Shown: positions 1 to 64,000 of the stretch, one piece after another
Layout: every line of letters starts with the position of its first letter
Numbering within the stretch: the first letter of the stretch is position 1
Assembly (NCBI GenBank): GCA_048937405.1
Contig: JBHLNF010000006.1
Span: forward strand, 128,001-192,000
Source of the DNA: Promethearchaeota archaeon
GTDB lineage: Archaea > Asgardarchaeota > Lokiarchaeia > Sigyniarchaeales > SOKP01
Length of the DNA stretch: 64,000 nt
Reading direction: 5' to 3'
Translations under genes and position numbers: made by a program
Notes under the pieces: model-generated
Told to the model about the DNA's origin: nothing
What the model saw: the letters and a program-made list of their open reading frames with translations, nothing else
The model's database searches: none

Positions 1-362
1 ACGATTCTTGCCGATTAGGGCGTCTAGGAGGAAAATTGTATGATACCCCAAGGGAATTAATAAAGAAAATTCCAGGAGTAAAATTAATTGAAATGGAAAA
101 TAATAAAGATGATGCTAATTGTTGTGGCGTTTCAGCATTTACAAATTGTAGTGAATACACACGTTATATAAGACAAAATCGTATTAATGAAGCGATTGAA
201 ACTGGAGGGGAATATTTAATTGTTCCCTGTCCTAAATGTCTGACACATTTTAATTGTTATTTAAATGAATTGTCTCTCAATAAAGAGCATAATAAACGTT
301 CTAGTAATATAAAAGTAATTGATTTAGCCAGTTTTATAGGCAAATTGCTAATGATTGTATAG
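1..362 (+). CDS. HdrD/GlpC-like CCG-domain Fe-S oxidoreductase, 3' part (5' end outside window)
   Basis: Frame is open from the window edge (DSCRLGR...NCCG...PCPKC); paralogue of the C-terminus of 57478..58758. Confidence 0.8.
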   Translation, partial: DSCRLGRLGGKLYDTPRELIKKIPGVKLIEMENNKDDANCCGVSAFTNCSEYTRYIRQNRINEAIETGGEYLIVPCPKCLTHFNCYLNELSLNKEHNKRSSNIKVIDLASFIGKLLMIV

Positions 363-402
363 GTTAAAATAAAATTAATAAAATTTTTAAAAGCTGTTTT
401 AT

Positions 403-3400
403 ATGTCAAATTTCCAGAGTGATGTTTTGGTTATAGGAGGAGGAATCTCTGGTATACAAGCATCCCTAGATTTAACAAAATTAGGATTTAAGGTATATTT
501 AGTTGAAATTAAACCAACTATTGGCGGAACGATGGCACAATTAGATAAAATATACCCTACGCTTGATTGTAGTTTATGTATCCTAGCACCAAAAATGGTT
601 GATGTGTATAGAGATCCAAATATCAAATTGTTAACTTATTCATATGTTAAAAAAATCGATGGAACTGCTGGAGATTATACAATTACAGTTATTAAAAAAC
701 CAAGATATATAAATGAAAATATCTGTAAGGGATGTGGTGATTGTGAAAATGTTTGTCCAGTTAGAGGAATCCCTAGTGATTTTGATACTAATTTAAAAAC
801 CCGAGCAGCTGCTTATATTCCTTTTCCATCATCAGTACCTCCAGTATATCTTATTGATGAATCAAGATGTTTATATCTAAATCATCAAATATGTGGACTT
901 TGTGCCAAAGTTTGTAGCGCAGATGCTATAGATTTTTTTCAAAAACCAGAAGAAATAACTCTAAAGGTAGGAGCCATTGTTATTGCAACAGGAACAAGTC
1001 AACAAATGCCAGAAGTTTACAAAAATTTTGCTGGGGAATCTCCCAATGTTTTGTCTAACATGCAATTTGAACGCCTATTATCCGCAAATGGACCTACTGG
1101 AGGGCAAATATTAAGATTAGATGATAAAAAACACCCTGATTCAATCGCATTTATTCAATGTGTAGGATCTCGAGATTTTCATCATCCTGAATGTAAAAAA
1201 TATTGTTCAGCGATATGTTGTATGAATTCGGCTAAAGAAGCAATTGTATGCAAGGAACATAATTCAAATATAGAATGTTATATTTTCAATACAGAAATAA
1301 GAGCAAAAGGTAAAAATTTTAATGAATTTATTGAAAAGAGTAAAGATGAATATGATATTAAATATGTAAATGGTCATGTTTCATATATTAAAGAAAATTT
1401 AGATAATGGAAAATTAAGATTATATTATGAAGATATTAATAAAGGTACAGTTGGTACTTTTGAAGTTGATATGGCTGTATTAGCTAGTGCCTTGTCTCCA
1501 GCTCCCTCTTATTATGAATTTTTAAAACAACACAATTTAGATAAGAATCATTTAGGATATATTCGTGAAGAAGATATAAAGTTACTTGAGAAAAAGAATG
1601 TATTTGTAACTGGTAATTCACGTAAACCTAATGATATTCAAATGGCTGTTGCAGATGGTTCTGCATGCGCCGCTAAAATAAGTGAAAGATTTTATCCTCT
1701 AAGATTTAAAAATATACAGAAAGTTAAGTATCCTCCTGAAATACCAGTAAGTTTAGAAGATGAGCCTCGCGTAGGTATATTAGTTTGCCAATGTGGGATA
1801 AATATCGGAGGTATTGTTGATGTTCCTAAAGTAGTAGAGTATGTCTCAAAATTACCATATGTAGTCCATGTTGAAGAAAATATGTATTCATGTAGTTCTG
1901 ATTCCCAAGAACTATTTAAAAAATTAATTTTGAAACATAAACTCAATAGATTCATTGTTGCGTCTTGTACTCCTCGAACACATGAACAACTTTTTAAGAA
2001 TACTCTCAGAGAGGTTGGATTGAACCCGTATTTATTTGAATTAGTTAATATAAGAAATCAAGCTTCTTGGGTACATATGAAGGAACCTGAAAAGGCTACT
2101 AAAAAGGCTTGTGATTTAATTAGAATGTATTTAGCCAAAGTAATTAATTTAAAACCATTAGAAATGATTAAAGTTAAAGTTGAAAAATCAACAATGATAA
2201 TCGGTGCTGGAATATCAGGTATAACTGCTGCTCATAATTTAGCAAATCAAGGATTCAAAGTTTATCTTATCGACAATAAATCTACTCTTGGTGGTAGCGC
2301 ACTAGAGTTTGTTGATCTATATTATATAGCTATTACTAAAAATGAAATTTTGCAGCATATTGATGATTTAAAAAATAATTCAAATGTTAAAATTTTATTT
2401 AACACAGATATTATTGATGTTCAAGGTTATGTGGGAAATTATAAGGTAAAAGTTAAAAATACAAAAGATAATTCTGAAGAACAAATAATAAAGGTTGGCA
2501 CTATAATAGTTGCTACAGGAACTAAGCAGATTAAAACAATTAAATGGAAAAGTTTAGCAGAAAAATATCCTAATCGCGTACTTACTCAAACAGAACTAAC
2601 TGGAATGAAAGATGAGGAAGTTCCTAAGTTTAAAGATGTTACTATAATATTATGCGTAGATCAAAGAAAAGATAAATTAAATAACGCAAGTTATATAAAA
2701 ACATATTGCTCAAATATATGTTGTGGAGTAGCCTTAAAAAATATAGAAAAGTTATTGAAAATTAATCCTGATGCGCAAATTCATATTTTATATAGAGAAC
2801 TTCAATTTTCAGATTTAAATGCCGAAAATTTATGTCGAGGGCTTCGAAATAAAGCTACTTATGAAAGATATCAATCGATTGATGATATCAAAATTATTAG
2901 TATAAATAATCACTTTCATATTAAGTATAAGAATATAAGTGCTCAAACGGATATTGAGTACGATACCGATTTATTAATATTAGCAACTCCTAACGTTCCT
3001 ACTAAAGATACTGAAAGATTATCAAAAATGTTAAAAGTAACAACAAATAAAGATGGATTTTTCTTAGAAGCTGATGCGAAACTCAGGCCAATAGATTTTG
3101 CTACAGAAGGAATCTTTCTTTGTGGTGGTGCTCATTGGCCCAAATGGATTCAAGAGAGTATCATCCAAGCATATGGCGCAGCAGGGAGAGCCGCAATAAT
3201 AATGGTGAAAGGAGAAATAGAAACAGAATGCATTACATCTCATATAAATGAAGAAAAATGTATTGGATGTGGTAAATGTATTGAGGTTTGTCCATACAAT
3301 GCAATAGAATTAATTGAGAGTAATAAACAAATGGGTCTATATAGCATGAAGTTAAGAAAAGCGCATATAATTAAAGCACTTTGTAAAGGATGTGGATCAT

Positions 3401-3546
3401 GTGTTACAGAATGTTCCGTTGGAGCCATTGATCAGAATCATTTTAGTAAATTCCAAATTAGTAAAATGATTGATTTAATGTCCGATATAGATATAATAGA
3501 GTATGAATCTATTACATTTAGGAGGAACTATGTTGTTGGAAACTAA
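403..3546 (+). CDS. hdrA: Large tandem-module heterodisulfide reductase subunit A-like flavoprotein (Cys form)
   Basis: Two GxGxxG FAD motifs, DCSLCILAP, ferredoxin inserts, QCVGSR..YCSAICC, internal VCQCG/ASCTPR module, EADAKLRP, C-terminal 2x[4Fe-4S]. Confidence 0.93.
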   Translation: MSNFQSDVLVIGGGISGIQASLDLTKLGFKVYLVEIKPTIGGTMAQLDKIYPTLDCSLCILAPKMVDVYRDPNIKLLTYSYVKKIDGTAGDYTITVIKKPRYINENICKGCGDCENVCPVRGIPSDFDTNLKTRAAAYIPFPSSVPPVYLIDESRCLYLNHQICGLCAKVCSADAIDFFQKPEEITLKVGAIVIATGTSQQMPEVYKNFAGESPNVLSNMQFERLLSANGPTGGQILRLDDKKHPDSIAFIQCVGSRDFHHPECKKYCSAICCMNSAKEAIVCKEHNSNIECYIFNTEIRAKGKNFNEFIEKSKDEYDIKYVNGHVSYIKENLDNGKLRLYYEDINKGTVGTFEVDMAVLASALSPAPSYYEFLKQHNLDKNHLGYIREEDIKLLEKKNVFVTGNSRKPNDIQMAVADGSACAAKISERFYPLRFKNIQKVKYPPEIPVSLEDEPRVGILVCQCGINIGGIVDVPKVVEYVSKLPYVVHVEENMYSCSSDSQELFKKLILKHKLNRFIVASCTPRTHEQLFKNTLREVGLNPYLFELVNIRNQASWVHMKEPEKATKKACDLIRMYLAKVINLKPLEMIKVKVEKSTMIIGAGISGITAAHNLANQGFKVYLIDNKSTLGGSALEFVDLYYIAITKNEILQHIDDLKNNSNVKILFNTDIIDVQGYVGNYKVKVKNTKDNSEEQIIKVGTIIVATGTKQIKTIKWKSLAEKYPNRVLTQTELTGMKDEEVPKFKDVTIILCVDQRKDKLNNASYIKTYCSNICCGVALKNIEKLLKINPDAQIHILYRELQFSDLNAENLCRGLRNKATYERYQSIDDIKIISINNHFHIKYKNISAQTDIEYDTDLLILATPNVPTKDTERLSKMLKVTTNKDGFFLEADAKLRPIDFATEGIFLCGGAHWPKWIQESIIQAYGAAGRAAIIMVKGEIETECITSHINEEKCIGCGKCIEVCPYNAIELIESNKQMGLYSMKLRKAHIIKALCKGCGSCVTECSVGAIDQNHFSKFQISKMIDLMSDIDIIEYESITFRRNYVVGN

Positions 3547-4009
3547 AAAAGCAAGTCAATTTGAATATGAACCTAATATTCTAGTATTTTGTTGTAATTG
3601 GTGTAGTTATGCGGGAGCTGACTTAGCGGGGGTTTCGAGATTCCAATATCCACCAAATATTAGGATTATTAGAGTTATGTGTTCTAGTAGAGTTGAGCCC
3701 ACGTTTGTTTTAAGAGCATTTAATAATGGAATAGACGGAGTGTTAGTTATTGGTTGTCATATGGGTGACTGTCATTATATAAAAGGATTCAAATATACAC
3801 AAAACAGAATGGACCATTTAAAAAAGATAATTAAATATATTGGAATTGAAGAAGAACGATTTGAACTACATTCTATTTCTGCAAGTGAAGGAAAACAATT
3901 TTCTGAGCTAATTACAGATTTTACAAATAAAATTATTGATTTAGGAGAATTGAAAATTCCAAAAAAATCTGGAATAATTGAATTAGATTATAATATCAAA
4001 AAAAATTAA
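3530..4009 (+). CDS. mvhD: MvhD-like [2Fe-2S] subunit (Cys form)
   Basis: FCCNWCSY, RVMCSSRV, GCHMGDCHY; start placed at ATG 3530 after an AGGAGG SD. Confidence 0.93.
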   Translation: MLLETKKASQFEYEPNILVFCCNWCSYAGADLAGVSRFQYPPNIRIIRVMCSSRVEPTFVLRAFNNGIDGVLVIGCHMGDCHYIKGFKYTQNRMDHLKKIIKYIGIEEERFELHSISASEGKQFSELITDFTNKIIDLGELKIPKKSGIIELDYNIKKN

Positions 4010-4023
4010 AAAGAGGAAAAAAA

Positions 4024-5148
4024 ATGACTGAATCAGAATTTCAAAAAGTAATAAGAAGTAATATACCCACTTTTGAGGATCTTGAAAATGAAATAATTCA
4101 AACTAAAAAATGTTGTGCATGTGGAGCATGTATAGCATATTGTGAAAGTCAAGGTTTTGATGTTATCGAAATGATTGATAATACGCCTAGGTTTAAATCT
4201 ATAAAGAGTATTGATAATTGCAATAAATGTGGTATTTGCTATTATATATGTCCTCAAACTAAAACATTAATAAAGGAACTAAATAATACTTATTATATTC
4301 ACGATAATACAGGACTTATTAGAAAAATCCTAGCTGCTAAAAGTACAAACTCAGCATTAAAAGAAGTTAAACAAAATGGAGGGATAGTTACAGCAATTCT
4401 TTCTTATCTTTTTAAAAAACATAAAATTGATGCAGCTATTGTTTCGGAATTTAATGATAATCTTGAACCTGTTCCAAAAATTATATTTGATAAAGAAGAC
4501 TTATTTAAATCAGCAGGTACACGATATTCTATTTCTCCTCAAATATTTCCATTAAAAAATATTAATAAATTACCCCAGGAGATTCTTAAAAAAAAGGAGA
4601 TATTTAATATTGACCAGCTTAGATTAGCATTTATAGGGACACCCTGCCAATGTAGAGCTATAAGTAAAATGAAATTCTTATATGTTAAACCAGCTCACGT
4701 AATTAAATATATTATAGGCCTGTTTTGTTTTGAAAATTTTAATTATTCTCAGTTGTATGATATTATAAAACGAGAAACTAATGTTGATCCAACCAATATC
4801 AAAAAAACTTGGATAAAAAAGAATTTTTTTCTCCAAACCAAAGACAATCAACAATATGAAATTAACATAAAAACTCTAAATCCTGCTGTTAGAAGTAATT
4901 GCTTTAAGTGTGATGAATTCACAGGGAGATTTACAGATATCAGCGTTGGGGCATCTGGTGCTCCAGAAGGATATTCTATGATATTAATTCGGAGTGAACG
5001 TGGTGAAAAAGTAATAAATAGCATGCTTTCAAAAGATATAATCAAACAATTTATTATTCCATATGACAAGACTCTTCAGTGGAAGAACAAAAAATTAGAG
5101 TGGTTTAATAAATTAATTTTCTTAAAAATTAAAAATTCTAAAATTTAA
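4024..5148 (+). CDS. FrhB/FdhB/FpoF-family F420-binding subunit with N-terminal ferredoxin
   Basis: CCACGAC and CNKCGIC..CP, GGIVT, GTPCQ, GLFC, DISVG. Confidence 0.88.
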   Translation: MTESEFQKVIRSNIPTFEDLENEIIQTKKCCACGACIAYCESQGFDVIEMIDNTPRFKSIKSIDNCNKCGICYYICPQTKTLIKELNNTYYIHDNTGLIRKILAAKSTNSALKEVKQNGGIVTAILSYLFKKHKIDAAIVSEFNDNLEPVPKIIFDKEDLFKSAGTRYSISPQIFPLKNINKLPQEILKKKEIFNIDQLRLAFIGTPCQCRAISKMKFLYVKPAHVIKYIIGLFCFENFNYSQLYDIIKRETNVDPTNIKKTWIKKNFFLQTKDNQQYEINIKTLNPAVRSNCFKCDEFTGRFTDISVGASGAPEGYSMILIRSERGEKVINSMLSKDIIKQFIIPYDKTLQWKNKKLEWFNKLIFLKIKNSKI

Positions 5149-5212
5149 TCAAGATATATTTATCAAATTAATATATTTTGGATTAATGAAAAAATTTATT
5201 ACATATTTTTTT

Positions 5213-5283
5213 TCTGAAAACCCATGCGAGGGGTTAGTCTCCTCTCAACTATCATTTTTCTGAGAAGTTCATTCTATTTCAGA
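5213..5283 (-). promoter_or_regulatory. SECIS-like element in the 3' UTR of Sec-containing hdrA
   Basis: Minus strand: UAG-A-AUGAA-CUUCUCA-GAAAAAUGAUAGU-UGAGAGG-AGA-CUA, i.e. AUGA/GA core, 7-8 bp helix, A-rich loop, just after the stop; outer helix UCUGAAA/UUUCAGA. Confidence 0.72.
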
Positions 5284-7320
5284 TTATATCTGGTAAGGAG
5301 CTAATGATTCAATCTTTTTCCAAATAAGCTCAATAGAATCAATATATTCTTCTTTATACTCGAGCTCAGTATTACAAATTCCTTTTATTTCTTCGATAAT
5401 TTGTCTATCTCGATAATATTTAAGATCAATTGCTCGAGCTGGACATGATGATATACAAACTCCACACCCTTTGCATTTTAATTCATCTACTTCCGCAATA
5501 TTCTTTCCATTGACTTTTATAGCCTTATAATTACATAACTTTTCACATCTACCGCATCCAACACAGAGATCCTCGTCAATTTCAGCAATTATTAATTCTT
5601 GAGTTATTGTATCTTTAGAGAGTAAAGTTGATGCTTTGCTTGCAGCAGCTAAAGCAGTTGATACTGAATAAGGGATGTTTTTAGGTCCAACAGCACAACC
5701 ACATATATAGATTCCTAGGTTTTTAGTTTCTTGGGGTTTTAAACAACCATGAAATTCAGTTAAAAATCCATTTATATCTTTAGCCACATTTAAAGTTTCA
5801 ATTAATTTGGCTGATGATTTAGAAGGAACCATTCCTGTAGATAATACTATTAAATCAGCTTCCATATTAATGAAATCATTTGTTAAAGTGGAAGAAGCAG
5901 TAACTTTTATTTTCTTAGTGTTTTGATCCTCTCTAATATCTCCTACTTTTCCTCGAATCATTATTATACCCGCTTCTCTCGCTCTTCTATAATATTCTTC
6001 ATTCCCTTTATCCCATGTTCGTATATCTATATAAAAAATAACTATTTCTATATCGGGATATTCACTTTTTAATAATTGAGCATTTTTAAGAGCAACATTA
6101 CAACATACTCCTGAACAGTAGTTATTTCCCTTTAAAGATCTTGAACCTACACATTGAATCATAACAACAGTTTTAGGGATTTTTCCATCAGAAATTCTAT
6201 AAACATGACCTCCTGTTGGTCCAACAGGACTTAATATGCGTTCTAATTCTATTTGAGTAATAACATCAGGATAAATACCATATTGATATTCATTAGTTTC
6301 TATAATTGGATATTCATCCCATCCTGTAGCAATAATTACCGCACCGACCTTTACATCTATATATTCTGTCTCTTGTTCTAAACTAATGGCTCCAGCAGGG
6401 CAAATTCTCTGACAATTTTTACATTCTATGCATGCTTGTTTATCAATTAAGGCAATTTTAGGGACAGCTTGAGGAAAAGGAATGTAAATTGCACCTCGCT
6501 CACCAATACCCCTATCAAACTCACTAGGTACTTTTACTGGGCATTTAGTTGTACATAAACCACATCCAGTACATTTGCTTTCATCAACATATCGAGGATT
6601 TTTCTTTATTTTAACATTATAATCCCCAGGGATGCCATTAAATTCAACAATATCACTATACGTATATAAGTTGATGTTAGGATGTTTTGATGTATTAACC
6701 ATAATAGGGGCTAAAACTCATATAGCACAATCGTCTGTAGGATAAATTCGATCCAATTGTGCCATTTTTCCGCCAATTGTGGCTTCTTTTTCAACTAAAT
6801 GCACATTAATTCCCTGATTTGCTACATCCAACGCAGCATTCATTCCTGCAATACCCGCACCTATTACTAATACTGCCTTTTCTACTGGAATTCTTTTATA
6901 AGGTATAATCTCTAATTCTCTGGCACGATTTATCCCTGCTTGTATTAGTCTAATAGCTTTTTCAGTAGTATTTCGTTTATTTCCTGATTGAGTAAATGAA
7001 CATTGTTCACGGAGATTAACCATTTGCAAGAAATATGGGTTTAATCCTGCTTCAATTAATACATTTCGGTATGTGGATTCATGAATTTTTGGTGAACAAG
7101 CTGCAACAACAACACGATTCAAGTCTAAATCTAAAATGTCATTTTTAATAATATTTTGTCCTGGATCGCTACAAGTAAAATCATTTACTTTAGCAACAAT
7201 TACATTTGGAATTGCTTCAACATAGTCTCTAATAAGATCACAATCAATGCTATTGCTTATATTAACTCCTCATCTACAAATATATACTCCGATTCTTACT
7301 ATGGTCTGTAATTCAGACAT
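5284..7320 (-). CDS. hdrA: Selenocysteine-containing HdrA, 678 aa, U17 and U201 (joins the 6718..7122 and 5284..6702 ORFs)
   Basis: Single frame from ATG 7320; TGA at 7270-7272 (YICR-U-GVNI, cf. VCHCGINI) and 6718-6720 (DDCAI-U-VLAP, cf. DCSLCILAP) both align to conserved Cys of the paralogues in this window; downstream SECIS-like hairpin. Confidence 0.9.
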
Positions 7321-7500
7321 ATTATCAACCTTTTAAAATGTCACCAAATTCATTTCTTTATTAAAAATCAAAATTCTAATTTATTGAGAAAATTTACTTA
7401 AAAGTAATTATAATTTTTTCAAAGACTATTTTCCTATTATTTAGTCAGGTAAGAACAATTTAAGAGATTTGAAAAGAAAAATTTAAATTATTTTGACAAA

Positions 7501-7520
7501 TTTGATAGTCATTTATCAAA
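7501..7520. promoter_or_regulatory. Inverted repeat TTTGATA-N6-TATCAAA, candidate operator in the divergent hdrA/frhB promoter
   Basis: Perfect 7-bp arms; single instance in AT-rich DNA. Confidence 0.3.
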
Positions 7521-7752
7521 CAATTTTTTGGTTTTGATCTCTACTTGATCTGATTCCCAAACTATATTTATTATTTATATAATAAGATATAAGGTATTGG
7601 ATCATCTTATTTTATCAATATCGACAATTAGATAGATAAAATAGATCATATTTAAATATCTTGACAACAATATTAATCATGGTAAATAAAAGAATTATTA
7701 AAATTATCTTTAAGATTTTTAAAATTACAAAAAAAATTGGTGATATTAAAAA

Positions 7753-8871
7753 ATGAGTATAAAGAGTTTTAATGATTTAATTGAAGAGGTCCATAAACCT
7801 GGGATTTGCCAAGAATGTGGAGGATGTGTTAGTTTTTGTAATGCATTAGAATATGATGTGATTGGGTTTGTTAAATCTAATTCCCCTCCAGAATATATAA
7901 ACAAGGATAAGTGCCTCGGGTGTGGAATATGTTATATTATTTGTCCACAAACTCACGTTTTAGATGACGATCTCAATAACGAATATAAATTTTCAGATTA
8001 TATTAAAATGCCATTAGGATATGTCAATTCGCTTTACTCATGCCAAGCTACAGATAGTGAATTTTTGAAACATGGAACAGATGGCGGAGTTGTAAATTCA
8101 ATTATTAATTATTTAATTGAAAAAAAAATAATTGATGGAGCAATTGTGGCAAAAACAAAATTGCCTTTCTCAAGAGAAGCTACTATAGTTGAAAATAAAG
8201 AAGAATTAATTGAGGCTTCAGGTATAAAATTAGACATATCTCCACAATTAGATAGTGTTCAGAAATTTCATACATATACAAATTCTTTACCTAAATTAAA
8301 AACTCAAAAAGTTAGGAAATTAGCATTAGTAGGGACGCCATGTCAGATTTACACTATTAGATGTATGCAAAGTTTAGGTATTATTCCCTCTGAAAATATA
8401 GAAATTTGTTTAGGATTGTTTTGCTACGAGAATTTTTTCTTTGATAAGAGAAAGGTTGAGAAATTTGAGAAAGATTTTAATATAAAATTCAAAGATATTG
8501 AAAAAATAAACATTAAAGAAGATTTAATTGTTAATTTAAAGAATAATAAAATTATTCATATACCATTTAACAAACTAAAGGATTATATGCGTAAAGCTTG
8601 CTCTGTATGTAAAGATTTCACTAATATTTATGCCGATATTTCTTTTGGAGGATTAGGATCCCCCAAGAAATTTACAACTGTAATCACTCGTACTAAAAAG
8701 GGAGAAAATATTTTTAATAAAGTTTTAAATTCAGGGATTATCAAAAGTTTAAAATTAGATATAAATTCCAAAAATGAAATAAAGGAAAAAATTACCCAAT
8801 TTTCTCTCTCAAAATTAAAACGAACAGAACAAAGTTTGAATCATAAATTATCAACGCAAGACCATAATTAA
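7753..8871 (+). CDS. FrhB/FdhB/FpoF-family F420-binding subunit with N-terminal ferredoxin
   Basis: CQECGGC, CLGCGIC..CP, DGGVV, GTPCQ, GLFC, DISFG; paralogue of 4024..5148. Confidence 0.88.
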   Translation: MSIKSFNDLIEEVHKPGICQECGGCVSFCNALEYDVIGFVKSNSPPEYINKDKCLGCGICYIICPQTHVLDDDLNNEYKFSDYIKMPLGYVNSLYSCQATDSEFLKHGTDGGVVNSIINYLIEKKIIDGAIVAKTKLPFSREATIVENKEELIEASGIKLDISPQLDSVQKFHTYTNSLPKLKTQKVRKLALVGTPCQIYTIRCMQSLGIIPSENIEICLGLFCYENFFFDKRKVEKFEKDFNIKFKDIEKINIKEDLIVNLKNNKIIHIPFNKLKDYMRKACSVCKDFTNIYADISFGGLGSPKKFTTVITRTKKGENIFNKVLNSGIIKSLKLDINSKNEIKEKITQFSLSKLKRTEQSLNHKLSTQDHN

Positions 8872-8969
8872 GGAATTCTAATAATAAAGAAGAAAAATTT
8901 TTTTATAATCTAAAAAGTAAAAATAAAAATATTTATCTTATAAAAGGAAAAAGAAGATGATTAAAAAAG

Positions 8970-11519
8970 ATGGATATTTATTCAATTTTATCTCATCCAT
9001 TTAGGAGGAAAATTTTATTTCTTTTAGATAAAGAAGGATATATCCCTTATACTGAATTAATGGAAAAACTTAATTTAGATACAACTGGACAATTAAATTT
9101 CCATCTTAAAAAGATTGGATCATTAATAGATAAAGACAATAAATCATATTTTCTTACAGAAGATGGTAAACGTGTTTTAAAAATTATAAATCTTAATAAA
9201 AGAATTTTATCGGGAGAATATATTGATGAGTATTTTGATTCAAAAGGAAGCGAAATAAGTCGGATTGGAGTAATTATTTGTAATTGCAATACAGAAATTT
9301 CAAATGTAATTGATATTAAAGCACTTGAAAATTATGTGAATAAATTAAAAAAAGTAGTCTCGGTAAAAATATTTGAAAATCTTTGTCAGCAAAAGAATTT
9401 CGAGAAAATTCAAAATTGGGTAAAAGATAATTTTATAAATAAAATAGTAATAGCTGCTTGTTCTCCCAAAACTCACCAAAATCTTTTTGAAAGAATTTTT
9501 GAAGATATTATTGATCATACAAATATAGAATTTGCTAACATTAGAGAACAATGTTGCTGGGTACATCAACCGCAAATAGATCAAAATTTCCCTTTACTTT
9601 CTCTAGAAAAAGCGAAATTATTAATTGAAGCAGCTGTAGAACGCGTAAATTTTCAAAAAAAATTAAAAGTAAAGAGAGTTGAAGTTGAGAAAAGTTGTGC
9701 TATTTTAGGTGGTGGAATTGCAGGCATAACTCTCGCTTTAAACTTAGCACGATCCGGAATAAAAGTATATCTTATTGAAAAATCACCAACATTGGGGGGT
9801 AAGGTAGCTAGATGGCACAAAATTCATAATATGGGCGATTGTTCAATATGTTTTATTTCTGAATTAATAGCGGAATTAGTTAATGAAAAGAATATAAAAA
9901 TATATACAAATACAGAAATAGAGAACGTATCAGGAGAAGTAGGGAATTTCACAATTAATATGATTAAGAAACCTCGGTATGTTGATGTAAAAAAATGTAC
10001 TGGATGTAAACAATGTATATCTGTTTGTAGTATAGAAAAACCAAATCAATATGAATTTGGGTTAAGCAATCGAAAAATAATATATATTCCATTTATACAT
10101 TCTTATCCTTATGCACCTTTAATTGATGAGGAAGATTTAAAAAATTGTCTTAATTGTAAGATTTGTGAACGTGCTTGCGTAAATAAAGCAATAGATTTAA
10201 GTCAGAAAGAAGAGAAAATTGAAATAAGAGTCGGTACTAAAGTTATCGCTATTGGATCTGATTTTTATAAAGATTTAAAAGAATATCATTATAATCCCAA
10301 AAAAAATATAATAACATCACCAGAATTTGAGCGCCTTTTAGCTTCTGATGGTTTAACTGAGGGAAAACTCAGAAAGATATCAGATAAAAGTCCCGTAAAT
10401 TCGATTTCAATAATTCAGGAAGTTGGTCCATCAAAATATCTAGCAGAGTTCTCTGAAAATTTAGCAGAAAAATATATTGAGGATGTTAAAATAAGAAATC
10501 CTCATTGTGAAGTAAATGTTTTCTATGATTTAAGTAAATTAAAGAATAGGGATGAAATTTTGTTAAGATCTACAAACCCTAGATTTATTTATGCCAATAA
10601 AATTAGTATTAAATCTACTAAGGATGTGAATTACGTTATTGCTGATAACATAGAATTTCAAAGCGATTTGATAGTTTTAAATATAAAATATATCCCCAAT
10701 GAAGATTTAAAAAATCTTAGACAATATATGGATTTTACACTAAATTTCAATGGATTTATGAGTGAAGACACGTTAGCATCGGGAATTTATGGTGTTGGAA
10801 CTATCTTTGGTCCTTTAAATTATAAATCCACAATTTCAACAGTTAATAATGTTGCTTTAAAAGTAATTTCATTACTTTCTAAAGAATATTTAATAGCAGA
10901 ATTTACTGGAATTGAAATAAATGAAAATAGATGTGGTTTATGCGGTTTATGTTTAAAAATATGTCCTTATAATGCCATCACAATAGAGGGAGATAAAATT
11001 ACCATAGATAAATTCAAATGTAAAGGTGGCGGTACATGTGCTAGTATCTGTCCTACCAATGCTATAGATCTAAACATAGATACTTCTGAGAAAATCTTGA
11101 GAACAATTAGAATTTTCTCAAAATTCAGATCAAGTCCAAAAATCATTGCCTTTTGTTGTGCTTCTTGTGGATATGCTGCTGCGGATGATGCAGGGCTTAA
11201 GAAAATTTCCTATACTCCAAATATTTTCATCATAAGAGTGCCCTGTACGGGTCGTATTGATACAAATTTTATTATTAAATCATTTGAACTCGGTTTCGAT
11301 GGAGTTATGATAATTGGTTGCAGACAAGATGCTTGTCGGTATATAGATGGAGTAAAAAAGATAGAAAACAAAATTAGACTATTAACAAATGTTATAGCTA
11401 CAAAGTATAAAGATCGAATAATCCTTGAACATTTGAATGCTGTTGAAGGAAATAAATTTGCTGAGATTGCCAATAAATTCTATAATAACCTATTGGAGGA
11501 GATTAAATATGAAACCTAG
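8970..11519 (+). CDS. ArsR-like winged-helix - degenerate HdrA - MvhD fusion protein
   Basis: N-term LSHPFRRKIL..YTELMEKL..TGQLNFHLKKI..YFLTEDG (wHTH); ICNC, AACSP, REQCCWVH, GGGIAG, ferredoxin motifs (HdrA); FCCASCGY, RVPCTGR, GCRQDACRY (MvhD). Confidence 0.85.
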   Translation: MDIYSILSHPFRRKILFLLDKEGYIPYTELMEKLNLDTTGQLNFHLKKIGSLIDKDNKSYFLTEDGKRVLKIINLNKRILSGEYIDEYFDSKGSEISRIGVIICNCNTEISNVIDIKALENYVNKLKKVVSVKIFENLCQQKNFEKIQNWVKDNFINKIVIAACSPKTHQNLFERIFEDIIDHTNIEFANIREQCCWVHQPQIDQNFPLLSLEKAKLLIEAAVERVNFQKKLKVKRVEVEKSCAILGGGIAGITLALNLARSGIKVYLIEKSPTLGGKVARWHKIHNMGDCSICFISELIAELVNEKNIKIYTNTEIENVSGEVGNFTINMIKKPRYVDVKKCTGCKQCISVCSIEKPNQYEFGLSNRKIIYIPFIHSYPYAPLIDEEDLKNCLNCKICERACVNKAIDLSQKEEKIEIRVGTKVIAIGSDFYKDLKEYHYNPKKNIITSPEFERLLASDGLTEGKLRKISDKSPVNSISIIQEVGPSKYLAEFSENLAEKYIEDVKIRNPHCEVNVFYDLSKLKNRDEILLRSTNPRFIYANKISIKSTKDVNYVIADNIEFQSDLIVLNIKYIPNEDLKNLRQYMDFTLNFNGFMSEDTLASGIYGVGTIFGPLNYKSTISTVNNVALKVISLLSKEYLIAEFTGIEINENRCGLCGLCLKICPYNAITIEGDKITIDKFKCKGGGTCASICPTNAIDLNIDTSEKILRTIRIFSKFRSSPKIIAFCCASCGYAAADDAGLKKISYTPNIFIIRVPCTGRIDTNFIIKSFELGFDGVMIIGCRQDACRYIDGVKKIENKIRLLTNVIATKYKDRIILEHLNAVEGNKFAEIANKFYNNLLEEIKYET

Positions 11520-12267
11520 ATTCAATATAATTTCTCTAACATCATGTACAGGATGCATATCAACTCTTATGTCTTTAGATATTTTTCCTCAATTTCTTGA
11601 AAGAACAAAAATAAATTATTTTCCATTTATTTTAGATGCAGACGATGTTGAAAATTGCGAAATTGCACTAGTAGAAGGATGTATTTCTGAAGAAACACAA
11701 ATATCTCTTATTAGAAAAATAAGAAAAAGTGCTAAAAAAGTAATTGCTTTAGGAACTTGTGCCTGCTTTGGTGGAGTTTTAAGCCTTTCTAATTCAAAAC
11801 AAGCAGAGCCTCTATCTAACCATATTGAAATTGATGGTATGATTCCTGGTTGTCCTCCTCCATCTAAATTTTTTGGAAATTGTTTAATCAACTTGGTTGG
11901 AAATAAAGATATAATATTATCCGAAAAGAATATGTGTGCAAATTGCCCAATAAGGGAAAATCTAGAAATTAATTCTAATATAAATATAACTAAAATAAAT
12001 CCTAATCCTGAAGAAATTAGAGTAGATGAAGAAAACTGTAATTGTTTTTTAAATAATGGTATTTTATGTTTAGGTCCAATAACTCGTGAAGGTTGCGAAC
12101 ATAAATGTATAAAAATGGGGCTTCCTTGCGAAGGATGTATGGGGCCTGTATCAAAAGATTTTACATCTAATGTTGTAAATTATTTGAGTTTAATAGAACT
12201 TTCTCAAGACTTAAAAAATTATACTGGAATTTTTTATCGATTTTCGAAACCAAAAATTAATAGGTAA
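11509..12267 (+). CDS. mvhG: [NiFe] hydrogenase small subunit, MvhG-like (group 3)
   Basis: SCTGC, VEG, GTCACFGG, IPGCPP, CANC, CLGPIT..GC...C......CEGC; ATG 11509 overlaps the end of the upstream gene. Confidence 0.85.
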   Translation: MKPRFNIISLTSCTGCISTLMSLDIFPQFLERTKINYFPFILDADDVENCEIALVEGCISEETQISLIRKIRKSAKKVIALGTCACFGGVLSLSNSKQAEPLSNHIEIDGMIPGCPPPSKFFGNCLINLVGNKDIILSEKNMCANCPIRENLEINSNINITKINPNPEEIRVDEENCNCFLNNGILCLGPITREGCEHKCIKMGLPCEGCMGPVSKDFTSNVVNYLSLIELSQDLKNYTGIFYRFSKPKINR

Positions 12268-12272
12268 AATTA

Positions 12273-13577
12273 ATGCTTAAAATTGTAAATGTTTGTACGC
12301 GTGTTGAAGGTCATGGAGAAGTTAAAATTATGCTTCAAAATGATGGAGTATCCTTAGCAAATTTTGAATTTCCAGTTTATCGGGGATTTGAAAAATTTCT
12401 AATTGGTAAAAAGCTGCTTGATATTCCTAAATTTGTATCTCGAATATGCGGTTTATGTTATGCTTCTCAAGCAATTGCAAGTTGCAAAACATTAGAAAAT
12501 ATTTACAATTTAGAAATTTCAGAACAAAGCATTAATTTAAGACGCCTTTTAATGGCTGCGGAATTAATAAAATCTCATTCTATGAATTTTTTCTTTCAAA
12601 CTATGCCAGATCTTTTAAAAATTTTTAAAATTACTCAAAAAACTTTATCTCCGTATGAATTAATCAAATTTAATCCTCAATTAACGTCAAATTTATATGA
12701 TTTAATTAAATTTGGAAGTGAAATAAATGAGTTATTTGGTGGTAGATCTGTTCACTTAATTTCAATTGTTCCTGGAGGCGTTATTTATTCTCCTTCTCGA
12801 AAATTAATTTCATTATCTCAAAAATATTTTCAAAAAGCTTTAACCGTTATAGAATGGATCATAGAAGAATTTATCCAATTATTTGCTGATAAAACTCCTC
12901 CAAGAGAATTTAATTTACCGGATTTTATTTGTTTAGCACAAAATAATCATGGTATATATGATCGATATTCTGGCTCATTAAGAATTAAAGAAGAAGACAA
13001 GAACTTAATAGAATTTGAAGCCCAAAACTTCTCTACCTATTTTAGTAAAGAGATAAATCTCCGAGGCATTGATTTTTATTTCGAAAATAAAAAGAATTTA
13101 ATAGTTGGACCTTTCTCACGTTATAATCTTATTGAGAATTATGAATTGGATCAAATCGATACTTATATTGAATACTTTAATAAATCTTGGAAAAAGAATT
13201 TATTATTCATTAATTTTTTGAGATTACTAGAAATATATATTGAATCTTATAAAAGTATACAAATATTGGAGGAACCTTCATTAAACGTTAAGAAAAATCT
13301 TCCTCCTCTAGATGCTATTAAGAAGAATGAGGGTATTGGTGTTATTGAAGCCCCAAGAGGAACTTTAATACATAATTATCATTTAAATAAAAACAATAGT
13401 ATTGATAGAATAAAACTATTTATTGCTACTGAGTTTAATATTCCACTTCTTGATCAAATGATAACTAAATATGCTCAAGAACTATTCGACAAAACTGGTG
13501 ATATTAAATTAGTAGAAAAAGAAGTACAGATGATAATTAGAACCTTTGATCCTTGTATTTCATGTGCTACGCATTAA
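12273..13577 (+). CDS. mvhA: [NiFe] hydrogenase large subunit, MvhA-like (group 3), without C-terminal extension
   Basis: TRVEGH, RGFE, RICGLC (L1), EAPRG, DPCISCATH-stop (L2). Confidence 0.9.
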   Translation: MLKIVNVCTRVEGHGEVKIMLQNDGVSLANFEFPVYRGFEKFLIGKKLLDIPKFVSRICGLCYASQAIASCKTLENIYNLEISEQSINLRRLLMAAELIKSHSMNFFFQTMPDLLKIFKITQKTLSPYELIKFNPQLTSNLYDLIKFGSEINELFGGRSVHLISIVPGGVIYSPSRKLISLSQKYFQKALTVIEWIIEEFIQLFADKTPPREFNLPDFICLAQNNHGIYDRYSGSLRIKEEDKNLIEFEAQNFSTYFSKEINLRGIDFYFENKKNLIVGPFSRYNLIENYELDQIDTYIEYFNKSWKKNLLFINFLRLLEIYIESYKSIQILEEPSLNVKKNLPPLDAIKKNEGIGVIEAPRGTLIHNYHLNKNNSIDRIKLFIATEFNIPLLDQMITKYAQELFDKTGDIKLVEKEVQMIIRTFDPCISCATH

Positions 13578-13656
13578 GCTTATAATGTTAGAATTTAAAT
13601 AGACTCAATTTTATGAAAAAAAAAGGAAAGGAATTTATCTATCAGGTTGGAATGAC

Positions 13657-14712
13657 ATGAAGATTAAAAATTTTGCTGACAAAATAAAGATTGTCATCAT
13701 AATAGTGCTTTTAATTTTTTCATCTATACTGAATTACATATTCCAAATAGTTTTAGAAATTAACATCTTTTTTTCACATTTTTTCTATATTCCAACAATT
13801 CTAGCTTGTTTCTGGTGGAAAAGGTATGGCTTATTTATACCTATATATTTAGCAGTCTCACTAATTTTATTTCCCTTTTTTTTTGGTATAATTATTGATT
13901 ATTTACATAATTTAGAACAAATCCTTCGAGCTATAATGATTATAATTGTTGGTATTATAGTTAGTGTTCTAAGTGAACATATTTCAAAAACTAAAGAATT
14001 TACAAAAGCTTATAGTAATATTCTTTTTTATAGAGATTTAATTAGCCATGATATGAACAACATCTTTCAGAATATTTTGTCATCTACAGAACTACATTCA
14101 ATTATAAAAAAAAATAGCAATATTGTTGATGAGCAAGATGAATTAATTAAAATAATAAGAGATCAATGTTTTAGAGGAGTTAGATTAACTTTAAATGTAC
14201 AAAATCTAACAAAATTAGAAGATTCTCAATTTTATTTAAAAAAAGTAAATTTAAAAGAAATACTCAATGAATCGATTAAAAATATTAAAAATTATTACCA
14301 GGATAAAGAAATAACATTTGATATAGAGGCACCAAATAAAATACTTTGGATTAAAGCAAATGAATTATTATCTGAAATATTCATTAACTTATTTATTAAT
14401 TCTGTGAAATATAATGAAAGCCCTATCGTAGAAATCAAGATAAAGGTCTCGAATGAAAAAATTAATAGTCTAGATTATTTAAAAATTGAAGTTAAGGATA
14501 ATGGAATTGGAATTCCTGATGAACGTAAAAAAATTATATTTGAGAGAAGAAATAAGAAAAATAAGTATTCTAAAGGAATGGGAATTGGACTATCAATTGT
14601 TAAAGGAATCCTTAATAAATATAATGGAAAAATTTGGGTTGAAGATAAAGTATTTGGAGATTATTCAAAAGGGAGTAATTTCATTATATTAATTCCTCAA
14701 GCTTTTGACTAA
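13657..14712 (+). CDS. Membrane sensor histidine kinase
   Basis: ~4 TM N-terminus, H-box SHDMNN, NLFINSVKY, DNGIGI, GMGIGL. Confidence 0.9.
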   Translation: MKIKNFADKIKIVIIIVLLIFSSILNYIFQIVLEINIFFSHFFYIPTILACFWWKRYGLFIPIYLAVSLILFPFFFGIIIDYLHNLEQILRAIMIIIVGIIVSVLSEHISKTKEFTKAYSNILFYRDLISHDMNNIFQNILSSTELHSIIKKNSNIVDEQDELIKIIRDQCFRGVRLTLNVQNLTKLEDSQFYLKKVNLKEILNESIKNIKNYYQDKEITFDIEAPNKILWIKANELLSEIFINLFINSVKYNESPIVEIKIKVSNEKINSLDYLKIEVKDNGIGIPDERKKIIFERRNKKNKYSKGMGIGLSIVKGILNKYNGKIWVEDKVFGDYSKGSNFIILIPQAFD

Positions 14713-15126
14713 AATTTTTGTATGAAATTATAATGATTGAATTTCAAAAAATTCATGATAAGAACCACAATATTTAATTTTTCAATGATGTTCAATATTG
14801 AAAGATTAAATGTTATTTTCTACTAATTTTATAATTTAAGATCAAAAATAGGGTTAAAAAAATAGTAAAATTGCAATATATTATGATCATAAAGAATGAT
14901 ATTTTATTATTTCCGCAATATTTCTTCATAATAAATTACATTCAAGTTATCATTCTTAGATGATTTATTGACTATCAGTAATCTTATGCCTTATTGCATA
15001 AATCTTATATACATAAAATGATACATAATATATGAAGAAACAAACAAAATAGAAATACTCCATCAAAATATTTTATCAAAATCAATAAAGAACTTTTTAA
15101 AAAAATAAATAAGTGAAAGATATAAT

Positions 15127-15657
15127 TTGAGATTACTCCCAGAATTTTTTCAGATCTATGTATTATACATTGATAGAGTTAAGGGTGTAATTCCAATTTT
15201 AATTTTTTCAAATAAATTTACTCAAAAAAATAAAATGCAAATATTTCTAATAAAATTTCACCCAATTAGGTTTCTTGATCCAGAAAATGAAACAGATTCT
15301 GAGCAAATTAATCTAATTTATAATGGAGAAGTCTATTATGCTAAAAGAGTTAAGCTTAAAATTAAGGACAAAAATTTTGAAAAAGCATATATTATACTCA
15401 TATTGAAAAAGGAATTGAGCATTTATGGCACTGATTTACTTAATATTATAACAGATATAATCAAAAAAAATTTTTCATATTCTTTAAATAACTATTTAAA
15501 ATCTGAAATTTTAAAGGAAGATTTGATAAAATCTTCCAGAAGAGAAGAGATTATAAAAGAAGGTAAAATTGTTAAAGAAAATATTAAAAAACAACTAAGA
15601 AAAATTTGTGAAAAATATTTTGAGTCAGTTATATATTCTTTAGAAAAAATCTATTAA
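15127..15657 (+). CDS. Hypothetical protein, short paralogue of 29805..30854 (uDENN/longin-like)
   Basis: YVLYIDRVKGVIPILIF..KFHPIRFL matches YVMFFDEKRGQVPLLMY..NFHPVWFL. Confidence 0.6.
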   Translation: MRLLPEFFQIYVLYIDRVKGVIPILIFSNKFTQKNKMQIFLIKFHPIRFLDPENETDSEQINLIYNGEVYYAKRVKLKIKDKNFEKAYIILILKKELSIYGTDLLNIITDIIKKNFSYSLNNYLKSEILKEDLIKSSRREEIIKEGKIVKENIKKQLRKICEKYFESVIYSLEKIY

Positions 15658-15679
15658 ATTTTTAAATAAAAAAAATGAG

Positions 15680-16138
15680 GTGGTAAAAATATATAAGAAA
15701 ATATTATTCGCAACTGATGGGTCACCCTGTTCAGAGGAAATTTCTAAAAAAATTGTTGAATTTCAGAAAGAATGGAATTGTAAAGTAGTAATTTTTCACT
15801 CAATAAAGGATCATACATTCTTTCCAATAGTCAATTTTGATAAAAATCGTTTATTATCGGATTATAGAAATAATGAAGATCTTCATAATGAATTAGGAAA
15901 AAGGATATTAAAAGAAACTGGGAAAATATTTGAAAGATTAGATATTCCTATAGAGCTACGATTAATTAAAAAGGAGAATTCGGCAAACTATATTAAAAGA
16001 ATAATAAAAGAAGAGAAATTTGATCTTGTAATTATATGTATGGAAGGGTATCATAATAAATCAAAAATGTTATTCTTACCAACAGACTTTTCTAGAGTAT
16101 TAGAAGAAAATTCATGTGATATTTTAATTGTTCCTTAA
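15680..16138 (+). CDS. Universal stress protein (UspA family)
   Basis: YKKILFATDGS...FDLVII...CDILIV. Confidence 0.88.
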   Translation: MVKIYKKILFATDGSPCSEEISKKIVEFQKEWNCKVVIFHSIKDHTFFPIVNFDKNRLLSDYRNNEDLHNELGKRILKETGKIFERLDIPIELRLIKKENSANYIKRIIKEEKFDLVIICMEGYHNKSKMLFLPTDFSRVLEENSCDILIVP

Positions 16139-16153
16139 TTTTTTTTTTTAATT

Positions 16154-17029
16154 TTAAAAGGTTATTTTATGAGACATTTTAAATATATCTATAAAACTTG
16201 AGACATGTATTGGTGATTGGATACCATCTAATGTTTTAATTTCTTCATTAATAAACTTCCAAAGATCTTTTTCGTTTTTCGCAATAATTTTTACTAATAA
16301 ATTATGATCTCCTGTAGAGGACGCAACCAATTGTATTTCATCATATTTTGAGAGTTTTTTAGCGGTATTGTCAGATTTCAACGGATCTACAGAAAGACCC
16401 AGAATGGCTATTGAATTATACCCCACTTTAAAAGGATCCACAAATGTATCAAATTTCTTTATGATACCCTCTTTTACCATATTTTGTACTCGATTATGTA
16501 TAGTACTGGCAGCTAAATTCACTTTTTTACTTAGATCTTTATAAGAGATTTTATAATTTTCTTGTAGAAAATTAAGAATTTCTTTATCTTTTTCATCGAA
16601 TATCGCTCTAGGAGTTTTTTCTATTATCTTTTCAGTTTCACTTTTATGTCTTTCAATAGCATATGTAATCGCTCGTGTTAAACTTCCTTCATTTAATTCA
16701 TCCTTTACGATATAGTCTTGAGCTCCTTTTTGAAGAGTTTTTAGTGCAAAGTCCTTATCATCTAATCCAGTTAAAACAATTATAGGAATAGTGCTACTAT
16801 TGTTTAAAACATTTTCTAGAGTATTTTCTCTATCACTATCTGGTAAGGTTAAATCTAACAAAATAATATCAAAATCTTTGGACCTAAGACGATTCATACC
16901 TTCAGAAAGTCTAGGTTTAGAATCTAAATCGAATTTAAAGTCTTCAGAGGTTTTCAGTAATTCTTCAATAAGACGTACATCAGCTTTATTATCTTCAATT
17001 AAGAGAATTTCAATCTTGTCTTTCCCTAT
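16154..17029 (-). CDS. Response regulator: REC domain fused to Lrp/AsnC HTH + RAM domain (probable ATA start)
   Basis: Frame extends 44 codons upstream of 16897 to include ILLIEDN; DIILLDLTLPD, VLTG, DYIVK; DEKDKEILNFLQ..STIHNRV..; GGTGA SD followed by ATA. Confidence 0.85.
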   Translation of the reverse strand: MGKDKIEILLIEDNKADVRLIEELLKTSEDFKFDLDSKPRLSEGMNRLRSKDFDIILLDLTLPDSDRENTLENVLNNSSTIPIIVLTGLDDKDFALKTLQKGAQDYIVKDELNEGSLTRAITYAIERHKSETEKIIEKTPRAIFDEKDKEILNFLQENYKISYKDLSKKVNLAASTIHNRVQNMVKEGIIKKFDTFVDPFKVGYNSIAILGLSVDPLKSDNTAKKLSKYDEIQLVASSTGDHNLLVKIIAKNEKDLWKFINEEIKTLDGIQSPIHVSSFIDIFKMSHKITF

Positions 17030-17098
17030 TTTTATTCACCAGAGAACAATTTTTTATGATTAACAGAAATAATTTTTTTAAATGCAAATTCCTTATTC

Positions 17099-17111
17099 TG
17101 AATAATATTCA
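17099..17111. promoter_or_regulatory. Palindrome TGAATAATATTCA, candidate Lrp-family operator
   Basis: Member of the recurring YGAAT-WWW-ATTCR motif; upstream of REC-Lrp. Confidence 0.55.
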
Positions 17112-17220
17112 TTCATCTATTTATATTTATTTCTAACAAATTAAAAATCTATCGAATAAAATCTTACTTTATTAATTAATATTATAATTAAATTCTTATT
17201 CGATAAAATATATTTTATGT

Positions 17221-17233
17221 TGAATATTATTCT
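17221..17233. promoter_or_regulatory. Near-palindrome TGAATATTATTCT, candidate Lrp-family operator
   Basis: Same motif, one mismatch. Confidence 0.45.
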
Positions 17234-17357
17234 TAATAAATAAGAATAATTTATATTTTTATAAAAAAAAACATTTAGTGTTAAGTCTAATTTTTTAATT
17301 TTAAGGATATTTAATTAATATCTCTAAAAAAATCAAAAAAAAATCATATAATTAGAT

Positions 17358-18431
17358 TTGAGGATAATTGAAATGAAATTGAAAAGAAAGGAAGAAAGAA
17401 TGAAAATATTGATTATTTTAATTTTAAATATAATTTCTGTTGTATTAATTTATTATTTCGAGGTAATACTTAAAACATCAATATTAATTGCACATTTTTT
17501 TTATTTTCCTTCAATTTTAGCCTGTTTATGGTGGAAAAGGAAAGGTATATTTATTCCTATTTTTCTAGCGGTAGTATTAGTCCTTTTTAATATTATTCCA
17601 GAAGTAGATTTTTTTAGTATAGAGGTAGTAAATAACTTCTTGAGAGCAATCTCATTAATCATTATTGGAATAATTGTATCATTATTATCTGAGCATATTG
17701 CTAAGGAAGAAATTGAATTTAATGAAATAATGAATGATTTAAAACGTTCTAATGAAGATTTACAACAATTTGCTTACGTAGCATCTCATGATCTACAAGA
17801 ACCCTTAAGAGCAATTGTAAGTTTTTCCCAACTTCTAGAAGAAAGATACAGCGATAAAATTAATAGCAATGGGGCTGAATTTATTCATTTCATCATAGAT
17901 GGAGCAAAGAAAATGAATATTCTTATCAAGGATCTACTCTCATATTCTAGAATCACAACCCAAGCTCAACCTTCAAAATTAACTAATCTTGAGGAGGTTT
18001 TAAAAGAGGCTTTATTTAATTTGCAAGAAGCAATAAAGGAAAGCGATGCAATTATTACTTATGATGAAATGCCAATATTAAAAGTTGATAAAATTCAGTT
18101 TATTCAATTATTTCAAAATCTAATTAGCAATTCTATAAAATTTCGAAAACAAGAATCACCCAAAATACATATAGGAATAAAAAAGATTAATGATAAATGG
18201 TTATTCTCTATAAAAGATAATGGAATAGGAATAGAATCAAAATATTTTAATAAGCTTTTTAATATCTTTTATAGATTACATACTAAAGAAGAATATCCCG
18301 GTACAGGGATAGGATTACCTATATGTAAAAAAATAGTTCAACGTTATGGTGGTGAAATATGGGTAGAATCAGAATATGGGAAAGGCTCAACTTTTTACTT
18401 TACAATTGCACAAGAAAAAAATAGAAATTAA
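17358..18431 (+). CDS. Membrane sensor histidine kinase (Cph1-like transmitter)
   Basis: TM N-terminus, QQFAYVASHDLQEPLR, FQNLISNSIKF, DNGIGI, YPGTGIGL. Confidence 0.92.
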   Translation: MRIIEMKLKRKEERMKILIILILNIISVVLIYYFEVILKTSILIAHFFYFPSILACLWWKRKGIFIPIFLAVVLVLFNIIPEVDFFSIEVVNNFLRAISLIIIGIIVSLLSEHIAKEEIEFNEIMNDLKRSNEDLQQFAYVASHDLQEPLRAIVSFSQLLEERYSDKINSNGAEFIHFIIDGAKKMNILIKDLLSYSRITTQAQPSKLTNLEEVLKEALFNLQEAIKESDAIITYDEMPILKVDKIQFIQLFQNLISNSIKFRKQESPKIHIGIKKINDKWLFSIKDNGIGIESKYFNKLFNIFYRLHTKEEYPGTGIGLPICKKIVQRYGGEIWVESEYGKGSTFYFTIAQEKNRN

Positions 18432-18443
18432 TTCTATAAAATT

Positions 18444-18890
18444 ATGAATGGATTTAAAAAAGTGGAAGCGACAATCTTACTAATAGAAGATAATGCCGCC
18501 GATATTCATCTTACTAAAGAAGTTCTTCGAGAGAATAGTATTGTAAGTGAATTATATATTGTAAGAGATGGTGTTGAAGCAATTGATTTTTTAAAGAAAC
18601 AAGGGAAATATTCAAATGTAAATAGACCAAATTTAATTCTTTTGGACTTAAACTTACCCAAGAGAAATGGATTTTACGTATTGGAAAAGATTAAAGAAAA
18701 TGAAGAACTAAAAAGGATTCCAGTAGTCATTTTAACAATATCTGATGCTAAGGATGATCTAATAAAGGCGTATAATCTTCATGCCAATTGCTATGTGATT
18801 AAACCGTTAGAAATAAAAGAATTTTATAGAATTATTAATTCAATAGTGAATTTTTGGTTTACTATTGTAAAACAATATGAAGATGAATAA
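18444..18890 (+). CDS. Single-domain response regulator (Rcp1-like)
   Basis: ILLIEDN, LLDLNLPK, IPVVILT, AYNLHANCYVIKP. Confidence 0.92.
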   Translation: MNGFKKVEATILLIEDNAADIHLTKEVLRENSIVSELYIVRDGVEAIDFLKKQGKYSNVNRPNLILLDLNLPKRNGFYVLEKIKENEELKRIPVVILTISDAKDDLIKAYNLHANCYVIKPLEIKEFYRIINSIVNFWFTIVKQYEDE

Positions 18891-18967
18891 CTAAGAAAAA
18901 ATATAATTTCTTTCTAAAAGGTTCTTCCTTAAAAATAAAAATATGGAATAATCCTCTTTTTTTAATA

Positions 18968-19561
18968 CTAAGCAATTTTTATTGAAGGAGTAGATTTGTA
19001 TATATCTAAAAAACTTGAAACATGAATTTGAGGTTTTATTCCTTTTATGGTTTTAATTTTTAAATTTATAAAATTCCAGAGAGATCTTTCATCTTTGGCA
19101 ATGATTTGAGCTATGATATCATGATCTCCTGATGAAATCGCTATAAACTGGGTTTCTTCAAAAGAAGCAATCTTATTTGCAATATTCTTCATTTCTATAG
19201 GATCAACTTTGAGACCTATTAATGCTATTGTTTTGTAACCAACTTTTAGAGGATCTAAAATAGTATCTAATTGAGAAAATATTTCTTCTTCAAATATTTT
19301 TTTAACTCTATTATAAATTGTAAAAACAGATAGCTTTAACTTTTCTGATAATTTTCGATAAGAAATATCATTATTATTTTGCAAAACATTTAAGATTCTC
19401 TTATCTGTTTCATCTAAAGATTCACAATTCCAGCAGCGATTTTTTCGGTCATCATTAAAAATAATACCATGTTCTATTATATTCTCGTTACAAGTATGAC
19501 AAATTATTCTCCCTAAGGAATATTCTTTTTCACATTCAGGACAACTTACTATATTTATCAA
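18968..19561 (-). CDS. Lrp/AsnC regulator with N-terminal Cys-rich (Zn-ribbon) domain
   Basis: CPEC..CHTC..CWNC followed by an Lrp domain paralogous to 16154 (DPLKVGY, SSGDHD, HVSSF). Confidence 0.85.
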   Translation of the reverse strand: MINIVSCPECEKEYSLGRIICHTCNENIIEHGIIFNDDRKNRCWNCESLDETDKRILNVLQNNNDISYRKLSEKLKLSVFTIYNRVKKIFEEEIFSQLDTILDPLKVGYKTIALIGLKVDPIEMKNIANKIASFEETQFIAISSGDHDIIAQIIAKDERSLWNFINLKIKTIKGIKPQIHVSSFLDIYKSTPSIKIA

Positions 19562-19615
19562 CTCATCTCCAATTATTGATATTTAATACTATAAAACTCA
19601 TTTTTCATTAAAATC

Positions 19616-19628
19616 TGAATAAAATTCA
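19616..19628. promoter_or_regulatory. Palindrome TGAATAAAATTCA, candidate Lrp-family operator
   Basis: Same motif, upstream of Zn-ribbon-Lrp. Confidence 0.55.
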
Positions 19629-19705
19629 TTTTATTGTTTTTTCTAATTTTAAACTAATTTAGCTTTTCTAATATAATTTATAGATTTGATAATATATAAA
19701 TCTAT

Positions 19706-19718
19706 CGAAGTTTATTCG
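19706..19718. promoter_or_regulatory. Near-palindrome CGAAGTTTATTCG, candidate Lrp-family operator
   Basis: Same motif, one mismatch. Confidence 0.45.
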
Positions 19719-20002
19719 GGAAATAAGTTATATACCGTATATTCTTTATTGTTTAATCTCTAAAGAAATATATTATTCGTAGATTATGAAAATAAGATAG
19801 AAAGTTAATAAATATATCAAAAGAAAATTTATACCTGAAAATTAGATTTCATTAAATGTTAAATATAATTTAGGAGGATTTATTTTACTTATAAAGTCTA
19901 GAGTAAGTTATAGATTAAGTTCAACCTAATCCATCTTAAACTTAATTAGAACTCTATTTCTCCATAACATTATACTAAGAAAATTATAATAAATATTCTG
20001 TA

Positions 20003-20794
20003 TTAAATTACATAAATTATTAAAATTGAAAATATTCCAATTCCTATTGCGTATATTGGTATAAAATATTTCCAAATTTTATTAGGAAGAACTCTTACTA
20101 AGTAAGGAGCTGTAATAGCAGCGAAAAATCCTCCTGTAAATAATGATGGAAGAAGAACAAGATCTATACCAACACCAGCAAAGCTTATTAGAAAAAATGT
20201 GAAAATACCTAATATAGAGACAATAGATTCTGCAAAGGATACAATTGCAGTTGCACTCTTTTCATAAACTCCAGAAATTATTTGCCCCATTGTAATAACC
20301 GGTCCATATCCTCCTCCTCCTATCCCTTTATTGAATCCCGCCAATGCAGAAAAACCTATTAACATTTTTGGGCGTGATTTTAAATATTCTAATTTTCTTA
20401 ATTTTGATCCTAGAAAGCCGGATATACCCATGAAAATAACTAAAATTGCCACATATGTCTTGATTATTATAATAGGAAATTTAAGTGCATAATAACTAAG
20501 GATGATTGATGAGAAAATAGCAATACAACCAAAAAAAGCCATAATAAGTGAAATTTTAGAAGCGTCATTTAGCGGTCGAAATGAATATCGGATATTACTG
20601 AATTCATGATCAAAAATTGTATCGATTGCTCCTGTTATTGCCTCTGAAATTAAGATAGTTGGAACAACTTGAAGAGGAGAATAACCAAATATGAATAAAA
20701 GTGGTGATAAAGCTGTGCCAAATCCCATTCCCGCCATACTATCCATAGATTCAAAAATAAATGCAAGTAGAATGATACTTAATAGCAATTTCAT
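20003..20794 (-). CDS. TauE/SafE (TSUP) family permease
   Basis: DSMAGMGFGT, GIGGGGYGP, ~8 TM. Confidence 0.85.
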   Translation of the reverse strand: MKLLLSIILLAFIFESMDSMAGMGFGTALSPLLFIFGYSPLQVVPTILISEAITGAIDTIFDHEFSNIRYSFRPLNDASKISLIMAFFGCIAIFSSIILSYYALKFPIIIIKTYVAILVIFMGISGFLGSKLRKLEYLKSRPKMLIGFSALAGFNKGIGGGGYGPVITMGQIISGVYEKSATAIVSFAESIVSILGIFTFFLISFAGVGIDLVLLPSLFTGGFFAAITAPYLVRVLPNKIWKYFIPIYAIGIGIFSILIIYVI

Positions 20795-20806
20795 AGGATT
20801 CAGCCC

Positions 20807-20962
20807 TTATAATAAAAAGTAAAATAATATCATTGTTAAAATGTAACAAATGAAGGCGATAATAATTCTTTTAATTGAACGTTTTTCTATTTTTGCGCGT
20901 TCTAGAATAGATTTTTCATCTAATTCTCGCGCTTCCTTTCCAATTTCCCAATCTACTGTCAT
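20807..20962 (-). CDS. Small 51-aa protein with C-terminal TM helix (not in ORF track)
   Basis: MTVDWEIGKEARELDEKSILERAKIEKRSIKRIIIAFICYILTMILFYFLL, ends 12 bp before tauE. Confidence 0.6.
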   Translation of the reverse strand: MTVDWEIGKEARELDEKSILERAKIEKRSIKRIIIAFICYILTMILFYFLL

Positions 20963-21075
20963 TTTGAAGAATTTAATTATTTAATTAAATTTAGTTGTAT
21001 GTCATTATATATAATTACCTGTAATGAAGATATAATATTTAAAACTTATGTTTTATTAAAAAATATATTTTAGCT

Positions 21076-21088
21076 CGAATAATATTCG
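21076..21088. promoter_or_regulatory. Palindrome CGAATAATATTCG, candidate Lrp-family operator
   Basis: Same motif, in the divergent tauE/usp promoter. Confidence 0.55.
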
Positions 21089-21229
21089 GTGATTATCATT
21101 ATTAGCCGAACCTAATCCAGAATATTTAAATACTTTGTTTTATATTTATCATATGTCAAGAAAAGAAAAAAAAATAATTTAAAAAAAAAAATAATATTGA
21201 AATTTATTCAAAAAAAAGAGGTGAAAATT

Positions 21230-21691
21230 TTGTATAAAAAAATTTTGCTTGCTATAGATGATTCACCAAATTCATTAAGGGCAGTTGAAAGAGTAACTGA
21301 ACTTCTAAACTATTGGAATTGTAAGGTTATTATGATTCATTCAATCAAACATCCTACGAACATGGTACTTGAATCAGTTACTTTTCCCTCAGGGGGAGGT
21401 CTTTATTATGTTAGTGAACAAGAATTATTATATCATGCTAAAATGGAAGGGGAAAGATTATTATCAAGAATGACAGAAAAATTCCATGAAAAAAATTTAA
21501 ATGTTGAAACTCGAGTCATTACAGATGAGCATCCTAATGAATATATTGAAAGAGCAGTAAAAGACGAAGATATTGATTTAGTAGTAGTTGGCACGAAGGG
21601 AGTTCATTCAAAAATAAGACATATAATAATAGGGTCCATAGCACAGAAAGTTGTTAAACATACACCTTGTGATGTTTTAGTCGTTAGATAA
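21230..21691 (+). CDS. Universal stress protein (UspA family)
   Basis: YKKILLAIDDS, DLVVVGTKG, IIGSIAQKVVKHTPCDVLVVR; TTG start after GAGGTG. Confidence 0.92.
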   Translation: MYKKILLAIDDSPNSLRAVERVTELLNYWNCKVIMIHSIKHPTNMVLESVTFPSGGGLYYVSEQELLYHAKMEGERLLSRMTEKFHEKNLNVETRVITDEHPNEYIERAVKDEDIDLVVVGTKGVHSKIRHIIIGSIAQKVVKHTPCDVLVVR

Positions 21692-22026
21692 TTAAATTAA
21701 AAGGAAGTGAAATGAAATAACTAAAGATATTAAAAATTTTGATCAAATAATAAGAAAAAATTCCATCAGTTCTTATAAAGAGGCACAAATAGAAGAAGAT
21801 GAAAATTATATTATTTATACAATCAAAAAAGATTTTAAAAATTCTGTTACTCACTGGCAATGTAAAAAAAAGATAAGCAAATTGAAACAAATTCTGCAGA
21901 ATAAAATGTGAGTTTATTATAGTTTTTATACATATCCAATCCCCATTTATCATAGTAAGGAGCAAAATTTCACGTTTTGATGCTTTTTAGTTTTTATACA
22001 AAATTTATTATATTAAAAAAAAGGAG

Positions 22027-22326
22027 GTGGGAAAAAAAATGTTGGAAATAAATCAATTGGAAATCATTGAAATGTCTGAAAATCTTAAGTTAAAGATAGA
22101 AGAATTTTATCAACATTTATTAAATAGTTATTTTCCTTTTGATGCTTTATGTTGGGCTCTAGCAGAACTTGAATTAATTTTTGAATATGGTCCTAGAAAA
22201 TATTCTGAAAAAGATGTAATAAAAAGAGCTGAGAAAATTCTTAGCTCAGATATTAACTATAACTCTCTGTGCTTACTTATTTCGCGTTTTAAAGCATACC
22301 TCGAAGTAATTAAATTATATCCTTAA
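22027..22326 (+). CDS. Hypothetical protein
   Basis: AGGAGG upstream, typical codon usage; internal LCW/LCL repeat. Confidence 0.7.
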   Translation: MGKKMLEINQLEIIEMSENLKLKIEEFYQHLLNSYFPFDALCWALAELELIFEYGPRKYSEKDVIKRAEKILSSDINYNSLCLLISRFKAYLEVIKLYP

Positions 22327-22360
22327 TTAGTATCAATTTATAACAATTTGTGGTGATTTT

Positions 22361-22744
22361 ATGATTGAAGTATTTAATAAACATAATAAAAAGATTGGAT
22401 TTATAGAGAATAAAAAATTCTTTGATAAAAAGCATAAACTAATAGGTTATTTAGATGGAGATATCTTAAAAAATAAGTCTGGTAATCCTATTCTTAGATT
22501 AGATAATCATGATGACATTTTTATAGACAATGAACAAATAGGCTTTATATACAATTCTAAAGTATTTTTTAGGGAACAACCTGTATTTGAAATCCTTAAA
22601 GAAAAAAGAAAGATTTATACTACAGATAAAAAGAACATCTTAAGTTTAACACAGAATCATGAAGTAATTGATATGATAGAGCTTTTAGCTCTAGCAACTC
22701 TTTTTCTTAAATCAAATTGGGTAAATGCTATGATTAGGTATTAA
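22361..22744 (+). CDS. Hypothetical beta-rich repeat protein
   Basis: GGTGA SD; repeated IG(F/Y)(I/L) beta-hairpin units. Confidence 0.7.
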   Translation: MIEVFNKHNKKIGFIENKKFFDKKHKLIGYLDGDILKNKSGNPILRLDNHDDIFIDNEQIGFIYNSKVFFREQPVFEILKEKRKIYTTDKKNILSLTQNHEVIDMIELLALATLFLKSNWVNAMIRY

Positions 22745-22799
22745 AAAAAAATAATAATTTTTTTTTATTATTTCTATAAAAAATTAAATTAATTCATAA

Positions 22800-23654
22800 T
22801 TATGTAGGAAATTTGAGCTTATCTAAGGCTATCTCGAAATCTTTCTCTTTTTTTATGAGGACACCGAGAAAAGGCACCCCTTGCTTTAATTCTTCTATGC
22901 TAATGCCACTTTTTAGCAATACGCCAATCCAATCAAGAAGTTCTGAAGTTGATGGCATTTTTCTTAATTTCGTTATAGTTCGTAATGCATAGAAATGTTT
23001 TAAACATTGGTTTAAAAGATTTTCTTTTAAGTCTGGATAATGCAATTTACATATCTCTGCCATAAATTCTTTTGAGGGAAACTCTATCCAGTGAAATACA
23101 CATCTTCTTAAAAAAGCATCTGGGAGTTCCTTCTCATTATTAGAAGTAATAATTACAATAGGTCTGGTATTAGCTTTCACAAATTCCTTGGTTTCTTTAA
23201 TATAAAATTCCATTACATCTAATTCTTGTAGAAGATCATTGGGAAACTCAATATCTGCTTTATCAATCTCATCTAATAATAGTACAACTTGTTCTTCAGA
23301 CTCAAATGCTTCACCCAAAGGACCTAAAGTTATATAATCATGAATGTTGTCAACATCTCGATCTTCACATCCGAATCGACTATCATTCAATCTTTGAACT
23401 GTATCATACATATAACACCCATCAATTGCTTCAGTTGTACTTTTAATATTCCAAATGATTAATTTCTTTCCCAAGCTTTCAGCAATAGCATGGGCAAGCA
23501 TTGTTTTTCCTGTTCCTGGTTCTCCTTTGACTAACAAAGGTCTTGCAAGAGCTATTGCCACATTAACTATATTTTTAAGTTGTGGATCTGCAAGATATTT
23601 GATATTCTCAGTTTTAACGTCTCCTTGAAATTTATTAAAACCCATATTACTCAT
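22800..23654 (-). CDS. MoxR-family AAA+ ATPase
   Basis: GEPGTGKT, LLLDEIDKAD, ITSNNEKELPDAFLRRC. Confidence 0.92.
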   Translation of the reverse strand: MSNMGFNKFQGDVKTENIKYLADPQLKNIVNVAIALARPLLVKGEPGTGKTMLAHAIAESLGKKLIIWNIKSTTEAIDGCYMYDTVQRLNDSRFGCEDRDVDNIHDYITLGPLGEAFESEEQVVLLLDEIDKADIEFPNDLLQELDVMEFYIKETKEFVKANTRPIVIITSNNEKELPDAFLRRCVFHWIEFPSKEFMAEICKLHYPDLKENLLNQCLKHFYALRTITKLRKMPSTSELLDWIGVLLKSGISIEELKQGVPFLGVLIKKEKDFEIALDKLKFPT

Positions 23655-23833
23655 AATTAACTGAAATTATTTTAAAATTAAATATTTTTTCAAATACTTA
23701 TTATCTATTTCAATTGAAAAAGTAATTTATTGAATCTTATGAGACAAAACAACGGGGAATAACTAAAACTTATGATTTTTTATTTATTTGCTAAAATTTA
23801 AAAACTCTCATTTGATTATAGTTTTGAGGAGAC

Positions 23834-24469
23834 ATGAATAATAACGACGACTCGACATTAATAAATATGATATGTCCCTATTGTAAAGAAAGCTTTCAAA
23901 AACAAGTAGATTATCAGAAAAAAACGGGTCTCTTTACAATTTTAATAAAAAATCATTCTGATGATAGTGAATGCCCTCCTTTTATTGCTTTTATTGACAA
24001 TAACGGAAAACATCGAGGGTCTCAAAAGATAGATGACGTTGGTGCTGAAGAAGAACTTTCTATCAATGGTCAATTCCTTGAAGCTGCTCGAACTAGGATA
24101 AATGAATTATCAAATGATATTAGATTTTACCATCTAAAGGTACCTCGGAAAGGAGGAAGAGGATTTGAGCATAAGGTTGCTAGTGTTTCAGATAGACCTT
24201 TTATGAGTTCTAGAATATATAAATTGATTGTAGATTTTTTAACTGCCTATGAAGAGGATACTACTTTTGGTACAATCACCATTGAAAAAAATACGATTTT
24301 TGAAGGTGGAGTATTAGTATATGGAAAATATCTTGGATTAATCTATACATTATTCTGGAAAGAACAAAAAGATATTTTAAACAAGACTATAGATGATTTG
24401 AAAGCAGAAGCTAATCTCACAGTAGAAAAACTTATAGAATTATATGATATAATGGATTTCTTTTTTTAG
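23834..24469 (+). CDS. Hypothetical protein with N-terminal CxxC..H..C metal-binding motif
   Basis: CPYC...NH.....C; GAGGAG SD. Confidence 0.7.
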   Translation: MNNNDDSTLINMICPYCKESFQKQVDYQKKTGLFTILIKNHSDDSECPPFIAFIDNNGKHRGSQKIDDVGAEEELSINGQFLEAARTRINELSNDIRFYHLKVPRKGGRGFEHKVASVSDRPFMSSRIYKLIVDFLTAYEEDTTFGTITIEKNTIFEGGVLVYGKYLGLIYTLFWKEQKDILNKTIDDLKAEANLTVEKLIELYDIMDFFF

Positions 24470-24659
24470 ATATTTTGCTATAACTAATTTTTATTAAGAA
24501 TTTTATATTCCAACAAATCCTCTTAAGTAAATTGTTAATAATATTTCCTATCTATAAAATATAATAGAAACTAATTTTTACCAATCCTCATCAAATGATC
24601 GTAGCTTTTCGATTTTTAAAAATTGAAATATATTAGAATAACATTAAGAGAGAAAAATT

Positions 24660-25034
24660 ATGTCAAAAGAAAATGAAATATTAGAAGAATTAAAGAAGAT
24701 CCGTGAACTTTTAACTCCTAAACCAGAACCAGAACTAAAGAAACCTAAGAATCTAGCAGAAGAATTTTTACAGTTTATTAAGAAGTATAAAGTCCTTGGG
24801 ATAGCTTCAGCATTTATCATAGGACTTGCTATAAATGCATTAATAATGTCATTAGCAGAGGATATAATAACACCAATCATAGGTATTTTCATCCCAAATT
24901 TTGAAGATATTAAAGATCTTAAAGTAGATGTATTTGCTGTAGGAAATTTTATTGCAGCTGTCATTAATTTCTTAATTATTGCATTTATTATGTTTCTAAT
25001 AATTAAGTATGCCGCTAAAATAGGGATAGAATAA
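24660..25034 (+). CDS. mscL: Large-conductance mechanosensitive channel
   Basis: EEFLQFIKKYKVLGIASAFIIG, DIITPIIG, GNFIAAVINFLIIAF. Confidence 0.88.
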   Translation: MSKENEILEELKKIRELLTPKPEPELKKPKNLAEEFLQFIKKYKVLGIASAFIIGLAINALIMSLAEDIITPIIGIFIPNFEDIKDLKVDVFAVGNFIAAVINFLIIAFIMFLIIKYAAKIGIE

Positions 25035-25139
25035 CTAATAAATTACAGAAGTTACTATTTAAATTTTTTTTTTCTAATTTAGGAAAACGTAAGAATAAAT
25101 GGAAAAAGAAATTAAATTTAGTTATATATATAATAGAAG

Positions 25140-26324
25140 TTAATCTCTCTGTCCTAATACAGTAGTAGAGCAAACACTGAAGGCACCCCCAAGATTATGA
25201 CATAACCCTAATTTAGCATTTGGAACTTGTCTTCCTTCTGCACGTCCTTGTAGTTGTTTGGTAATTTCTGTTAGCATTCGACAACCTGTAGAGCCAATTG
25301 GATGTCCAAAAGATTTCAATCCCCCCGATGGATTAATAGCCGTTTCTCCATCCCAATTAAATGTTCCATTTTTTAATTCTTCTGCAGCTTGACCACGATC
25401 ACAGAATTTTAAATCTTGACAATTTATTAATTCTGTAATTGTAAAGCAATCATGAACTTCTGCACAATCAATTTCTTTCCGAGGATTCATAACACCTGCT
25501 TCTTTATAAGCATATTCAGCGGCTTTAACAGTTGCGGGAAAACTGGTAAAATCTGCTCCTGGACCATTGGGAGGTATATACCATGGAAAGTTAGTTCTAC
25601 ATGATATTGAATTTGCTTTTACTAGGATATAATCATCTGCGTGAGCATAACTTTCAGCTAATTCTGGTCTAGTTAAAATAAGAGCCGCTGCTCCATCACT
25701 CATAGCACAACAATCAAAACGACCGAGAGGATCTGCAATCATAGGTGCTTTCATTGCTTGATCAATTGTTATTTTACTTCTAAAATGAGCTTTGGGATGT
25801 TCAGCACCATTTTCATGGTTTTTAACAGCAACCCTAGCCAAATCTTCTTTAGTCCATCCATATTCATGAAAAGATCTTGTTGCGGCCATAGAAAACATAG
25901 CTGGTGCAGATGGCATAGGATATAAGGGATGTCCAAACTGTGTGAAACCTGGAAGCCCACTCCCTCCTTCATCCATCAATTTTTCTACTCCACATGCAAG
26001 TACGATATCATAAGCACCTGAAGCAACAGCAAAGGATGCATTTCTAAAGGCATCCATCCCACTAGCACAATAATTTTCAACTCTAGTTGCAGGTTTACCA
26101 TCCATTCTTAAAATATCCTCCACCATAGCACCTGAAAGTCCCGTGAAGTAGTAAAAAATTCCAATCCATGTACTATCAATATCATCTTTAGTAATTCCTG
26201 CATCTTTTGTAGCACTTTGAACTGCTTCAAAAAGCAAATCATATTGATTTTTATCCCATAATTCACCATATTTAGTCATATCACAACCAATTATGGCAAC
26301 TTTATCTTTTATCCCTTTTCGCAC
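25140..26324 (-). CDS. Thiolase (SCP2/archaeal type)
   Basis: VENYCASG, EVHDCFT, NPSGGL..GHPIG, HNLGG. Confidence 0.92.
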   Translation of the reverse strand: MRKGIKDKVAIIGCDMTKYGELWDKNQYDLLFEAVQSATKDAGITKDDIDSTWIGIFYYFTGLSGAMVEDILRMDGKPATRVENYCASGMDAFRNASFAVASGAYDIVLACGVEKLMDEGGSGLPGFTQFGHPLYPMPSAPAMFSMAATRSFHEYGWTKEDLARVAVKNHENGAEHPKAHFRSKITIDQAMKAPMIADPLGRFDCCAMSDGAAALILTRPELAESYAHADDYILVKANSISCRTNFPWYIPPNGPGADFTSFPATVKAAEYAYKEAGVMNPRKEIDCAEVHDCFTITELINCQDLKFCDRGQAAEELKNGTFNWDGETAINPSGGLKSFGHPIGSTGCRMLTEITKQLQGRAEGRQVPNAKLGLCHNLGGAFSVCSTTVLGQRD

Positions 26325-26338
26325 TTATTTTCACCTCT

Positions 26339-27778
26339 TTATGGTCTCCCCCTCTCAGGTCGACATTTCCAATAATAATTTTTAAATTGTGCTCCTTCAT
26401 GCTCTTTTCTAAATGTCATTTCAACTCTCATACCTATTTGAACGTTTTCTTCTGGTTTATCTATTTCTGTCATGTTTAGGAGGACTCTTCCTCCACTATC
26501 TAAATCAATTACGCATCGAGGAACAGGTGTATTTGAGTATGTTCCACCAACTAAATGATCTAAAGTATAAGTAAAGATACTACCTTTTAATGAGAGTTTT
26601 ACTCTTTCAAACTGATCATCTGCTCTACATACATAACACGAACGCAACATATCAGGATATTGAACTGCTCCACAATTTTTACATTTTATTCCATACCATT
26701 TATATACTGATGCTGTATCACGCCAAATTGTAACTATAGAACTTTTTCTTATATATCTCTCCTTTTCAAGGATTTCCTTAAAGTCAAGGTACTTATTGTA
26801 ATTTTTTAGAGATGCCATAGATTTTTGGTGTCCAATTAAGCCCATTCGAGTTTTTCCAAGATTTCTCAGAGCATCTCTATTCTGTACTTGCATTAATATT
26901 GCATCTGCTCCATCACCGAAACCGGTCATAAGGATTTTTGCTTCTGGCTTTGGCCTTCTTAAAGCTCCAATTAATAAGATAAATGGCATTGGAGTTCCTA
27001 AATCACCAAGCTGGAAAAACACACTATTTTGGGCTACACCACCAGCAAATTTCATTAATTTTGAAACAGTACTATGCATTCTAGGATTGTTATAATAATA
27101 TGCTGCTGCACTAATATCTTCAGGTTTTAAATTATTTCTTTTTAAAATTTCAGACATCACTTTTGTAATACTCTCAAAATAGAATTTAGTATCCATTTTT
27201 ACCTCAAATGTTCTAATAAATTTGTCCTTATCTGTTCTTTTCCATGGTCCAGTAACATTTGCAGAGATAGAATAATAATCATCAATTGATAAAGGAAGGT
27301 TCTCATCCTCAGCAATAAGTAATGCTGCTGCTCCATCAGCAAATCCATATTCCCACATGGTTGATGGTTCTGGAACCCGAGTATCGGCTGCAACTACTAA
27401 AATACTTTTGATATCTTTATTAGCTTTAATAGTATCAACTGCGCGCGCTACTGCAGTTGTTCCTGCCTTTAATGAATCCGTAAAATCAGCTGTAATAATC
27501 TCTTCCCTCATATCAAGTATCGTGGCAATTAAAGAAGCAGAATCTTTTTCTGTATACACTTGGGTTGTCGACGCAAAAAATAAGCCATCAACTGTTTTTG
27601 GATCAAATCCTATTAAACAATCTAATCCAGCTTCTACAGACATAGTAAGACTATCTTCATCTGCCATAGCGACTGATTTTGTACCTGGAACAATCGGGAA
27701 ATCCCATGCTTTACCAATAAATTCCCTCGGTAAAAGATATTTAGGTAAATACACTCCATATGATTTAATTCCAATCAT
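26339..27778 (-). CDS. HMG-CoA synthase-like domain fused to DUF35 (Zn-ribbon/OB fold)
   Basis: GIKSYGVYLP, DEDSLTM, GFGDGADA; C-terminal CKNCG..YP...C..C and OB fold. Confidence 0.88.
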   Translation of the reverse strand: MIGIKSYGVYLPKYLLPREFIGKAWDFPIVPGTKSVAMADEDSLTMSVEAGLDCLIGFDPKTVDGLFFASTTQVYTEKDSASLIATILDMREEIITADFTDSLKAGTTAVARAVDTIKANKDIKSILVVAADTRVPEPSTMWEYGFADGAAALLIAEDENLPLSIDDYYSISANVTGPWKRTDKDKFIRTFEVKMDTKFYFESITKVMSEILKRNNLKPEDISAAAYYYNNPRMHSTVSKLMKFAGGVAQNSVFFQLGDLGTPMPFILLIGALRRPKPEAKILMTGFGDGADAILMQVQNRDALRNLGKTRMGLIGHQKSMASLKNYNKYLDFKEILEKERYIRKSSIVTIWRDTASVYKWYGIKCKNCGAVQYPDMLRSCYVCRADDQFERVKLSLKGSIFTYTLDHLVGGTYSNTPVPRCVIDLDSGGRVLLNMTEIDKPEENVQIGMRVEMTFRKEHEGAQFKNYYWKCRPERGRP

Positions 27779-28152
27779 TTTTATATTTTTTTCCCTTTTG
27801 TTAAATTTATATTTAATTTATAAATTTATGATATACATAAATTTGTATACATCAAGTTAAATATATTTCTTATAATTTTAATTAGAAAATGAACTGAAAA
27901 ATATTATTTTAGAAAACATCTAATTGTATGTTATATTTACAAATAGATTTTAAGCTTATTTGAGTTTAATTTAATCAAGCATTTCTCTAAAAGGCTAAAA
28001 TCTTTTTTCAGGTATAGTTATTATAGGTATAAAATCTGTTTTTCCAAAATCATCAAATATTTTTTACTCAAATTTTTTAAGAGCTCCAAAAAACTTAAAA
28101 CACAAATAAATATTTTATTTTATGTAAAAATATTAAAGAGTGTGAAAAACAG

Positions 28153-29097
28153 TTGGAGTATTTAACTGAAGAAGAACCCATATCACATAAGATTTTATTT
28201 ACAGGTCTTGACACAGCAGGAAAATCAAGTATAATTCAAGTTCTTAAACGTGAGTTTTCAAAAATCGCTAAAATTCAACCAACCAAAGGAGCTCACAGAA
28301 GAGTTTTTACATTATTAGATAGAGAAGTTAGTGAATGGGACTTAGGTGGTCAAAAGACTTATCGTATATCTTATTTAAAAAATCCAGGCAAATTTTTTGA
28401 TGATACTGAGATTGCTATGTATATAATAGATATACGAAATAAAGATCGAATGAATGAAGCATTAAGTTATCTCAGAGATGTTATTGAACAATTTATAAAA
28501 TTGAAAATAAATCCTCCAATAAACGTTTTCTTTCATAAATGTGATCCGAGTTTGGTGAGAAGTAACCAGGATAATCTAAATAGTTATATCATCGAGTTAA
28601 CCGATAGAATTAAAAACGATATAACCTATGAACCTATTCATTTCTTCCAGACATCTATTTATGATACCTATTCTCTTATGAATGCGATGTCACAAATTTT
28701 ATTAGAATTATATCCAAAGTCTCAATTGTTACAAAAAACAATTGAAGAATTCGCTAAAAAATTAAATTGTGAAGGATTAATGATTATTGATGATAATACA
28801 CTAGTTATTGGTGCCTATTATGAAAATGATGAAGCTAAACTTTTATTAAATAAATCAATTGGTTATTTTCTCACATTAAACGATAATTTTTTAGAAATGG
28901 GATTAGGAGATCAAGAAGACCAGTTCTTAATACATAAGTTAGGGAAATATTTTTTATTCAAACAGTTTAAAATAAAAGTTAGTGTTCAACCATATTATGC
29001 GTTAATCCTGAAATCCTACAATCCATTTGACTTATATTTTCTTAGAAAAGAATATAGTACTTTTATTAATATTATGAATGAAATCATTAGTAAATAG
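28153..29097 (+). CDS. Rag/Arf-like small GTPase with C-terminal roadblock/longin-like domain
   Basis: G1 GLDTAGKS, G2 PTKG, G3 WDLGGQ, G4 HKCD, G5 TSIYD; ~125-aa alpha/beta tail. Confidence 0.85.
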   Translation: MEYLTEEEPISHKILFTGLDTAGKSSIIQVLKREFSKIAKIQPTKGAHRRVFTLLDREVSEWDLGGQKTYRISYLKNPGKFFDDTEIAMYIIDIRNKDRMNEALSYLRDVIEQFIKLKINPPINVFFHKCDPSLVRSNQDNLNSYIIELTDRIKNDITYEPIHFFQTSIYDTYSLMNAMSQILLELYPKSQLLQKTIEEFAKKLNCEGLMIIDDNTLVIGAYYENDEAKLLLNKSIGYFLTLNDNFLEMGLGDQEDQFLIHKLGKYFLFKQFKIKVSVQPYYALILKSYNPFDLYFLRKEYSTFINIMNEIISK

Positions 29098-29313
29098 AAT
29101 TTATATTAATGAGTAATAGATTACAGCTATAGAAATTCGTTTGATCTGTTGAGAGAAATAAAAAAATTACAGCTTTTACCAAACTTATTAAGCGATTTGG
29201 TATAAAAAAAGGAATGAGTGGAATTAAGGCAGCATAGTTCCTTCCATAATTATTTATTTCTTCTTAAGATAATGTCCCTAATGAAATACAATTAATAATA
29301 AATTATGAGTTTT

Positions 29314-29790
29314 TTAAAATCTCTTTTCAAGCACTGTAATAATTGGTTGAAAACCCAATTTGCTAAATACTCCAATTAATTTTTCATCTGTTGTATATGC
29401 AAGGTTAATGCGGATGGAATCAGTTCCCCAGGATTCTAAAATCTGAATTGCCCTATCCGCGAGGAGCTTACCGATCCCCTTTCCTATAAACTCTTTTTTA
29501 GTTGCCCAATTATCTAAATAACCAATATATTGTCCAAGAGTATTTTTTACACCCTCTATCATTCCCATACTTACTACTTGACCTGTTGATTTTAATTCTG
29601 CTATTAATGTGATTCTTTTTAGGTTTGGCTTAAACTGTCTTAAACCTGAAGATTCTCTCCATTGTGTTTCATTAAACCCAATGTCAAACATCTCATTTAG
29701 TTCTTTGAGAATTTCTAAAGTCGCTTCATAATCCGAGGTCCTGTAATTTCTAATAATTATATCTTCTTCTTTAATTTCATCTTTTGACAT
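29314..29790 (-). CDS. GNAT-family acetyltransferase
   Basis: IRNYR..D, motif A FIGKGIGKLL, FSKLGF. Confidence 0.8.
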   Translation of the reverse strand: MSKDEIKEEDIIIRNYRTSDYEATLEILKELNEMFDIGFNETQWRESSGLRQFKPNLKRITLIAELKSTGQVVSMGMIEGVKNTLGQYIGYLDNWATKKEFIGKGIGKLLADRAIQILESWGTDSIRINLAYTTDEKLIGVFSKLGFQPIITVLEKRF

Positions 29791-29804
29791 ATACTTTAAC
29801 CTTT

Positions 29805-30854
29805 TTAACTTGATATTTTATTAATTGACTTTAAATCAATTCTATGAGTAAGAATTTTATGACTATTACCATTATCATCTTCTTGCTTAATAGAGATTAG
29901 ATATTCATTAATTAATGGAACTATTGGTGAAACAAACAAGAGTTCCTCATGAGGGAACCAGAATTCAACCTTTTGAGTCATTACAACCTTTTCAAAAAAT
30001 TCTTTAACATGAGCTATTGTAATAGACATATTTGTTAAGTCTTTTTCTGTATTATTTTGGACAGTAATCTCTAGTTCTTGACTGTTTTCAATGAAATTAA
30101 GATGTGTAATTGAGAGAAGAGATTTTGAACCAATAGGCGTTACTGGTTTATTGGATGTTTCAAATAGATCTACATTTAAAAAGCTACTATTTCCTTTTAG
30201 ATTGCTAAGAGGGGAAAACTCAAAACCTTTAAGAGAAAAATAAGATATTGCTTTTTGCTCTTTGAGAGAGGGAGATTCTGCTCTTTTTTCAATAGCTTTT
30301 GAAAAATAATCTTTAATGGTTTTATCGATTAGTTCTCTCATAAAAACCTTAATTTTTGTTCCTTCAGAAATACATTCTTGAATCTTTGGTGTTTTTATCA
30401 CAGCTTCAGATGCAATTTCACTTTCTATAACCTCAGAGAGTGTTTCCTCAAAATTATCTCGTAGTTCTTCTGTTAATCTTTTTATTAATTCATCTCCGAA
30501 AATATCAATTTCGACAGGTATTGATACAATAATAACTATTGTCTCTGGAGTTTCTTCATGTAATCCAGCTCTTCTTTTCTGTCTTTCTGACTTTACGAGA
30601 AATTTTTTACCAAAGAATGTATACCCTTTATATTCTAAATCTATATGGTCGAGATCTTCAGTTTCTAAAAACCAAACTGGATGAAAATTGATAGGACGCA
30701 TATATCTTTTATCTTTTCTAAGGCGATCATCAGGATACATTAATAATGGTACCTGACCACGCTTTTCATCGAAAAACATGACATATACAACACACAAATC
30801 TTCTTTAGGTTTTTTTTCAACTGTTTTATCAAAAATATCCGACACAGCAACCAA
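29805..30854 (-). CDS. Putative uDENN/longin-domain protein with C-terminal beta-sandwich
   Basis: VYVMFFDEKRGQVPLLMYP resembles the uDENN hhxFDxxxG..hP strand-turn; beta-rich C-terminus. Confidence 0.6.
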   Translation of the reverse strand: MVAVSDIFDKTVEKKPKEDLCVVYVMFFDEKRGQVPLLMYPDDRLRKDKRYMRPINFHPVWFLETEDLDHIDLEYKGYTFFGKKFLVKSERQKRRAGLHEETPETIVIIVSIPVEIDIFGDELIKRLTEELRDNFEETLSEVIESEIASEAVIKTPKIQECISEGTKIKVFMRELIDKTIKDYFSKAIEKRAESPSLKEQKAISYFSLKGFEFSPLSNLKGNSSFLNVDLFETSNKPVTPIGSKSLLSITHLNFIENSQELEITVQNNTEKDLTNMSITIAHVKEFFEKVVMTQKVEFWFPHEELLFVSPIVPLINEYLISIKQEDDNGNSHKILTHRIDLKSINKISS

Positions 30855-31322
30855 TTCAAGAATAATTCAAGGATAATAATAATTAGTTTTTCACAAGAAA
30901 AAATTCTTCTTATTCTAAAAATGTAACTATAAAAAAAGCTTCCTAAATTAAACTTAAAATCTTAATTATAATATAAATAAAATCTGAATTGCTATATATA
31001 GATGTTAAAATTCATTTAGTCTAGCATGATTTTTCTATTAAAATTGAGAACACTTCAAGTTTTAAAGGTTCTCAAGATTATACACTCAAATTATAAACGA
31101 CGAATTTATTGATGGATGGGTATTATCTCATTTGGATTTATCCAATCGTGTACAAAAGTTATTTATAATTCATATTTTTTAACTGTTTTTTTCTCTAAAT
31201 CTATAGTTCCTAATCTATTATATTAAGATTATTATATATTATCTTTTACACATTTAATTTTAATTGAAATAATTAGATTTCTTATAGTATAATATTTAAA
31301 GAAAGAAAATTTTCGTTTTATA

Positions 31323-32288
31323 ATGAAGAATCCGATAATTCAAACTTTTGAGTTAACTAAAATATTTGATAATAAAACGCTTGCCGTTAATAAATTAAAT
31401 ATAACAGTCCATAAGGGAATTTATGGATTTTTAGGACCAAATGGAGCTGGAAAGACTACGACAATAAAGATGCTTATTGGATCACTTAATCCAACTTCAG
31501 GGGAAATAGAAATATTCGGAAAAAATATTACCTCGAATGAAAAGATTAATATCCATAATCTCATAGGCTATGTACCAGAAAATCCAACTTACTTTGTAGA
31601 AATGACCGCGGAAAAATTACTTAAATATATCGGTTCTATTTTTCATATGTCAAAACAAGAAATAAATAGTCGTATATCACATTTATTAAAACTAGTTGAA
31701 TTAACAGATGCGAAATATCGAAAAATTGCTAAATTCTCAGCGGGAATGAAGCAAAGAATTGGGATTGCTCAGGCTTTAATGAATGACCCCGAATTATTAA
31801 TACTTGATGAAATAACGGCTAATCTTGATCCACTTGGTCGAAATCAAATGATAGATCTACTTAAAGATTTACGACAAGATGGAAAAACAATGTTAATTTC
31901 AACACATATACTCCCAGAAGTTCAAAAGATGAGTGCAGATTCAATTGGGATTATTAACCAAGGTAATCTTATTATGGAGGGATCAACTCAAGAATTAAAT
32001 GAAAGATTGGGAACAAAAATGATAAGAATAAGCCCTAATAATAGTCTATTTCGTGATTCTCTTAAACCGATTGTTTCAAAAATTGAAGAAGACGCTGATT
32101 CTTTAATTATTGAAGCTAATGATGTAAAGCAAGTTTGGACTACTATTGCTCAAATTTCATTAAAAAATAATGTGGTTGTTAATGAATTCCGTTTAACTGG
32201 TTTAGAAATTGAAAATATTTTTATGAAAGCACTCGAAAAAGACAATAAAAATGTGGAGCTGAAAAATAATGAAAATGCAGAATTCTAG
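31323..32288 (+). CDS. ABC-2 type transporter ATP-binding protein
   Basis: GPNGAGKT, FSAGMKQR, LILDE, ISTH. Confidence 0.95.
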   Translation: MKNPIIQTFELTKIFDNKTLAVNKLNITVHKGIYGFLGPNGAGKTTTIKMLIGSLNPTSGEIEIFGKNITSNEKINIHNLIGYVPENPTYFVEMTAEKLLKYIGSIFHMSKQEINSRISHLLKLVELTDAKYRKIAKFSAGMKQRIGIAQALMNDPELLILDEITANLDPLGRNQMIDLLKDLRQDGKTMLISTHILPEVQKMSADSIGIINQGNLIMEGSTQELNERLGTKMIRISPNNSLFRDSLKPIVSKIEEDADSLIIEANDVKQVWTTIAQISLKNNVVVNEFRLTGLEIENIFMKALEKDNKNVELKNNENAEF

Positions 32289-34158
32289 ATTTAAAAAGTA
32301 TACTATTCTAATTATTTTATTAATTGCTTCATCAATATTCTACTCAATAATTCAAAATATCTCAACATTCCAAGATCAAAAGAAATCTCATTCAAAATAT
32401 TTACCAAATATGAGTTTAGTATATGATGGTAATGATGTTATACTTCTTGAAGACTCATTTATTAATGAAACCATTTTTATAATGGAAAATGCAGAAATTA
32501 CCCTTATCAATACAACTGTTAAAAATAGCATTTATTTGTTCAATACGGGCATTCTAAATATTCAACAGGAATCAAGTATAACTGATAATATTGTTATTTC
32601 AGATTTTTCAGCAGTAAATATTTCTAATTCAACAATCAATGGAAATATTGAATGTCGTGATTTTTCTTCTTTAAATATGGTTTCAAGTCAAACTGCCTCT
32701 ACAATTATATGGAAATTTAATTCTGCAAACATCACAATTACAAGTAGTTCATTTTTTCAACTTAATGAATTTGGAATAGAAGGCCAAATTCTGATTTTAG
32801 ATTCACTGATAAATAGTGTTAGTCTTAATGGATTATCTTCTTCTGAAGTATATATTAACAGTTCAAATATATTATTTCTTAATGATTTAGCAAAACCACT
32901 TAATTATATTACAGGACCAACTCCAAATAGGTTTGTCTTATCAGAAGAAGGAATAATGTATCAAACAGCTATAAGAACTATAAATCTAACTTGGATAGGA
33001 TGGGATAGCCCAATAATAGATGGATATCTTAATGTTTCTTTCCAAATTTTGATAGATGGGCAATTTTATTATGAAGTGTATGGTTCAGGATTTTATAAAT
33101 ATTTCGTCGGTAGTTTACCCATTAATTTTAGTTCAACTGGAATTCACAATATTTCTCTTGTAAGTATTGATAGCTTAAGAAATAATTTTACATCCACAAT
33201 TACAATAAAAATATCTGAATACCCTTCTTTTAAATGGAATTATTTTGGATTAGGGGTTGGTATGCTTATAATTTTCATAGTTCTATTTGGTATATTATTA
33301 CGTTATCGACAAAATCGTGGATATTCTAGTTCTTTAGGAATTATTTTCAAAACTGAATTAGCTAATAGTAAGATCAAGATTATAATGTTTACGGGTATTG
33401 GAATAGTCCCTGGAATTATACTAAATTTAATATTTAGAATGATAAATCGAAGATTGGGCAGTATCAATATTGATCAGATTCGAAATATAACAAATATCTT
33501 TCTTGGTTTTTATCTTTTATATTTTGGAGTAGCATTTTCAATTGCTTTTGGTTCAAATAGTATTATAGGAGAAAAAAGTAGTGGATCATTATCTTGGTTC
33601 TTTAGTAAACCAGTAAGACGTTGGGAATTTCTGTGGGGAAAAATCTTGGCTTATATTTTGATTATTATTATAATAATGTTAGTTTCATCAATTTCATTTA
33701 CATTAAGTGGAATGTTATATGTAGATAAAATATATTATAATGATTTATTTTCTATTGGAGGATTTGTTTTTCTTATAGGTATAATTACACTAATTCCATT
33801 ACTAGCTATAGGTCTTTTATGCTCAACATTGTTCAAAAAAATAGGATTAGCTATTTTCATTCCAATGTTATTGTTTTTAATTTTTCCTTCATTCGTTAGT
33901 TTTTTACCAATCCTAGTTCGGCATGAATGGCCCCTCCTCTTAACAGATTCTTATTATTATGAAGAATTAGGACGGACTTGGATAGCTAATACAACTGGAG
34001 GATTTAGTACAATTACAGGAACTTTAAGTGAGTCACTCGGTTTCACTATTACTCCAATAAAATTAACACCAGTAAGTATTGTTTTAATATCATCATTTGT
34101 TACTTTAGCTTGTTTAGCTATATCAACCCTTTATTTTCGTAAAATAGATATTCCATAA
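32269..34158 (+). CDS. ABC-2 permease with large N-terminal extracellular beta-rich domain
   Basis: N-terminal TM, N/S/I-rich beta repeats, then GEKSSGSL..FFSKPVRRWEFLWGK and ~6 TM. Confidence 0.85.
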   Translation: MKMQNSRFKKYTILIILLIASSIFYSIIQNISTFQDQKKSHSKYLPNMSLVYDGNDVILLEDSFINETIFIMENAEITLINTTVKNSIYLFNTGILNIQQESSITDNIVISDFSAVNISNSTINGNIECRDFSSLNMVSSQTASTIIWKFNSANITITSSSFFQLNEFGIEGQILILDSLINSVSLNGLSSSEVYINSSNILFLNDLAKPLNYITGPTPNRFVLSEEGIMYQTAIRTINLTWIGWDSPIIDGYLNVSFQILIDGQFYYEVYGSGFYKYFVGSLPINFSSTGIHNISLVSIDSLRNNFTSTITIKISEYPSFKWNYFGLGVGMLIIFIVLFGILLRYRQNRGYSSSLGIIFKTELANSKIKIIMFTGIGIVPGIILNLIFRMINRRLGSINIDQIRNITNIFLGFYLLYFGVAFSIAFGSNSIIGEKSSGSLSWFFSKPVRRWEFLWGKILAYILIIIIIMLVSSISFTLSGMLYVDKIYYNDLFSIGGFVFLIGIITLIPLLAIGLLCSTLFKKIGLAIFIPMLLFLIFPSFVSFLPILVRHEWPLLLTDSYYYEELGRTWIANTTGGFSTITGTLSESLGFTITPIKLTPVSIVLISSFVTLACLAISTLYFRKIDIP

Positions 34159-34371
34159 TTTTTATCGTAAAATTAAAAAAGTAACAATTTAGCATTTCTA
34201 TAACTCAATTAAGATATGAGTTTTATATAATTTATTAAGAACTTATAGATCAGCTTCTCTTCTCATTTTTTTCCTAATTCCCTTCTTCTTTTTAATAATA
34301 TATCACAACAGAATTTTGACTCTTTCGGACAATGAGAGTAAATCACTATCCAAAGAAATGAATTGAATTAT

Positions 34372-35646
34372 TTAATCAAAAAGAAGATTAAAATCCAAAT
34401 AAAGAGTAAATTCTTCTTTAGTACCATCAAACTTCTGTTTTGCGTTATGAATAATAAGTTCAATATTATCAGTATTTATTTTTTCAATCAGTGATTTATC
34501 AAATTTCGACCAATGAGGCATCCCTTCTAAGTATACATTCCATAGAGTTTTAGGTTTATTTTTTGATCTTAATTCAATTTCTTTAGAAAGCAAAATCCAA
34601 AAAAGAATTAATTTATATGAAATTCCAGTGTTAATTTTTAATGCCATACGTTGGAAACTGCCAAATGCTAAAATCATTAAAAATGCTAAGGAGTATCTCA
34701 ATTGGATTTTATAAGTATGGATTAAGTATTTATCTTTTAATGAATCCCAATCTAATTTGTTGAATAATTGATTACTATTCTCATTTACACTACGCCTTAG
34801 TATATCAAAATAAAATTCTTTAGTCAAATATGGCTTTGTTTCAACAAATTGGAATATTCTGAGAGCGCTAGCGAGCCGCCATTCCAACCATTCTTGTGAA
34901 TAACTTATTGCTTTATTTAATGCTACCTCCTTATTTGGCCAGAGATTTAAAATAATTTTTAATTTTGAACTTATCTCATCATAATACTTAATATAATGGT
35001 CAAAAATCTTAGTGTAGAAGTAACCAAGTATATCAATATATGTAAAAACTTCCAATACATCAATGAATTGGTTAATAGCATTTGATTTTAAGATTAGCTC
35101 AATAAATTCTGGATCATTTAATAATGAATAAATCCCATAAAATGTAGATTCTCCAGTAAATATCGTGGCAATAAGTAAATGATACTGAATCAATTTTTTG
35201 ATAAGTAATTTCTCGTTTTTTGAAAATTTAAAAGCATCAAGTAAGTTCATACCTGAAACAAGTTGATAACTATGATATGGATGTTTTTTATTATCAATAT
35301 ATCTCCCAATATCATGATACATTAAGAGGATTGGCAGGATTAATTCATTTTGGGTGTGTTGATTCAAAACTTTTTTTTTAAGTATAATTGATGATTCCTT
35401 CGAAAGGGTTTCATGATAAAATTCTCCATTTTTAATTAAAAAGAATATTTTATAGGATCTGAAGATGTGTCTAATTGTTCTTTGAAATTCATCCTTGTTT
35501 TTCGCTTTAGCATTTTGAAAAATGTCCTTTAAGTTTGGAAATATAGAAATAAGCGAAATAAATTCTTGAGTTATATCAATATTTTCTACTGAATCAACCC
35601 AAGACAATTCTATGTTTTGAAAAAGTTTTTCTAATAAATCCAGCAT
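34372..35646 (-). CDS. Hypothetical protein, possible HD-domain
   Basis: LMYHDIG...HP..S, YHL, IDILG. Confidence 0.6.
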   Translation of the reverse strand: MLDLLEKLFQNIELSWVDSVENIDITQEFISLISIFPNLKDIFQNAKAKNKDEFQRTIRHIFRSYKIFFLIKNGEFYHETLSKESSIILKKKVLNQHTQNELILPILLMYHDIGRYIDNKKHPYHSYQLVSGMNLLDAFKFSKNEKLLIKKLIQYHLLIATIFTGESTFYGIYSLLNDPEFIELILKSNAINQFIDVLEVFTYIDILGYFYTKIFDHYIKYYDEISSKLKIILNLWPNKEVALNKAISYSQEWLEWRLASALRIFQFVETKPYLTKEFYFDILRRSVNENSNQLFNKLDWDSLKDKYLIHTYKIQLRYSLAFLMILAFGSFQRMALKINTGISYKLILFWILLSKEIELRSKNKPKTLWNVYLEGMPHWSKFDKSLIEKINTDNIELIIHNAKQKFDGTKEEFTLYLDFNLLFD

Positions 35647-35649
35647 ATC

Positions 35650-36606
35650 TCATCTAATTCTTTTTTCTAATATTTGAAAAAAAGGTTCTATATCAATATT
35701 GCCACCACTTAATATTAAACCTATTTTTTTATTTTTAACCAGTACTTTTTTTGTTAGTACTGCTGCTAATGGAACTGCTCCAGATGGTTCTACAACCATT
35801 TTCATACGATTCCATAAGAATCTCATCGCTTCAACTATTTCCATTTCAGTTACTGTTATAATTTGATCTACATACTTTCTGATGAAATTAAAAGTTCTCT
35901 CACAAATTGAAGTACGTAATCCATCAGCAATAGTATTTGGATATGTACTTTGTATAATATACCCTGCTTTAAGAGATCTTAACGCGTCATCTGCTAGAGA
36001 GGGTTCAACACCTATCACATTAACGTCTGGAAGTAATCCTTTCGAGGCTATACCTGTACCGCTCAATAAACCACCCCCACCTAAAGGAGAAATAATTATA
36101 TCTAATTTACCAATTTCTTTAATAAGTTCATAAGCTACAGTTCCTGCTCCATTAATTATATTATCATTATCATAAGGATGAATTAAAATCAAATTTTTTT
36201 CTTCTATTAATTTCTTTGTAGTTTTAACTCTGGATCCCAGATTATTTTCACAAAATACTACTTTCGCCCCATATCCTTTGGTTGCATTTATTTTATTCTT
36301 TGGAGCTCCTCTTGGCATTACTATTGTTGAGTCTATTCCTAATATTGAAGCCGCGAGTGCTAAAGCTTGAGCATGGTTACCACTTGAATGAGTTATAACT
36401 CCCTGTTGCTTCTCTTTTTTTAAAAGCAAGCTCAATGAATTGAAGGCACCCCTAAATTTAAAAGCACCTACTCTTTGAAAATTCTCACATTTAAAAAAAA
36501 TTTCTGCGTTCATGAGAGAATTCAATGTTCTTGATTTCATTACTGGTGTCCGATTAACTATATTTCTTATTCTACTATAAGCTTCCTCTATGCCTTGAAA
36601 TGACAT
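35650..36606 (-). CDS. PLP-dependent serine/threonine dehydratase (no ACT domain)
   Basis: KCENFQRVGAFKFRGA, SSGNHAQ, GGGGLLSG, EPSGA, SGGN. Confidence 0.93.
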   Translation of the reverse strand: MSFQGIEEAYSRIRNIVNRTPVMKSRTLNSLMNAEIFFKCENFQRVGAFKFRGAFNSLSLLLKKEKQQGVITHSSGNHAQALALAASILGIDSTIVMPRGAPKNKINATKGYGAKVVFCENNLGSRVKTTKKLIEEKNLILIHPYDNDNIINGAGTVAYELIKEIGKLDIIISPLGGGGLLSGTGIASKGLLPDVNVIGVEPSLADDALRSLKAGYIIQSTYPNTIADGLRTSICERTFNFIRKYVDQIITVTEMEIVEAMRFLWNRMKMVVEPSGAVPLAAVLTKKVLVKNKKIGLILSGGNIDIEPFFQILEKRIR

Positions 36607-36763
36607 CTATAAATGAAATTTTAAATGATGGTTTATATCTTTAGAAGTATTTTAGAATTAAAATGATATAGAAAATTTAAAAATATACGATAGTTTTTAT
36701 CGCTTTGATATGTTCCCACTTTTCTGGCTTATTTTCTTAAAATAGGATATTAGCTTTTTCCAA

Positions 36764-37765
36764 TTATTTTTGCTTTTTTTTTAGAACTAATTCGTAAATC
36801 GCTTGCACATTTTTTTGAAGATCAAAACTGTCAAATTCAATCCCTAATCTGTCGCTTAATAGTGTTGGGATATGTTCTGGTTTAATAAAAATGGGAATTA
36901 TCGGTTTTTGTATTGCTTCGGCAGCCATCCATTCTTTCTTAACAGGAACGGACTCTAGGGCATTAGGAGAACAAAATAAAAGCACAACATCACTTCTCCT
37001 AAGATTATCATTCATATATTCAATTATACTATCATGCATATCTTCTTGCCAATACAGTACTTCACCAATTTCCTTATATCCTTCAAGTTTTCTGGAAAAC
37101 TCAGCAATATTATATAAATCAGCGTCTCTGGTGGCATAACTAACAAAGACTAATAATCCCTCCTTTTTTTCGGGTTCTTTAATTGAAGATACTGACGTTT
37201 CATATCCCGTAGGTGAAGTTACGATTTCTACTTCTTTTTTGAGTTTAAGTATATTCCCTCTAATTTCAGCATTGAACTCTTCATTTAGTATCATATTTTC
37301 AATAATTTCAATTAGCTGAGCTCTATCTAAATTTGTTTTTGAGGCTAAATCATCAAGACTAATTTCTTTATATAATTTAGGTAATGTTTTAATATATTCT
37401 ATCGCATTAGATATTTTAACTTCTTCATATCGCTCTAATTTCTCTGATAAAACTGAGAAAAGTTTATCTCTTGATATCATATTTGTCTTACTTGATTTAG
37501 CAAACATACGAAGTCTGTAATTCATCCCATTTGAATCATATATAATAAGATAATAATTCTTTTCTCTCTCTAATCTATTAATCTCAATATAATTTAATGA
37601 AAACTTTCCTATAGTAATTTTATCATCATCTAATAGAATTTTTCCATAACCATGCGCTCTTGATCTTAATAGGTTCCATGAATAAACCTTTGGTTTAAAA
37701 TTATAGGGTAAAACATACCAATCTTTTCTTTCCCACTTTTCTAATTTTTTTTTTTCTTCTGACAT
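36764..37765 (-). CDS. Variable N-domain - PCI/winged helix - TIR protein
   Basis: YKEISLDDLASKTNL..IENMILNEEFNAEI (PCI-like); VFVSYA..D, LFCSPNALESVPVKKEW, PIIPI (TIR). Confidence 0.85.
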   Translation of the reverse strand: MSEEKKKLEKWERKDWYVLPYNFKPKVYSWNLLRSRAHGYGKILLDDDKITIGKFSLNYIEINRLEREKNYYLIIYDSNGMNYRLRMFAKSSKTNMISRDKLFSVLSEKLERYEEVKISNAIEYIKTLPKLYKEISLDDLASKTNLDRAQLIEIIENMILNEEFNAEIRGNILKLKKEVEIVTSPTGYETSVSSIKEPEKKEGLLVFVSYATRDADLYNIAEFSRKLEGYKEIGEVLYWQEDMHDSIIEYMNDNLRRSDVVLLFCSPNALESVPVKKEWMAAEAIQKPIIPIFIKPEHIPTLLSDRLGIEFDSFDLQKNVQAIYELVLKKKQK

Positions 37766-37783
37766 AATCTAGACCTTTTATGA

Positions 37784-38827
37784 TTAATTTTGCTTTTTTT
37801 TTAATATCAACTCATATATTTCTTGAACATTTCCTTGAAAATTAAAATTGTCAAATTCGATACCTAACCTATCACTTAAAAGGGGAGGGATATGTTCTGC
37901 CTTGAAGAAGATTGGAATTATCGGTTTATTTAAGGATTCCGCAGCCATCCATTCTTTCTTTACAGGAACAGAATCTAACGCATTGGGGGAACAAAATAAA
38001 AGCACGACATCGCTTCTCCCTAGATTATCGTTCATATATTCGATTATACTATCATGCATGTCTTCCTGCCAATATAGTACTTCACCAATTTCATTATATA
38101 CTTCAAGTTTTCTGGCAAGTTCAGCAATATTAAATAAATCAGCATCCTTGGTCGCATAACTTACAAATACCAGCATCCCTTCTTTTTTTTCAGTTTTTTG
38201 AATTACAGAAGTTTCTGAAGTATATCCTGTAGGTGAAGTTACGATTTCTGCTTCTTTTTTGAGTCTAAGCATATTACCTCTAATCTCAGCATTGAACTCT
38301 TCATTTAATATCATACTTTCAATAATTTCAATTAGCTGAGCTCTATCTAAATTTGTTTTTGAAGCTAAATCATCCAAATTTATCTCTTTATATAAATTAT
38401 GAAGAGTCTTAATATATTCTATAGTATCAGATATTCTTTTTTTTTCGTTTATTACAAATTTTTCTTTTAGAATTAAAAAGGCTTTATTTTGCGCTATATT
38501 TCTTTTATTAGGTTTTACTAACCAAGCAATATGTATATAATAACTTCTTCCTTCAATATCTTGTATAGCAACATATTCAAAATTATTTTTATCTTTCCAT
38601 ATGTTTAACTTTCCTATATTAGCATATTTTAAAGAAAAATCACCTATTGAAAATTTGTGATCCTCAATTTTCAATAAATCCTTACCTATAAATCTTTTTT
38701 CACTTAATTTAACCTTACTATGTTCAAAGGTTGGAAAATAATTGAGTTGATATATAGCCCAATCTTTTTTTTTCCACTTTTCTGGCTTTTTTTTTTCTTG
38801 CTTTATTTCTTGAGACATAACCCTCAC
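37784..38827 (-). CDS. Variable N-domain - PCI/winged helix - TIR protein (tandem paralogue)
   Basis: Same PCI-like and TIR motifs; C-terminal ~210 aa nearly identical to 36764..37765. Confidence 0.85.
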   Translation of the reverse strand: MRVMSQEIKQEKKKPEKWKKKDWAIYQLNYFPTFEHSKVKLSEKRFIGKDLLKIEDHKFSIGDFSLKYANIGKLNIWKDKNNFEYVAIQDIEGRSYYIHIAWLVKPNKRNIAQNKAFLILKEKFVINEKKRISDTIEYIKTLHNLYKEINLDDLASKTNLDRAQLIEIIESMILNEEFNAEIRGNMLRLKKEAEIVTSPTGYTSETSVIQKTEKKEGMLVFVSYATKDADLFNIAELARKLEVYNEIGEVLYWQEDMHDSIIEYMNDNLGRSDVVLLFCSPNALDSVPVKKEWMAAESLNKPIIPIFFKAEHIPPLLSDRLGIEFDNFNFQGNVQEIYELILKKKQN

Positions 38828-39095
38828 ACTCTATAAAAATACAAAATTGTAAATATTGATATTGCATTTATCTTTATATTTTATTTAAGTCTTTTTGTTT
38901 TCTTTCTTTAAAAACAATAATTTTAGGAAGATTTCTTCAATGAAATATGATATTAATTTAAACTAATAGAGAAATTTGTCTTAAGAATTAGAGCATTCTT
39001 AAGATTACAGAGTTTTAATTATATTGATTTTTTTTACAGTTAGTCTGATTGAAATCGTATTTTTTCTAATAAAAACAAAAAATAACGAAGAAAAA

Positions 39096-40076
39096 TTAAA
39101 TTTTAACTAATAATTTTACAAAATTCCTTCCAGTAGCTTTTAGAAATTTCTCGAAAACCTTTTGTAAGTCTTTTAATTGAACAACATCAGAAATAAATTC
39201 ACTTGCATCTACTTTTCCCTTTGCAAATAAATCGATCGCAGCTAGAATATCATCTCGATCGTGACCTAAACTTCCTTTCAAAGTTACCTCTTTAGAATTT
39301 AACATGAATACAGGAAATGTTATAGTTCCTTTATGTACACCCTCTAATAAAATAGTCCCTCCTTTTTTAATAAAGTATACCGCATTGGAAAGTGTTTCTT
39401 CATTTGCCACACAATCAAAAATAAATGTTGGTATACCAAGATTTTTTGTTATTTTTTTTATTTTGGCTCTGCTTGTACCAACTGCATCTGTTGCACCTAT
39501 TTCAATTGCTTTATTGCGTAGAAATTCTTGGGGCTCAACCACAATTACATAATTGGGATCTTTTTCAATTAAGACTGATTTTAAAGCTACTAATCCTACA
39601 TTTCCTCCTCCAATGATGAGAATATTTTCATTTTTTTCAATTCTCGATAATTTAAACGCTCGCATTATTAACGCAAATGTTTCAATCATTACCGCATCTT
39701 TAGTAGATACATTTTCAGGAAGAGGAAATATTGATACTTTAGGTACTTTTACATACTCAGCAAATCCTCCATCTTGAAACATTCCTAAACCATTTAAACT
39801 ACCTTGAGTAACATCAAGCGCAACATTAACGCAGAGAACTTTATCTCCTACTTTTGCTTCAGAAAAATTCTCACCAATTTCTACAATTTCTCCTGTAATT
39901 TCATGCCCTCCTATTATGGGCATTTTATATAATTTATATTTAAAATGAGTTATATCACTCCCACAGATTCCACAATAATGGACTCTAACTAGAGCTTCAT
40001 CTGGACCAGGAATTGGTTTAGGATAATCTTCCTTATATATTATTTTTTTAACATCTTCAATAACTGCTGCTTTCAT
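39096..40076 (-). CDS. Zinc-dependent medium-chain dehydrogenase
   Basis: CGICGSD, GHE..G, GGFAEY, IGGGNVG; structural-Zn Cys loop absent. Confidence 0.9.
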   Translation of the reverse strand: MKAAVIEDVKKIIYKEDYPKPIPGPDEALVRVHYCGICGSDITHFKYKLYKMPIIGGHEITGEIVEIGENFSEAKVGDKVLCVNVALDVTQGSLNGLGMFQDGGFAEYVKVPKVSIFPLPENVSTKDAVMIETFALIMRAFKLSRIEKNENILIIGGGNVGLVALKSVLIEKDPNYVIVVEPQEFLRNKAIEIGATDAVGTSRAKIKKITKNLGIPTFIFDCVANEETLSNAVYFIKKGGTILLEGVHKGTITFPVFMLNSKEVTLKGSLGHDRDDILAAIDLFAKGKVDASEFISDVVQLKDLQKVFEKFLKATGRNFVKLLVKI

Positions 40077-40138
40077 AGATTTTTCACATCTTTATGTATT
40101 TTTTAATATTAATTAAAGATTACTAATTAAAATTAAAA

Positions 40139-40257
40139 AAAGAACAAAAGGAATATTAATTCAATCTCTTTGATTAAATTAAGAGGGAGAATTAGATCAT
40201 CTTTCAATGAGGGGCGAAGTCTAATGATGATTGAATTTAGTTCCTTTTGATTTTCTT
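40139..40257 (+). ncRNA. Candidate structured RNA (nested helices with a multibranch junction)
   Basis: CAAAAGGAA/TTCCTTTTG, AATTCAATC/GATTGAATT, CTCTT/AAGAG and ATTAGA/TCTAAT nested pairings in an intergenic region. Confidence 0.4.
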
Positions 40258-40356
40258 ATACAATATCGTATAAATAGGTTAATGCAATTTTTGCATTTTA
40301 TTTTATATAAGTATAATATTTTAATATCTTAGGATTTATCAATGGAATAGAAGAAG

Positions 40357-41160
40357 ATGAATTTAACAGAGGATCAGATTGATAGATATTCTCGTCAAAT
40401 TGTTCTCAAGGAAATTGGGGGAATTGGACAAAAAAAATTATTGAATTCAAAAGTTTCTTTAATTGGATTGGGGGCACTTGGATCACCTGCTGCATATTAT
40501 TTAGTAGCTGCAGGAATTGGTTATTTAAAAGTGATTGATTATGATTTAGTCGAACCTTCAAATTTACATAGGCAGATTCTCCATTTCACAAAAGATATTA
40601 ATCGAAAAAAAACAGAGAGTGCCATTGAAAAACTAAATCTTTTAAATCCAGATTGTAATATTGAGGTTATTTCAGATAAGATTACCCCTCTAAATGCTAA
40701 AAAAATTATCAAAGGATCTGATTTTGTGATAGAAGGCTCTGACAACTTTCCTACCAAAGTGTTAGTTAATGATACATGTATCTCTTTACAGATCCCATTT
40801 ACTATAGCAGGTGTATTAAGATTCAATGGACAAATTATGACAACGGTTCCTGAGAAAAAAACTGCCTGTTATAGATGTATTTTTGGTGAAGTATCTAGTG
40901 CTGGTACAGGAATGTCATGTTCAGAAGCAGGAGTTATTGGATTAATTCCAGGAATCCTAGGTTGTATTGAAGCAAATGAAGCTATTAAATGTATTCTGAA
41001 TGTGGGGGATTTAATCACAAATAAGATATTGTATGTGGATCTCTTACGAAATACGTTTAATTTTATTGATATTTACAGAGATGAAAATTGTATTGCATGT
41101 GGAGAAAATGCAGTAGATTTAGTTGGTACCTATAACTATAGGATAGAAGATATATGCTAG
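40357..41160 (+). CDS. moeB: MoeB/ThiF/UbaA E1-like adenylyltransferase
   Basis: RYSRQIVL, GLGALGS, SNLHRQ, CYRC, SCSEAGV, CIAC. Confidence 0.93.
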   Translation: MNLTEDQIDRYSRQIVLKEIGGIGQKKLLNSKVSLIGLGALGSPAAYYLVAAGIGYLKVIDYDLVEPSNLHRQILHFTKDINRKKTESAIEKLNLLNPDCNIEVISDKITPLNAKKIIKGSDFVIEGSDNFPTKVLVNDTCISLQIPFTIAGVLRFNGQIMTTVPEKKTACYRCIFGEVSSAGTGMSCSEAGVIGLIPGILGCIEANEAIKCILNVGDLITNKILYVDLLRNTFNFIDIYRDENCIACGENAVDLVGTYNYRIEDIC

Positions 41161-41181
41161 TAAAAAGTTCAAAAAAAAGAT

Positions 41182-41424
41182 TTGATAATTATGTTAAAAA
41201 AACTGGATATTAAAGGTAAAGTATGCCCTATGACATTTGTCTATACTAAATTAACTCTTGAAGAATTGAATCAAGGTGATATTTTAGAAGTTATTTTAGA
41301 TTTTCCTCCTGCAGCAAAAAGTATATCAAAAAATTGCATTCGTCAAAACCTCGCAGAGTTAATAGAAAAAAAAGAACTTGAACCAGAAGAAGGTATATGG
41401 CTTCTGAAACTAAAGAAGCTTTAA
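41182..41424 (+). CDS. tusA: TusA/SirA-family sulfur carrier
   Basis: LDIKGKVCPM..LEVILD. Confidence 0.9.
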   Translation: MIIMLKKLDIKGKVCPMTFVYTKLTLEELNQGDILEVILDFPPAAKSISKNCIRQNLAELIEKKELEPEEGIWLLKLKKL

Positions 41425-41443
41425 AAATCAATATTTAATTCAA

Positions 41444-42460
41444 ATGAGATATACTAACGATATCCTCCTAGGACTTGGATTAATTTCCGGAGGATTGGAT
41501 AGTTTAATTGCTTCTTTAATACTGAAATTACAAGATATTGAAATTGTGGGACTTAATTTTAAATCACCATTTTGTAATTGTGATAAAGCCTTAAAAAATT
41601 CAGAATGTGGTCTAAATTTATATTATGAAAAATTAGGAATTACAACTTATTATCAATATAAGAAAGAAGATTATCTAGATATAATTCGCAATCCAATATA
41701 TGGTTATGGGAGAAATTTAAATCCATGTATCGATTGCAGAATATATATATTAAAAAAAGCCAATAAATTTGCAAAAAAAATTAAAGCTGATTTTATTTTT
41801 ACAGGAGAAGTTTTAAATCAAAGACCTAAATCTCAAAATAGGCGAGCTTTAAAGATCGTAGAACGTGAAGCAGGTCTAAAAGGAAAATTGCTAAGACCTT
41901 TGTCTGCTTTATTGTTGGAACCAACTATTCTTGAAAAACAAGGCTATATTGAAAGATCTAAATTATTAGGTATCAATGGACGAAGTAGAAAGATTCAACT
42001 CGAAATTGCTCAGAAATATGGATTATTAAATTCATATTATGCATGTGGTGGATGTTTATTAACTGATAAAGGATTTTCGAATCGAATGAAAGATTTTATT
42101 AAATATCATGGGAAACTTAAAATGAAGGATGTGAAAATTCTAAAATATGGACGTCATTTTAGATATAATCAATCAAAAATTATAGTAGGAAGAAATGAGT
42201 TAGAAAATAAGTTATTACTTCAATTGAAATATAATAATGATTTAATAATGCAAGCTGAAAAGGTGTCAGGTCCAATTACTATAATTCAAGGAAAAAGAGA
42301 TAATGAAGTAATGAAGTTTGCCGCGGAACTAACTTTAAGATATTCAGATAACACTGATACTAATGGAAGAATTGTTTATGGTACAAAGATACATTCCTTA
42401 AATAATTTCATCAATGTTGATAAAATTAAGAAGGAAAAAATAAAACAATATATTTTATGA
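41444..42460 (+). CDS. ThiI/MnmA-like PP-loop tRNA thiolation protein with C-terminal DUF814-like domain
   Basis: ISGGLDS, NPCIDCR, TGEVLNQRP, LLRPLSA, GGCLLT, GRHFR, VGRNE.EN. Confidence 0.85.
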   Translation: MRYTNDILLGLGLISGGLDSLIASLILKLQDIEIVGLNFKSPFCNCDKALKNSECGLNLYYEKLGITTYYQYKKEDYLDIIRNPIYGYGRNLNPCIDCRIYILKKANKFAKKIKADFIFTGEVLNQRPKSQNRRALKIVEREAGLKGKLLRPLSALLLEPTILEKQGYIERSKLLGINGRSRKIQLEIAQKYGLLNSYYACGGCLLTDKGFSNRMKDFIKYHGKLKMKDVKILKYGRHFRYNQSKIIVGRNELENKLLLQLKYNNDLIMQAEKVSGPITIIQGKRDNEVMKFAAELTLRYSDNTDTNGRIVYGTKIHSLNNFINVDKIKKEKIKQYIL

Positions 42461-42525
42461 AATGAGAATGGAAAATTAATTTATTATGTATTATATTTAT
42501 TTTTTAGCTTTTATTTGTGTTTTTA

Positions 42526-44163
42526 TTATTTTAATTGGTTTAATCCGTTTTCAAGGCTTTTTATAATTAAGTCAATTTTTTCTACCCCAACTGAAATTCT
42601 CATTAAATAGAAATCAAAACCCAATCGTTCTAATTCTTTTTCTGAGTCATCATAATGCGCCATCATAACATAGGGGGATAATAAGGTTTTTTCGGACCCC
42701 AAACTTGGTCCTTTTAAAATTGGAGGTAGAATGTTATCATAAAATTTCATTGCATTCTCTTCTGAAGAATCTTTTAATACAAAACTTAATAGTCCTCCAC
42801 CGGCTCTTAAATATTTTTCCTTCAGTTCACGATTCGGATTATTTCTAAGACTAGGATAATATACTTTTTCAACAGATTCGTGGTTATTTAGAAAATTAGC
42901 GATGATTTCAGCATTTCTATTTATTTTTACCATTCTTTCTTCAAAAGATTTTATATTTCGGTTAAGTGTTTTTATATCATTGATGTGCATCTTTAATTGG
43001 AGCAGATTATTTAATCTTTTAATGTTATCACCAATCCTTTCATTATTAGTTAAAACCGTACCTCCAATATGATTATTTTTTCCACTTAGAAATTTGGTCG
43101 TACTATGAACAACGACGTCCACGTCATAATCAAATGGATTAAAATTATAAGGAGTGGCAATTGTATTATCCACTAATACTTTTGATCCATGAGAGTGTGC
43201 AATACTAACTATTTTACTAATGTCTACAAGCTGAATTAAAGGATTGCTAGGAACTTCGATAATAACAGCAGTTACTTCATCATCAATATACTTTTGAAAA
43301 TTATTCTCAATATCTGTTCTTATAAATATTGGTTTTTTAAGTCCAAATTTTTTTGGCCATTTCTCTAAAATTCGTAAAGTATCAACGTATAACGAACCTA
43401 ATAAGATGAATTTTGGTCTTTCTACTGACATTAGGGAAAAAATAGACGAAAATACAGCAGCCATACCTGAAGAATACAAATAACAATGATTTGATTTCAA
43501 GTGTTCGAGTTTTGAAATGGTGGATTTAAGTTTATATTCAAGTTCCGCTTCTTTTTGCTTATTGATATAAACTTTTAAAAATTTACGAGAACTTACATTG
43601 AAACCACAATGTCTTCTCAGTGTTTTTAGTATTTTGTATCTAGAACTAAAAATTAATATAATCCCAATATCAAATGTTATTTCATTTATAATTATAATGC
43701 TGAATGTTATTGAATCTATTAGTTCAGAAAGATCTTTTTCGTTGAAGATCCCTATAACAATTTTGTTTTCAATGAAATCTTCTAAGTTACTGATAAAAAT
43801 TACCTCCGCTTCATTTGGATCAACTTCGATAATAATATCAGGAAATTTTTCTTTGAAATAAATAGAAAGAATCTTAGTTAACTTATCATCAATAAAGATT
43901 TTACAACCTTTTTGGTAGAAATAATCAAATACTAAAAATATAGCACTCTCAAAACTATGGCAACTAATCGATTCAAACGATTTGTATTTTTTTTTATATT
44001 TCAATTCAAGAATTTTTACGGTAGGATGACTAACAAAGCGGGGATAACCTTGATTAATATATATGTTTCCTTCTTCATAATCAATGACATCTTGAAGTTT
44101 AGGAAATACTGCAGAAATCCCATGAAAACCACCTATTGTTTTAAGATATTTTAATTCTGGCAA
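42526..44163 (-). CDS. Cystathionine gamma-synthase-like PLP enzyme with N-terminal extension (Str2-like)
   Basis: GYPRF, YSSGMAAV, EVPSNP, VDNT, HSTTKFLSG, KGPSLG, RISVG. Confidence 0.82.
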   Translation of the reverse strand: MPELKYLKTIGGFHGISAVFPKLQDVIDYEEGNIYINQGYPRFVSHPTVKILELKYKKKYKSFESISCHSFESAIFLVFDYFYQKGCKIFIDDKLTKILSIYFKEKFPDIIIEVDPNEAEVIFISNLEDFIENKIVIGIFNEKDLSELIDSITFSIIIINEITFDIGIILIFSSRYKILKTLRRHCGFNVSSRKFLKVYINKQKEAELEYKLKSTISKLEHLKSNHCYLYSSGMAAVFSSIFSLMSVERPKFILLGSLYVDTLRILEKWPKKFGLKKPIFIRTDIENNFQKYIDDEVTAVIIEVPSNPLIQLVDISKIVSIAHSHGSKVLVDNTIATPYNFNPFDYDVDVVVHSTTKFLSGKNNHIGGTVLTNNERIGDNIKRLNNLLQLKMHINDIKTLNRNIKSFEERMVKINRNAEIIANFLNNHESVEKVYYPSLRNNPNRELKEKYLRAGGGLLSFVLKDSSEENAMKFYDNILPPILKGPSLGSEKTLLSPYVMMAHYDDSEKELERLGFDFYLMRISVGVEKIDLIIKSLENGLNQLK

Positions 44164-44176
44164 TTTTATTTTTTTT

Positions 44177-45349
44177 TTATCTTTTTTGGTTTAATTTTAG
44201 GATTGAAATTGTTTCTTCAATGTCATCTTCATTATTGTAATAGTTGAAAGCAAACCTTAGAAGAGTCTTTTTTTTTGTTTTAGGATAGTTTCTAAGTGAA
44301 AATTGGATATTTTTTGCTGAAAGGTCGGAAAATATTGACTCTGCATTTTCACTCTCAAGTGTAATTATACCTGAGCGATATTCTATATCTAAAGGAGTAA
44401 TAATTTTGAAACTTGTCTCTTTAAGTTGCTCTATGAAATTCTGTGTGAGATTAATTATTCTTTTTTGTATTTGTTTAATGCCTTCTCTAATATTACCATT
44501 TCCAATCTCCTTTATTAATAGAAGGTTAGCTTTTAAAGCAAAAATTGAAGCAAAATTTGGGGTACCTCCTAAACCGTCCATGGTTTTTGTTTGATTAATG
44601 AAATTAAGATTATCATTATCCATTGAATATGAATCTTTGACACTTAGCCAACTTAAAAAAGATAAACCTTCCCTAGGAATAAGTCTATCATTGAAATATA
44701 AAATTCCCAAACCATATCCGCTACAGGCCCATTTCAAACCAGATGCTACTAAAATATCAATCTTCTCTTGGGTTGTATCAATAGGAAAAGCGCCAAATGA
44801 TTGGGTAGCATTTATTATACTAATATATTTATTTTTTTTACAAAAATTTCCTAATACGCCTAAATTTTGTTTAAAACCAGTTAGATATTGAACATGACTA
44901 TGGATAACATATTTTGTATCTTCCTTAATATAATTAGAAATTTTATCTAAGGGATATGTATTATCAAATTCTAAAGGAAATTTATCACATCCAAACCCTA
45001 ATTTTTTAAAAATCAGTATTGATGTGGGAAATTCACCCTCAGGATATATTATTCTACCTTTTTCAAGTATATGAGCAATTACATTCATTCCAGAGGAAGT
45101 ATTTATAAGAAAAGCAACTTCATGGGGTTTACAATTAATATAATCAGCAATTAGCTGCCTTGTGAATTCAATATCATCAAGATATTGATCCCAAAATAAA
45201 TCTCCAACCATATATAATCCATTAAGATATTTTAAAGAAGCATCATATCCTGCTTTACTCATTGGAGACCCTCCAGCTGCTTTTAAATATATTGAATTTT
45301 CAAGTGCAGGAAACTGTTCCTTTCTTATTTTATTCCAATTTACATTCAT
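44177..45349 (-). CDS. Class V aminotransferase / cysteine desulfurase-like protein
   Basis: RKEQFP..IYL, NTSSG, EFPT, NATQS, SGLKW, GTPN. Confidence 0.85.
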   Translation of the reverse strand: MNVNWNKIRKEQFPALENSIYLKAAGGSPMSKAGYDASLKYLNGLYMVGDLFWDQYLDDIEFTRQLIADYINCKPHEVAFLINTSSGMNVIAHILEKGRIIYPEGEFPTSILIFKKLGFGCDKFPLEFDNTYPLDKISNYIKEDTKYVIHSHVQYLTGFKQNLGVLGNFCKKNKYISIINATQSFGAFPIDTTQEKIDILVASGLKWACSGYGLGILYFNDRLIPREGLSFLSWLSVKDSYSMDNDNLNFINQTKTMDGLGGTPNFASIFALKANLLLIKEIGNGNIREGIKQIQKRIINLTQNFIEQLKETSFKIITPLDIEYRSGIITLESENAESIFSDLSAKNIQFSLRNYPKTKKKTLLRFAFNYYNNEDDIEETISILKLNQKR

Positions 45350-45374
45350 AATAATGATTAATTTTATCTTACTA

Positions 45375-45965
45375 TTAATTACTTTTTAAAATAAAAATTG
45401 CTGTTCTACTGAAAAGATTTGGAAAAATGTTAGTAAGATTGAATCGTCTTTTAGGAAGATATATCTTGGAGGAAATATTAAATCCTTTTTTCTTACAGAG
45501 TTCTAGGAATGATTTTACTGTTAAAAGCTGTTGCTTTTTCCCATTAATAATTGACCTCCCATTTTTAGAACTTTTTATTCTGCCTTTAAAGAGAAAAGAT
45601 ACGCGATTTCTCCAATTAGCTAAATTTTCAAAACTAATAAAAGAATGTTCACCGACTCTTAACATTTCTTTTATGAGATTATCAGGTGATGATATATATT
45701 CTAATGTTTGACTTAAGATGATGTAATCAAATGATTTATTTTGAAAATCCTTTAAACCCTCATTTAAATCTTCTTGTATCACAGAGAGTCCTTTTTCTAG
45801 GCAACTTTTAATACAATCAATAGAAATCTCAATTCCTAATCCTTTTACTTTTTTTTCTTTAACCAATTCATAAAGTAATTGACCATCTCCGCAACCTAAA
45901 TCCAATACTCTGCTTGATAGAGTAATATATTCGCATATAATTTGTAGATCTTTTCTTTTTAGCAT
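45375..45965 (-). CDS. metW: Methionine biosynthesis protein MetW
   Basis: RVLDLGCGDG, GLSVIQEDL..GL, FDYIILSQTL; directly downstream of metX. Confidence 0.9.
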   Translation of the reverse strand: MLKRKDLQIICEYITLSSRVLDLGCGDGQLLYELVKEKKVKGLGIEISIDCIKSCLEKGLSVIQEDLNEGLKDFQNKSFDYIILSQTLEYISSPDNLIKEMLRVGEHSFISFENLANWRNRVSFLFKGRIKSSKNGRSIINGKKQQLLTVKSFLELCKKKGFNISSKIYLPKRRFNLTNIFPNLFSRTAIFILKSN

Positions 45966-45978
45966 AATCTAAATTAAT

Positions 45979-47106
45979 TCAAATCTCAAGGTTTTTTAAA
46001 AAATTTGAAACTACTTCACGTAAATCTTTACAATCTATTAAAAACGAATCATGCCCATAATTAACATCTATCTCTACAAAACTAACATCTAATGAATTTG
46101 ATTTTAAAGCAAAAACTATTTCCTTCGATTGACTTGTGGGATATAACCAATCAGAAGAAAAGGAGATTACCAAGAATTTGTTTTTCTTTAGGTGTGAAAA
46201 TGTTGGAATTAGATTTCCATTTTGGCGAATATCGAAATAATCAATTGCTTTCGTAATATACAAATAAGAATTTGCGTCAAAACGTTTAGTGAAGGCTGTC
46301 CCCTTATATTGCAAATAACTTTCGACTTCAAATTCTTCAGTAAATTGAAAAAGTAATTTTGGATTATGTTGTAAAGATCGTCCGAATTTTTCTCTCATAA
46401 TATCCTCACTTAAATAAGTAATATGTCCAATTTCTCTTGCTAATCTTAATCCTTTATTTGGTGCATATCCTGAATAATAATTTCCATTATTCCAAAAAGG
46501 ATCTGAATAAATTGCTTGTCTTTGTACTTCATTAAATGCAATATTTAAGGTAGTCGCATGCGCTGCTGTGGCCATTGGAATTGCAGATAAGGTTATTTCT
46601 GGATAATTAATAATCCAATCCAGAACTTGCATACCACCCATGCTACTCCCTGTTACTGTCAATAATTTTTGAACACCTAAATAGTCTATTAACATTTTTA
46701 CTGCTCTTACTATATCATGGATTGTGATGATAGGAAAATCTAGACCATATCTTTTTCCATTTAATGGATTGAGGGAATTTGGTCCAGTAGAACCATAACA
46801 ACTACCTAAAATGTTCGCACAAATTATAAAATATTTGTTTGTGTCAAATGGTTTATTAGGTCCAACCATTTCATCCCACCAACCACCAATCTCGCTATTT
46901 GCTTTGAAAACATGTGAACTACCGGACAAAGCATGAAAAATTAAAATGGCGTTTGATTTAATAGTATTTAAATGTCCATAGGTTTCATAAGCTAATTGAA
47001 ATTTAGGTAATATTTTTCCCGATTCGAGATTAAAGATCTTAACATATTTAAAATACTTTAAATCAGGTATTTTATTTAAAATATCTTCAAACAGCTTATT
47101 TGTCAC
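45979..47106 (-). CDS. metX: Homoserine O-acetyltransferase
   Basis: AYETYG, HALSG, GWW, GSSMGG, FDANSY, GHDSFL. Confidence 0.93.
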   Translation of the reverse strand: MTNKLFEDILNKIPDLKYFKYVKIFNLESGKILPKFQLAYETYGHLNTIKSNAILIFHALSGSSHVFKANSEIGGWWDEMVGPNKPFDTNKYFIICANILGSCYGSTGPNSLNPLNGKRYGLDFPIITIHDIVRAVKMLIDYLGVQKLLTVTGSSMGGMQVLDWIINYPEITLSAIPMATAAHATTLNIAFNEVQRQAIYSDPFWNNGNYYSGYAPNKGLRLAREIGHITYLSEDIMREKFGRSLQHNPKLLFQFTEEFEVESYLQYKGTAFTKRFDANSYLYITKAIDYFDIRQNGNLIPTFSHLKKNKFLVISFSSDWLYPTSQSKEIVFALKSNSLDVSFVEIDVNYGHDSFLIDCKDLREVVSNFLKNLEI

Positions 47107-47198
47107 CTTTTAATCTAAGATTAGGATTTAAGTATGAGTGAAATTGATATAAATTATTATAGCCTAGTGTTTTATTTAAAAAATAAAAAAACTAAGGT

Positions 47199-48128
47199 TT
47201 AAGCTTCGAATAAATTGGTTGTAAGATATCTTTCTCCTGTATCCGGTAAAATTACGACAATATTTTGCCCTTCATTAAAATCTTTTGATACTATATATAT
47301 AGTAGCCCATACTGCGGCACCAGCAGAAACTCCTGCAAATATTCCTTCCAGTTTAGCTAAGTTTCTTGATGTTTCTACTGCGTTTTCATATTCGACTTGA
47401 ATAACTTTGTCGTATATTTTAGTATTAAGCACATCTGGTACAAATCCTGCTCCAATCCCTTGGATCTTATGAGGTCCTGGAGTACCTCCAGATAATACTG
47501 GTGAATCTTTGGGTTCTACAGCATAAATTTTTACATGGTCCCCAACTTTTTGTTTTAAGACTTCTCCAACACCAGTAATTGTTCCACCAGTTCCAATCCC
47601 TGAGACAAATGCATCTATTTTACCATCAAGATCTCTAATAATTTCCTCAGCTGTTGTTTTTCGATGTATTTCAGGATTCGCTAAGTTTTTAAATTGTTGA
47701 GGTATGAAGACCTTATCATTATCTTGGGCGAGTTCCTCGGCTTTACTAATCGCACCTTTCATCCCTCCTGAGGCAGGTGTTAATACCAACTCAGCCCCAT
47801 ATGCGTTTAGAATTTTCCGTCTTTCTACAGACATGCTCTCTGGCATTGTAAGTATCAATCTATATCCTTTTACTGCACATACTAAAGCTAAACCAATACC
47901 TGTATTCCCAGATGTAGGTTCAACTATCGTTGTTTCATTATTAATTATTCCGGCTTTTTCTGCTACTTCGATCATTGCCATACAGATTCTATCTTTAACA
48001 CTAGCACCTGGATTAAATGCTTCAACCTTTGCATAAATGTTAGGTTTTATATTTTCAGTACTTCTATTCAATTTTACTAACGGAGTATTTCCAATTGTTT
48101 CAATAATATTATTATAAGTTTTTTCCAT
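47199..48128 (-). CDS. cysK: Cysteine synthase A
   Basis: IGNTPLV, SVKDRI, EPTSGNTG, GTGGT, PHKIQGIGAG, DTGERY. Confidence 0.96.
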   Translation of the reverse strand: MEKTYNNIIETIGNTPLVKLNRSTENIKPNIYAKVEAFNPGASVKDRICMAMIEVAEKAGIINNETTIVEPTSGNTGIGLALVCAVKGYRLILTMPESMSVERRKILNAYGAELVLTPASGGMKGAISKAEELAQDNDKVFIPQQFKNLANPEIHRKTTAEEIIRDLDGKIDAFVSGIGTGGTITGVGEVLKQKVGDHVKIYAVEPKDSPVLSGGTPGPHKIQGIGAGFVPDVLNTKIYDKVIQVEYENAVETSRNLAKLEGIFAGVSAGAAVWATIYIVSKDFNEGQNIVVILPDTGERYLTTNLFEA

Positions 48129-48274
48129 ATATTCATCACTTAATTTTAATAATTTTATTCAAATCTTTCAATGTCTAGTCAAGAAGACAAGATTTATAAA
48201 TCTTACTTTTTTATTTTAAATCTTACTTTTATTTATTAATCGAATCTCTAAAAAAACTAAATTCGTATTTTTCT

Positions 48275-48688
48275 ATGAAGTTATTTTCTGAAAAAATAAA
48301 ATATGGCCTTGCTGCACTATTTGAATTAGCTAAAAATTATAATAAAGGCCCAGTAAAAATTGAAGATATAGCAATATCGCAAAATATACCCCAGAATTAC
48401 CTAGAGCATTTATTAATTAAATTAAAAAATGCAGACTTGGTCGATAGTATAAGAGGTAAAAAAGGGGGTTATCAACTAAAACGTACTGCAGATTCTATAA
48501 CAGTACTCGATCTATTAATAGGTTTAGAAGGTAAAATATCAACGTTCGATCGTTTTGGGACCTCTGAAGTTTTAAGAGACTATTGGAAAGGTATTGAAGA
48601 TAAATTTAGTGAATTGTTTTATACTACTTTAGAAGATCTCATAAACGAAGAAAATAAAATTCATAATCGCTTATTTTTTCAAATTTAA
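48275..48688 (+). CDS. Rrf2-family regulator, CymR-like (no Fe-S Cys)
   Basis: KYGLAAL.ELA, IPQNYLE, SIRGKKGGY; contains no Cys; ends LFFQI; divergent from cysK. Confidence 0.85.
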   Translation: MKLFSEKIKYGLAALFELAKNYNKGPVKIEDIAISQNIPQNYLEHLLIKLKNADLVDSIRGKKGGYQLKRTADSITVLDLLIGLEGKISTFDRFGTSEVLRDYWKGIEDKFSELFYTTLEDLINEENKIHNRLFFQI

Positions 48689-48696
48689 AAATAGCC

Positions 48697-48751
48697 AATT
48701 TCAGTAATTTGTGTACAAGTATGATCTGAATTTTTCTGTAACACTGAAATT
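48697..48751. terminator. Inverted repeat between the convergent rrf2 and iscU genes
   Basis: AATTTCAGT...ACTGAAATT. Confidence 0.3.
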
Positions 48752-48774
48752 AGTTTAAATTAATTATTAAACTA

Positions 48775-49164
48775 TTATTTCTGATTTAATTTATATATCC
48801 TGATAGCTTCATGAAGTCCATCTGCTGCAAGATTTGAACAATGCATTTTTATAGGAGGTAAACCATCCAATGCATCTGCTACATCCTTTCTAGTTATATT
48901 CATTGCATCATCTAATTTTTTTCCTTTTGCTAGTTCTGTTATCATAGATGATGTTGCAATCGCAGCAGCACATCCAAATGTTTGGAAAGATATATCTTCT
49001 ATCTTATTCTTTTTTACTTTAATATATATATGCATAAGATCTCCACATACAGGATTTCCAACAATTCCTACTGCATCAGCATCCTCCATTTCACACATAT
49101 TTTTAGGGTCTTTAAAATGTTCCATTACTTTTTCAGAGTACATATTATGACCTTTCTCACTCAA
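48775..49164 (-). CDS. iscU: Fe-S scaffold IscU/NifU-N
   Basis: YSEKVMEHF..P.N, GNPVCGD, FGCAAAIA, LPPIKMHCS. Confidence 0.95.
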   Translation of the reverse strand: MSEKGHNMYSEKVMEHFKDPKNMCEMEDADAVGIVGNPVCGDLMHIYIKVKKNKIEDISFQTFGCAAAIATSSMITELAKGKKLDDAMNITRKDVADALDGLPPIKMHCSNLAADGLHEAIRIYKLNQK

Positions 49165-49182
49165 TAAATTATTATATTTGAT

Positions 49183-50409
49183 TTAATGAAACTGAGATTC
49201 CAGTTTTTTCTTATTTAATATAGAATTTATTCCTTTTTTTAGTGGTGATATTTCCCTTAGACGAGTAATTATAGGTGGGAGTTTTTCTAATAAATATTCT
49301 ATATCATTTTGAGTTGTAAATCTTCCCATTGTAATTCGTAATGAACCGTGAGCCTCTTCAGGTTTTTGACCTATTGCTAATAAAACATGTGATGGTTCTA
49401 AAGATTTTGAAGAACATGCTGATCCTGTCGAGGTTGCGATTCCTTCTTCATTTAAACTTAAAACTATGGATTCACCTTCAATATACCTAAAACCCAAATT
49501 AACATTATTAGGGAGTCTTTGAGTTGGATGTCCGTTTAAGTAAACATCCTCAATATTTTCAGTAACTTCTTTAATAAGACGATCTCTAAATCTAATTAAT
49601 CTTTTTGTCTCTTTACCTATATTTTTTCTGCATAATTCTACAGCTTTTGAAAATCCTACTATTCCCGGGATATTTTCTGTACTTGACCTCAATCCACGTT
49701 CATGTCCTCCACCATGGATTAATGGTTCAATATTCTTTTTGCCTCCTAATTTTCCACCTTTCTCTCTTATATAAAGCAGTCCTACCCCTTTAGGTCCATA
49801 TATTTTATGAGCACTGGCAGAAAGCAAGTCAATATTCATATCTTCAATATTTATAGGAATTCTTCCAAATGCTTGAACTGCATCTGTGTGAAAAATAATA
49901 TTGTGGTTTTTAGCAATTATTCCAATTTCTTTAATAGGTTCAATTGTCCCAATTTCATTATTGGCAAACATAATTGAGATCAATATTGTATTATCTGTAA
50001 TTGCTTCTTCTAATTCATTTAAATCAACTACCCCATATTTATCTACATCTAAATAAGTTACATTAAATCCTAACTTTTCCAAATATTGGCATGGATGAAG
50101 AACAGCATGGTGTTCAATTTTTGATGTTATTATATGATTACCTGTGTTTTTATGTTTAAATCCAACTCCTTTTATTGCTAAATTATCTGATTCTGTTCCA
50201 GAAGACGTAAAATAGATTTCATTTGGTTCTGCGTTCAAAAATAAGGCAATATTATCTCTGGATTGCTCTAGAATTTGATGTGCAGCTTGTCCATAAGAAT
50301 GTAAGCTAGATGCATTTCCAAATGTACCATTTAAATGAATTGTCATCTCGTTTACTACTTCTGGATCCATTGGTGTAGAAGCTGCATAATCTAAATATAC
50401 TTTTTTAAT
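49183..50409 (-). CDS. iscS: Cysteine desulfurase IscS/NifS (probable ATT start)
   Basis: Frame extends 13 codons upstream to include VYLDYAASTP; HTDAVQ, SAHKIYGPKG, STGSACSS. Confidence 0.93.
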   Translation of the reverse strand: MKKVYLDYAASTPMDPEVVNEMTIHLNGTFGNASSLHSYGQAAHQILEQSRDNIALFLNAEPNEIYFTSSGTESDNLAIKGVGFKHKNTGNHIITSKIEHHAVLHPCQYLEKLGFNVTYLDVDKYGVVDLNELEEAITDNTILISIMFANNEIGTIEPIKEIGIIAKNHNIIFHTDAVQAFGRIPINIEDMNIDLLSASAHKIYGPKGVGLLYIREKGGKLGGKKNIEPLIHGGGHERGLRSSTENIPGIVGFSKAVELCRKNIGKETKRLIRFRDRLIKEVTENIEDVYLNGHPTQRLPNNVNLGFRYIEGESIVLSLNEEGIATSTGSACSSKSLEPSHVLLAIGQKPEEAHGSLRITMGRFTTQNDIEYLLEKLPPIITRLREISPLKKGINSILNKKKLESQFH

Positions 50410-50486
50410 AAGAATCTCCCTCTATCAATAATATAATTATATAATCTTTTCAAAATTTTTAACCTACTTTATAGATTTTCAATTAT

Positions 50487-51362
50487 CTAGATACCCCCTC
50501 CTTCTAAACCAAAATAAATCTCATAATCGCTTTCTTTTCTTTCAAGTTCTATTTTAAACTTTTTTTCAAGGAATTCAATTCTTTGATTTATAGAAGAAAG
50601 AGTTATTGTTAATGGATCGGGTAAATCACCATGAGAGAGGTCAATTTTCTTGATTTTTTCACCGTTTCGAGAGATTATCCTTCCAGGAACACCCACTACT
50701 ACTGAATTTGGAGGAATATCCTTAACAACTACCGAGTTTGCCCCTATTTTTACATTATCTCCGATAGTTATAGGTCCTAATATTTTTGCTCCAGTTCCAA
50801 CTACGATATTGTTACCTAATGTTGGATGTCTTTTAATCGTATTCATCATTGTTCCTCCCAGAACAACTCCCTGATAAATGGTTACATTATCTCCTATTTT
50901 TGCTGTTTCTCCAATAACAACACCGCCTCCATGATCTATAAAAAAATCCTTTCCAATTTCAGCACCGGGATGAATTTCAATACCAGTTAACTCCCTAGCA
51001 ATCTCAGAGATATACCTAGGTACAAAAGGCATCATTATTTTCCAGAAAAAATGACTAATACGATGTAATAAGATAGCTTTAATTCCTGGATAACTTGTTA
51101 AAACTTCTAATAAAGACTGCGCGGCAGGATCTTTATTAAATGCAGCACTTACATCTGATACAAAGAAATTCAAAATTTTTTGCAAATTTTGATCTATCTC
51201 TTCACGATTTAACTCTTCTAATCGATAATCTAAATTTAATATGCATTCTGCACAAAAATTATAATTATTTCTCTCTTTATGCCTTAGAGTTTTACCACAA
51301 CTTAAACAATTTAAAAATTCTTCCATTTTATACTCTTTTTCAGAAATCGTATTAAATGGCAA
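50487..51362 (-). CDS. cysE: Serine O-acetyltransferase with N-terminal Zn-ribbon-like extension
   Basis: DPAA, YPG, GIEIHPGA, FIDHG, RHPTLG, VVGVPGR; N-term CLSC..CAEC; ends GGGI. Confidence 0.93.
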   Translation of the reverse strand: MPFNTISEKEYKMEEFLNCLSCGKTLRHKERNNYNFCAECILNLDYRLEELNREEIDQNLQKILNFFVSDVSAAFNKDPAAQSLLEVLTSYPGIKAILLHRISHFFWKIMMPFVPRYISEIARELTGIEIHPGAEIGKDFFIDHGGGVVIGETAKIGDNVTIYQGVVLGGTMMNTIKRHPTLGNNIVVGTGAKILGPITIGDNVKIGANSVVVKDIPPNSVVVGVPGRIISRNGEKIKKIDLSHGDLPDPLTITLSSINQRIEFLEKKFKIELERKESDYEIYFGLEGGGI

Positions 51363-51425
51363 TTAATGTCTTAAAATAAAAAATTAAGTGCAATTTTTTC
51401 ATCTAATTTTAAAAAATAATTATAA

Positions 51426-51713
51426 TTATCCTCCCGCAATAGCAGGTAAAAAAGATATTTCATCACCATCTTTAATCATGGTATCCAGTTCATCTAGTTT
51501 ACGAATATCCTTTCCATTAATTCCGATAATAATATACTTATTTAGCTTACCTTTTGCATTAAATAGATTTTTTTCAAAATTTCTTCCAAGTAGTGAATTC
51601 AATCTCACTAAAATATCTCTAATTGTTAACTCGTTATTAAATGTTAAAGAAATTTCTTTTTTACCTACAATATCCTCTAATAAAGAAAAGAATGAGGTCT
51701 TTATATTTATCAT
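51426..51713 (-). CDS. moaD: MoaD/ThiS/SAMP ubiquitin-like sulfur carrier
   Basis: Beta-grasp pattern ending DGDEISFLPAIAGG. Confidence 0.9.
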   Translation of the reverse strand: MINIKTSFFSLLEDIVGKKEISLTFNNELTIRDILVRLNSLLGRNFEKNLFNAKGKLNKYIIIGINGKDIRKLDELDTMIKDGDEISFLPAIAGG

Positions 51714-51849
51714 GTAATAAACCCTTTAAAATTCAATTTCAAGTTCATTAGCATATTATTATATTCTAAAAAAATATTGCATTTATCTATTTGGATTATA
51801 AAATTTAAAAAATACTGTAATTATAATGAATAATAAAATCCTTAGTTAA

Positions 51850-52791
51850 GTGATTATTATCAATAAATCAAAACTGAATATTGGACATCTTTCAACTGCT
51901 TATCATACAAATTACATATTAATGGAGTCTGAAGATTTAACAAAAGATTTAAAAATTATTGTAAATTGGATTTTGTTCGGGACAGGTCCCGCGATGGTTA
52001 AAGCATTTAGAGAAGAAAAACTTGATATTGGCTATATGGGTTTACCACCTGCGATAATAGGAATTGATCACGGTGTTACTATCAAATGTATAGCGGGTGG
52101 TCATGTTGAGGGAACGATTATGGTTGCCAAGATGGAATACAAAATACAAGAACAATTAAATAACAATTTAAAAAGAGTACTTTCCCAATTTAAAGGAAAA
52201 ACAATAGGAGTTCCAAGTAAGGGATCTATTCATGATGTTATATTAATGCATTATCTGGAAAAATTTAATTTAATAGATGATATTGAAGTTAAGAATTATG
52301 AACAAGCAGAATTTATAGCAAAAGATATGAAGGAGGGTATTTTAGAAGCAGGAGTTGGAACTCCTGCCCTAGCAGTTTTTGCATCAACAATGTTAAAATC
52401 TCATTTAATTATTAAGGCAAAAGAACTATGGTCAAATAATCCTAGCTATGGATTATTTATTCATGATAATTTTGTTAAAAAAGATCCTGAAATTTTATTG
52501 AAATTTTTGTATCATCATAAAAGTGCTTCATATTTACTTAGAAATGATCCATCAATGGCGGCTGAAAAAATAGTTAAATCCTTTAGAATTATTGATAAGA
52601 ACTATGCTGAATCCGTTTTAAGGATATCCCCTAAATACTGCATAGCTCTCTCAGAAGGTTATGTTAAATCAACAATGAGGTTTGTAAAAACGCTTTATAG
52701 CTTAGGATATATTTCACGAAAGCTTAAAGTTAGAGAGATTTTTGACTTTAGATTTGTCAATGAAGTGCATCCTGAACCTGCACACTACTAA
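51850..52791 (+). CDS. SsuA/NMT1-like substrate-binding protein, no obvious signal peptide
   Basis: IGHLSTAYH, TGPAMV, LDIGYMGLPP, GVPSKGSIHD. Confidence 0.78.
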   Translation: MIIINKSKLNIGHLSTAYHTNYILMESEDLTKDLKIIVNWILFGTGPAMVKAFREEKLDIGYMGLPPAIIGIDHGVTIKCIAGGHVEGTIMVAKMEYKIQEQLNNNLKRVLSQFKGKTIGVPSKGSIHDVILMHYLEKFNLIDDIEVKNYEQAEFIAKDMKEGILEAGVGTPALAVFASTMLKSHLIIKAKELWSNNPSYGLFIHDNFVKKDPEILLKFLYHHKSASYLLRNDPSMAAEKIVKSFRIIDKNYAESVLRISPKYCIALSEGYVKSTMRFVKTLYSLGYISRKLKVREIFDFRFVNEVHPEPAHY

Positions 52792-52868
52792 GTTAATTAG
52801 AATTGTAATTCATTGCTTATAATTCTATAATTGTATCTTTTTATGTTAAGCATTCTTGTATTTAAATT

Positions 52869-53432
52869 ATGGTAATAGATAACATAGATAAGCAAGTTAT
52901 TAATGCTTTATATGAAAAAGGACGTGAAAGTTTAATTAATATAGGGGAAAAAGTTTTCAGATCAGATCAAGATATCATGAGTCATACCGGAGTACGAAAA
53001 AGGATTAAAAAATTAGAGGATTTAGGAATACTTAAAGTTCAAGGCAACATCAATATCAGTACCCTAAATTATAAGGTTTGTTTAATTCTTCTTGAAATGA
53101 AAAATTATGATGAAGTTAAGAAGATAATTGAATTTTACTCAAACTGTCCAAGAGTTTTCTTATTAGCTCAAATCACTGGAAGGTTTAATTTAATCATAGG
53201 AATAATAGGACAAAATACTGAGGTTTTACATAGATATATTAATTACTGTGGACCAACTAATAAAGAAGGATTATTACATTCTGAAATCCTATTTGTATCG
53301 AGTTTAAATTGTCCAGAATATCTCCCTCTAAACTTATTTAGCAGTAAAAGTCAAGAAATTAAATGTAAGAATGTGTGTAAAGATTGTGAAGCATTTTTGG
53401 ATGGTAAATGTGATGGATGCGGTAATTTCTAA
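52869..53432 (+). CDS. Lrp/AsnC regulator with Cys-rich C-terminal tail
   Basis: IDNIDKQVI..GVRKRIKKLED.GI; ends CKNVCKDC......KCDGC. Confidence 0.82.
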   Translation: MVIDNIDKQVINALYEKGRESLINIGEKVFRSDQDIMSHTGVRKRIKKLEDLGILKVQGNINISTLNYKVCLILLEMKNYDEVKKIIEFYSNCPRVFLLAQITGRFNLIIGIIGQNTEVLHRYINYCGPTNKEGLLHSEILFVSSLNCPEYLPLNLFSSKSQEIKCKNVCKDCEAFLDGKCDGCGNF

Positions 53433-53637
53433 ATTTAATTTTATCAGAAAAGAATATAGTTTTAGATTCCAAAGAGTTAAAATTTGAAACTCAAATATTA
53501 GATTTTGTTTTAAATTGAAACTAACAATGAAATATTCGATTAAATTAATAAATCTCCAATAATCTTATATAAGAAAAGAGTTTACTATAAATTGAAGATT
53601 TAAATAAAATTTTTTTATTTTTAAAAAGCAGAAATAT

Positions 53638-53895
53638 ATGATCATTGAAGATTTTTATTCCGTTAATAATTATAAAGAGAAGATGAACCTTATCGCTCTA
53701 TCTCCTTCAAGCAAATTTGTTTTATATATATTAAAGCAGCGAGGTCCTTTAAAAGAGAAAGAAATTATTAAAAAAACTTTATTACCAAAACGAACAATTG
53801 CTTATGCTTTAAAAAAACTTCAGGAAATGAATTTTATTAGAAAATCAAAAGATATTTATGATAAACGGGTAAGTATTTTTGAAAGTTTAATATGA
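53638..53895 (+). CDS. Small winged-helix DNA-binding protein
   Basis: LSPSSKFVLYILKQRGPL..KEI..TLLPKRTIAYALKKL. Confidence 0.75.
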   Translation: MIIEDFYSVNNYKEKMNLIALSPSSKFVLYILKQRGPLKEKEIIKKTLLPKRTIAYALKKLQEMNFIRKSKDIYDKRVSIFESLI

Positions 53896-53917
53896 GATAA
53901 ATAACTTTCCTGATTTT

Positions 53918-54370
53918 TTAAAGATTTTTACGTTTGAATGGTCCTAATTCTTTTATTTGATTTGTAAATTCTGTAATTACATCAGCAAATTTCTTTCCTT
54001 CGGAGGCACTTACCCATTCCAATCGTACTCTTTTTGGATCTATTCCTAGTTGTTTGATTAAAATATTATGTAAACGTTCAAATCTCTCTTGAGTATATTC
54101 ATTCCCAGTAATATAATGGCAATCACCAATATGACAGCCACTTACAAGAACACCGTCACCACCATTTTTTAATGCTTTTAGGATGAAGGAGGGATCAACC
54201 CGTCCAGAGCACATTACTCGTATAATTCTTATATTTGGAGGATATTGAAATCGTGAAACCCCTGCTAAATCAGCTCCAGCATAACTACACCAATTACAGC
54301 AAAAAACTAAAATATTTGGCTCAAATCCTTCATTTTTATTTTGATTTTTAGATTTTGACATGAATATCAC
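53918..54370 (-). CDS. mvhD: MvhD-like [2Fe-2S] subunit (Cys form)
   Basis: FCCNWCSY, RVMCSGRV, GCHIGDCHY, WVSASEG. Confidence 0.94.
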   Translation of the reverse strand: MIFMSKSKNQNKNEGFEPNILVFCCNWCSYAGADLAGVSRFQYPPNIRIIRVMCSGRVDPSFILKALKNGGDGVLVSGCHIGDCHYITGNEYTQERFERLHNILIKQLGIDPKRVRLEWVSASEGKKFADVITEFTNQIKELGPFKRKNL

Positions 54371-57300
54371 CTATAAACCGTTTTTAATTTCCTCCTTTTC
54401 TAATAGATATGAATCAATCATTGTGGAGATTTGGTCAAAATCATAGTGTTTAACCATTATAGCTCCAACTTTACATGTTGCAGCACATGTTCCACATCCT
54501 TTACATACAGCAGCGTTGATATTAGATTTTTTAACTTTAATGGTTATATCTTCAAATTCTTTTTCAATTTCTATAAGATTTATAGCTTTATAAGGACAAA
54601 CATCCTCGCATTCTCCACATCCGATGCATTTTTCTTCTAAAACTTCTGCAATCAATCCAGATGTAGTAATTTTATCTGCACTGAGAAATCTACTAGCTCT
54701 TCCAGCAGCACCATTAGCTTGAGAAATTGTGTCTTGAATATTTTTTGGCCATTGAGCACATCCACATAAGAAAATACCATCAGTTGCAAAATCTAAAGGT
54801 CTTAATTTTACATGTGCTTCTAAAAAGAATCCATTTTTATCTAGTGGAACTTTAAGCATCATTGCTAATTCTTTTAAGTTATCTGTGGGAATCATTGGTG
54901 TAGAAAGTATTACTAGATCAGTTTCAAATTCGACATTATCTTTTAAATTAGTATCATAAACTTTTATCTGATATTGTTCAGGACTTTTTTTTTTCCTTTT
55001 TATTTCTGGTAAATTATTTAAGTCATATCTTAGAAATATAGCGTCTTTTCTACGTTCACGATAATATTCTTCAAATTCTTTTTTAGCCATTTGTAAATCT
55101 CTATAAATTACTACAATTTCTAAATCAGGCTTTAATTCTTTTAATATTCTAATGTTTTTTATTGAATTTACGCAACATATATTAGAGCAGTAAGTTATTC
55201 CCTCATTTTGTCTGGCATTAACACATAAAATTACTGTTATACGATTAATTTGGCTTAGCCATGAAGTATCCTTATTTTTTAATTTTTGCTCTAAGTCTAA
55301 TTGAGTTATTACATTCTTATTTTTTTCATTATAACCAAAAAGTCCTGTTGGTTTATATTCTTGACCTCCAGTCGCAACTATTATGGTACCAATTTTAATT
55401 TCATGAATCTTATTATCAGAATCACTGATCTCAACATCATAATTACCAACATAACCCTTAATATTCTTTATTCCACCATTTAGGAATACTTGAATATTAT
55501 TGCTTCTTTCAATTTTTTCCTTTAATTCATTTAATAACTCAAGTGCATTTTTATGAACTGGATACAAAGTATTTAGAAATCTTAGATTTCCTCCTAATTC
55601 ACTTTCTTTTTCTACAATAATAGTTTTAAATCCTTGATTGGCGGTATTTAATGCTGCCGTTATACCAGCAACACCTCCACCAATAATTAATGCTGTATGG
55701 GTAATATCTATTTTTTCTTCTTTTTGAGGTTTTAATAATTTAGATTTTGCAACATGCATTCTGATTAAATCAATAGCTTTTTCTGTTGCAGCATCTTTGT
55801 TTGTCATGTGAACCCAAGAACATTGATCTCGAATATTTACAAGTTCAAAAAGATATTTATTCAAGCCACCTTCTTGACATGTTTCTTGAAATAATGATTC
55901 GTGAGTTCTTGGAGTACAAGATGCTACTATAAAACGATTTAAATCATATTCCGCAATTAATTCCTTAATCCTTATTTGAGAATCAGAAGAACAAGAGTAC
56001 AAATTTGCTTCGCAAACCACTACATTTGGCAATTTTTTAACATAATCTACTACTCTTGGCACATCTACGTAATTTCCTATATTAATTCCACAATGACAAA
56101 CCATTACACCTATTCGAGGTTCATCTGTAATTCTGATCTCTTTTTCTGGCACATCAAATACTTTTTCTTTTATTTGCGTGTATTTTACAGAATTTAATAA
56201 ATCAGCTATTTGTGCTGCTACACCACTTGCATCAGCTACAGTCTCAGGGATGTCCATTGGACCTTGACAAAATCCGCACAAATAAACTCCATTTCTAGTT
56301 GATTTTAATTTATCAAAATATGACTTTTCTTGGAAAAAATTATATTTATCTAGCTCAATTCCTAATGAGTTTCCTAATTCTTTTACTCCTGTTGACGGAA
56401 CTAAAGGTGATGCTAGAACAACTAAATTAGCTCGAAAATCGTTAAATTCACCTGTTTTTAAATCTTCATAATGTATGATTAAGTCTTTGGTTTCTGGATC
56501 TTCTACAATGGTACTTATTTTAGATTGAAAATATTTTACACCATATTCTTCCTGAGCTCTTTGTGTGAATTCATAGAAATTTTTACCATAGGCACGAATA
56601 TCATGTCGAAATACATAACATTCTGAATTCTCCGAATGCTCTTGTGTTATTATTGCTTGTTTTGCTGTATAAGTGCAACAAACACTAGAACAAAAAGGAA
56701 CATTTTCATGAAGATCTCTAGACCCCGCACATTGTACAAATGCAATTACTTCAGGTTCCTTTTCATCACTTAATCGCATAACATGACCACCAAAAGGTCC
56801 AGATGCGCATAAAATCCTCTCATACTCAAGAGCACTTACAACATTTTCGAATCTATAACCCCATCTTGAAGTTAATTTATCAGCAGGCATCTCAAATCCA
56901 GTAGCAACCACTACTGCACCAACCTTAATCTCAAATTCTTCAGGCTTTTGTTCAAAATCTATAGCAGCAGCAGGGCATACTTTTTTACATACCTGACATA
57001 CACCCTTCTTTAAATACAAACACATCTCTGAATCAATTAAATATATAGGTGGTACTGCTTGAGGAAAAGGAATATATACAGATTTTCTTTTACCTATATT
57101 CATCTCAAAAGGATTTGGAGCTAAAATTTTAGGACATTTATTAGCACACTCACCACATCCTTTGCATTTCGTTTCATCAATATATCGAGGTTTCTTTAAA
57201 ATTTTAGCAGTAAAATCACCAGGTTCACCATCAATATGAAGAACTTCATGATAAGTCATCAATTCAACATTAGGATTCCGAAAAACTTCTACCATTTTTG

Positions 57301-57478
57301 GGGCTAATATACATAAAGAGCAATCTAATGTAGGAAAAGTTTTATCTAATTGAGCCATTCTTCCTCCAATTGAAGGCGATTTTTCTACTAAATATACTTT
57401 AAATCCTAATTCTGTAAGGTCAAGAGAAATTTGAATTCCCGCAATCCCTCCTCCAATTACTAATACAGAACCTTCCAT
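54371..57478 (-). CDS. hdrA: Large tandem-module HdrA-like flavoprotein
   Basis: GGGIAG, DKTFPTLDCSLCILAP, QCAGSR..CSSVCC, VCHCG, EAHVKLRP, C-terminal ferredoxin. Confidence 0.93.
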   Translation of the reverse strand: MEGSVLVIGGGIAGIQISLDLTELGFKVYLVEKSPSIGGRMAQLDKTFPTLDCSLCILAPKMVEVFRNPNVELMTYHEVLHIDGEPGDFTAKILKKPRYIDETKCKGCGECANKCPKILAPNPFEMNIGKRKSVYIPFPQAVPPIYLIDSEMCLYLKKGVCQVCKKVCPAAAIDFEQKPEEFEIKVGAVVVATGFEMPADKLTSRWGYRFENVVSALEYERILCASGPFGGHVMRLSDEKEPEVIAFVQCAGSRDLHENVPFCSSVCCTYTAKQAIITQEHSENSECYVFRHDIRAYGKNFYEFTQRAQEEYGVKYFQSKISTIVEDPETKDLIIHYEDLKTGEFNDFRANLVVLASPLVPSTGVKELGNSLGIELDKYNFFQEKSYFDKLKSTRNGVYLCGFCQGPMDIPETVADASGVAAQIADLLNSVKYTQIKEKVFDVPEKEIRITDEPRIGVMVCHCGINIGNYVDVPRVVDYVKKLPNVVVCEANLYSCSSDSQIRIKELIAEYDLNRFIVASCTPRTHESLFQETCQEGGLNKYLFELVNIRDQCSWVHMTNKDAATEKAIDLIRMHVAKSKLLKPQKEEKIDITHTALIIGGGVAGITAALNTANQGFKTIIVEKESELGGNLRFLNTLYPVHKNALELLNELKEKIERSNNIQVFLNGGIKNIKGYVGNYDVEISDSDNKIHEIKIGTIIVATGGQEYKPTGLFGYNEKNKNVITQLDLEQKLKNKDTSWLSQINRITVILCVNARQNEGITYCSNICCVNSIKNIRILKELKPDLEIVVIYRDLQMAKKEFEEYYRERRKDAIFLRYDLNNLPEIKRKKKSPEQYQIKVYDTNLKDNVEFETDLVILSTPMIPTDNLKELAMMLKVPLDKNGFFLEAHVKLRPLDFATDGIFLCGCAQWPKNIQDTISQANGAAGRASRFLSADKITTSGLIAEVLEEKCIGCGECEDVCPYKAINLIEIEKEFEDITIKVKKSNINAAVCKGCGTCAATCKVGAIMVKHYDFDQISTMIDSYLLEKEEIKNGL

Positions 57479-58758
57479 TATTTTTCTACCTCCTTTTTTT
57501 GATTGGAATCGACAATATTTATTAAATTTACTAAGAATTCTGAAAAATCAACTATTTCTATCGATGATATATCCTCATAATCTTTTTGTAAACAAGATAA
57601 ATGCATCTTACATTTGGGACATGAAGTTACCATTATCTCTCCGGCATCTTTAGCTTCTAAAAGCCTTTTATATCTTAAGGCTTTTGACCGATCATTACAA
57701 TTCATCCAAGAACTTACTCCACAACACAAAGCATCAGTTTTATTATGAGTCATTTCATTGAATTCATACCCTAATTTTTTTAGATGAGAAAAAATCTCCC
57801 TTACATTATTTATTATATTACTGTTCTTAGGTAAAAAGCGACTTAAACGACATGGATCATGATAAGTAAATGGAATTGGTTCCTCTTTTTGGGAAGGATT
57901 TTTAAAGTCAATCTTATTAGCTTTCCAATTTTCATAGATATATTCAATCAAATGCTTAACAACAAATTTTTCATTAAAATCTTCAAATAAATCTGGATAA
58001 TCTACTTTAAATGTCCTATAACATTCGGCACAAGCTGTTATAATTGTTTTAGCTCCAGTTTCTTCAATTTTTTTGATATTTCTTTTTGCTAAATTGATAA
58101 ATTCTTTAAGTTTTCCCTGACCCCAGTATAGATCATGTCCACAACAGATTTCATCTTGAAGAACTACAATTGGTTCTTTTTCAATTTGACATAATATTTT
58201 CAATGTACTTTCTGCTATAGAATTTGAATGTTCAAACTCAAAATTGAAATAAGGTAAGCACCCAACATAGTACATAGTATTTCCTTGGTTTGAAATTTGA
58301 CAGTCACCAGGAACCCATTCAAGAGATCTCTTTGGATTTATATGAGCCTCACTCATTATTTCTGATATTGTGGTATATACACCTTTATGAGCAACAAAAT
58401 CATCTGGGTTCTGATTATAAGATTCTCGCATTTTATATTTAGCCATTCTAACGATATCTGCAAAATTTATTCCCTCAGGGCAGTTTTGCAAACAGGCATT
58501 ACACGTTAAGCAATCCCACAGAATTCCACTTTTAATGATCTTATCTTCAAATCCTTCCAATATCATTTGAATTATTCTACTTGGTTCAAATGTTTGAACC
58601 TTACTAAGCTGACAAACACCACTACAACGAACACACTGATAACATCTTAATAATGATTTTCTTATATCTGGTTCATAAATTTTTTCTAATAAAGGATCGA
58701 TATTATCTGTAAGTTCTTTTGAATCATCTACTTTTGATGTTTCAGTAATATTATTCAC
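57478..58758 (-). CDS. hdrD: HdrD-like protein (HdrC ferredoxin + two CCG domains)
   Basis: CYQCVRCSGVC, CLTCNACLQNCP, YYVGC, CCG, ACAEC, YHDPC, CCG, SCPKC. Confidence 0.85.
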   Translation of the reverse strand: MNNITETSKVDDSKELTDNIDPLLEKIYEPDIRKSLLRCYQCVRCSGVCQLSKVQTFEPSRIIQMILEGFEDKIIKSGILWDCLTCNACLQNCPEGINFADIVRMAKYKMRESYNQNPDDFVAHKGVYTTISEIMSEAHINPKRSLEWVPGDCQISNQGNTMYYVGCLPYFNFEFEHSNSIAESTLKILCQIEKEPIVVLQDEICCGHDLYWGQGKLKEFINLAKRNIKKIEETGAKTIITACAECYRTFKVDYPDLFEDFNEKFVVKHLIEYIYENWKANKIDFKNPSQKEEPIPFTYHDPCRLSRFLPKNSNIINNVREIFSHLKKLGYEFNEMTHNKTDALCCGVSSWMNCNDRSKALRYKRLLEAKDAGEIMVTSCPKCKMHLSCLQKDYEDISSIEIVDFSEFLVNLINIVDSNQKKEVEK

Positions 58759-58875
58759 TTTTTTTGATTAATAGAACTTTTATTAATTTGAACTATTGAT
58801 GAATAGGAAAAAAAAGGAAATAATTTATTTTTTCTGATTAGATTTCATAACTCAAATGTCAAATTTGAATATAAG

Positions 58876-58899
58876 ACAATGATCACTATTGATCATTGT
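58876..58899. terminator. Hairpin/palindrome ACAATGATCA-CTAT-TGATCATTGT after the hdrA remnant
   Basis: Perfect 10-bp arms; degenerate in repeat copy 2; could be a terminator or an operator for hdrD. Confidence 0.45.
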
Positions 58900-58909
58900 T
58901 TATTCAAAA

Positions 58910-59167
58910 TTACATTACAAATGTCTTAATCATAGCATTAATTTGTTCAAAATCGTAATGTTTAATGGTGATTGCACCAACAGGACAATATACATCACAA
59001 GTTCCACATCCCTTGCATAATCCTGAATTAATTAAAGATTTTTTAATGGGTAAATTCACTTCCTCAAATTCTTTTAATACATTCAATATTTCTATTACAT
59101 TATAAGAACAAGCATCTTTACAGGTTCCACAACCGATACATATCTCTTGATCTACTTCCGCTACTAA
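58910..59167 (-). pseudogene. Orphan C-terminal 2x[4Fe-4S] segment of hdrA (no start codon)
   Basis: LVAEVDQEICIGCGTCKDAC...LCKGCGTCDVYCPVGAITIKHYDFEQINAMIKTFVM-stop; in-frame TAA just upstream. Confidence 0.8.
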
Positions 59168-59455
59168 AAGTTATAAGATTTAGAGGAAATTACTCAGATA
59201 TTCATCAAAATCAAACGTATGAAATATATATAGGTGAATTTCCAAGAGATGTTAATAAGACTAAGATAATTAGATGCTTTATTGGCATTCCACTAAAATT
59301 AAGTGCTAAAATGTTTTCAATTGATATTTATAATACCTTTTCTAATTATATCTACAAGGTTTCTTGATCAAAAAAGGTCAATATGTAGAAAAATGATCAT
59401 GAAAAAAGTTTAAATATATTAAAAAGAAATAAATATTATCAAAAAATGGAAGAGA

Positions 59456-59860
59456 TTGATAATAATGAAAGAATATGTATCAGTTCCAACTGATTGGCCT
59501 GATAAGATTATAAGAAATATGATTAAAACATATTGCAATACATTCAAAAGTTCTACGAAAGGTTTTGATGGGTTTAAAGTAGAAACCCAAAATGAGAATA
59601 AACTCTCATTATCAAGTGGTTCAAAAAAATCTTTGAAATTTCTTGGAGCTATAAAAAATGAATTTAGTGCCACTATAGAATTAAATTTAGATACTTCCCA
59701 AAAACAGATTATAATTGATTTTGACGAAGGAACGATGTTGAAAGTTGGAAAGATGGGTATGAAAAAACGCCAAAACTTTTGGAAAATATTTTCTGATGGA
59801 ATAAGAGAAGCTATACAAGAAGCAATTGAAGAGATTCAAAACAAACAAAAAGACTCATAA
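59456..59860 (+). CDS. Hypothetical protein
   Basis: 134-aa ORF co-oriented 44 bp upstream of SIR2-TPR. Confidence 0.65.
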   Translation: MIIMKEYVSVPTDWPDKIIRNMIKTYCNTFKSSTKGFDGFKVETQNENKLSLSSGSKKSLKFLGAIKNEFSATIELNLDTSQKQIIIDFDEGTMLKVGKMGMKKRQNFWKIFSDGIREAIQEAIEEIQNKQKDS

Positions 59861-59904
59861 ATTTTTTATTTTATTGTTTAATATTAAAAGGAGATTTATT
59901 TAAA

Positions 59905-62505
59905 ATGTCAGTTCTAGAACCCTGTGAATTTGATCTTAAAAATTTAATTATAAAAAATAATTCTTTAACCTTTTTAGCGGGGGCAGGTATTTCGATGAAT
60001 CCACCCTCATGTTTACCTTCTGCTCGTCAAATTAACGAATCATTAATAACTTTTATCACTCCTGAAGATGCTGCTAAGGACATATTAACTGGATCTCTAG
60101 TAAATTCTATGCGATTTGAATATGTAATGCAATTATTTAGAGATAACTGTGATTCGAATTTAAAGATTATGGATTATTTTGAAATACCCGATAAACCTAA
60201 TATTTTACACTTATTTTTGTACGAAATGATAAAAAGAAGAAATTATGTAATGACTACTAATTTTGATTATCTTATAGAAAGAGCATTTGATCCTGATACT
60301 AAAAATCCCCTAATAATAATTACGGAAAAAGATTTTGATCAAAATGGTGATCCTGAAAAAAACGTGAAAAATAATTATTCAGCGTTATATAAAATTCATG
60401 GTTCCTCAAAGAATTTTTTCACAGGAGAGGATACCAAAAAAACGGTTATTACAACATTGGATGCTCTTGGGAAAAAAAAAGGAGAGAAAATATTTACTGT
60501 TGAACCTTATAAACGAAAATTTTTCAGAAAAGTATGCCAAGGTCGAACATTAATAGTTATGGGTTATTCTGGAGGAGATGATTTTGATATTATGCCTATC
60601 TTATTGGAAATGGAAGAAATAGAACAGATAATCTGGCTTGCTCATGAGAATACTTCATTATCAGAGTTTCAATGGTACAAAGTCTCTTCTGACATACAGA
60701 ATAAAGATATTGCTATGGATGATCTTAATCTTCTTGATCAGATATTAATAAAGTTAAGCCGTTTTGGGAAAATACCCACCTATAAAGCTATTGGAAATAC
60801 TGGTTTAATTGTTAATGAAATTTTAAATCAGGACTACAAAATAAATTCAGACAAAACAGATATTATTAAGCTTTCTGTGTGGCTTAAGAAAAATTATGAA
60901 GAACCAATTGAGGGATTGAAAGAACATGTAGCAGGAATGATTTACTATCAAAGAAATATTTTAGACAAGGCTTACTTTCATTTTCAAAAAGCTTATGATT
61001 ACTACGAAAAATCTAAAAATGTTGAAAGTATGAGTGCAGCCTTGAATAATATAGGGCTTATATCTACAGATGAGGGAAAATTTCAAGAAGCATTAAAAAT
61101 AATGGAAAAATGTTATGAAATTTATAAGAGTATTAATGATTTTGATTCGATGGCAACAGCATTATCGAATTTAGGGATGATTTATGATAAATTAGGAGAA
61201 AGACAACAAGCTTTAGATTATTTCCAGAAAGCTTACCAGATAGACAATCAGAATTCAAGTATTAATCTATCTAGAGATTTAAATAATATAGGTATAACGC
61301 TTCAAGCTATGGGGCAATTTGAGGAAGCGCTACTTAATGTAAGAAAAGCTTATAAAATTAATGAAAATTTTGGAAATTTAAATGGAATGATAAATTGTTT
61401 GATGAATATGGGAACAATTTATATGGCTAAAAGCCAAATGGATAAAGTATTGCCGACTTATGAAAAAGCGTTAGAAATTGCTGAAAAACTAGGACAACTA
61501 GATGCAATAGGGAAAAATCTAAATAATATTGGAATTTATTATTGTAGGCAGGGAGATTTTGAAAAAGCCTCTATCTATTATAATAGAGCCAAAGAATTTG
61601 ATGAGAGGGTACAGAATTCAGATGGAATTGCAGCCACTTTACTTAATATAGGAGAACTTTACTATAAAAAGCGAGAATATGATAAGGCATTAGAATTTTA
61701 TAATAGAGCATATAAAATAGTAGATCATCTTAAAATTCTTGAGACAATGTCAGTTATACTGAATAATATAGGTTTAATATATATGGATACCCATCAATTC
61801 GATAAAGCAAAAGATTACTTCTTAAGAGCGAATAAGATGTACGAAAAGCATAGAAATATAAAGTCTAAGGCAGATTCATTAAATAATTTAGGCCTTTTAA
61901 GCTCAGAAATGGGAGATTTGGATAGTGCGTTAAAATATTTTCAAGATTCATATGAAATTAATAATAGGTTCCATATACTACCTAATTTAGCAAAAAATTT
62001 AAATAATTTAGGACTTGTTTATTTAAAAAGAGATGATTTTGAAAATACATTTAATTTTCTTACAAAAGCTAAGGAGATATTTTTAAAACTTAATAATTTA
62101 CCAGGAATTGCAGGTATATTAAGTACATTAGGGTTGACTTATATGAAGAAAGGAGATTATAGCAAAGCACTATTAGAATATGAGGAAGCGTATAAAATCC
62201 GTGAAAAACTAGAACATAAAGCTGAAATGTGTGATCTCTTAAAATGCATAGGTTTAATGTATTCAAACTTAGGGAAGACACAAAGCGCTTTAGAAAACCA
62301 ACTAAAAGCCTATGAAATAGCTAAAAACGTTGGATCAGAGAAAGATATTGCTGATATTTGCACTCAATTAGGATTAAGTTATTTTATAAGTAGTAATTTG
62401 CCAAAGGCTTTAGAATTTTGTAATATTGCGAAAAATATTTATGAAAAAGGTAATTATACAGAATCATTAGCTATTGTTATAGATTTTATCAAAAAAATAT
62501 CTTAA
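59905..62505 (+). CDS. SIR2-like domain + TPR repeat protein
   Basis: LAGAGIS, MTTNFD, KIHGS, MGYSGGD; about a dozen repeats with ~40-aa period LNNIG..Y...G....AL. Confidence 0.88.
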   Translation: MSVLEPCEFDLKNLIIKNNSLTFLAGAGISMNPPSCLPSARQINESLITFITPEDAAKDILTGSLVNSMRFEYVMQLFRDNCDSNLKIMDYFEIPDKPNILHLFLYEMIKRRNYVMTTNFDYLIERAFDPDTKNPLIIITEKDFDQNGDPEKNVKNNYSALYKIHGSSKNFFTGEDTKKTVITTLDALGKKKGEKIFTVEPYKRKFFRKVCQGRTLIVMGYSGGDDFDIMPILLEMEEIEQIIWLAHENTSLSEFQWYKVSSDIQNKDIAMDDLNLLDQILIKLSRFGKIPTYKAIGNTGLIVNEILNQDYKINSDKTDIIKLSVWLKKNYEEPIEGLKEHVAGMIYYQRNILDKAYFHFQKAYDYYEKSKNVESMSAALNNIGLISTDEGKFQEALKIMEKCYEIYKSINDFDSMATALSNLGMIYDKLGERQQALDYFQKAYQIDNQNSSINLSRDLNNIGITLQAMGQFEEALLNVRKAYKINENFGNLNGMINCLMNMGTIYMAKSQMDKVLPTYEKALEIAEKLGQLDAIGKNLNNIGIYYCRQGDFEKASIYYNRAKEFDERVQNSDGIAATLLNIGELYYKKREYDKALEFYNRAYKIVDHLKILETMSVILNNIGLIYMDTHQFDKAKDYFLRANKMYEKHRNIKSKADSLNNLGLLSSEMGDLDSALKYFQDSYEINNRFHILPNLAKNLNNLGLVYLKRDDFENTFNFLTKAKEIFLKLNNLPGIAGILSTLGLTYMKKGDYSKALLEYEEAYKIREKLEHKAEMCDLLKCIGLMYSNLGKTQSALENQLKAYEIAKNVGSEKDIADICTQLGLSYFISSNLPKALEFCNIAKNIYEKGNYTESLAIVIDFIKKIS

Positions 62506-62734
62506 TCTTAAAGTAACTGAAATTTTTAATATTTCTCATTATGAGAGGTTTTCATATTTATGATATCCTTATTATTTTGGGTCTAATCGTAGATCTTCTC
62601 TAAATTTTCATCAAAATTAAACTCCTAATTTATCTTTCCAAACCAATTTCAAAGGAAATTGATACAAATTTTAAAAATTCTCGACCTTTATGACTTTATT
62701 TATGTTTTAAGAGTATATTGATATTAAAACGATT

Positions 62735-62959
62735 CTAAATAATTATTGCTCGTTTTTTCATATGTATCTTTTTGAGAACAAAATGGCCCAATAGAGAGCA
62801 AAGGATGACTGTTAAAGGAAATACGAAGGCTAATTTTATAATAGGATAAAGGCTTAAGGAGGCAAATCCAAGGGATATAACAACAAGGATGGGTGGATGT
62901 ACAAAGTATATATAATATGCGCTGTCAGATAGATTCCGTAGTATAGATCCTTGTCTGTC
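62735..62959 (-). pseudogene. C-terminal fragment of an acyltransferase-3 (OpgC/OafA-like) membrane protein
   Basis: LSDSAYYIYFVHPPILV..IKLAFV; 5' side cut by the repeat boundary. Confidence 0.65.
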
Positions 62960-63260
62960 GAATATAAGATTATGATTACCAATGATCACTGTTTATTCAA
63001 AATTACATTACTAATGTCTTAATCATAGCATTAATTTGTTCAAAATCGTAATGTTTAATGGTGATTGCACTAGCAGGACAGTTTACAGCACAAGTTCCAC
63101 ATCCCTTGCATAATCCTGAATTAATTAAAGATTTTTTAATGGGTAAACTTACTTCTTCATATTCTTTTAGGATTTCTGTGATTTCTATTGCATTATATGA
63201 ACATGCTTCTACGCATGTTCCGCATCCAATACACCTCTCTTGATCTACTTCCGCTATTAA
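62960..63260. repeat. Direct repeat copy 2 (hdrA 3' end + 3' flank)
   Basis: Gap-free match to 58867..59167. Confidence 0.9.
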
Positions 63261-64000
63261 TCCAGAGGTGGTAATTTCTTCTGTACTTAAAAATCTGCAC
63301 GCTCTTCCAGCAGCACCATTTGCTTGTGATATTGAATCTTGTATATTTTTTGGCCAGTGAGCACATCCACATAGGAAAATACCATCAGTTGCAAAATCTA
63401 AAGGTCTTAATTTTACATGTGCTTCTAAGAAAAAACCATTTTTATCTAATGGAACTTTAAGCATCTTTGCCAATTCATCTAAGTTATCTGAGGGGATCAT
63501 AGGAGTTGATAATACAATTAAATCTGTTGTAAATTTGAGATTTTCTTGCAAATTGGTATCAAAAACATCAATTTCAAATTTACTTGTTCCACTATTTTTC
63601 TCTTTAATTTTTGGGGGTTTATCTAAATCATATCTTAAAAATATAGCATCTTTTCTTCGTTCACGATAATATCTTTCAAATTCTTTCTTTGCCATTTGAA
63701 GATCTCTATAGAGAACTATTAATTTAAGGTCTTGTTTTAATTCTTTGAGAAGGTTAATATTTTTTATGGCACTTTCACAACATATGTTTGAACAGTAGGT
63801 TATCCCTTTTTCTTGTCTTGCATTAACACATAACAAAGTGGTGATATGATTAAGCTTATCCAACCATGATTTATCTTCATCTTTTAATCTCTGCTCTAAT
63901 TGTAATTGAGTAATTACATTGTGATTAGAATAGGTATATTCAAAAAATTCATTAGGTTTCAATTCTTGTCCTCCAGTAGCAACAATAATAGTCCCAACTT
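63003..64000 (-). CDS. hdrA: HdrA-like flavoprotein, 3' part (5' end outside window)
   Basis: Open to the window edge (VGTIIVATGGQE); YCSNICC, EAHVKLRP, C-terminal ferredoxin; close paralogue of 54371..57478. Confidence 0.9.
   Translation of the reverse strand, partial: VGTIIVATGGQELKPNEFFEYTYSNHNVITQLQLEQRLKDEDKSWLDKLNHITTLLCVNARQEKGITYCSNICCESAIKNINLLKELKQDLKLIVLYRDLQMAKKEFERYYRERRKDAIFLRYDLDKPPKIKEKNSGTSKFEIDVFDTNLQENLKFTTDLIVLSTPMIPSDNLDELAKMLKVPLDKNGFFLEAHVKLRPLDFATDGIFLCGCAHWPKNIQDSISQANGAAGRACRFLSTEEITTSGLIAEVDQERCIGCGTCVEACSYNAIEITEILKEYEEVSLPIKKSLINSGLCKGCGTCAVNCPASAITIKHYDFEQINAMIKTLVM

Follow-up and report, generated by a model that had tools for sequence, protein, structure and literature searches.

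A Loki-type SECIS element flanked by a covarying hairpin and closing helix behind a stand-alone hdrA gene with two in-frame UGA codons in a Promethearchaeota archaeon

We analyzed a window of 64,000 nucleotides from a Promethearchaeota archaeon (GenBank assembly GCA_048937405.1, contig JBHLNF010000006.1, positions 128,001 to 192,000), with the focus on an hdrA gene and the sequence immediately behind it. The gene is encoded on the minus strand, and the only interruptions of its frame are TGA triplets at codons 17 and 201 (Table 1). The translated product matched the solved HdrA structure 5ODC (chain A, 5ODC_A) over its full length (E = 4e-205) and contains Fer4 and FAD/NAD Rossmann domains. 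Standard ORF calling cuts the gene into two pieces of 134 and 472 amino acids. A convergent frhB-like gene is located downstream (4024–5148, plus strand) and a divergent frhB-like gene upstream (7753–8871), and no vhuD or mvhD gene is present directly behind hdrA at the locus. Thus, based on the gene order on both sides, we conclude that hdrA is monocistronic.

Both TGA codons of hdrA fall in alignment columns that are otherwise dominated by cysteine. The column of U17 contained Cys in 14 paralogues from the same genome and TGA in three others, and the column of U201 contained Cys in 14 paralogues and TGA in four others. Both codons were also retained in 14 of 14 orthologues from the same genus, which showed 76–86% amino acid identity over the full length of the protein. 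The region around position 200 of HdrA is the canonical selenocysteine (Sec) site according to the text of PMC4989117.

Table 1. Coordinates of the hdrA gene and of the features of the RNA element that follows it, in window positions; ranges written from high to low follow the minus strand.
Feature	Positions	Strand	Details
hdrA coding sequence, stand-alone	5284..7320	minus	678 aa; translation with TGA = U; ATG at 7320, TAA at 5286-5284
In-frame UGA, codon 17 (U17)	7270..7272	minus	context CR-U-GVNI; 2.0 kb upstream of the SECIS
In-frame UGA, codon 201 (U201)	6718..6720	minus	context DDCAI-U-VLAP; 1.45 kb upstream of the SECIS
P1 closing helix, 5' strand UCUGAA	5278..5283	minus	begins at the first base after the stop; pairs with 5213-5218
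Canonical stem of the putative kink-turn (2 bp), 5' half AG	5274..5275	minus	pairs with C5237 and U5236
Putative kink-turn bulge and first GA, A-AUGA	5269..5273	minus	AUGA at 5272-5269, present in 64/64 elements
SECIS upper stem and loop	5240..5268	minus	9/9 stem pairs covary
5' stem arm ACUUCUCAG	5268-5260	minus	read from the sequence
Apical loop AAAAAUGAUAG	5259-5249	minus	11 nt; read from the sequence
3' stem arm UUGAGAGGA	5248-5240	minus	read from the sequence
Second GA of the tandem G.A/A.G core, and CU	5236..5239	minus	GA at 5239-5238; CU at 5237-5236 is the 3' half of the canonical stem
P3 side hairpin	5219..5235	minus	AACCC (5235-5231), loop CUCGCAU, GGGUU (5223-5219)
P1 closing helix, 3' strand UUCAGA	5213..5218	minus	covariation
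T6 run, possible archaeal transcription stop	5189..5194	minus	19 nt after the fold; genome 29% G+C

The element behind hdrA lies on the same strand as the gene and consists of an AUGA motif 11 nt after the TAA codon, followed by 29 nt and then by GA. The intervening 29 nt contain a stem of nine positions, comprising an A.A opposition, seven Watson-Crick or G.U pairs and a closing G.U pair, and an apical loop that begins with AAAAA and ends with AG. The third to fifth adenines and the final G of this loop are invariant, and an A precedes the final G in 57 of the 64 aligned elements described below. The sequence-only reading of this DNA had pointed out the SECIS core, a CUUCUCA/UGAGAGG helix, an AAAAA loop and the 11-nt spacing from the stop codon, and all of these were confirmed.

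The features of the element agree with those of the lokiSECIS, for which the text of PMC4989117 gives AUGA as the defining motif, followed by a stem of 9 bp, a loop of 11 nt that opens with five adenines and ends in a G after an A, and then GA. The element is a Loki-type, eukaryote-like SECIS and an instance of the lokiSECIS published in 2016 (Mariotti et al., PMC4989117), which is the same as the type I eSECIS-like element of Asgard archaea (Huang et al. 2024, PMC11227280); as described in the texts of the two papers, it shares with the element at the locus the AUGA, the stem, the loop and the GA. The eukaryote-like character attributed to the element at first sight, based on AUGA, the A-rich loop and GA, fits this published type. 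In the same texts, the lokiSECIS is likewise located immediately 3' of a selenoprotein gene, with one element for several distant UGA codons of HdrA. No SECIS family of Rfam was found over the whole window at the gathering score, nor over positions 5100–5400 at E ≤ 10, where only weak sRNA and snoRNA noise appeared. This result agrees with the failure of eukaryotic SECIS tools on the lokiSECIS, which is reported in the texts of both PMC4989117 and PMC11227280.

The order of parts that defines a kink-turn can be read along the element: the 2-bp stem AG/CU, a 3-nt bulge A-A-U, the pairs G5270.A5238 and A5269.G5239, and the long stem. The 2-bp stem covaries among the paralogous SECIS elements, where AG/CU, UG/CA, AA/UU and CU/GG occur, and its G-C pair is invariant in the 64 elements, in which the consensus after the upper stem is (G/A)A-C-U with an invariant C. 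The second GA is replaced by AA in 11 of the 14 orthologues, and the G.A/A.G core therefore alternates with G.A/A.A within one orthologue group. A replacement of GA by AA is a variant reported in the text of PMC11227280.

The core is embedded in a larger fold, as had been proposed, and the three helices of this fold are conserved in the 15 orthologues and in the 64 elements. The AACCC..GGGUU hairpin and the UCUGAAA/UUUCAGA closing helix, both of which had been noticed from the sequence, are present and are here called P3 and P1, respectively. P3 starts 0–2 nt beyond the 2-bp stem and is followed directly by the 3' strand of P1, to which A5277 is able to add a seventh pair (UCUGAAA, 5283-5277). 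The fourth base of the P3 loop, G5227, is kept in 63 of the 64 elements and is followed by a pyrimidine and then usually by a purine. In RNAfold, the three-helix fold is the minimum-energy structure at -16.2 kcal/mol, with a z-score of -1.8 against shuffled sequences, which is weak when taken alone, and P3 of the locus copy is marginally stable with a pair probability of about 0.4. That the fold goes beyond chance is evident from comparison, namely from the covariation among orthologues and paralogues and from the same arms in 10 of 10 SECIS elements of the genome.

The orthologue set comprised the locus and 14 genomes of the same genus, giving 15 rows in an ungapped alignment of 91 columns. 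The element is located 11 nt after the stop in all 14 orthologues. The three-helix structure pairs 96.3% of the cells in this alignment, as compared to 31–65% when the partner strand is slid, and RNAalifold recovered the same three helices unguided. Compensatory changes were observed in three of the six P1 pairs (U-A to C-G, G-C to A-U, and U-A to A-U).

A scan of public genomes yielded 74 further loci, mostly titled as Promethearchaeota or Promethearchaeia MAGs, in which the core model identified 65 elements, 35 of them distinct behind stand-alone hdrA and 27 behind hdrA-vhuD. Alignment to a junction model of 91 positions gave 64 distinct rows, both stand-alone and post-vhuD. In these, 95.2% of the cells pair, as compared to 35–57% in the slid controls, and double changes occur in 20 of the 22 pairs, including six of six in P1 and four of five in P3; these figures lean towards the structure because each row was aligned by fitting it to the model and the rows share ancestry, and the kinship means that the counts overstate the number of independent events. 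Covariation was observed for all helices of the fold. The many G.U pairs assign the RNA to the minus strand. For 33 stand-alone elements, the mean pair probability was 0.86 for P1, 0.87 for the SECIS stem and 0.81 for P3.

Two of the orthologues, in genomes G002 and G012 (L019:1412-1502 and L022:1412-1502, both minus strand), contain a stand-alone hdrA without the TAA stop. Their frames run for five more codons and end at the UGA within the AUGA of the SECIS, so that the 5' strand of P1 becomes coding. Among the public loci, hdrA genes with 77–95% identity and the same SECIS were found on contigs titled Odinarchaeota, Thorarchaeota, Hermodarchaeota, Bathyarchaeota or Nanopelagicaceae bacterium (L069, L090, L136 and others), and it looks as though these titles are unreliable or the contigs mis-binned.

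The distribution of such elements within the genome was determined with a 40-nt core model, which matched 10 places in 4.47 Mb at E ≤ 1e-4. All ten SECIS elements carry a hairpin of 4–5 bp right after the core and a closing helix of 4–9 bp, a combination that appeared in 7–23% of the trials with shuffled flanks. For nine of the matches, the ORFs upstream were vhuD, a VhuU-like gene or small ORFs containing UGA, with poor ORF calling for two or three of them. Thus both comparable elements in the genome and covariation of the pairs, on which the sequence-only reading depended, were found: ten Loki-type SECIS elements and double changes in nearly all pairs. The suggestion that the outer helix regulates the SECIS of this particular gene did not hold, as the same helix was present at each of the ten. 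Judging from these sequences, the outer helix is a constitutive arm in every SECIS of the genome and not a regulator special to hdrA.

We also considered five relatives of this genome, with 20 further elements. A strict junction rule, which accepts contiguous stems only, was passed by 13 of the 20 elements, as compared to 16% of shuffled sequences; the rule misses the other seven, which have a P3 of 2–3 bp or a longer linker to P1. In most of the elements that failed the rule the arms were present, with P3 shorter or the linker longer. The same plan is seen in five elements linked to hdrA in other families of the order, according to RNAfold predictions and reading of the sequences. The core model R1 gave no matches at E ≤ 0.001 in 16 genomes of these other families, and with the filters turned off it gave weak matches only (11–23 bits), at the expected places behind hdrA-vhuD. 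The generality of the plan beyond the genus thus rests on five loci read by eye.

Several loci deviate from the common arrangement or add to the repertoire of genes in front of such elements. In one genome from another family (L031:3444-3585, plus strand), a SECIS-like hairpin holds the TAA of hdrA in its apical loop and has the core GAUGC...CGAGA in place of AUGA...GA; RNAfold predicts a closing helix and a 3' hairpin around it. Four Loki-type SECIS matches were located within about 6 kb at G007:C17:9536-15118 (L056, L057, L061 and L062), which suggests a cluster of small selenoprotein genes; in one of them, L062, AGGA replaces AUGA and the side hairpin is weak, and this element may be decaying. 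A strong Loki-type SECIS at L044:98-137 is preceded by a hydrophobic ORF of 81 amino acids with an in-frame UGA (G000:C19:94854-95099, context GG-U-GC). Other ORFs in front of Loki-type SECIS elements encode 83 amino acids (CQP-U, before L039) and 60 amino acids (with a UU pair, before L038).

The arrangement of the gene itself differs from the published one. According to the texts of PMC4989117 and PMC11227280, hdrA and vhuD/frhD are always neighbours and share the SECIS behind vhuD/frhD, whereas the hdrA of this locus has no such neighbour and a SECIS of its own, as is also the case in at least 35 distinct public sequences. The closest paralogue in the genome shows 75% identity and is followed by vhuD and then by a SECIS at C28:548892. 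This SECIS reads UCCGAAAUAGA-AUGA...AACCC...GGGUU-UUCGGA, and its P1, core spacing and P3 are nearly as at the locus; UCCGAAAUAGA of the paralogue differs by one base from UCUGAAAUAGA of the locus element. The bases ahead of AUGA in the paralogue belong to the final codons and the stop of vhuD, and the 11 nt between TAA and AUGA at the locus match them. As the agreement with the element of this hdrA-vhuD paralogue extends into the end of the vhuD sequence, the stand-alone locus is probably an hdrA-vhuD-SECIS cassette from which vhuD was deleted.

The genome encodes part of the machinery for Sec. SepSecS was identified with 474 bits, above its cut-off, and an EFsec-like factor with 232 bits, below the cut-off of bacterial selB. 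No tRNA-Sec was found in the assembly with either RF01852 or ARAGORN, and the two best matches to RF01852 were tRNA-Gly and tRNA-Arg. The assembly of 4.47 Mb has a listed completeness of 100%; ARAGORN detected only 14 tRNA genes in it, and it seems that most tRNA genes are absent or escape detection. Since only 14 tRNAs were detected, the missing tRNA-Sec is probably due to a limit of the assembly or of the detection.

The SECIS at the locus most likely serves both UGA codons of hdrA, as had been suggested at the outset, because no other such element lies near this gene, whose two UGA codons are each aligned with Cys in 14 paralogues; on this evidence, both codons would be recoded. This agrees with a published proposal, in which one lokiSECIS is able to serve up to six UGA codons over about 2 kb.

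Taken together, we consider it highly probable that the element is a canonical Loki-type SECIS built as a three-way junction in the 3' UTR of a monocistronic hdrA gene with two Sec codons, derived from a vhuD-deleted cassette, in which P1 and P3 would serve as scaffold or recognition elements and not as a switch. The first arm would be the SECIS proper, with the canonical stem, the bulge, the tandem G.A/A.G pairs, the stem and the A-rich loop, a kink-turn at the level of sequence. The second arm, P3, probably stacks on the 2-bp stem and would thereby supply the regular helix that a kink-turn needs, and the third arm, P1, of 6–7 bp, would close the junction. The SECIS would recruit a Sec-specific elongation factor with Sec-tRNA, directly or via another factor, to ribosomes at the two UGA codons far upstream. 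As P1 starts at the first base past the stop codon, a terminating ribosome must melt it; the junction would be intact while ribosomes stand at the distant UGA codons. Both P1 and P3 would act constitutively in this process.

Three other explanations were weighed against this one. In the first, P3 and P1 are unrelated to Sec decoding and form a 3'-end module beside the SECIS, acting in transcription termination or in protection against 3' exonucleases. The fold closes the transcription unit and faces the convergent frhB gene, which is suggestive of such a role, as are the G+C-rich stem of P3 followed by U4 and the T6 run 19 nt after the fold, whereas no U run comes after P3 at the other SECIS elements of the genome. 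Moreover, archaeal transcription terminates at oligo-T tracts and not at hairpins. The 3' strand of P1, located beyond P3, covaries with the 5' strand and is therefore transcribed, and the arms join the kink-turn stem by linkers of 0–2 nt in 10 of 10 elements, which argues for one folded unit. Roles in protection and in recognition are, in addition, mutually compatible. We therefore regard a separate 3'-end module as improbable, and P3 as a terminator was rejected as the main explanation, as a U run after P3 is not common to the other elements.

The second alternative is a two-state fold, proposed in the sequence-only reading, in which the 5' UCUGA gives up its partner strand in the closing helix and instead binds UCAGA, within the 5' arm of the SECIS stem, thereby turning the SECIS off. 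The complementarity itself is real in the locus copy (5283-5279 with 5263-5259), but it is confined to that copy: the central C-G pair is present in one of the 15 orthologues, in which the arm otherwise reads UCAAA or UUAAA. Over the orthologues, the alternative helix pairs 68% of the cells, which is not above shuffled sequences, and shows no double changes. When constrained to this helix the fold reaches -10.7 kcal/mol, as compared to -16.2 kcal/mol for the native structure, a penalty of 5.5 kcal/mol, and the pair probability is 0.001. Among the 33 stand-alone elements, the recurrent pairs outside the model only extend P1 or P3 or fall within the apical loop. As judged from these alignments and predicted folds, conserved two-state behaviour is absent, and a switch at this locus is very improbable; of the proposal, the complementarity stood and the switch did not.

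Least credible of all is that the two UGA codons are true stops in a broken or split gene and the hairpin a chance match, as standard ORF calling and the undetected tRNA-Sec might indicate, since all 14 orthologues, highly identical along the whole protein, keep both Cys-aligned TGA codons, the genome contains SepSecS and an EFsec-like factor, and the element fits a core model that matches just 10 places in 4.47 Mb at E ≤ 1e-4; the nine matches with an examined upstream ORF lie behind members of published selenoprotein families or behind ORFs with UGA (ORF calling was poor at two or three).

The reading of the element as a canonical SECIS with two additional arms was compared with known systems. 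Eukaryotic SECIS elements of form 1 (RF00031 and related) share with it the AUGA...GA kink-turn-like core, the unpaired apical adenines, the location in the 3' UTR and the action at a distance, and their helix I corresponds in position to the basal helix P1. The element described here has a shorter upper stem, and P3 is found where the 3' side of the internal loop would be expected. The VhuD SECIS of Methanococcales and Methanopyrus, as described in the text of PMC4989117, retains two features of classical archaeal SECIS elements, the GAA_A bulge and a G+C-rich upper stem, both of which are absent here. Likewise, with the features of classical euryarchaeal SECIS elements as defined in the text of PMC11227280, the CUUCUCA/UGAGAGG stem shows neither three consecutive S-S pairs nor a GAA/A bulge.

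The similarity to kink-turns and k-junctions (Wang et al. 2014, PMC4005666) is one of sequence only and lies in the stem, the bulge, the tandem G.A/A.G and the non-canonical stem. The putative kink-turn is placed at a three-way junction, which would allow another helix to stack on its short canonical stem, loosely as in the k-junctions of PMC4005666. In the k-junction of the TPP riboswitch (PMC4005666) the third helix is part of the turn, whereas here the 2-bp canonical stem lies between the turn and the branch point.

The SECIS itself is of an already known kind, and the finding mostly confirms known biology, with the idea of a switch refuted. The main texts of PMC4989117 and PMC11227280, figures aside, make no mention of a side hairpin or a three-way junction and limit themselves to the core, the stem and the loop, or to an internal loop with a generic lower stem. 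The supplementary protein alignments and trees of Huang et al. 2024 (PMC11227280) contain no SECIS structures, and a search of the literature on SECIS elements with a three-way junction gave nothing relevant. The stand-alone hdrA genes of this orthologue group run counter to the published rule that hdrA and vhuD always have one SECIS in common.

Asgard archaea are the closest known relatives of eukaryotes, and the way in which they recognise their eukaryote-like SECIS matters, as no SBP2 homologue has been found in them; the text of Mariotti et al. (PMC4989117) reports that SBP2 was not found in Lokiarchaeota. A covarying third arm and closing helix, together with a loop G that is kept in nearly all elements, offer a larger and more specific target. 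It is conceivable, although we are inclined to doubt it, that P3 and P1 are obligatory in the Sec signal of Asgard archaea as a docking platform for a factor that replaces SBP2, that the ancestral SECIS of eukaryote type was a three-way junction with a kink-turn, and that the eukaryotic helix I and internal loop arose by loss of the third arm. The three-armed target may be of use in binding studies, in RNA models for new selenoprotein genes and in tracing the origin of the eukaryotic SECIS. For such work, the locus provides a clean natural case, in which one SECIS behind a single gene would act on UGA codons 1.45 and 2.0 kb away.

What the first reader, a model, noticed from the sequence alone, without database searches (positions are those of the whole stretch)
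8970..13577. Candidate H2/redox-sensing transcription system: wHTH-HdrA-MvhD fusion with a dedicated sensor-like MvhAG hydrogenase
Seen: one 849-aa ORF joins an ArsR-like winged helix (~80 aa) to an HdrA body and a C-terminal MvhD. It is translationally coupled to mvhG (overlap at 11509-11519), then mvhA follows after a 5-bp gap and a histidine kinase after that; no hdrB/hdrC is in the operon. Known: in MvhAGD-HdrABC, electrons flow H2 -> MvhA -> MvhG -> MvhD -> HdrA-FAD. Inference: the same wire has been repurposed to end in a DNA-binding domain, giving a one-component H2/redox-sensing regulator built from a bifurcating complex, probably controlling the flanking hdr/frh genes. Supporting signs are sensor-type features of the large subunit and loss of cluster ligands in the HdrA part. 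I know of no description of such a system.
Basis: partly seen in the sequence, partly recalled or inferred. Interest (0 to 1): 0.93.

Follow-up and report, generated by a model that had tools for sequence, protein, structure and literature searches.

The report
Candidate hydrogen-sensing hydrogenase–regulator fusion
Many Asgard archaea carry a conserved operon in which a DNA-binding domain is fused to a cut-down HdrA–MvhD flavoprotein and paired with a hydrogenase bearing the hallmarks of bacterial H2 sensors, and a matching palindrome sits in the operon's own promoter, so it is probably a hydrogenase complex that reports H2 or redox state directly to DNA, which has not been described.

Summary
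The 849-aa ORF joins an ArsR-type winged helix, an HdrA body and MvhD. It overlaps mvhG by 11 nt, and mvhA follows after 5 nt.

The fusion is not a chimera. About 117 of 399 Asgard species genomes from 9 families carry it, down to 38% identity, always followed by mvhG and mvhA.

Family-wide features:
- The HdrA part has lost the flavin-domain cluster that feeds HdrBC but keeps the FAD motifs, the Cys pair and the other clusters.
- MvhA has Gln in place of the conserved active-site His (118 of 118) and no C-terminal extension (118 of 120). Both are hallmarks of bacterial H2-sensing hydrogenases.
- The winged helix is the most conserved segment.

New here: a palindrome, TGAYAA-N6-TTRTCA, lies in the operon's promoter region in nearly all lineages. 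In an out-of-sample test, 11 of 20 distant loci had it, against 0.6% of control upstream regions. This argues for autoregulatory DNA binding.

In this genome the operon starts at frhB2 (7753).

H2 or redox control of DNA binding is inferred, not shown. No description was found in the literature searched. First readers flagged the same architecture in other genomes of this scan.

The parts
7494..7511 (.). Candidate distal operator O2, TGACAAATTTGATAGTCA (1 mismatch to TGAYAA-N6-TTRTCA). It lies 168 nt upstream of O1 and about 175 nt upstream of the divergent Sec-hdrA start.
   Evidence: The same 168-nt pair occurs as perfect sites in G187 and G188. Of 30 loci in this genus, 16 show two sites, most of them 167-169 nt apart.
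7640..7723 (+). Conserved promoter block: TATA-like ATTTAAATA (7650-7658), then O1, then about 45 conserved bases.
   Evidence: nhmmer with a profile built from 27 genus members hits here with E 1.5e-9, the only significant hit in the genome. Alignment. The TATA and transcription-start assignment is inferred.
7662..7679 (.). Candidate proximal operator O1, TGACAACAATATTAATCA (1 mismatch), 3 nt downstream of the TATA-like element.
   Evidence: Out-of-sample enrichment.
7753..8871 (+). frhB2: an FrhB/FdhB-like FeS flavoprotein and the first gene of the operon in this genome. It is present in about 20 of 30 loci of this genus and absent in other genera.
   Evidence: Pfam FrhB_FdhB_C E 1.7e-38 and FrhB_FdhB_N. 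Promoter block upstream. Synteny.
8970..9209 (+). ArsR-type winged helix (res 1-80) with recognition helix TTGQLNFHLKK.
   Evidence: DUF7347. Profile against PDB: best match 1y0u, E 1.4e-8. AF2 pLDDT 89, and all top 50 fold matches are DNA-binding regulators. It is the most conserved segment, at 83.5%.
9210..9254 (+). Conserved linker (res 81-95), low confidence in the full-length model.
   Evidence: pLDDT below 50 for res 82-94, yet 75% identity among close homologues, with I79 and G82 invariant and Y88 invariant or nearly so.
9255..11129 (+). HdrA-like body. It keeps the N-terminal cluster domain, the FAD motifs, the Cys291/Cys294 pair, the inserted ferredoxin domain and the C-terminal ferredoxin domain. 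The flavin-domain cluster motif is absent (about 10416-10469). G687 replaces a Cys at 11028-11030.
   Evidence: Alignment to the HdrA chain of PDB entry 8rvu. Family alignment.
11136..11492 (+). Fused MvhD domain with its [2Fe-2S] Cys ligands retained.
   Evidence: FlpD E 9.4e-34. 5odc_D E 3.8e-24. C730, C733, C759, C784 and C789 are invariant.
11509..12267 (+). mvhG-like small subunit. The Cys motifs for three clusters are present.
   Evidence: 5odc_E E 3.3e-31, with the Cys motifs aligned. VhuG-like by NCBIfam.
12273..13577 (+). mvhA-like [NiFe] large subunit with Gln66 in RxCGxCxxxQ, ending at DPCISCATH.
   Evidence: Across the family, 118 of 118 have Gln and 118 of 120 have no extension.

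Best explanation
This is a hydrogenase complex that doubles as a transcription regulator, in the manner of a trigger enzyme or one-component sensor.

Proposed electron path: H2 is split at the MvhA-like subunit. Electrons run through the three clusters of the MvhG-like subunit to the [2Fe-2S] cluster of the fused MvhD domain. From there they pass via the conserved Cys291/Cys294 pair to the FAD of the HdrA-like body.

The cluster that hands the high-potential electron to HdrBC is gone, and no HdrBC is encoded with the operon. The flavin and the remaining clusters can therefore exchange electrons only with H2/H+ and, through the inserted ferredoxin domain, with ferredoxin. In some genera FrhB may be a further partner. 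Their redox state would thus report H2 pressure and ferredoxin reduction.

The N-terminal ArsR-type winged helix hangs, by a conserved linker, on the HdrA N-terminal domain. In Mvh-Hdr that domain is part of the mobile arm. The winged helix is proposed to bind, as a dimer, the TGAYAA-N6-TTRTCA operators at the operon's own promoter, probably as a repressor. It may also bind upstream of a neighbouring methylene-H4MPT-dehydrogenase-like cluster. Redox-linked movement of the arm would change that binding.

Shown here: the architecture, which ligands are kept and lost, the family-wide features resembling a regulatory hydrogenase (RH), and the conserved palindrome.

Inferred: that the winged helix binds the palindrome, that H2 or redox state controls binding, the sign of regulation, and the size of any catalytic flux.
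For: 1. Conserved module. The best 120 cluster representatives are 67-91% identical, and nearly all carry DUF7347. About 117 of 399 genomes of the phylum, in 9 families, match res 1-240. Fusions at 38% identity (P0140, P0206) keep the same fusion-mvhG-mvhA order.

2. ArsR-type winged helix. It is the most conserved segment, at 83.5% against 73-77% for the enzyme domains. T39, G40, L42, N43 and H45 of the recognition helix are invariant down to 38% identity.

3. Operator.
- The palindrome is found upstream of the operon in 25 of 30 genus loci as a perfect match and in 28 of 30 with at most one mismatch.
- It is also present in L018, L019 and L021.
- In loci fetched after the motif was defined, 6 of 20 were perfect and 11 of 20 had at most one mismatch within -150. 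Among 2231 control upstream regions the counts were 0 and 13.
- In the single-contig genomes G187 and G188, 2 of only 3 and 2 of only 4 perfect sites genome-wide lie upstream of this operon. A third G188 site lies about 9 kb further upstream, at the same spacing as the own-genome site by the 205-aa gene.

4. Large subunit. Gln stands at the His position, in the same alignment column as HoxC Gln, while HoxG and this genome's own VhuA have His. This holds in 118 of 118 representatives, and 118 of 120 have no C-terminal extension. PMC5665086 calls this Gln characteristic of RH. PMC7294309 lists H2 sensors among the hydrogenases without an extension.

5. The flavin-domain cluster motif is lost in all 50 homologues, while Cys291/294, the FAD motifs and the other clusters are kept. 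PMC13580544 assigns HA4 to the branch leading to HdrB and the Cys pair to electron entry from MvhD.

6. The genome has a separate canonical [NiFeSe] vhuGAU-hdrCB locus and a Sec-HdrA.
Against: - There is no experimental datum and no RNA data.
- The transcription start is unknown, so the position of the operator relative to the promoter is inferred.
- The palindrome could be bound by another factor.
- The complex keeps the FAD motifs and the Cys motifs for a [2Fe-2S] and five [4Fe-4S] clusters in the fusion, plus three more in MvhG. In this genus FrhB is often co-transcribed. That is a lot of machinery for a pure sensor and suggests real electron flux.
- Candidate sites are almost confined to this locus, so the main regulated output is the complex itself.
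- According to PMC5665086, the Gln of RH does not seem to be involved in H2 sensing. Hydrogenases of groups 4c and 4e also lack the extension, and they are catalytic.
- The distant P0206-type locus keeps His and has a short C-terminal tail ending ...CATN plus 7 aa.
- Several distant loci (L055, L058, L063, L072) show no site.
- The assignment of the lost motif to HA4 rests on my recollection of the 2017 Mvh-Hdr structure paper and on the motif's position in the flavin domain. No tool result shows it.
Confidence: 0.6

Rival explanations
1. It is an ordinary metabolic hydrogenase: a non-bifurcating H2:ferredoxin, or FrhB-coupled, oxidoreductase. The winged helix only autoregulates the amount of enzyme, independently of H2 or redox state, or responds to some other ligand.
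For: - The FAD motifs and all clusters except one are strictly kept, including the ferredoxin-facing inserted domain.
- frhB2 is co-transcribed in about 20 of 30 genus loci.
- Candidate operators are nearly confined to the operon itself.
- Protein identity is high, 67-91%.
- Catalytic group 4c and 4e hydrogenases also lack the C-terminal extension (PMC7294309).
Against: - The Gln replacing a His that PMC5665086 describes as conserved in all non-sensor [NiFe] hydrogenases is strictly conserved here, 118 of 118.
- The module is dispensable in close relatives: about 14 of 53 other genomes of the genus lack it, some 97-99% complete.
- A canonical Vhu/Hdr set exists elsewhere in the genome.
- A DNA-binding domain on the mobile arm of a redox enzyme with no redox coupling would be an odd design.
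Confidence: 0.25
2. The winged helix does not bind DNA. It is a structural or protein-docking domain, and the palindrome belongs to another transcription factor.
For: - Winged helices can mediate protein contacts.
- The linker is conserved rather than free to vary.
- No binding test was made.
Against: - By sequence it is an ArsR/SmtB-type domain with the canonical recognition-helix pattern.
- All top 50 structural neighbours are DNA-binding regulators.
- The only DNA-binding domain that travels with the palindrome across families is this one. The flanking genes differ between L017, L018, L019 and L021.
- The motif is too rare genome-wide to belong to a global factor: 8 sites in 4.5 Mb here, 3 in G187.
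Confidence: 0.1
3. The fusion is an assembly or gene-calling artefact.
For: None found. A few database entries of 816-819 aa start at Met31, which looks like start-codon miscalling.
Against: - The same 849-aa frame occurs in over 100 independently assembled genomes, including single-contig ones.
- A contig from an unrelated study bridges 8700-9555.
- There is no stop or frameshift in the frame.
Confidence: 0.01

Closest known systems
H2-sensing regulatory [NiFe] hydrogenase HoxBC-HoxJ-HoxA of Cupriavidus necator (group 2b; HupUV-HupT-HupR in Rhodobacter)
   Same: A hydrogenase proposed to report H2 rather than to conserve energy. The large subunit has Gln in place of the conserved His and no C-terminal extension, and the small subunit has three clusters.
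   Different: - It is not related at clade level: 21% identity to HoxC, and the best matches are Mvh-type and other group 3 enzymes.
- There is no conserved histidine kinase or response regulator.
- The signal would pass through MvhD and an HdrA flavoprotein to a DNA-binding domain in the same polypeptide.
- The host is an archaeon.
MvhAGD-HdrABC (Vhu/Hdr) electron-bifurcating hydrogenase:heterodisulfide reductase of methanogens
   Same: The same subunit families and the same wire from the NiFe site through the MvhG clusters and the MvhD [2Fe-2S] to the Cys pair and FAD. HdrA has N-terminal, inserted and C-terminal ferredoxin domains.
   Different: The flavin-domain cluster leading to HdrBC is lost, and hdrBC is not in the operon. 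MvhD is fused to HdrA, and a winged helix is added at the N-terminus. The large subunit has Gln and no extension.
HdrA2 of Methanosarcina (HdrA-MvhD fusion in HdrA2B2C2; NCBIfam NF040770)
   Same: It is the best family match (E 1.5e-172, res 98-841) and has the same HdrA plus C-terminal MvhD architecture.
   Different: The score of 576 bits is far below the family cut-off of 1100. HdrA2 works with HdrB2C2 and has neither a winged helix nor a dedicated MvhGA.
Trigger enzymes with a DNA-binding domain, such as PutA (RHH plus flavoenzyme), BirA and archaeal RbkR (from my own knowledge)
   Same: An N-terminal DNA-binding domain on an enzyme that regulates its own operon. In PutA the redox state of the flavin switches the protein off DNA.
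   Different: The enzyme families are unrelated. Here the input would be H2, delivered by an attached hydrogenase.
SurR of Thermococcales (a redox-switched ArsR-like regulator of hydrogenase genes; from my own knowledge)
   Same: An archaeal ArsR-type winged helix that links redox state to hydrogen metabolism genes.
   Different: SurR is a free-standing protein switched by a CxxC disulfide. The match to the winged-helix profile is not significant (2quf, E 0.27).

Membership tests
MvhAGD-HdrABC (group 3c hydrogenase:heterodisulfide reductase) | Large subunit with RxCGxC and DPCxxCxxH Ni-Fe ligands, closest to MvhA | tested here: met
   Both motifs are present. The best solved relatives are 7t2r_D, the large subunit of a NiFe hydrogenase, and MvhA 5odc_F, with E 4e-51 and 9e-50.
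MvhAGD-HdrABC (group 3c hydrogenase:heterodisulfide reductase) | HdrA with FAD and its full set of [4Fe-4S] clusters, including the flavin-domain cluster (HA4) that feeds HdrBC | tested here: not met
   The C-X12-C-X3-CC motif has no Cys in any of 50 homologues. The FAD motifs and the other clusters are kept.
MvhAGD-HdrABC (group 3c hydrogenase:heterodisulfide reductase) | HdrB and HdrC partners encoded with, or recruited by, the complex | tested here: not met
   There is no hdrBC in the operon in L017, L018, L019, L021 or the window. Physical recruitment of the hdrCB on contig C26 cannot be tested with these tools.
H2-sensing regulatory hydrogenases (group 2b) | Gln instead of the conserved His next to the active site | tested here: met
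   Gln66 lies in the same alignment column as the Gln of HoxC. It is found in 118 of 118 family representatives.
H2-sensing regulatory hydrogenases (group 2b) | Large subunit without a C-terminal maturation extension | tested here: met
   The protein ends at DPCISCATH, as do 118 of 120 representatives. This feature is not exclusive to sensors (PMC7294309).
H2-sensing regulatory hydrogenases (group 2b) | Sequence membership of the group 2b clade | tested here: not met
   Identity to HoxC is 21%. The nearest solved and NCBIfam relatives are Mvh/Vhu and sulfhydrogenase types. No formal tree was built.
H2-sensing regulatory hydrogenases (group 2b) | Signal output through a HoxJ/HupT-type histidine kinase | tested here: not met
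   The downstream kinase is missing from L017, L019 and L021, and L018 has an unrelated-looking 339-aa gene with no Pfam hit.
ArsR/SmtB winged-helix regulators | ArsR-type wHTH sequence and fold | tested here: met
   Profile against PDB: 1y0u E 1.4e-8, followed by PagR and ArsR. HTH_20 and HTH_5 are found in relatives. The AF2 model has pLDDT 89 and TM-scores of 0.6-0.7 to YodB, CadC, PagR and NolR.
ArsR/SmtB winged-helix regulators | Dimer that binds a palindromic operator at its own promoter | tested here: inconclusive
   A conserved palindrome is present at the promoter, but binding was not tested.
HdrA2 (NF040770) | Score above the curated family cut-off | tested here: not met
   575.6 bits against a cut-off of 1100.

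The most novel reading that the evidence does not exclude
This would be a previously undescribed way for cells to sense H2, and the first H2 sensor known in archaea. A dedicated low-turnover [NiFe] hydrogenase charges an HdrA-MvhD flavoprotein whose own N-terminal winged helix then releases or binds TGAYAA-N6-TTRTCA operators. H2 pressure would be read out on DNA within a single complex, with no kinase or second messenger. The regulated genes would include the complex itself and a Wood-Ljungdahl-branch dehydrogenase cluster.
Probability: 0.4. Interest if true: 0.92.

Novelty: new variant of a known kind. Interest (0 to 1): 0.85.

Why it matters
How archaea perceive H2 is, to my knowledge, an open question, and I know of no archaeal H2 sensor. 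The searches run here found no paper that mentions Asgard archaea together with H2 sensing.

H2 exchange is at the centre of Asgard physiology and of syntrophy models for the origin of eukaryotes. A hydrogenase wired directly to a DNA-binding domain would be a new signalling architecture. It would also be a natural example of an electron-bifurcating module turned into a switch.

The claim is directly testable, because this work gives a defined protein, a defined 18-bp site and a defined stimulus. It also warns that a part of the 'group 3c Mvh-Hdr' genes counted in Asgard metabolic reconstructions are not MvhADG-HdrABC.

Tried and rejected
- **Assembly chimera.** Rejected on conservation and on a bridging contig from another study.
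- **Histidine kinase as part of the system.** Rejected because it is not syntenic.
- **Winged-helix homodimer by complex prediction.** No verdict; score 0.30 against a mark of 0.42. This counts neither for nor against.
- **Expression.** No RNA holder is listed among public runs. The Logan contigs are too fragmented to say more than that the stretch exists in several studies.
- **K-mer enrichment in the 130 nt before the fusion start.** It gave only a purine-rich leader and TATTTGAA. It was confounded by frhB2 coding sequence and by relatedness. The real promoter turned out to lie upstream of frhB2.
- **Generic inverted-repeat listing.** Too many AT-rich repeats to interpret on its own.
- **Regulon search in the own genome.** The nhmmer block profile found only the operon's own promoter, plus a weak second copy at C19:126741-126796 (E 2.4). 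The pattern has 8 perfect sites genome-wide, about what I estimated from base composition, and no preferred spacing. I found no evidence for a large regulon.
- **23 sites with at most one mismatch within 200 nt upstream of ORFs.** Not followed up, apart from the two at this locus.
- **Literature.** Searches for DUF7347, HdrA plus helix-turn-helix, and Asgard plus H2-sensing gave no description. Asgard papers treat these genes as MvhADG-HdrABC.
- **Docking of the winged helix on the HdrA body.** This could not be read, because the tool returns no coordinates or PAE.

Full report
**1. The observation**

The ORF map matches the finding:
- an 849-aa ORF at 8970-11519;
- a small-subunit gene whose conserved start is ATG 11509, giving an 11-nt overlap;
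- a large-subunit gene at 12273-13577 after a 5-nt gap;
- a membrane histidine kinase at 13657-14712.

Pfam, NCBIfam and PDB searches give the domain order of the fusion:
- DUF7347 winged helix, res 2-73;
- HdrA, res about 96-720, best family HdrA2 (E 1.5e-172) but far below its cut-off;
- MvhD/FlpD, res 725-841.

**2. The fusion is real and old**

A database search returned 861 relatives. The best 120 clusters are 67-91% identical, nearly all are 845-855 aa long, and nearly all carry DUF7347.

A whole-genome search of 399 species of the phylum, using residues 1-240 (winged helix plus HdrA N-terminal domain), found full-length matches in about 117 genomes of 9 families. Identity fell as low as 40%. 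Within the window's own genus about 40 of 54 genomes have it. Several genomes that are 97-99% complete lack it, so the module is accessory.

A search with the first 100 residues found two further 838-aa and 845-aa fusions at 38% overall identity.

In every locus examined the fusion is followed by mvhG and mvhA. The other neighbours differ. The kinase is not conserved. An unrelated study's contig bridges the domain junction.

**3. What has changed in the HdrA part**

I aligned the fusion to solved HdrA and to 49 homologues.

Kept:
- the four Cys of the N-terminal domain;
- the GGGIAG and other FAD motifs;
- the DCxxC pair (Cys291/Cys294, equal to Cys202/Cys205 of M. marburgensis);
- both CxxCxxCxxxC motifs of the inserted ferredoxin domain;
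- the C-terminal ferredoxin domain;
- the MvhD ligands.

Lost: the C-X12-C-X3-CC motif of the flavin domain has no Cys in any family member.

[quoted passage not shown] They assign cluster HA4 to passing the high-potential electron from FAD to HdrB. They also show that the N- and C-terminal HdrA domains, together with MvhAGD, form a mobile arm (PMC13580544, PMC12350162). That the lost motif is HA4 is my recollection of the 2017 structure paper plus its position in the flavin domain. No tool result shows it.

On that reading, the family has specifically lost the exit to HdrBC. This fits the absence of hdrBC from the operon.

**4. The hydrogenase**

MvhG aligns with solved MvhG, and the Cys motifs for three clusters are present.

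MvhA has both Ni-Fe ligand motifs, but it reads RICGLCYASQ. In a joint alignment this Gln falls in the column of the Gln of HoxC, the H2-sensor large subunit of C. necator. The membrane-bound HoxG and this genome's own VhuA have His there. The protein ends at the His of DPCISCATH. MvhA of methanogens and HoxG carry an extension beyond that point.

Among 120 cluster representatives at 51-95% identity, 118 of 118 with the motif have Gln, and 118 of 120 end without an extension.

The literature calls this Gln a characteristic of regulatory hydrogenases, replacing a His that is conserved in all others. It also says the Gln seems not to be involved in sensing itself (PMC5665086). H2 sensors lack the extension, but so do catalytic groups 4c and 4e (PMC7294309).

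The distant P0206-type locus keeps His and ends ...CATN plus seven residues.

**5. The genome has ordinary Hdr/Vhu parts elsewhere**

- Contig C26 carries vhuG-vhuA, a small Sec-containing vhuU (YDCULSCAAH plus an extension) and hdrC-hdrB.
- The window carries an HdrA with two in-frame UGA codons on the minus strand (5284-7320).
- The window also carries an HdrD-like gene, a 1047-aa double HdrA, MvhD and FrhB (3-5148).

**6. The winged helix**

- A profile of the domain matches ArsR-family structures. The best is 1y0u (E 1.4e-8), followed by PagR and ArsR.
- The domain model has pLDDT 89. All top 50 fold matches are DNA-binding regulators of the ArsR, HxlR and MarR type, with TM-scores of 0.6-0.7.
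- In the full-length model (pLDDT 83) the domain is well folded, and residues 82-94 have low confidence.
- It is the most conserved segment of the protein, at 83.5% mean identity against 73-77% for the enzyme domains.
- T39, G40, L42, N43 and H45 of the recognition helix are invariant down to 38% identity.
- Its relatives are some 800 mostly small archaeal DUF7347/ArsR proteins.

**7. A conserved cis-element (new in this stage)**

In 27 members of the genus an ~85-nt non-coding block lies upstream of the operon. It sits before frhB2 where that gene is present, and directly before the fusion where it is not. The block reads as follows:
- a TATA-like ATTTATATA;
- three bases;
- TGAYAA-N6-TTRTCA;
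- about 45 further conserved bases.

In the window the block is at 7640-7723, with O1 at 7662-7679. A second site, O2, is at 7494-7511. Each has one mismatch.

Of the 30 genus loci, 25 have a perfect site and 28 have a site with at most one mismatch. Sixteen show two sites, most of them 167-169 nt apart.

I defined the motif from this genus plus L018 and L019. I then fetched 20 upstream regions from other genera and families, at 40-75% identity. Within -150 of the start codon, 6 had a perfect site and 11 had a site with at most one mismatch. Among 2231 control upstream regions of this AT-rich genome, the counts were 0 and 13 (0.58%). These hits come from about seven separate lineages.

The 38%-identity P0206 locus has a perfect site at -52.

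In the single-contig genomes G187 and G188, 2 of only 3 and 2 of only 4 perfect sites genome-wide lie upstream of this operon. A third G188 site lies about 9 kb further upstream.

Genomes without the fusion have 3 sites in 4.4 Mb and 10 sites in 6.0 Mb, not examined for position.

The only DNA-binding domain that accompanies the palindrome in all these lineages is the fusion's own winged helix. This is the classical comparative signature of an autoregulated operator. It is not a binding assay.

**8. Possible second target**

The own genome has one perfect site at C19:126306, about 170-186 nt upstream of a 205-aa gene. That gene heads a cluster of 205-aa, 242-aa and 331-aa genes, the last carrying an Mpt_N domain (methylene-H4MPT dehydrogenase-like).

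The orthologous cluster is the divergent neighbour of the fusion operon in L018 and L019. The 205-aa proteins are 62% identical.

In L021 an Mpt_N gene lies just downstream of mvhA, behind another perfect site.

In this genome a hdr/frh gene island of about 10 kb separates the two. The third perfect site of G188 lies at the same ~9.2-kb spacing, which suggests the same layout there.

**9. Reading**

The data fit a hydrogenase complex whose flavoprotein subunit is also a DNA-binding autoregulator. The complex has lost the bifurcation outlet and has acquired the active-site and maturation traits of H2 sensors.

The simplest mechanism has two parts. The redox state of the FAD and clusters is set by H2 and probably by ferredoxin. 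That state is transmitted through the mobile N-terminal domain and the conserved linker to the winged helices of the HdrA dimer, and it changes operator occupancy.

Whether the complex also carries a meaningful catalytic flux is open. If it does, it is a trigger enzyme, and possible activities are ferredoxin-linked H2 evolution or uptake, or FrhB-coupled turnover. The retained cofactors and frhB2 argue for flux. The RH-like traits, the accessory distribution and the faster-evolving large subunit argue for a sensor.

**10. Literature and earlier notes**

Searches found no description of a winged-helix HdrA, of DUF7347, or of an Asgard H2 sensor. Asgard papers file these genes under MvhADG-HdrABC.

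First-stage notes of this scan flag the same architecture in this genome and in other genomes. They are unchecked and do not count as independent support. I re-tested their sequence claims here.

Noticed in passing
window 5284-7320 (-): An HdrA gene with two in-frame TGA codons (CR-U-G and CAI-U-V), read as selenocysteine. It is called as two ORFs under table 11. It is divergent from the frhB2-fusion operon, and O2 lies about 175 nt upstream of its start.
   Followed up: partly
own genome C26:118628-122966 (L015:2629-6967, -): A second hydrogenase locus: vhuG-like (441 aa), vhuA-like (435 aa), a small vhuU-like ORF with Sec (YDCULSCAAH plus an extension), then hdrC and hdrB. This is the canonical catalytic set and is separate from the fusion operon.
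   Followed up: partly
own genome C19:121387-126323 (L016:3387-8323): A 205-aa / 242-aa / 331-aa (Mpt_N, methylene-H4MPT dehydrogenase-like) / CDC48 cluster, with a perfect TGACAATAATAATTGTCA upstream of the 205-aa gene. The same cluster is the direct divergent neighbour of the fusion operon in L018 and L019. An Mpt_N gene follows mvhA behind a perfect site in L021. It may be a second target of the regulator.
   Followed up: partly
window 1-7320: An hdr/frh gene island of about 10 kb appears to be inserted between the Mpt_N cluster and the fusion operon, compared with L018 and L019. It holds an HdrD-like CCG protein, a 1047-aa double HdrA-like protein, MvhD, FrhB and Sec-HdrA.
   Followed up: no
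own genome C19:126741-126796 (L016:8741-8796): A weak second copy of the promoter block (TATA plus CTTGATTACC...TAATCATG), upstream of a small Zn-ribbon ORF and the HdrD-like operon. nhmmer gives E 2.4, which is not significant on its own.
   Followed up: no
window 11028-11030: Gly687 replaces the second Cys of the last CxxCxxCxxxCP motif. This occurs only in this protein and its 91% relative. The same lineage has TAATCA instead of TTATCA in O1.
   Followed up: partly
L021:8039-9367: The large subunit of the distant P0206-type operon keeps His in RxCGxCxxxH and ends DPCVSCATN plus 7 residues, so the terminal His is replaced by Asn.
   Followed up: no
window 8872-8969: The frhB2-fusion spacer carries a TATTTGAA-like element and a purine-rich leader, both conserved in the genus. 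It may be an internal promoter or a translation signal.
   Followed up: no
window 13657-19561: A two-component block: a membrane kinase, a receiver-AsnC/Lrp regulator, a HisKA kinase, a receiver, and a second AsnC-type regulator. It is partly syntenic in L018 but is not linked to the fusion operon in other lineages.
   Followed up: partly

Follow-up and report, generated by a model that had tools for sequence, protein, structure and literature searches.

The His that closes the L1 motif of the large subunit has been described as conserved in all [NiFe] hydrogenases except the H2 sensors, and the Gln which replaces it in a regulatory hydrogenase 'seems not to be involved in H2 sensing' (PMC5665086). 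Large subunits that naturally lack the C-terminal tail occur in groups 2b, 2d, 4c, 4e and 4g (PMC7294309). The original prediction for the locus studied here gave Gln and the absence of a tail as group 2b features, which these papers uphold. In Asgard archaea, 'group 3c' hydrogenases have been reconstructed from genomes as Mvh-Hdr-like bifurcating enzymes with HdrBC (PMC11291895). The roles of the HdrA clusters in the electron pathway are taken from 10.1101/2021.09.25.461819.

We analysed a 64,000-nt stretch of a Promethearchaeota archaeon genome (hereafter the window), which encodes the large subunit P0001:

12273..13577, + strand: [NiFe]-hydrogenase large subunit P0001, 434 aa; PF00374 match with E=2e-25, Gln66 in L1, no C-terminal extension
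12453..12455, + strand: Leu61 (RICG-L-C), aligned with HoxG and HoxC; Leu in 117/118 homologues
12468..12470, + strand: CAA codon of Gln66; other non-sensor [NiFe] hydrogenases have His at this L1 position
12597..12599, + strand: Gln109 (NFFF-Q), aligned with HoxG and HoxC; Gln in 111/118 homologues, His in 7
13575..13577, + strand: TAA stop directly 3′ of the His434 codon, without a protease-cleaved tail

L1 motif, active site and C-terminal end of P0001

Translation of the reading frame confirmed the announced L1 motif RICGLCYASQ (residues 57–66, encoded by cga ata tgc ggt tta tgt tat gct tct caa) and the stop immediately after DPCISCATH (gat cct tgt att tca tgt gct acg cat TAA). The residues expected for catalysis are indeed intact, with Glu12 of RVEGH, Cys59, Cys62, Cys428 and Cys431, Arg362 of PRG and His434 all present. 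With 90.1 bits against a cut-off of 25.8, and with both CxxC pairs, the Glu and the Arg, P0001 is a member of PF00374.

The closest solved structures are 7t2r_D, the NiFe large subunit of A. mobile, and MvhA 5odc_F (E ~1e-50). A His stands opposite Gln66 in 7t2r_D as well as in MvhA 5odc_F and 9sw2_F, and these solved chains extend ~24–25 residues beyond the last His. The His and tail attributed to MvhA-type subunits are thus seen directly in the 5odc_F and 9sw2_F alignments.

The region corresponding to 'HFYxL', also described as altered, reads NFFFQ in P0001. This held at clade level for the change of Leu to Gln at residue 109 (111/118), but not for Asn105, a minority variant present in 40/118 homologues, while 74/118 have His there. 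We take the Leu61 site to be the first gate of the gas channel, where standard enzymes have Val and HoxC has Ile62, and the Gln109 site to be the second, occupied in HoxG by the Leu of HFYHL and in HoxC by Phe. Group 2b enzymes are characterized by a narrow gas channel with Ile and Phe at the two gates, where P0001 has Leu61 and Gln109; P0001 and HoxC both have residues bulkier than Val and Leu at these presumed gates.

Conservation and distribution of the Gln-type enzyme

Gln66 and the absence of a tail were found in all 118 full-length close homologues (51–95% identity), which represent sequence clusters of the Gln-type lineage, and Glu12, Arg362, the four Cys and His434 are invariant among them. 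In the top homologue set, partial sequences included, 120/121 end at His or Tyr. Since Gln66 is present in 118/118 and the same end in 120/121, neither chance nor sequencing error accounts for them, and both features are traits of the whole lineage rather than an oddity of a single gene.

Of the genomes sampled in the Asgard family to which the window belongs, about two thirds carry the Gln/tail-less enzyme. A genome-collection scan returned at least 13 close relatives, which were left out of these distribution claims. No close homologue was found in a family of the same order, including two single-contig genomes of 4.3–4.4 Mb (best E 1e-19 to 1e-35). Published expression data from a cultured Lokiarchaeon, which may belong to this family without close homologue, were set aside as inapplicable.

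Phylogenetic position and order of trait gain

The tree places P0001 in a supported clade of its own, comprising 36 rows. VhuA of the same genome and VhuA-like representatives fall in a different clade, and the score of P0001 with the NCBIfam VhuA model (154 bits) is far below the cut-off of 800, so that neither clade nor model score places it in group 3c MvhA/VhuA. It is encoded with MvhG, MvhD and HdrA as a 3c enzyme would be, but the HdrA cluster leading to HdrBC, the L1 His and the cleavable extension of ~20–30 aa are absent. Nor does P0001 belong to the group 3b sulfhydrogenases (HydA/ShyA): 3b-like (ShyA-like) representatives form a clade apart, the ShyA model gives 156 bits against a cut-off of 700, and the neighbouring genes encode HdrA-MvhD and MvhG instead of HydB/HydG-type proteins. 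These comparisons lead us to favour, as part of the reading developed below and with the same measured confidence, a distinct Asgard-restricted group 3 lineage, sister to the MvhA/VhuA (3c-like) and sulfhydrogenase (3b-like) clades rather than nested in them.

Membership of group 2 was not recovered in the tree either, where HoxC pairs with HoxG as outgroup and P0001 stays among group 3 relatives. P0001 shares with HoxBC/HupUV (group 2b, Cupriavidus necator and relatives) the L1 Gln (RVCGICSVSQ in HoxC), the end at the His of DPCxxCxxH and the cytoplasmic location. In contrast, it is only ~25% identical to HoxC, over the N-terminal third, and the partner is a flavo-iron-sulfur HdrA-MvhD fusion where HoxBC/HupUV has a PAS histidine kinase; no conserved PAS kinase/response regulator pair of the HoxJ/HoxA type accompanies it. 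Because P0001 is not a group 2 enzyme in the tree, its resemblance to group 2b is convergent, as originally proposed.

The replacement of His by Gln maps to a single change, in ancestors still bearing tails of 5–11 aa. Presence or absence of the tail changed four times in 43 rows, loss being recurrent (at least four times), and tail loss is common among His-bearing 3b-like enzymes. On this tree, Gln and tail loss are separate, stepwise acquisitions that are now fixed.

Partner genes and operon

The genes surrounding that of P0001 are as follows:

7753..8871, + strand: FrhB-like flavo-iron-sulfur protein (PF04432/PF04422), first operon gene in the window's sub-lineage only
8970..11519, + strand: wHTH(DUF7347)-HdrA-MvhD fusion, 849 aa, defined by domain matches, Cys-motif alignment and a wHTH model of pLDDT 88
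11506..12267, + strand: MvhG-like small subunit, ~253 aa (PF01058, VhuG), with Cys motifs of three Fe-S clusters aligning with MvhG (5odc_E)
13657..14712, + strand: membrane histidine kinase (HATPase_c only), a lineage-specific neighbour outside the conserved module

The small-subunit open reading frame is listed from 11437, the likely start being 11506 as judged by the homologues (242–254 aa, overlapping the end of the fusion gene).

The conserved module comprises the wHTH-HdrA-MvhD fusion, the MvhG-like small subunit and the large subunit. The first two genes lie directly upstream of the third in 18/18 clade loci with enough upstream sequence, and the fusion also adjoins His-bearing and tailed relatives. 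The original prediction asked whether Gln and tail loss co-occur with the wHTH fusion. Every Gln/tail-less gene examined does have the fusion, but so do His-bearing, tailed relatives; by this distribution the wHTH-HdrA-MvhD partnership is older than Gln and tail loss.

Other neighbours vary. An FrhB-like orthologue directly precedes the fusion gene in L005, L006 and L013 and lies nearby, on the opposite strand, in L007, whereas the remaining 16 loci examined gave no orthologue; present beside the operon in 5/21 places, it was rejected as a core subunit. For the histidine kinase, an immediately downstream orthologue was seen in L014 alone, and L013 has a paralogue ~3 kb further downstream. Kept in 2–3 of ~19 loci and devoid of PAS in a domain search, the kinase was rejected as a general sensor partner. 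Neighbours at other loci are metabolic and include glutamate dehydrogenase, Mrp-like antiporter subunits and an Mpt_N-domain protein, Mpt_N being the N-terminal domain of methylene-H4MPT dehydrogenase.

Compared with MvhAGD-HdrABC/VhuAGD (3c; 5ODC, 9SW2), the module has the same large–small–MvhD–HdrA logic, Ni-Fe ligands and proton-transfer Glu and Arg, and its best solved matches are MvhA (E ~1e-50), MvhG, MvhD and HdrA. It differs by the separate clade of P0001, the Gln in place of the L1 His, the missing C-terminal tail of 24–28 aa, the joining of HdrA with both MvhD and an N-terminal wHTH in one protein, the loss of the cluster leading to HdrBC and an operon in which neither HdrB nor HdrC was found. 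The best NCBIfam match of the fusion is NF040770 (E=1.5e-172), i.e. HdrA2 (type Ia) of the F420H2-dependent Methanosarcina HdrA2B2C2, with which it shares the HdrA and C-terminal MvhD architecture (PMC12054007, PMC5296606). However, it reaches 576 bits where the cut-off is 1100, carries the additional wHTH, has lost the thioredoxin-reductase-domain cluster and pairs with a hydrogenase, whereas HdrA2 works with HdrB2C2. No mention of DUF7347 or of a wHTH-HdrA fusion was found in the literature searched.

Electron path in the HdrA-MvhD fusion

Comparison across the clade showed that the fusion keeps the FAD motif and the Cys of MvhD as well as the ferredoxin clusters at the N-terminus, in the insertion and at the C-terminus. 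The [4Fe-4S] cluster of the thioredoxin-reductase domain is lost, CVGSR...YCSxxCC being replaced by residues without Cys; basal clade members retain it. In the fusion of the window itself, the C-terminal ferredoxin domain, which belongs to the input path, has lost one Cys (CKGGGTC). As read from these Cys motifs, the route from H2 to the ferredoxin-side clusters is conserved and the HdrBC exit cluster alone is lost.

H2 would be split or formed at a normal Ni-Fe site, and electrons would run over the three clusters of the small subunit and the [2Fe-2S] of MvhD into the C-terminal ferredoxin domain of HdrA and on to FAD, then from FAD through the inserted-ferredoxin and N-terminal clusters to ferredoxin. 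With the HdrBC branch gone, a second redox partner, if there is one, would have to engage the flavin or its immediate surroundings. Gln66, Leu61/Gln109 and tail loss probably serve to adjust the active site and the access of gas, and without the tail maturation would probably be independent of the endopeptidase. Alone, Gln66, Leu61/Gln109 and tail loss are not a signature of sensing.

A conserved promoter palindrome and the wHTH domain

A palindrome, TGACAA-N6-TTGTCA, was newly found in this analysis and is conserved at the operon promoter across the clade. Two copies are present in the window:

7494..7511, no strand assigned: palindrome TGACAAATTTGATAGTCA, candidate operator lying 259 bp before the start of the FrhB-like gene and differing from TGACAA-N6-TTGTCA by 1 mismatch
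7662..7679, no strand assigned: second, weaker palindrome, 2 mismatches, 168 bp past the first copy

Their spacing agrees with that of the two sites in other loci, and L005 and L013 have exact palindromes, orthologous to the first copy, at an identical offset. The clade loci, 275 kb in total, contain 18 matches (≤1 mismatch); 17 of them could be assigned relative to the operon, and all 17 lie in its promoter. The background in the 4.47-Mb genome is 1.8 per Mb. Co-occurrence of palindrome and fusion gene extends over very divergent loci, including those with His-bearing, tailed enzymes. As none of the eight genome-wide matches is located at Vhu or Hyp genes, no regulon could be proposed.

The wHTH folds confidently in the model (pLDDT 88) and resembles ArsR/HxlR-type regulators; its top fold matches are all DNA-binding regulators, and dimeric. 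The fold-search E-values all exceed 1e-3, and the search served solely to identify these matches as wHTH regulators. Few parts of the domain are as well conserved as TTGQLNFHLKK, the putative recognition helix. From the co-occurrence, the N-terminal ArsR-like wHTH probably binds the TGACAA-N6-TTGTCA sites of the operon promoter. The palindrome is thus a candidate operator for the wHTH, although a different regulator could bind it instead. This conserved promoter element lends support to the view that the entire complex has a regulatory role. Acting on its own promoter, the fusion would make the complex a self-regulating 'trigger enzyme', and this regulatory layer would predate Gln and tail loss. 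PutA, a flavoenzyme fused to a DNA-binding domain, autoregulates its own operon. It offers an analogy, in that a redox flavoprotein with an N-terminal DNA-binding fold here faces an own-promoter palindrome, while folds and chemistry of PutA are unrelated to those of wHTH-HdrA-MvhD.

Catalytic enzyme or H2 sensor

Taken together, the evidence inclines us, with some reserve, to see in the Gln-type complex a distinct Asgard group 3 hydrogenase, probably catalytic, within a self-regulating trigger-enzyme complex.

The main competitor, which we consider possible but rather unlikely, is a dedicated H2 sensor of low turnover, in which the hydrogenase would have no role other than to control how far the flavin and clusters of HdrA are reduced, and thereby switch DNA binding by the wHTH. 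The complex would be a one-component H2-responsive transcription factor, which in the window's sub-lineage may also talk to the adjacent histidine kinase, its Gln and lack of tail being convergent with group 2b. Several features speak for it: bulkier residues (Leu61, Gln109) at both presumed gates, the lost HdrBC exit cluster together with an operon lacking HdrBC, the conserved ArsR-like wHTH and promoter palindrome, a histidine kinase directly downstream in the window and in L014, and, as a possible target of regulation, the canonical selenocysteine VhuGAU-HdrCB enzyme of the same genome. Gln66 and the tail-less end are as in HoxC (PMC5665086, PMC7294309). Jointly, Gln66, gates, missing tail, exit loss and DNA-binding domain are what a low-turnover sensor would be expected to have.

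Against this, wHTH fusion and palindrome also accompany His-bearing, tailed enzymes and so do not track the 'sensor' residues. The Gln is reported as unneeded for sensing in a regulatory hydrogenase (PMC5665086), tail loss is frequent in ordinary 3b-like enzymes, and selection has preserved a complete route over several clusters to the ferredoxin side. Moreover, the kinase lacks PAS and is not conserved, and no palindrome lies at the Vhu/Hyp genes. The original prediction had stated that a sensor would be refuted if Gln and tail-less termini were common in ordinary catabolic Asgard group 3 enzymes. This objection applies in part: the combination is lineage-wide, and the enzyme is the sole hydrogenase detected in ten genomes. 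Thus, while the convergent resemblance stands, the step from it to a sensor is weak, because the Gln, which arose once in tailed enzymes, is reportedly uninvolved in sensing, tail loss is homoplastic and the kinase is not a conserved partner. That the module is the first archaeal H2 sensor, a group-3-derived hydrogenase reducing the flavin when H2 is present and so toggling the wHTH on or off TGACAA-N6-TTGTCA, is accordingly a tentative proposal. If true, it would be convergent with the bacterial group 2b HoxBC-HoxJ-HoxA, and in the very archaea on which hydrogen-syntrophy models for the origin of eukaryotes centre.

A purely catalytic enzyme, with a structural or protein-binding wHTH, a palindrome bound by some other regulator and neutral or tuning Gln and tail loss, seems less likely still. 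The conserved redox path and metabolic neighbours would suit it, as would the wHTH fold-match E-values above 1e-3; wHTH folds can also have non-DNA roles. It accounts poorly, however, for the well-conserved putative recognition helix, the joint occurrence of palindrome and fusion gene across very divergent loci and top structural matches that are all DNA-binding regulators.

The Gln-type lineage, a large one in archaea, breaks the described rule of an L1 His outside H2 sensors and provides a second natural test case for the effect of His or Gln on Ni-Fe chemistry; it also shows Gln, tail loss and regulatory coupling to be separable. Given the missing exit to HdrBC and the DNA-binding domain on HdrA, with its conserved candidate operator, electron flow and regulation may differ from those assumed in H2-syntrophy models.

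Sole-hydrogenase genomes and maturation genes

In ten genomes (81–99% complete), the Gln-type enzyme is the only PF00374/PF00346/PF02906 match; these are metagenome bins, and other hydrogenases may be unbinned. HypD was found in 4 of the ten, and neither HypD nor the HypF zinc finger was found in five genomes with the Gln-type gene as only hydrogenase. Family-wide, HypD is present in 106/117 genomes and missing in 11/117 (80–100% complete), a shortfall that we estimate to be about that expected from bins of such completeness. In the genome that holds the window, ~35 kb of one contig contain HypC together with the Vhu genes and HypE/D/F, and this linkage makes their joint absence compatible with a single unbinned contig; HypA is kept in 4/5 of the genomes without detected HypD/HypF. 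The lead of a 'Hyp-less hydrogenase' was therefore judged explainable by bin incompleteness and linkage, with HypA retained. For the same reasons, and with metal ligands and catalytic residues invariant over 118 sequences, we regard as highly improbable a degenerate, non-hydrogenase relic no longer assembling the Ni-Fe(CN)2CO site, which the missing HypD and HypF zinc finger in five carrier genomes might otherwise suggest.

The same genome also carries, on contig C26, a canonical selenocysteine locus with VhuGA, VhuU (in-frame TGA, with a tail) and HdrCB.

Conserved residues of the large subunit

The features of the [NiFe] large subunit, P0001, are as follows.
12273-13577, + strand: [NiFe] large subunit P0001, 434 aa, PF00374 match
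12468-12470, + strand: CAA codon of Gln66, read from the DNA
13575-13577, + strand: TAA stop, directly after ...DPCISCATH

Residues 57-66, in the N-terminal Cys motif (L1), read RICGLCYASQ (cga ata tgc ggt tta tgt tat gct tct caa). The nearest solved chains are 7t2r_D (A. mobile NiFe large subunit, E=4e-51) and the MvhA chains 5odc_F and 9sw2_F. A His stands opposite Gln66 in all three alignments, and these chains run about 24-25 residues past the final His. Translation, codons and solved-chain alignments therefore bear out the original prediction of a Gln in L1 and a tail-less end.

Gln was found at the L1 position in all of the best 120 homologues where L1 is present (51-95% identity); they end at the terminal His, replaced by Tyr in one, and all have Asgard source names. 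In an alignment of 118 full-length homologues, Gln66 (118/118), Leu61 (117/118) and Gln109 (111/118) are conserved, while Asn105, also pointed out originally, turned out to be a minority state (40/118). We take the positions of Leu61 and Gln109 to be those of the gas-channel gate. The catalytic residues Glu12, Arg362, Cys59/62/428/431 and His434 are all invariant. So is Cys8 (VNV-C-TRVEGH; 12294-12296; 118/118), four residues ahead of the proton-transfer Glu, at a position held by Pro, Val or Leu in other group 3 enzymes.

A sample of 301 Asgard genomes, each with a completeness of 80% or more, has homologues of at least 43% identity in about 62 of the 91 genomes of the window's GTDB family and in a few from two other families, with relatives at 32-40% identity in four further families. 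The lineage so defined is sizeable and Asgard, and combines a Gln in the second sphere with changed residues at the presumed gate positions and the lack of a maturation tail. One contig in a bacterial bin (DATKTP010000041.1, locus L021, labelled Candidatus Deferrimicrobium sp.) also carries a Gln-type large subunit without a tail, 48% identical; as the remaining close relatives are all Asgard, a binning error is likely.

Phylogenetic placement and order of trait changes

Trees were built from 155 rows, rooted on HoxC/HoxG of plasmid pHG1, and then more carefully from 43 rows. In both, P0001 fell inside a supported clade of 36 representatives. Two separate clades comprised long-tailed enzymes with VhuA as best match, including this genome's own VhuA, and short-tailed or tail-less enzymes best matching sulfhydrogenase ShyA/HydA. 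This position, together with equally poor model scores (ShyA 156 bits, cut-off 700; VhuA 154 bits, cut-off 800), places P0001 in a third group-3 lineage, outside strict 3c and 3b and outside group 2b. Asgard 'group 3c' enzymes have been described as Mvh-Hdr-like, and in Ataby- and Freyarchaeia the metabolic genes with the highest transcription reportedly include hdrA and group 3c hydrogenase, which may or may not belong to the P0001 clade (PMC11291895).

L1 residue and C-terminal tail in the P0001 clade, in branching order from the base (P-numbers, homologous proteins; source names attached to members)
P0142-type: His; tail 3-7 aa
P0131: His; no tail, without terminal His
Frey-/Jordarchaeial enzymes: His; tail 7 aa
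P0123: His; no tail
Helarchaeial enzymes: Gln; tail 5-11 aa
Sigynarchaeial-type enzymes: Gln; tail 5-7 aa
Core clade: Gln; no tail

On the 43-row tree, His to Gln needs one change and tail versus no tail four, and His without a tail occurs in 19/113 more distant representatives, most of the 19 being 3b-like. These patterns indicate that both hallmarks are separable and were gained at different times, tail loss being commonplace. Naturally tail-less enzymes occur in groups 2b, 2d, 4c, 4e and 4g and mature through the usual Hyp machinery (PMC7294309).

Operon partners

Three further genes accompany the large subunit.
8970-11519, + strand: fusion DUF7347 (ArsR-like wHTH)-HdrA-MvhD, 849 aa, preceding the small-subunit gene
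Likely start 11506, + strand: MvhG-like small subunit upstream of the large subunit, Cys motifs aligning with MvhG
13657-14712, + strand: histidine kinase, HATPase_c only, membrane N-terminus

The fusion (834-853 aa) and small subunit lie directly upstream of the large subunit at all 18 clade loci with enough upstream sequence. The proposed co-occurrence of the wHTH fusion with Gln and tail loss holds in one direction only: Gln-bearing, tail-less loci carry the fusion, but so do His-bearing or tailed ones, namely L009 (Freyarchaeial), L024 (Jordarchaeial), L010 (P0123), L093 (P0131) and L094 (P0142). This distribution argues that the fusion predates both Gln and tail loss. No mention of DUF7347 or a wHTH-HdrA fusion was found in the literature searched.

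A histidine kinase lies directly downstream only in the window and L014, with a paralogue 3 kb off in L013. Neighbours elsewhere include glutamate dehydrogenase, a radical-SAM protein, Mrp-like antiporter subunits, an Mpt_N-domain protein (methylene-H4MPT dehydrogenase N-terminal) and a 340-aa protein without family match. The FrhB-like gene adjoins the operon in 5/21 places.

Probable electron route through the fusion

HdrA receives electrons from MvhD via its C-terminal ferredoxin domain; the thioredoxin-reductase-domain cluster is the FAD exit to HdrBC, and output to ferredoxin passes via the inserted ferredoxin domain and N-terminal cluster (10.1101/2021.09.25.461819). An alignment was made of 15 fusions, a solved HdrA and two canonical HdrAs of this genome. 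The basal P0131- and P0142-type fusions retain the thioredoxin-reductase-domain motif (CVGSR...YCSxxCC) in full; it is degenerate in all branches from the Frey/Jord level on, and in the window's fusion none of its Cys is left. This loss fits the HdrBC-free operon and predates the Gln. The fusions keep the GGGIAG FAD motif, DCSIC, both inserted-domain CxxCxxCxxxC pairs, the N-terminal Cys, the MvhD Cys and the Glu of EFER.

The window's fusion reads CKGGGTC (10980-11010; residues ~684-690) versus CKGCGxC in 14/14 other fusions and both canonical HdrAs, so that, among the aligned proteins, only that of this genome lacks one Cys ligand of a C-terminal ferredoxin cluster, through either a genuine substitution or a mistake in the assembly. 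When an HdrA paralogue at 5284-7320 (- strand) is read through its two in-frame TGA codons, both align with Cys of other HdrAs (ICR-U-GVNI, DCAI-U-VLAP), consistent with a selenoprotein.

Sensor or enzyme

We lean towards a catalytic hydrogenase within a self-regulating complex. The original prediction had read the Gln and missing tail as marks of an H2 sensor, as in group 2b HoxC/HupV. Comparative tests do not support this step, because the two traits are separable, the Gln is reportedly dispensable for sensing in the model system (PMC5665086), the regulatory domain is older than either trait, the histidine kinase is not conserved, the route to ferredoxin is kept, and a Gln-type enzyme can be the sole hydrogenase detected in a genome. 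The latter holds for ten relatives (81-99% complete), whose Gln-type gene is the only PF00374, PF00346 (group 4) or PF02906 ([FeFe]) match; four of the ten have HypD. A dedicated sensor is considered less likely.

A palindrome in the operon promoter

An 18-bp palindrome, TGACAA-N6-TTGTCA, was spotted in the upstream regions of clade loci.

Palindrome sites in the window and in relatives' loci (L-numbers)
7494-7511: copy 1 with a single mismatch, 259 bp before FrhB, at the offset of the exact L005/L013 sites
7662-7679: copy 2, two mismatches
L005: 3196/3364
L013: 1216/1383
L009: 3467/3624
L024: 2465/2623
L094: 2599/2655

Allowing at most one mismatch, 18 matches occur in 275 kb (20 clade loci), against 8 in the whole 4.47-Mb genome (1.8 per Mb). 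All 17 assignable relative to the operon lie in its promoter region, 70-266 bp ahead of the fusion gene or 90-260 bp ahead of an operon-leading FrhB-like gene, usually as two copies ~157-168 bp apart. His-type loci carry it too: L009, L024, L094 (two exact copies). None of the other genome-wide matches is at Vhu or Hyp genes.

The wHTH domain was modelled with pLDDT 88. Its top structural matches, YodB, QsrR, CadC, BigR, HlyU, NolR and SqrR, are dimeric DNA-binding regulators, with TM-scores of 0.5-0.73 but E-values all above 1e-3. This palindrome, conserved throughout the clade, may be the operator to which the fused wHTH binds, and autoregulation, in which the operon's own wHTH would act on its promoter, is the natural reading. 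A purely catalytic enzyme whose wHTH does not bind DNA appears even less probable than a sensor.

A less strict palindrome whose spacer is 8 bp long (TGACAAAATAAAGATTGTCA) was seen at 13677-13696, 100 bp past the large-subunit stop, where it falls within the opening codons of the ORF annotated as the histidine kinase; L014 showed no counterpart.

Other hydrogenases and maturation genes

The same genome encodes a second, canonical hydrogenase on contig C26 (~118.6-122.7 kb, locus L001), outside the window, comprising VhuG, VhuA, a small VhuU-like ORF, HdrC and HdrB. VhuA carries RICGICPIPH in L1 and is truncated before the C-terminal motif, L2; the VhuU-like ORF has an in-frame TGA (..YDC*LSCAAH), likely selenocysteine, and a 21-aa tail. 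HypC and HypE/D/F lie within ~35 kb of this locus, with HypA, HypB and one HycI-like protease elsewhere.

Five of the genomes in which a Gln-type large subunit is the sole hydrogenase detected (G048, G281, G214, G072, G226) gave no match for HypD or the HypF zinc finger. True loss, as expected of an inactive relic, is possible, but since Vhu and Hyp genes are linked the joint absence probably reflects an unbinned contig, HypA is mostly kept (4/5, with a HycI-like ORF in 3/4 tested) and every catalytic residue is invariant, making a relic highly improbable. Across the family, HypD is missing in 11/117 genomes, on a rough estimate about what 80-100%-complete bins would miss.

Contig C26 also has, at 144403-145806 and thus outside the window, a 467-aa MvhG-like small-subunit ORF (MPVPVVFMQLSSCWGCHQSLL...) without an adjacent large subunit; its neighbours are an HdrCBA-MvhD block on one side and HypE/D/F on the other.
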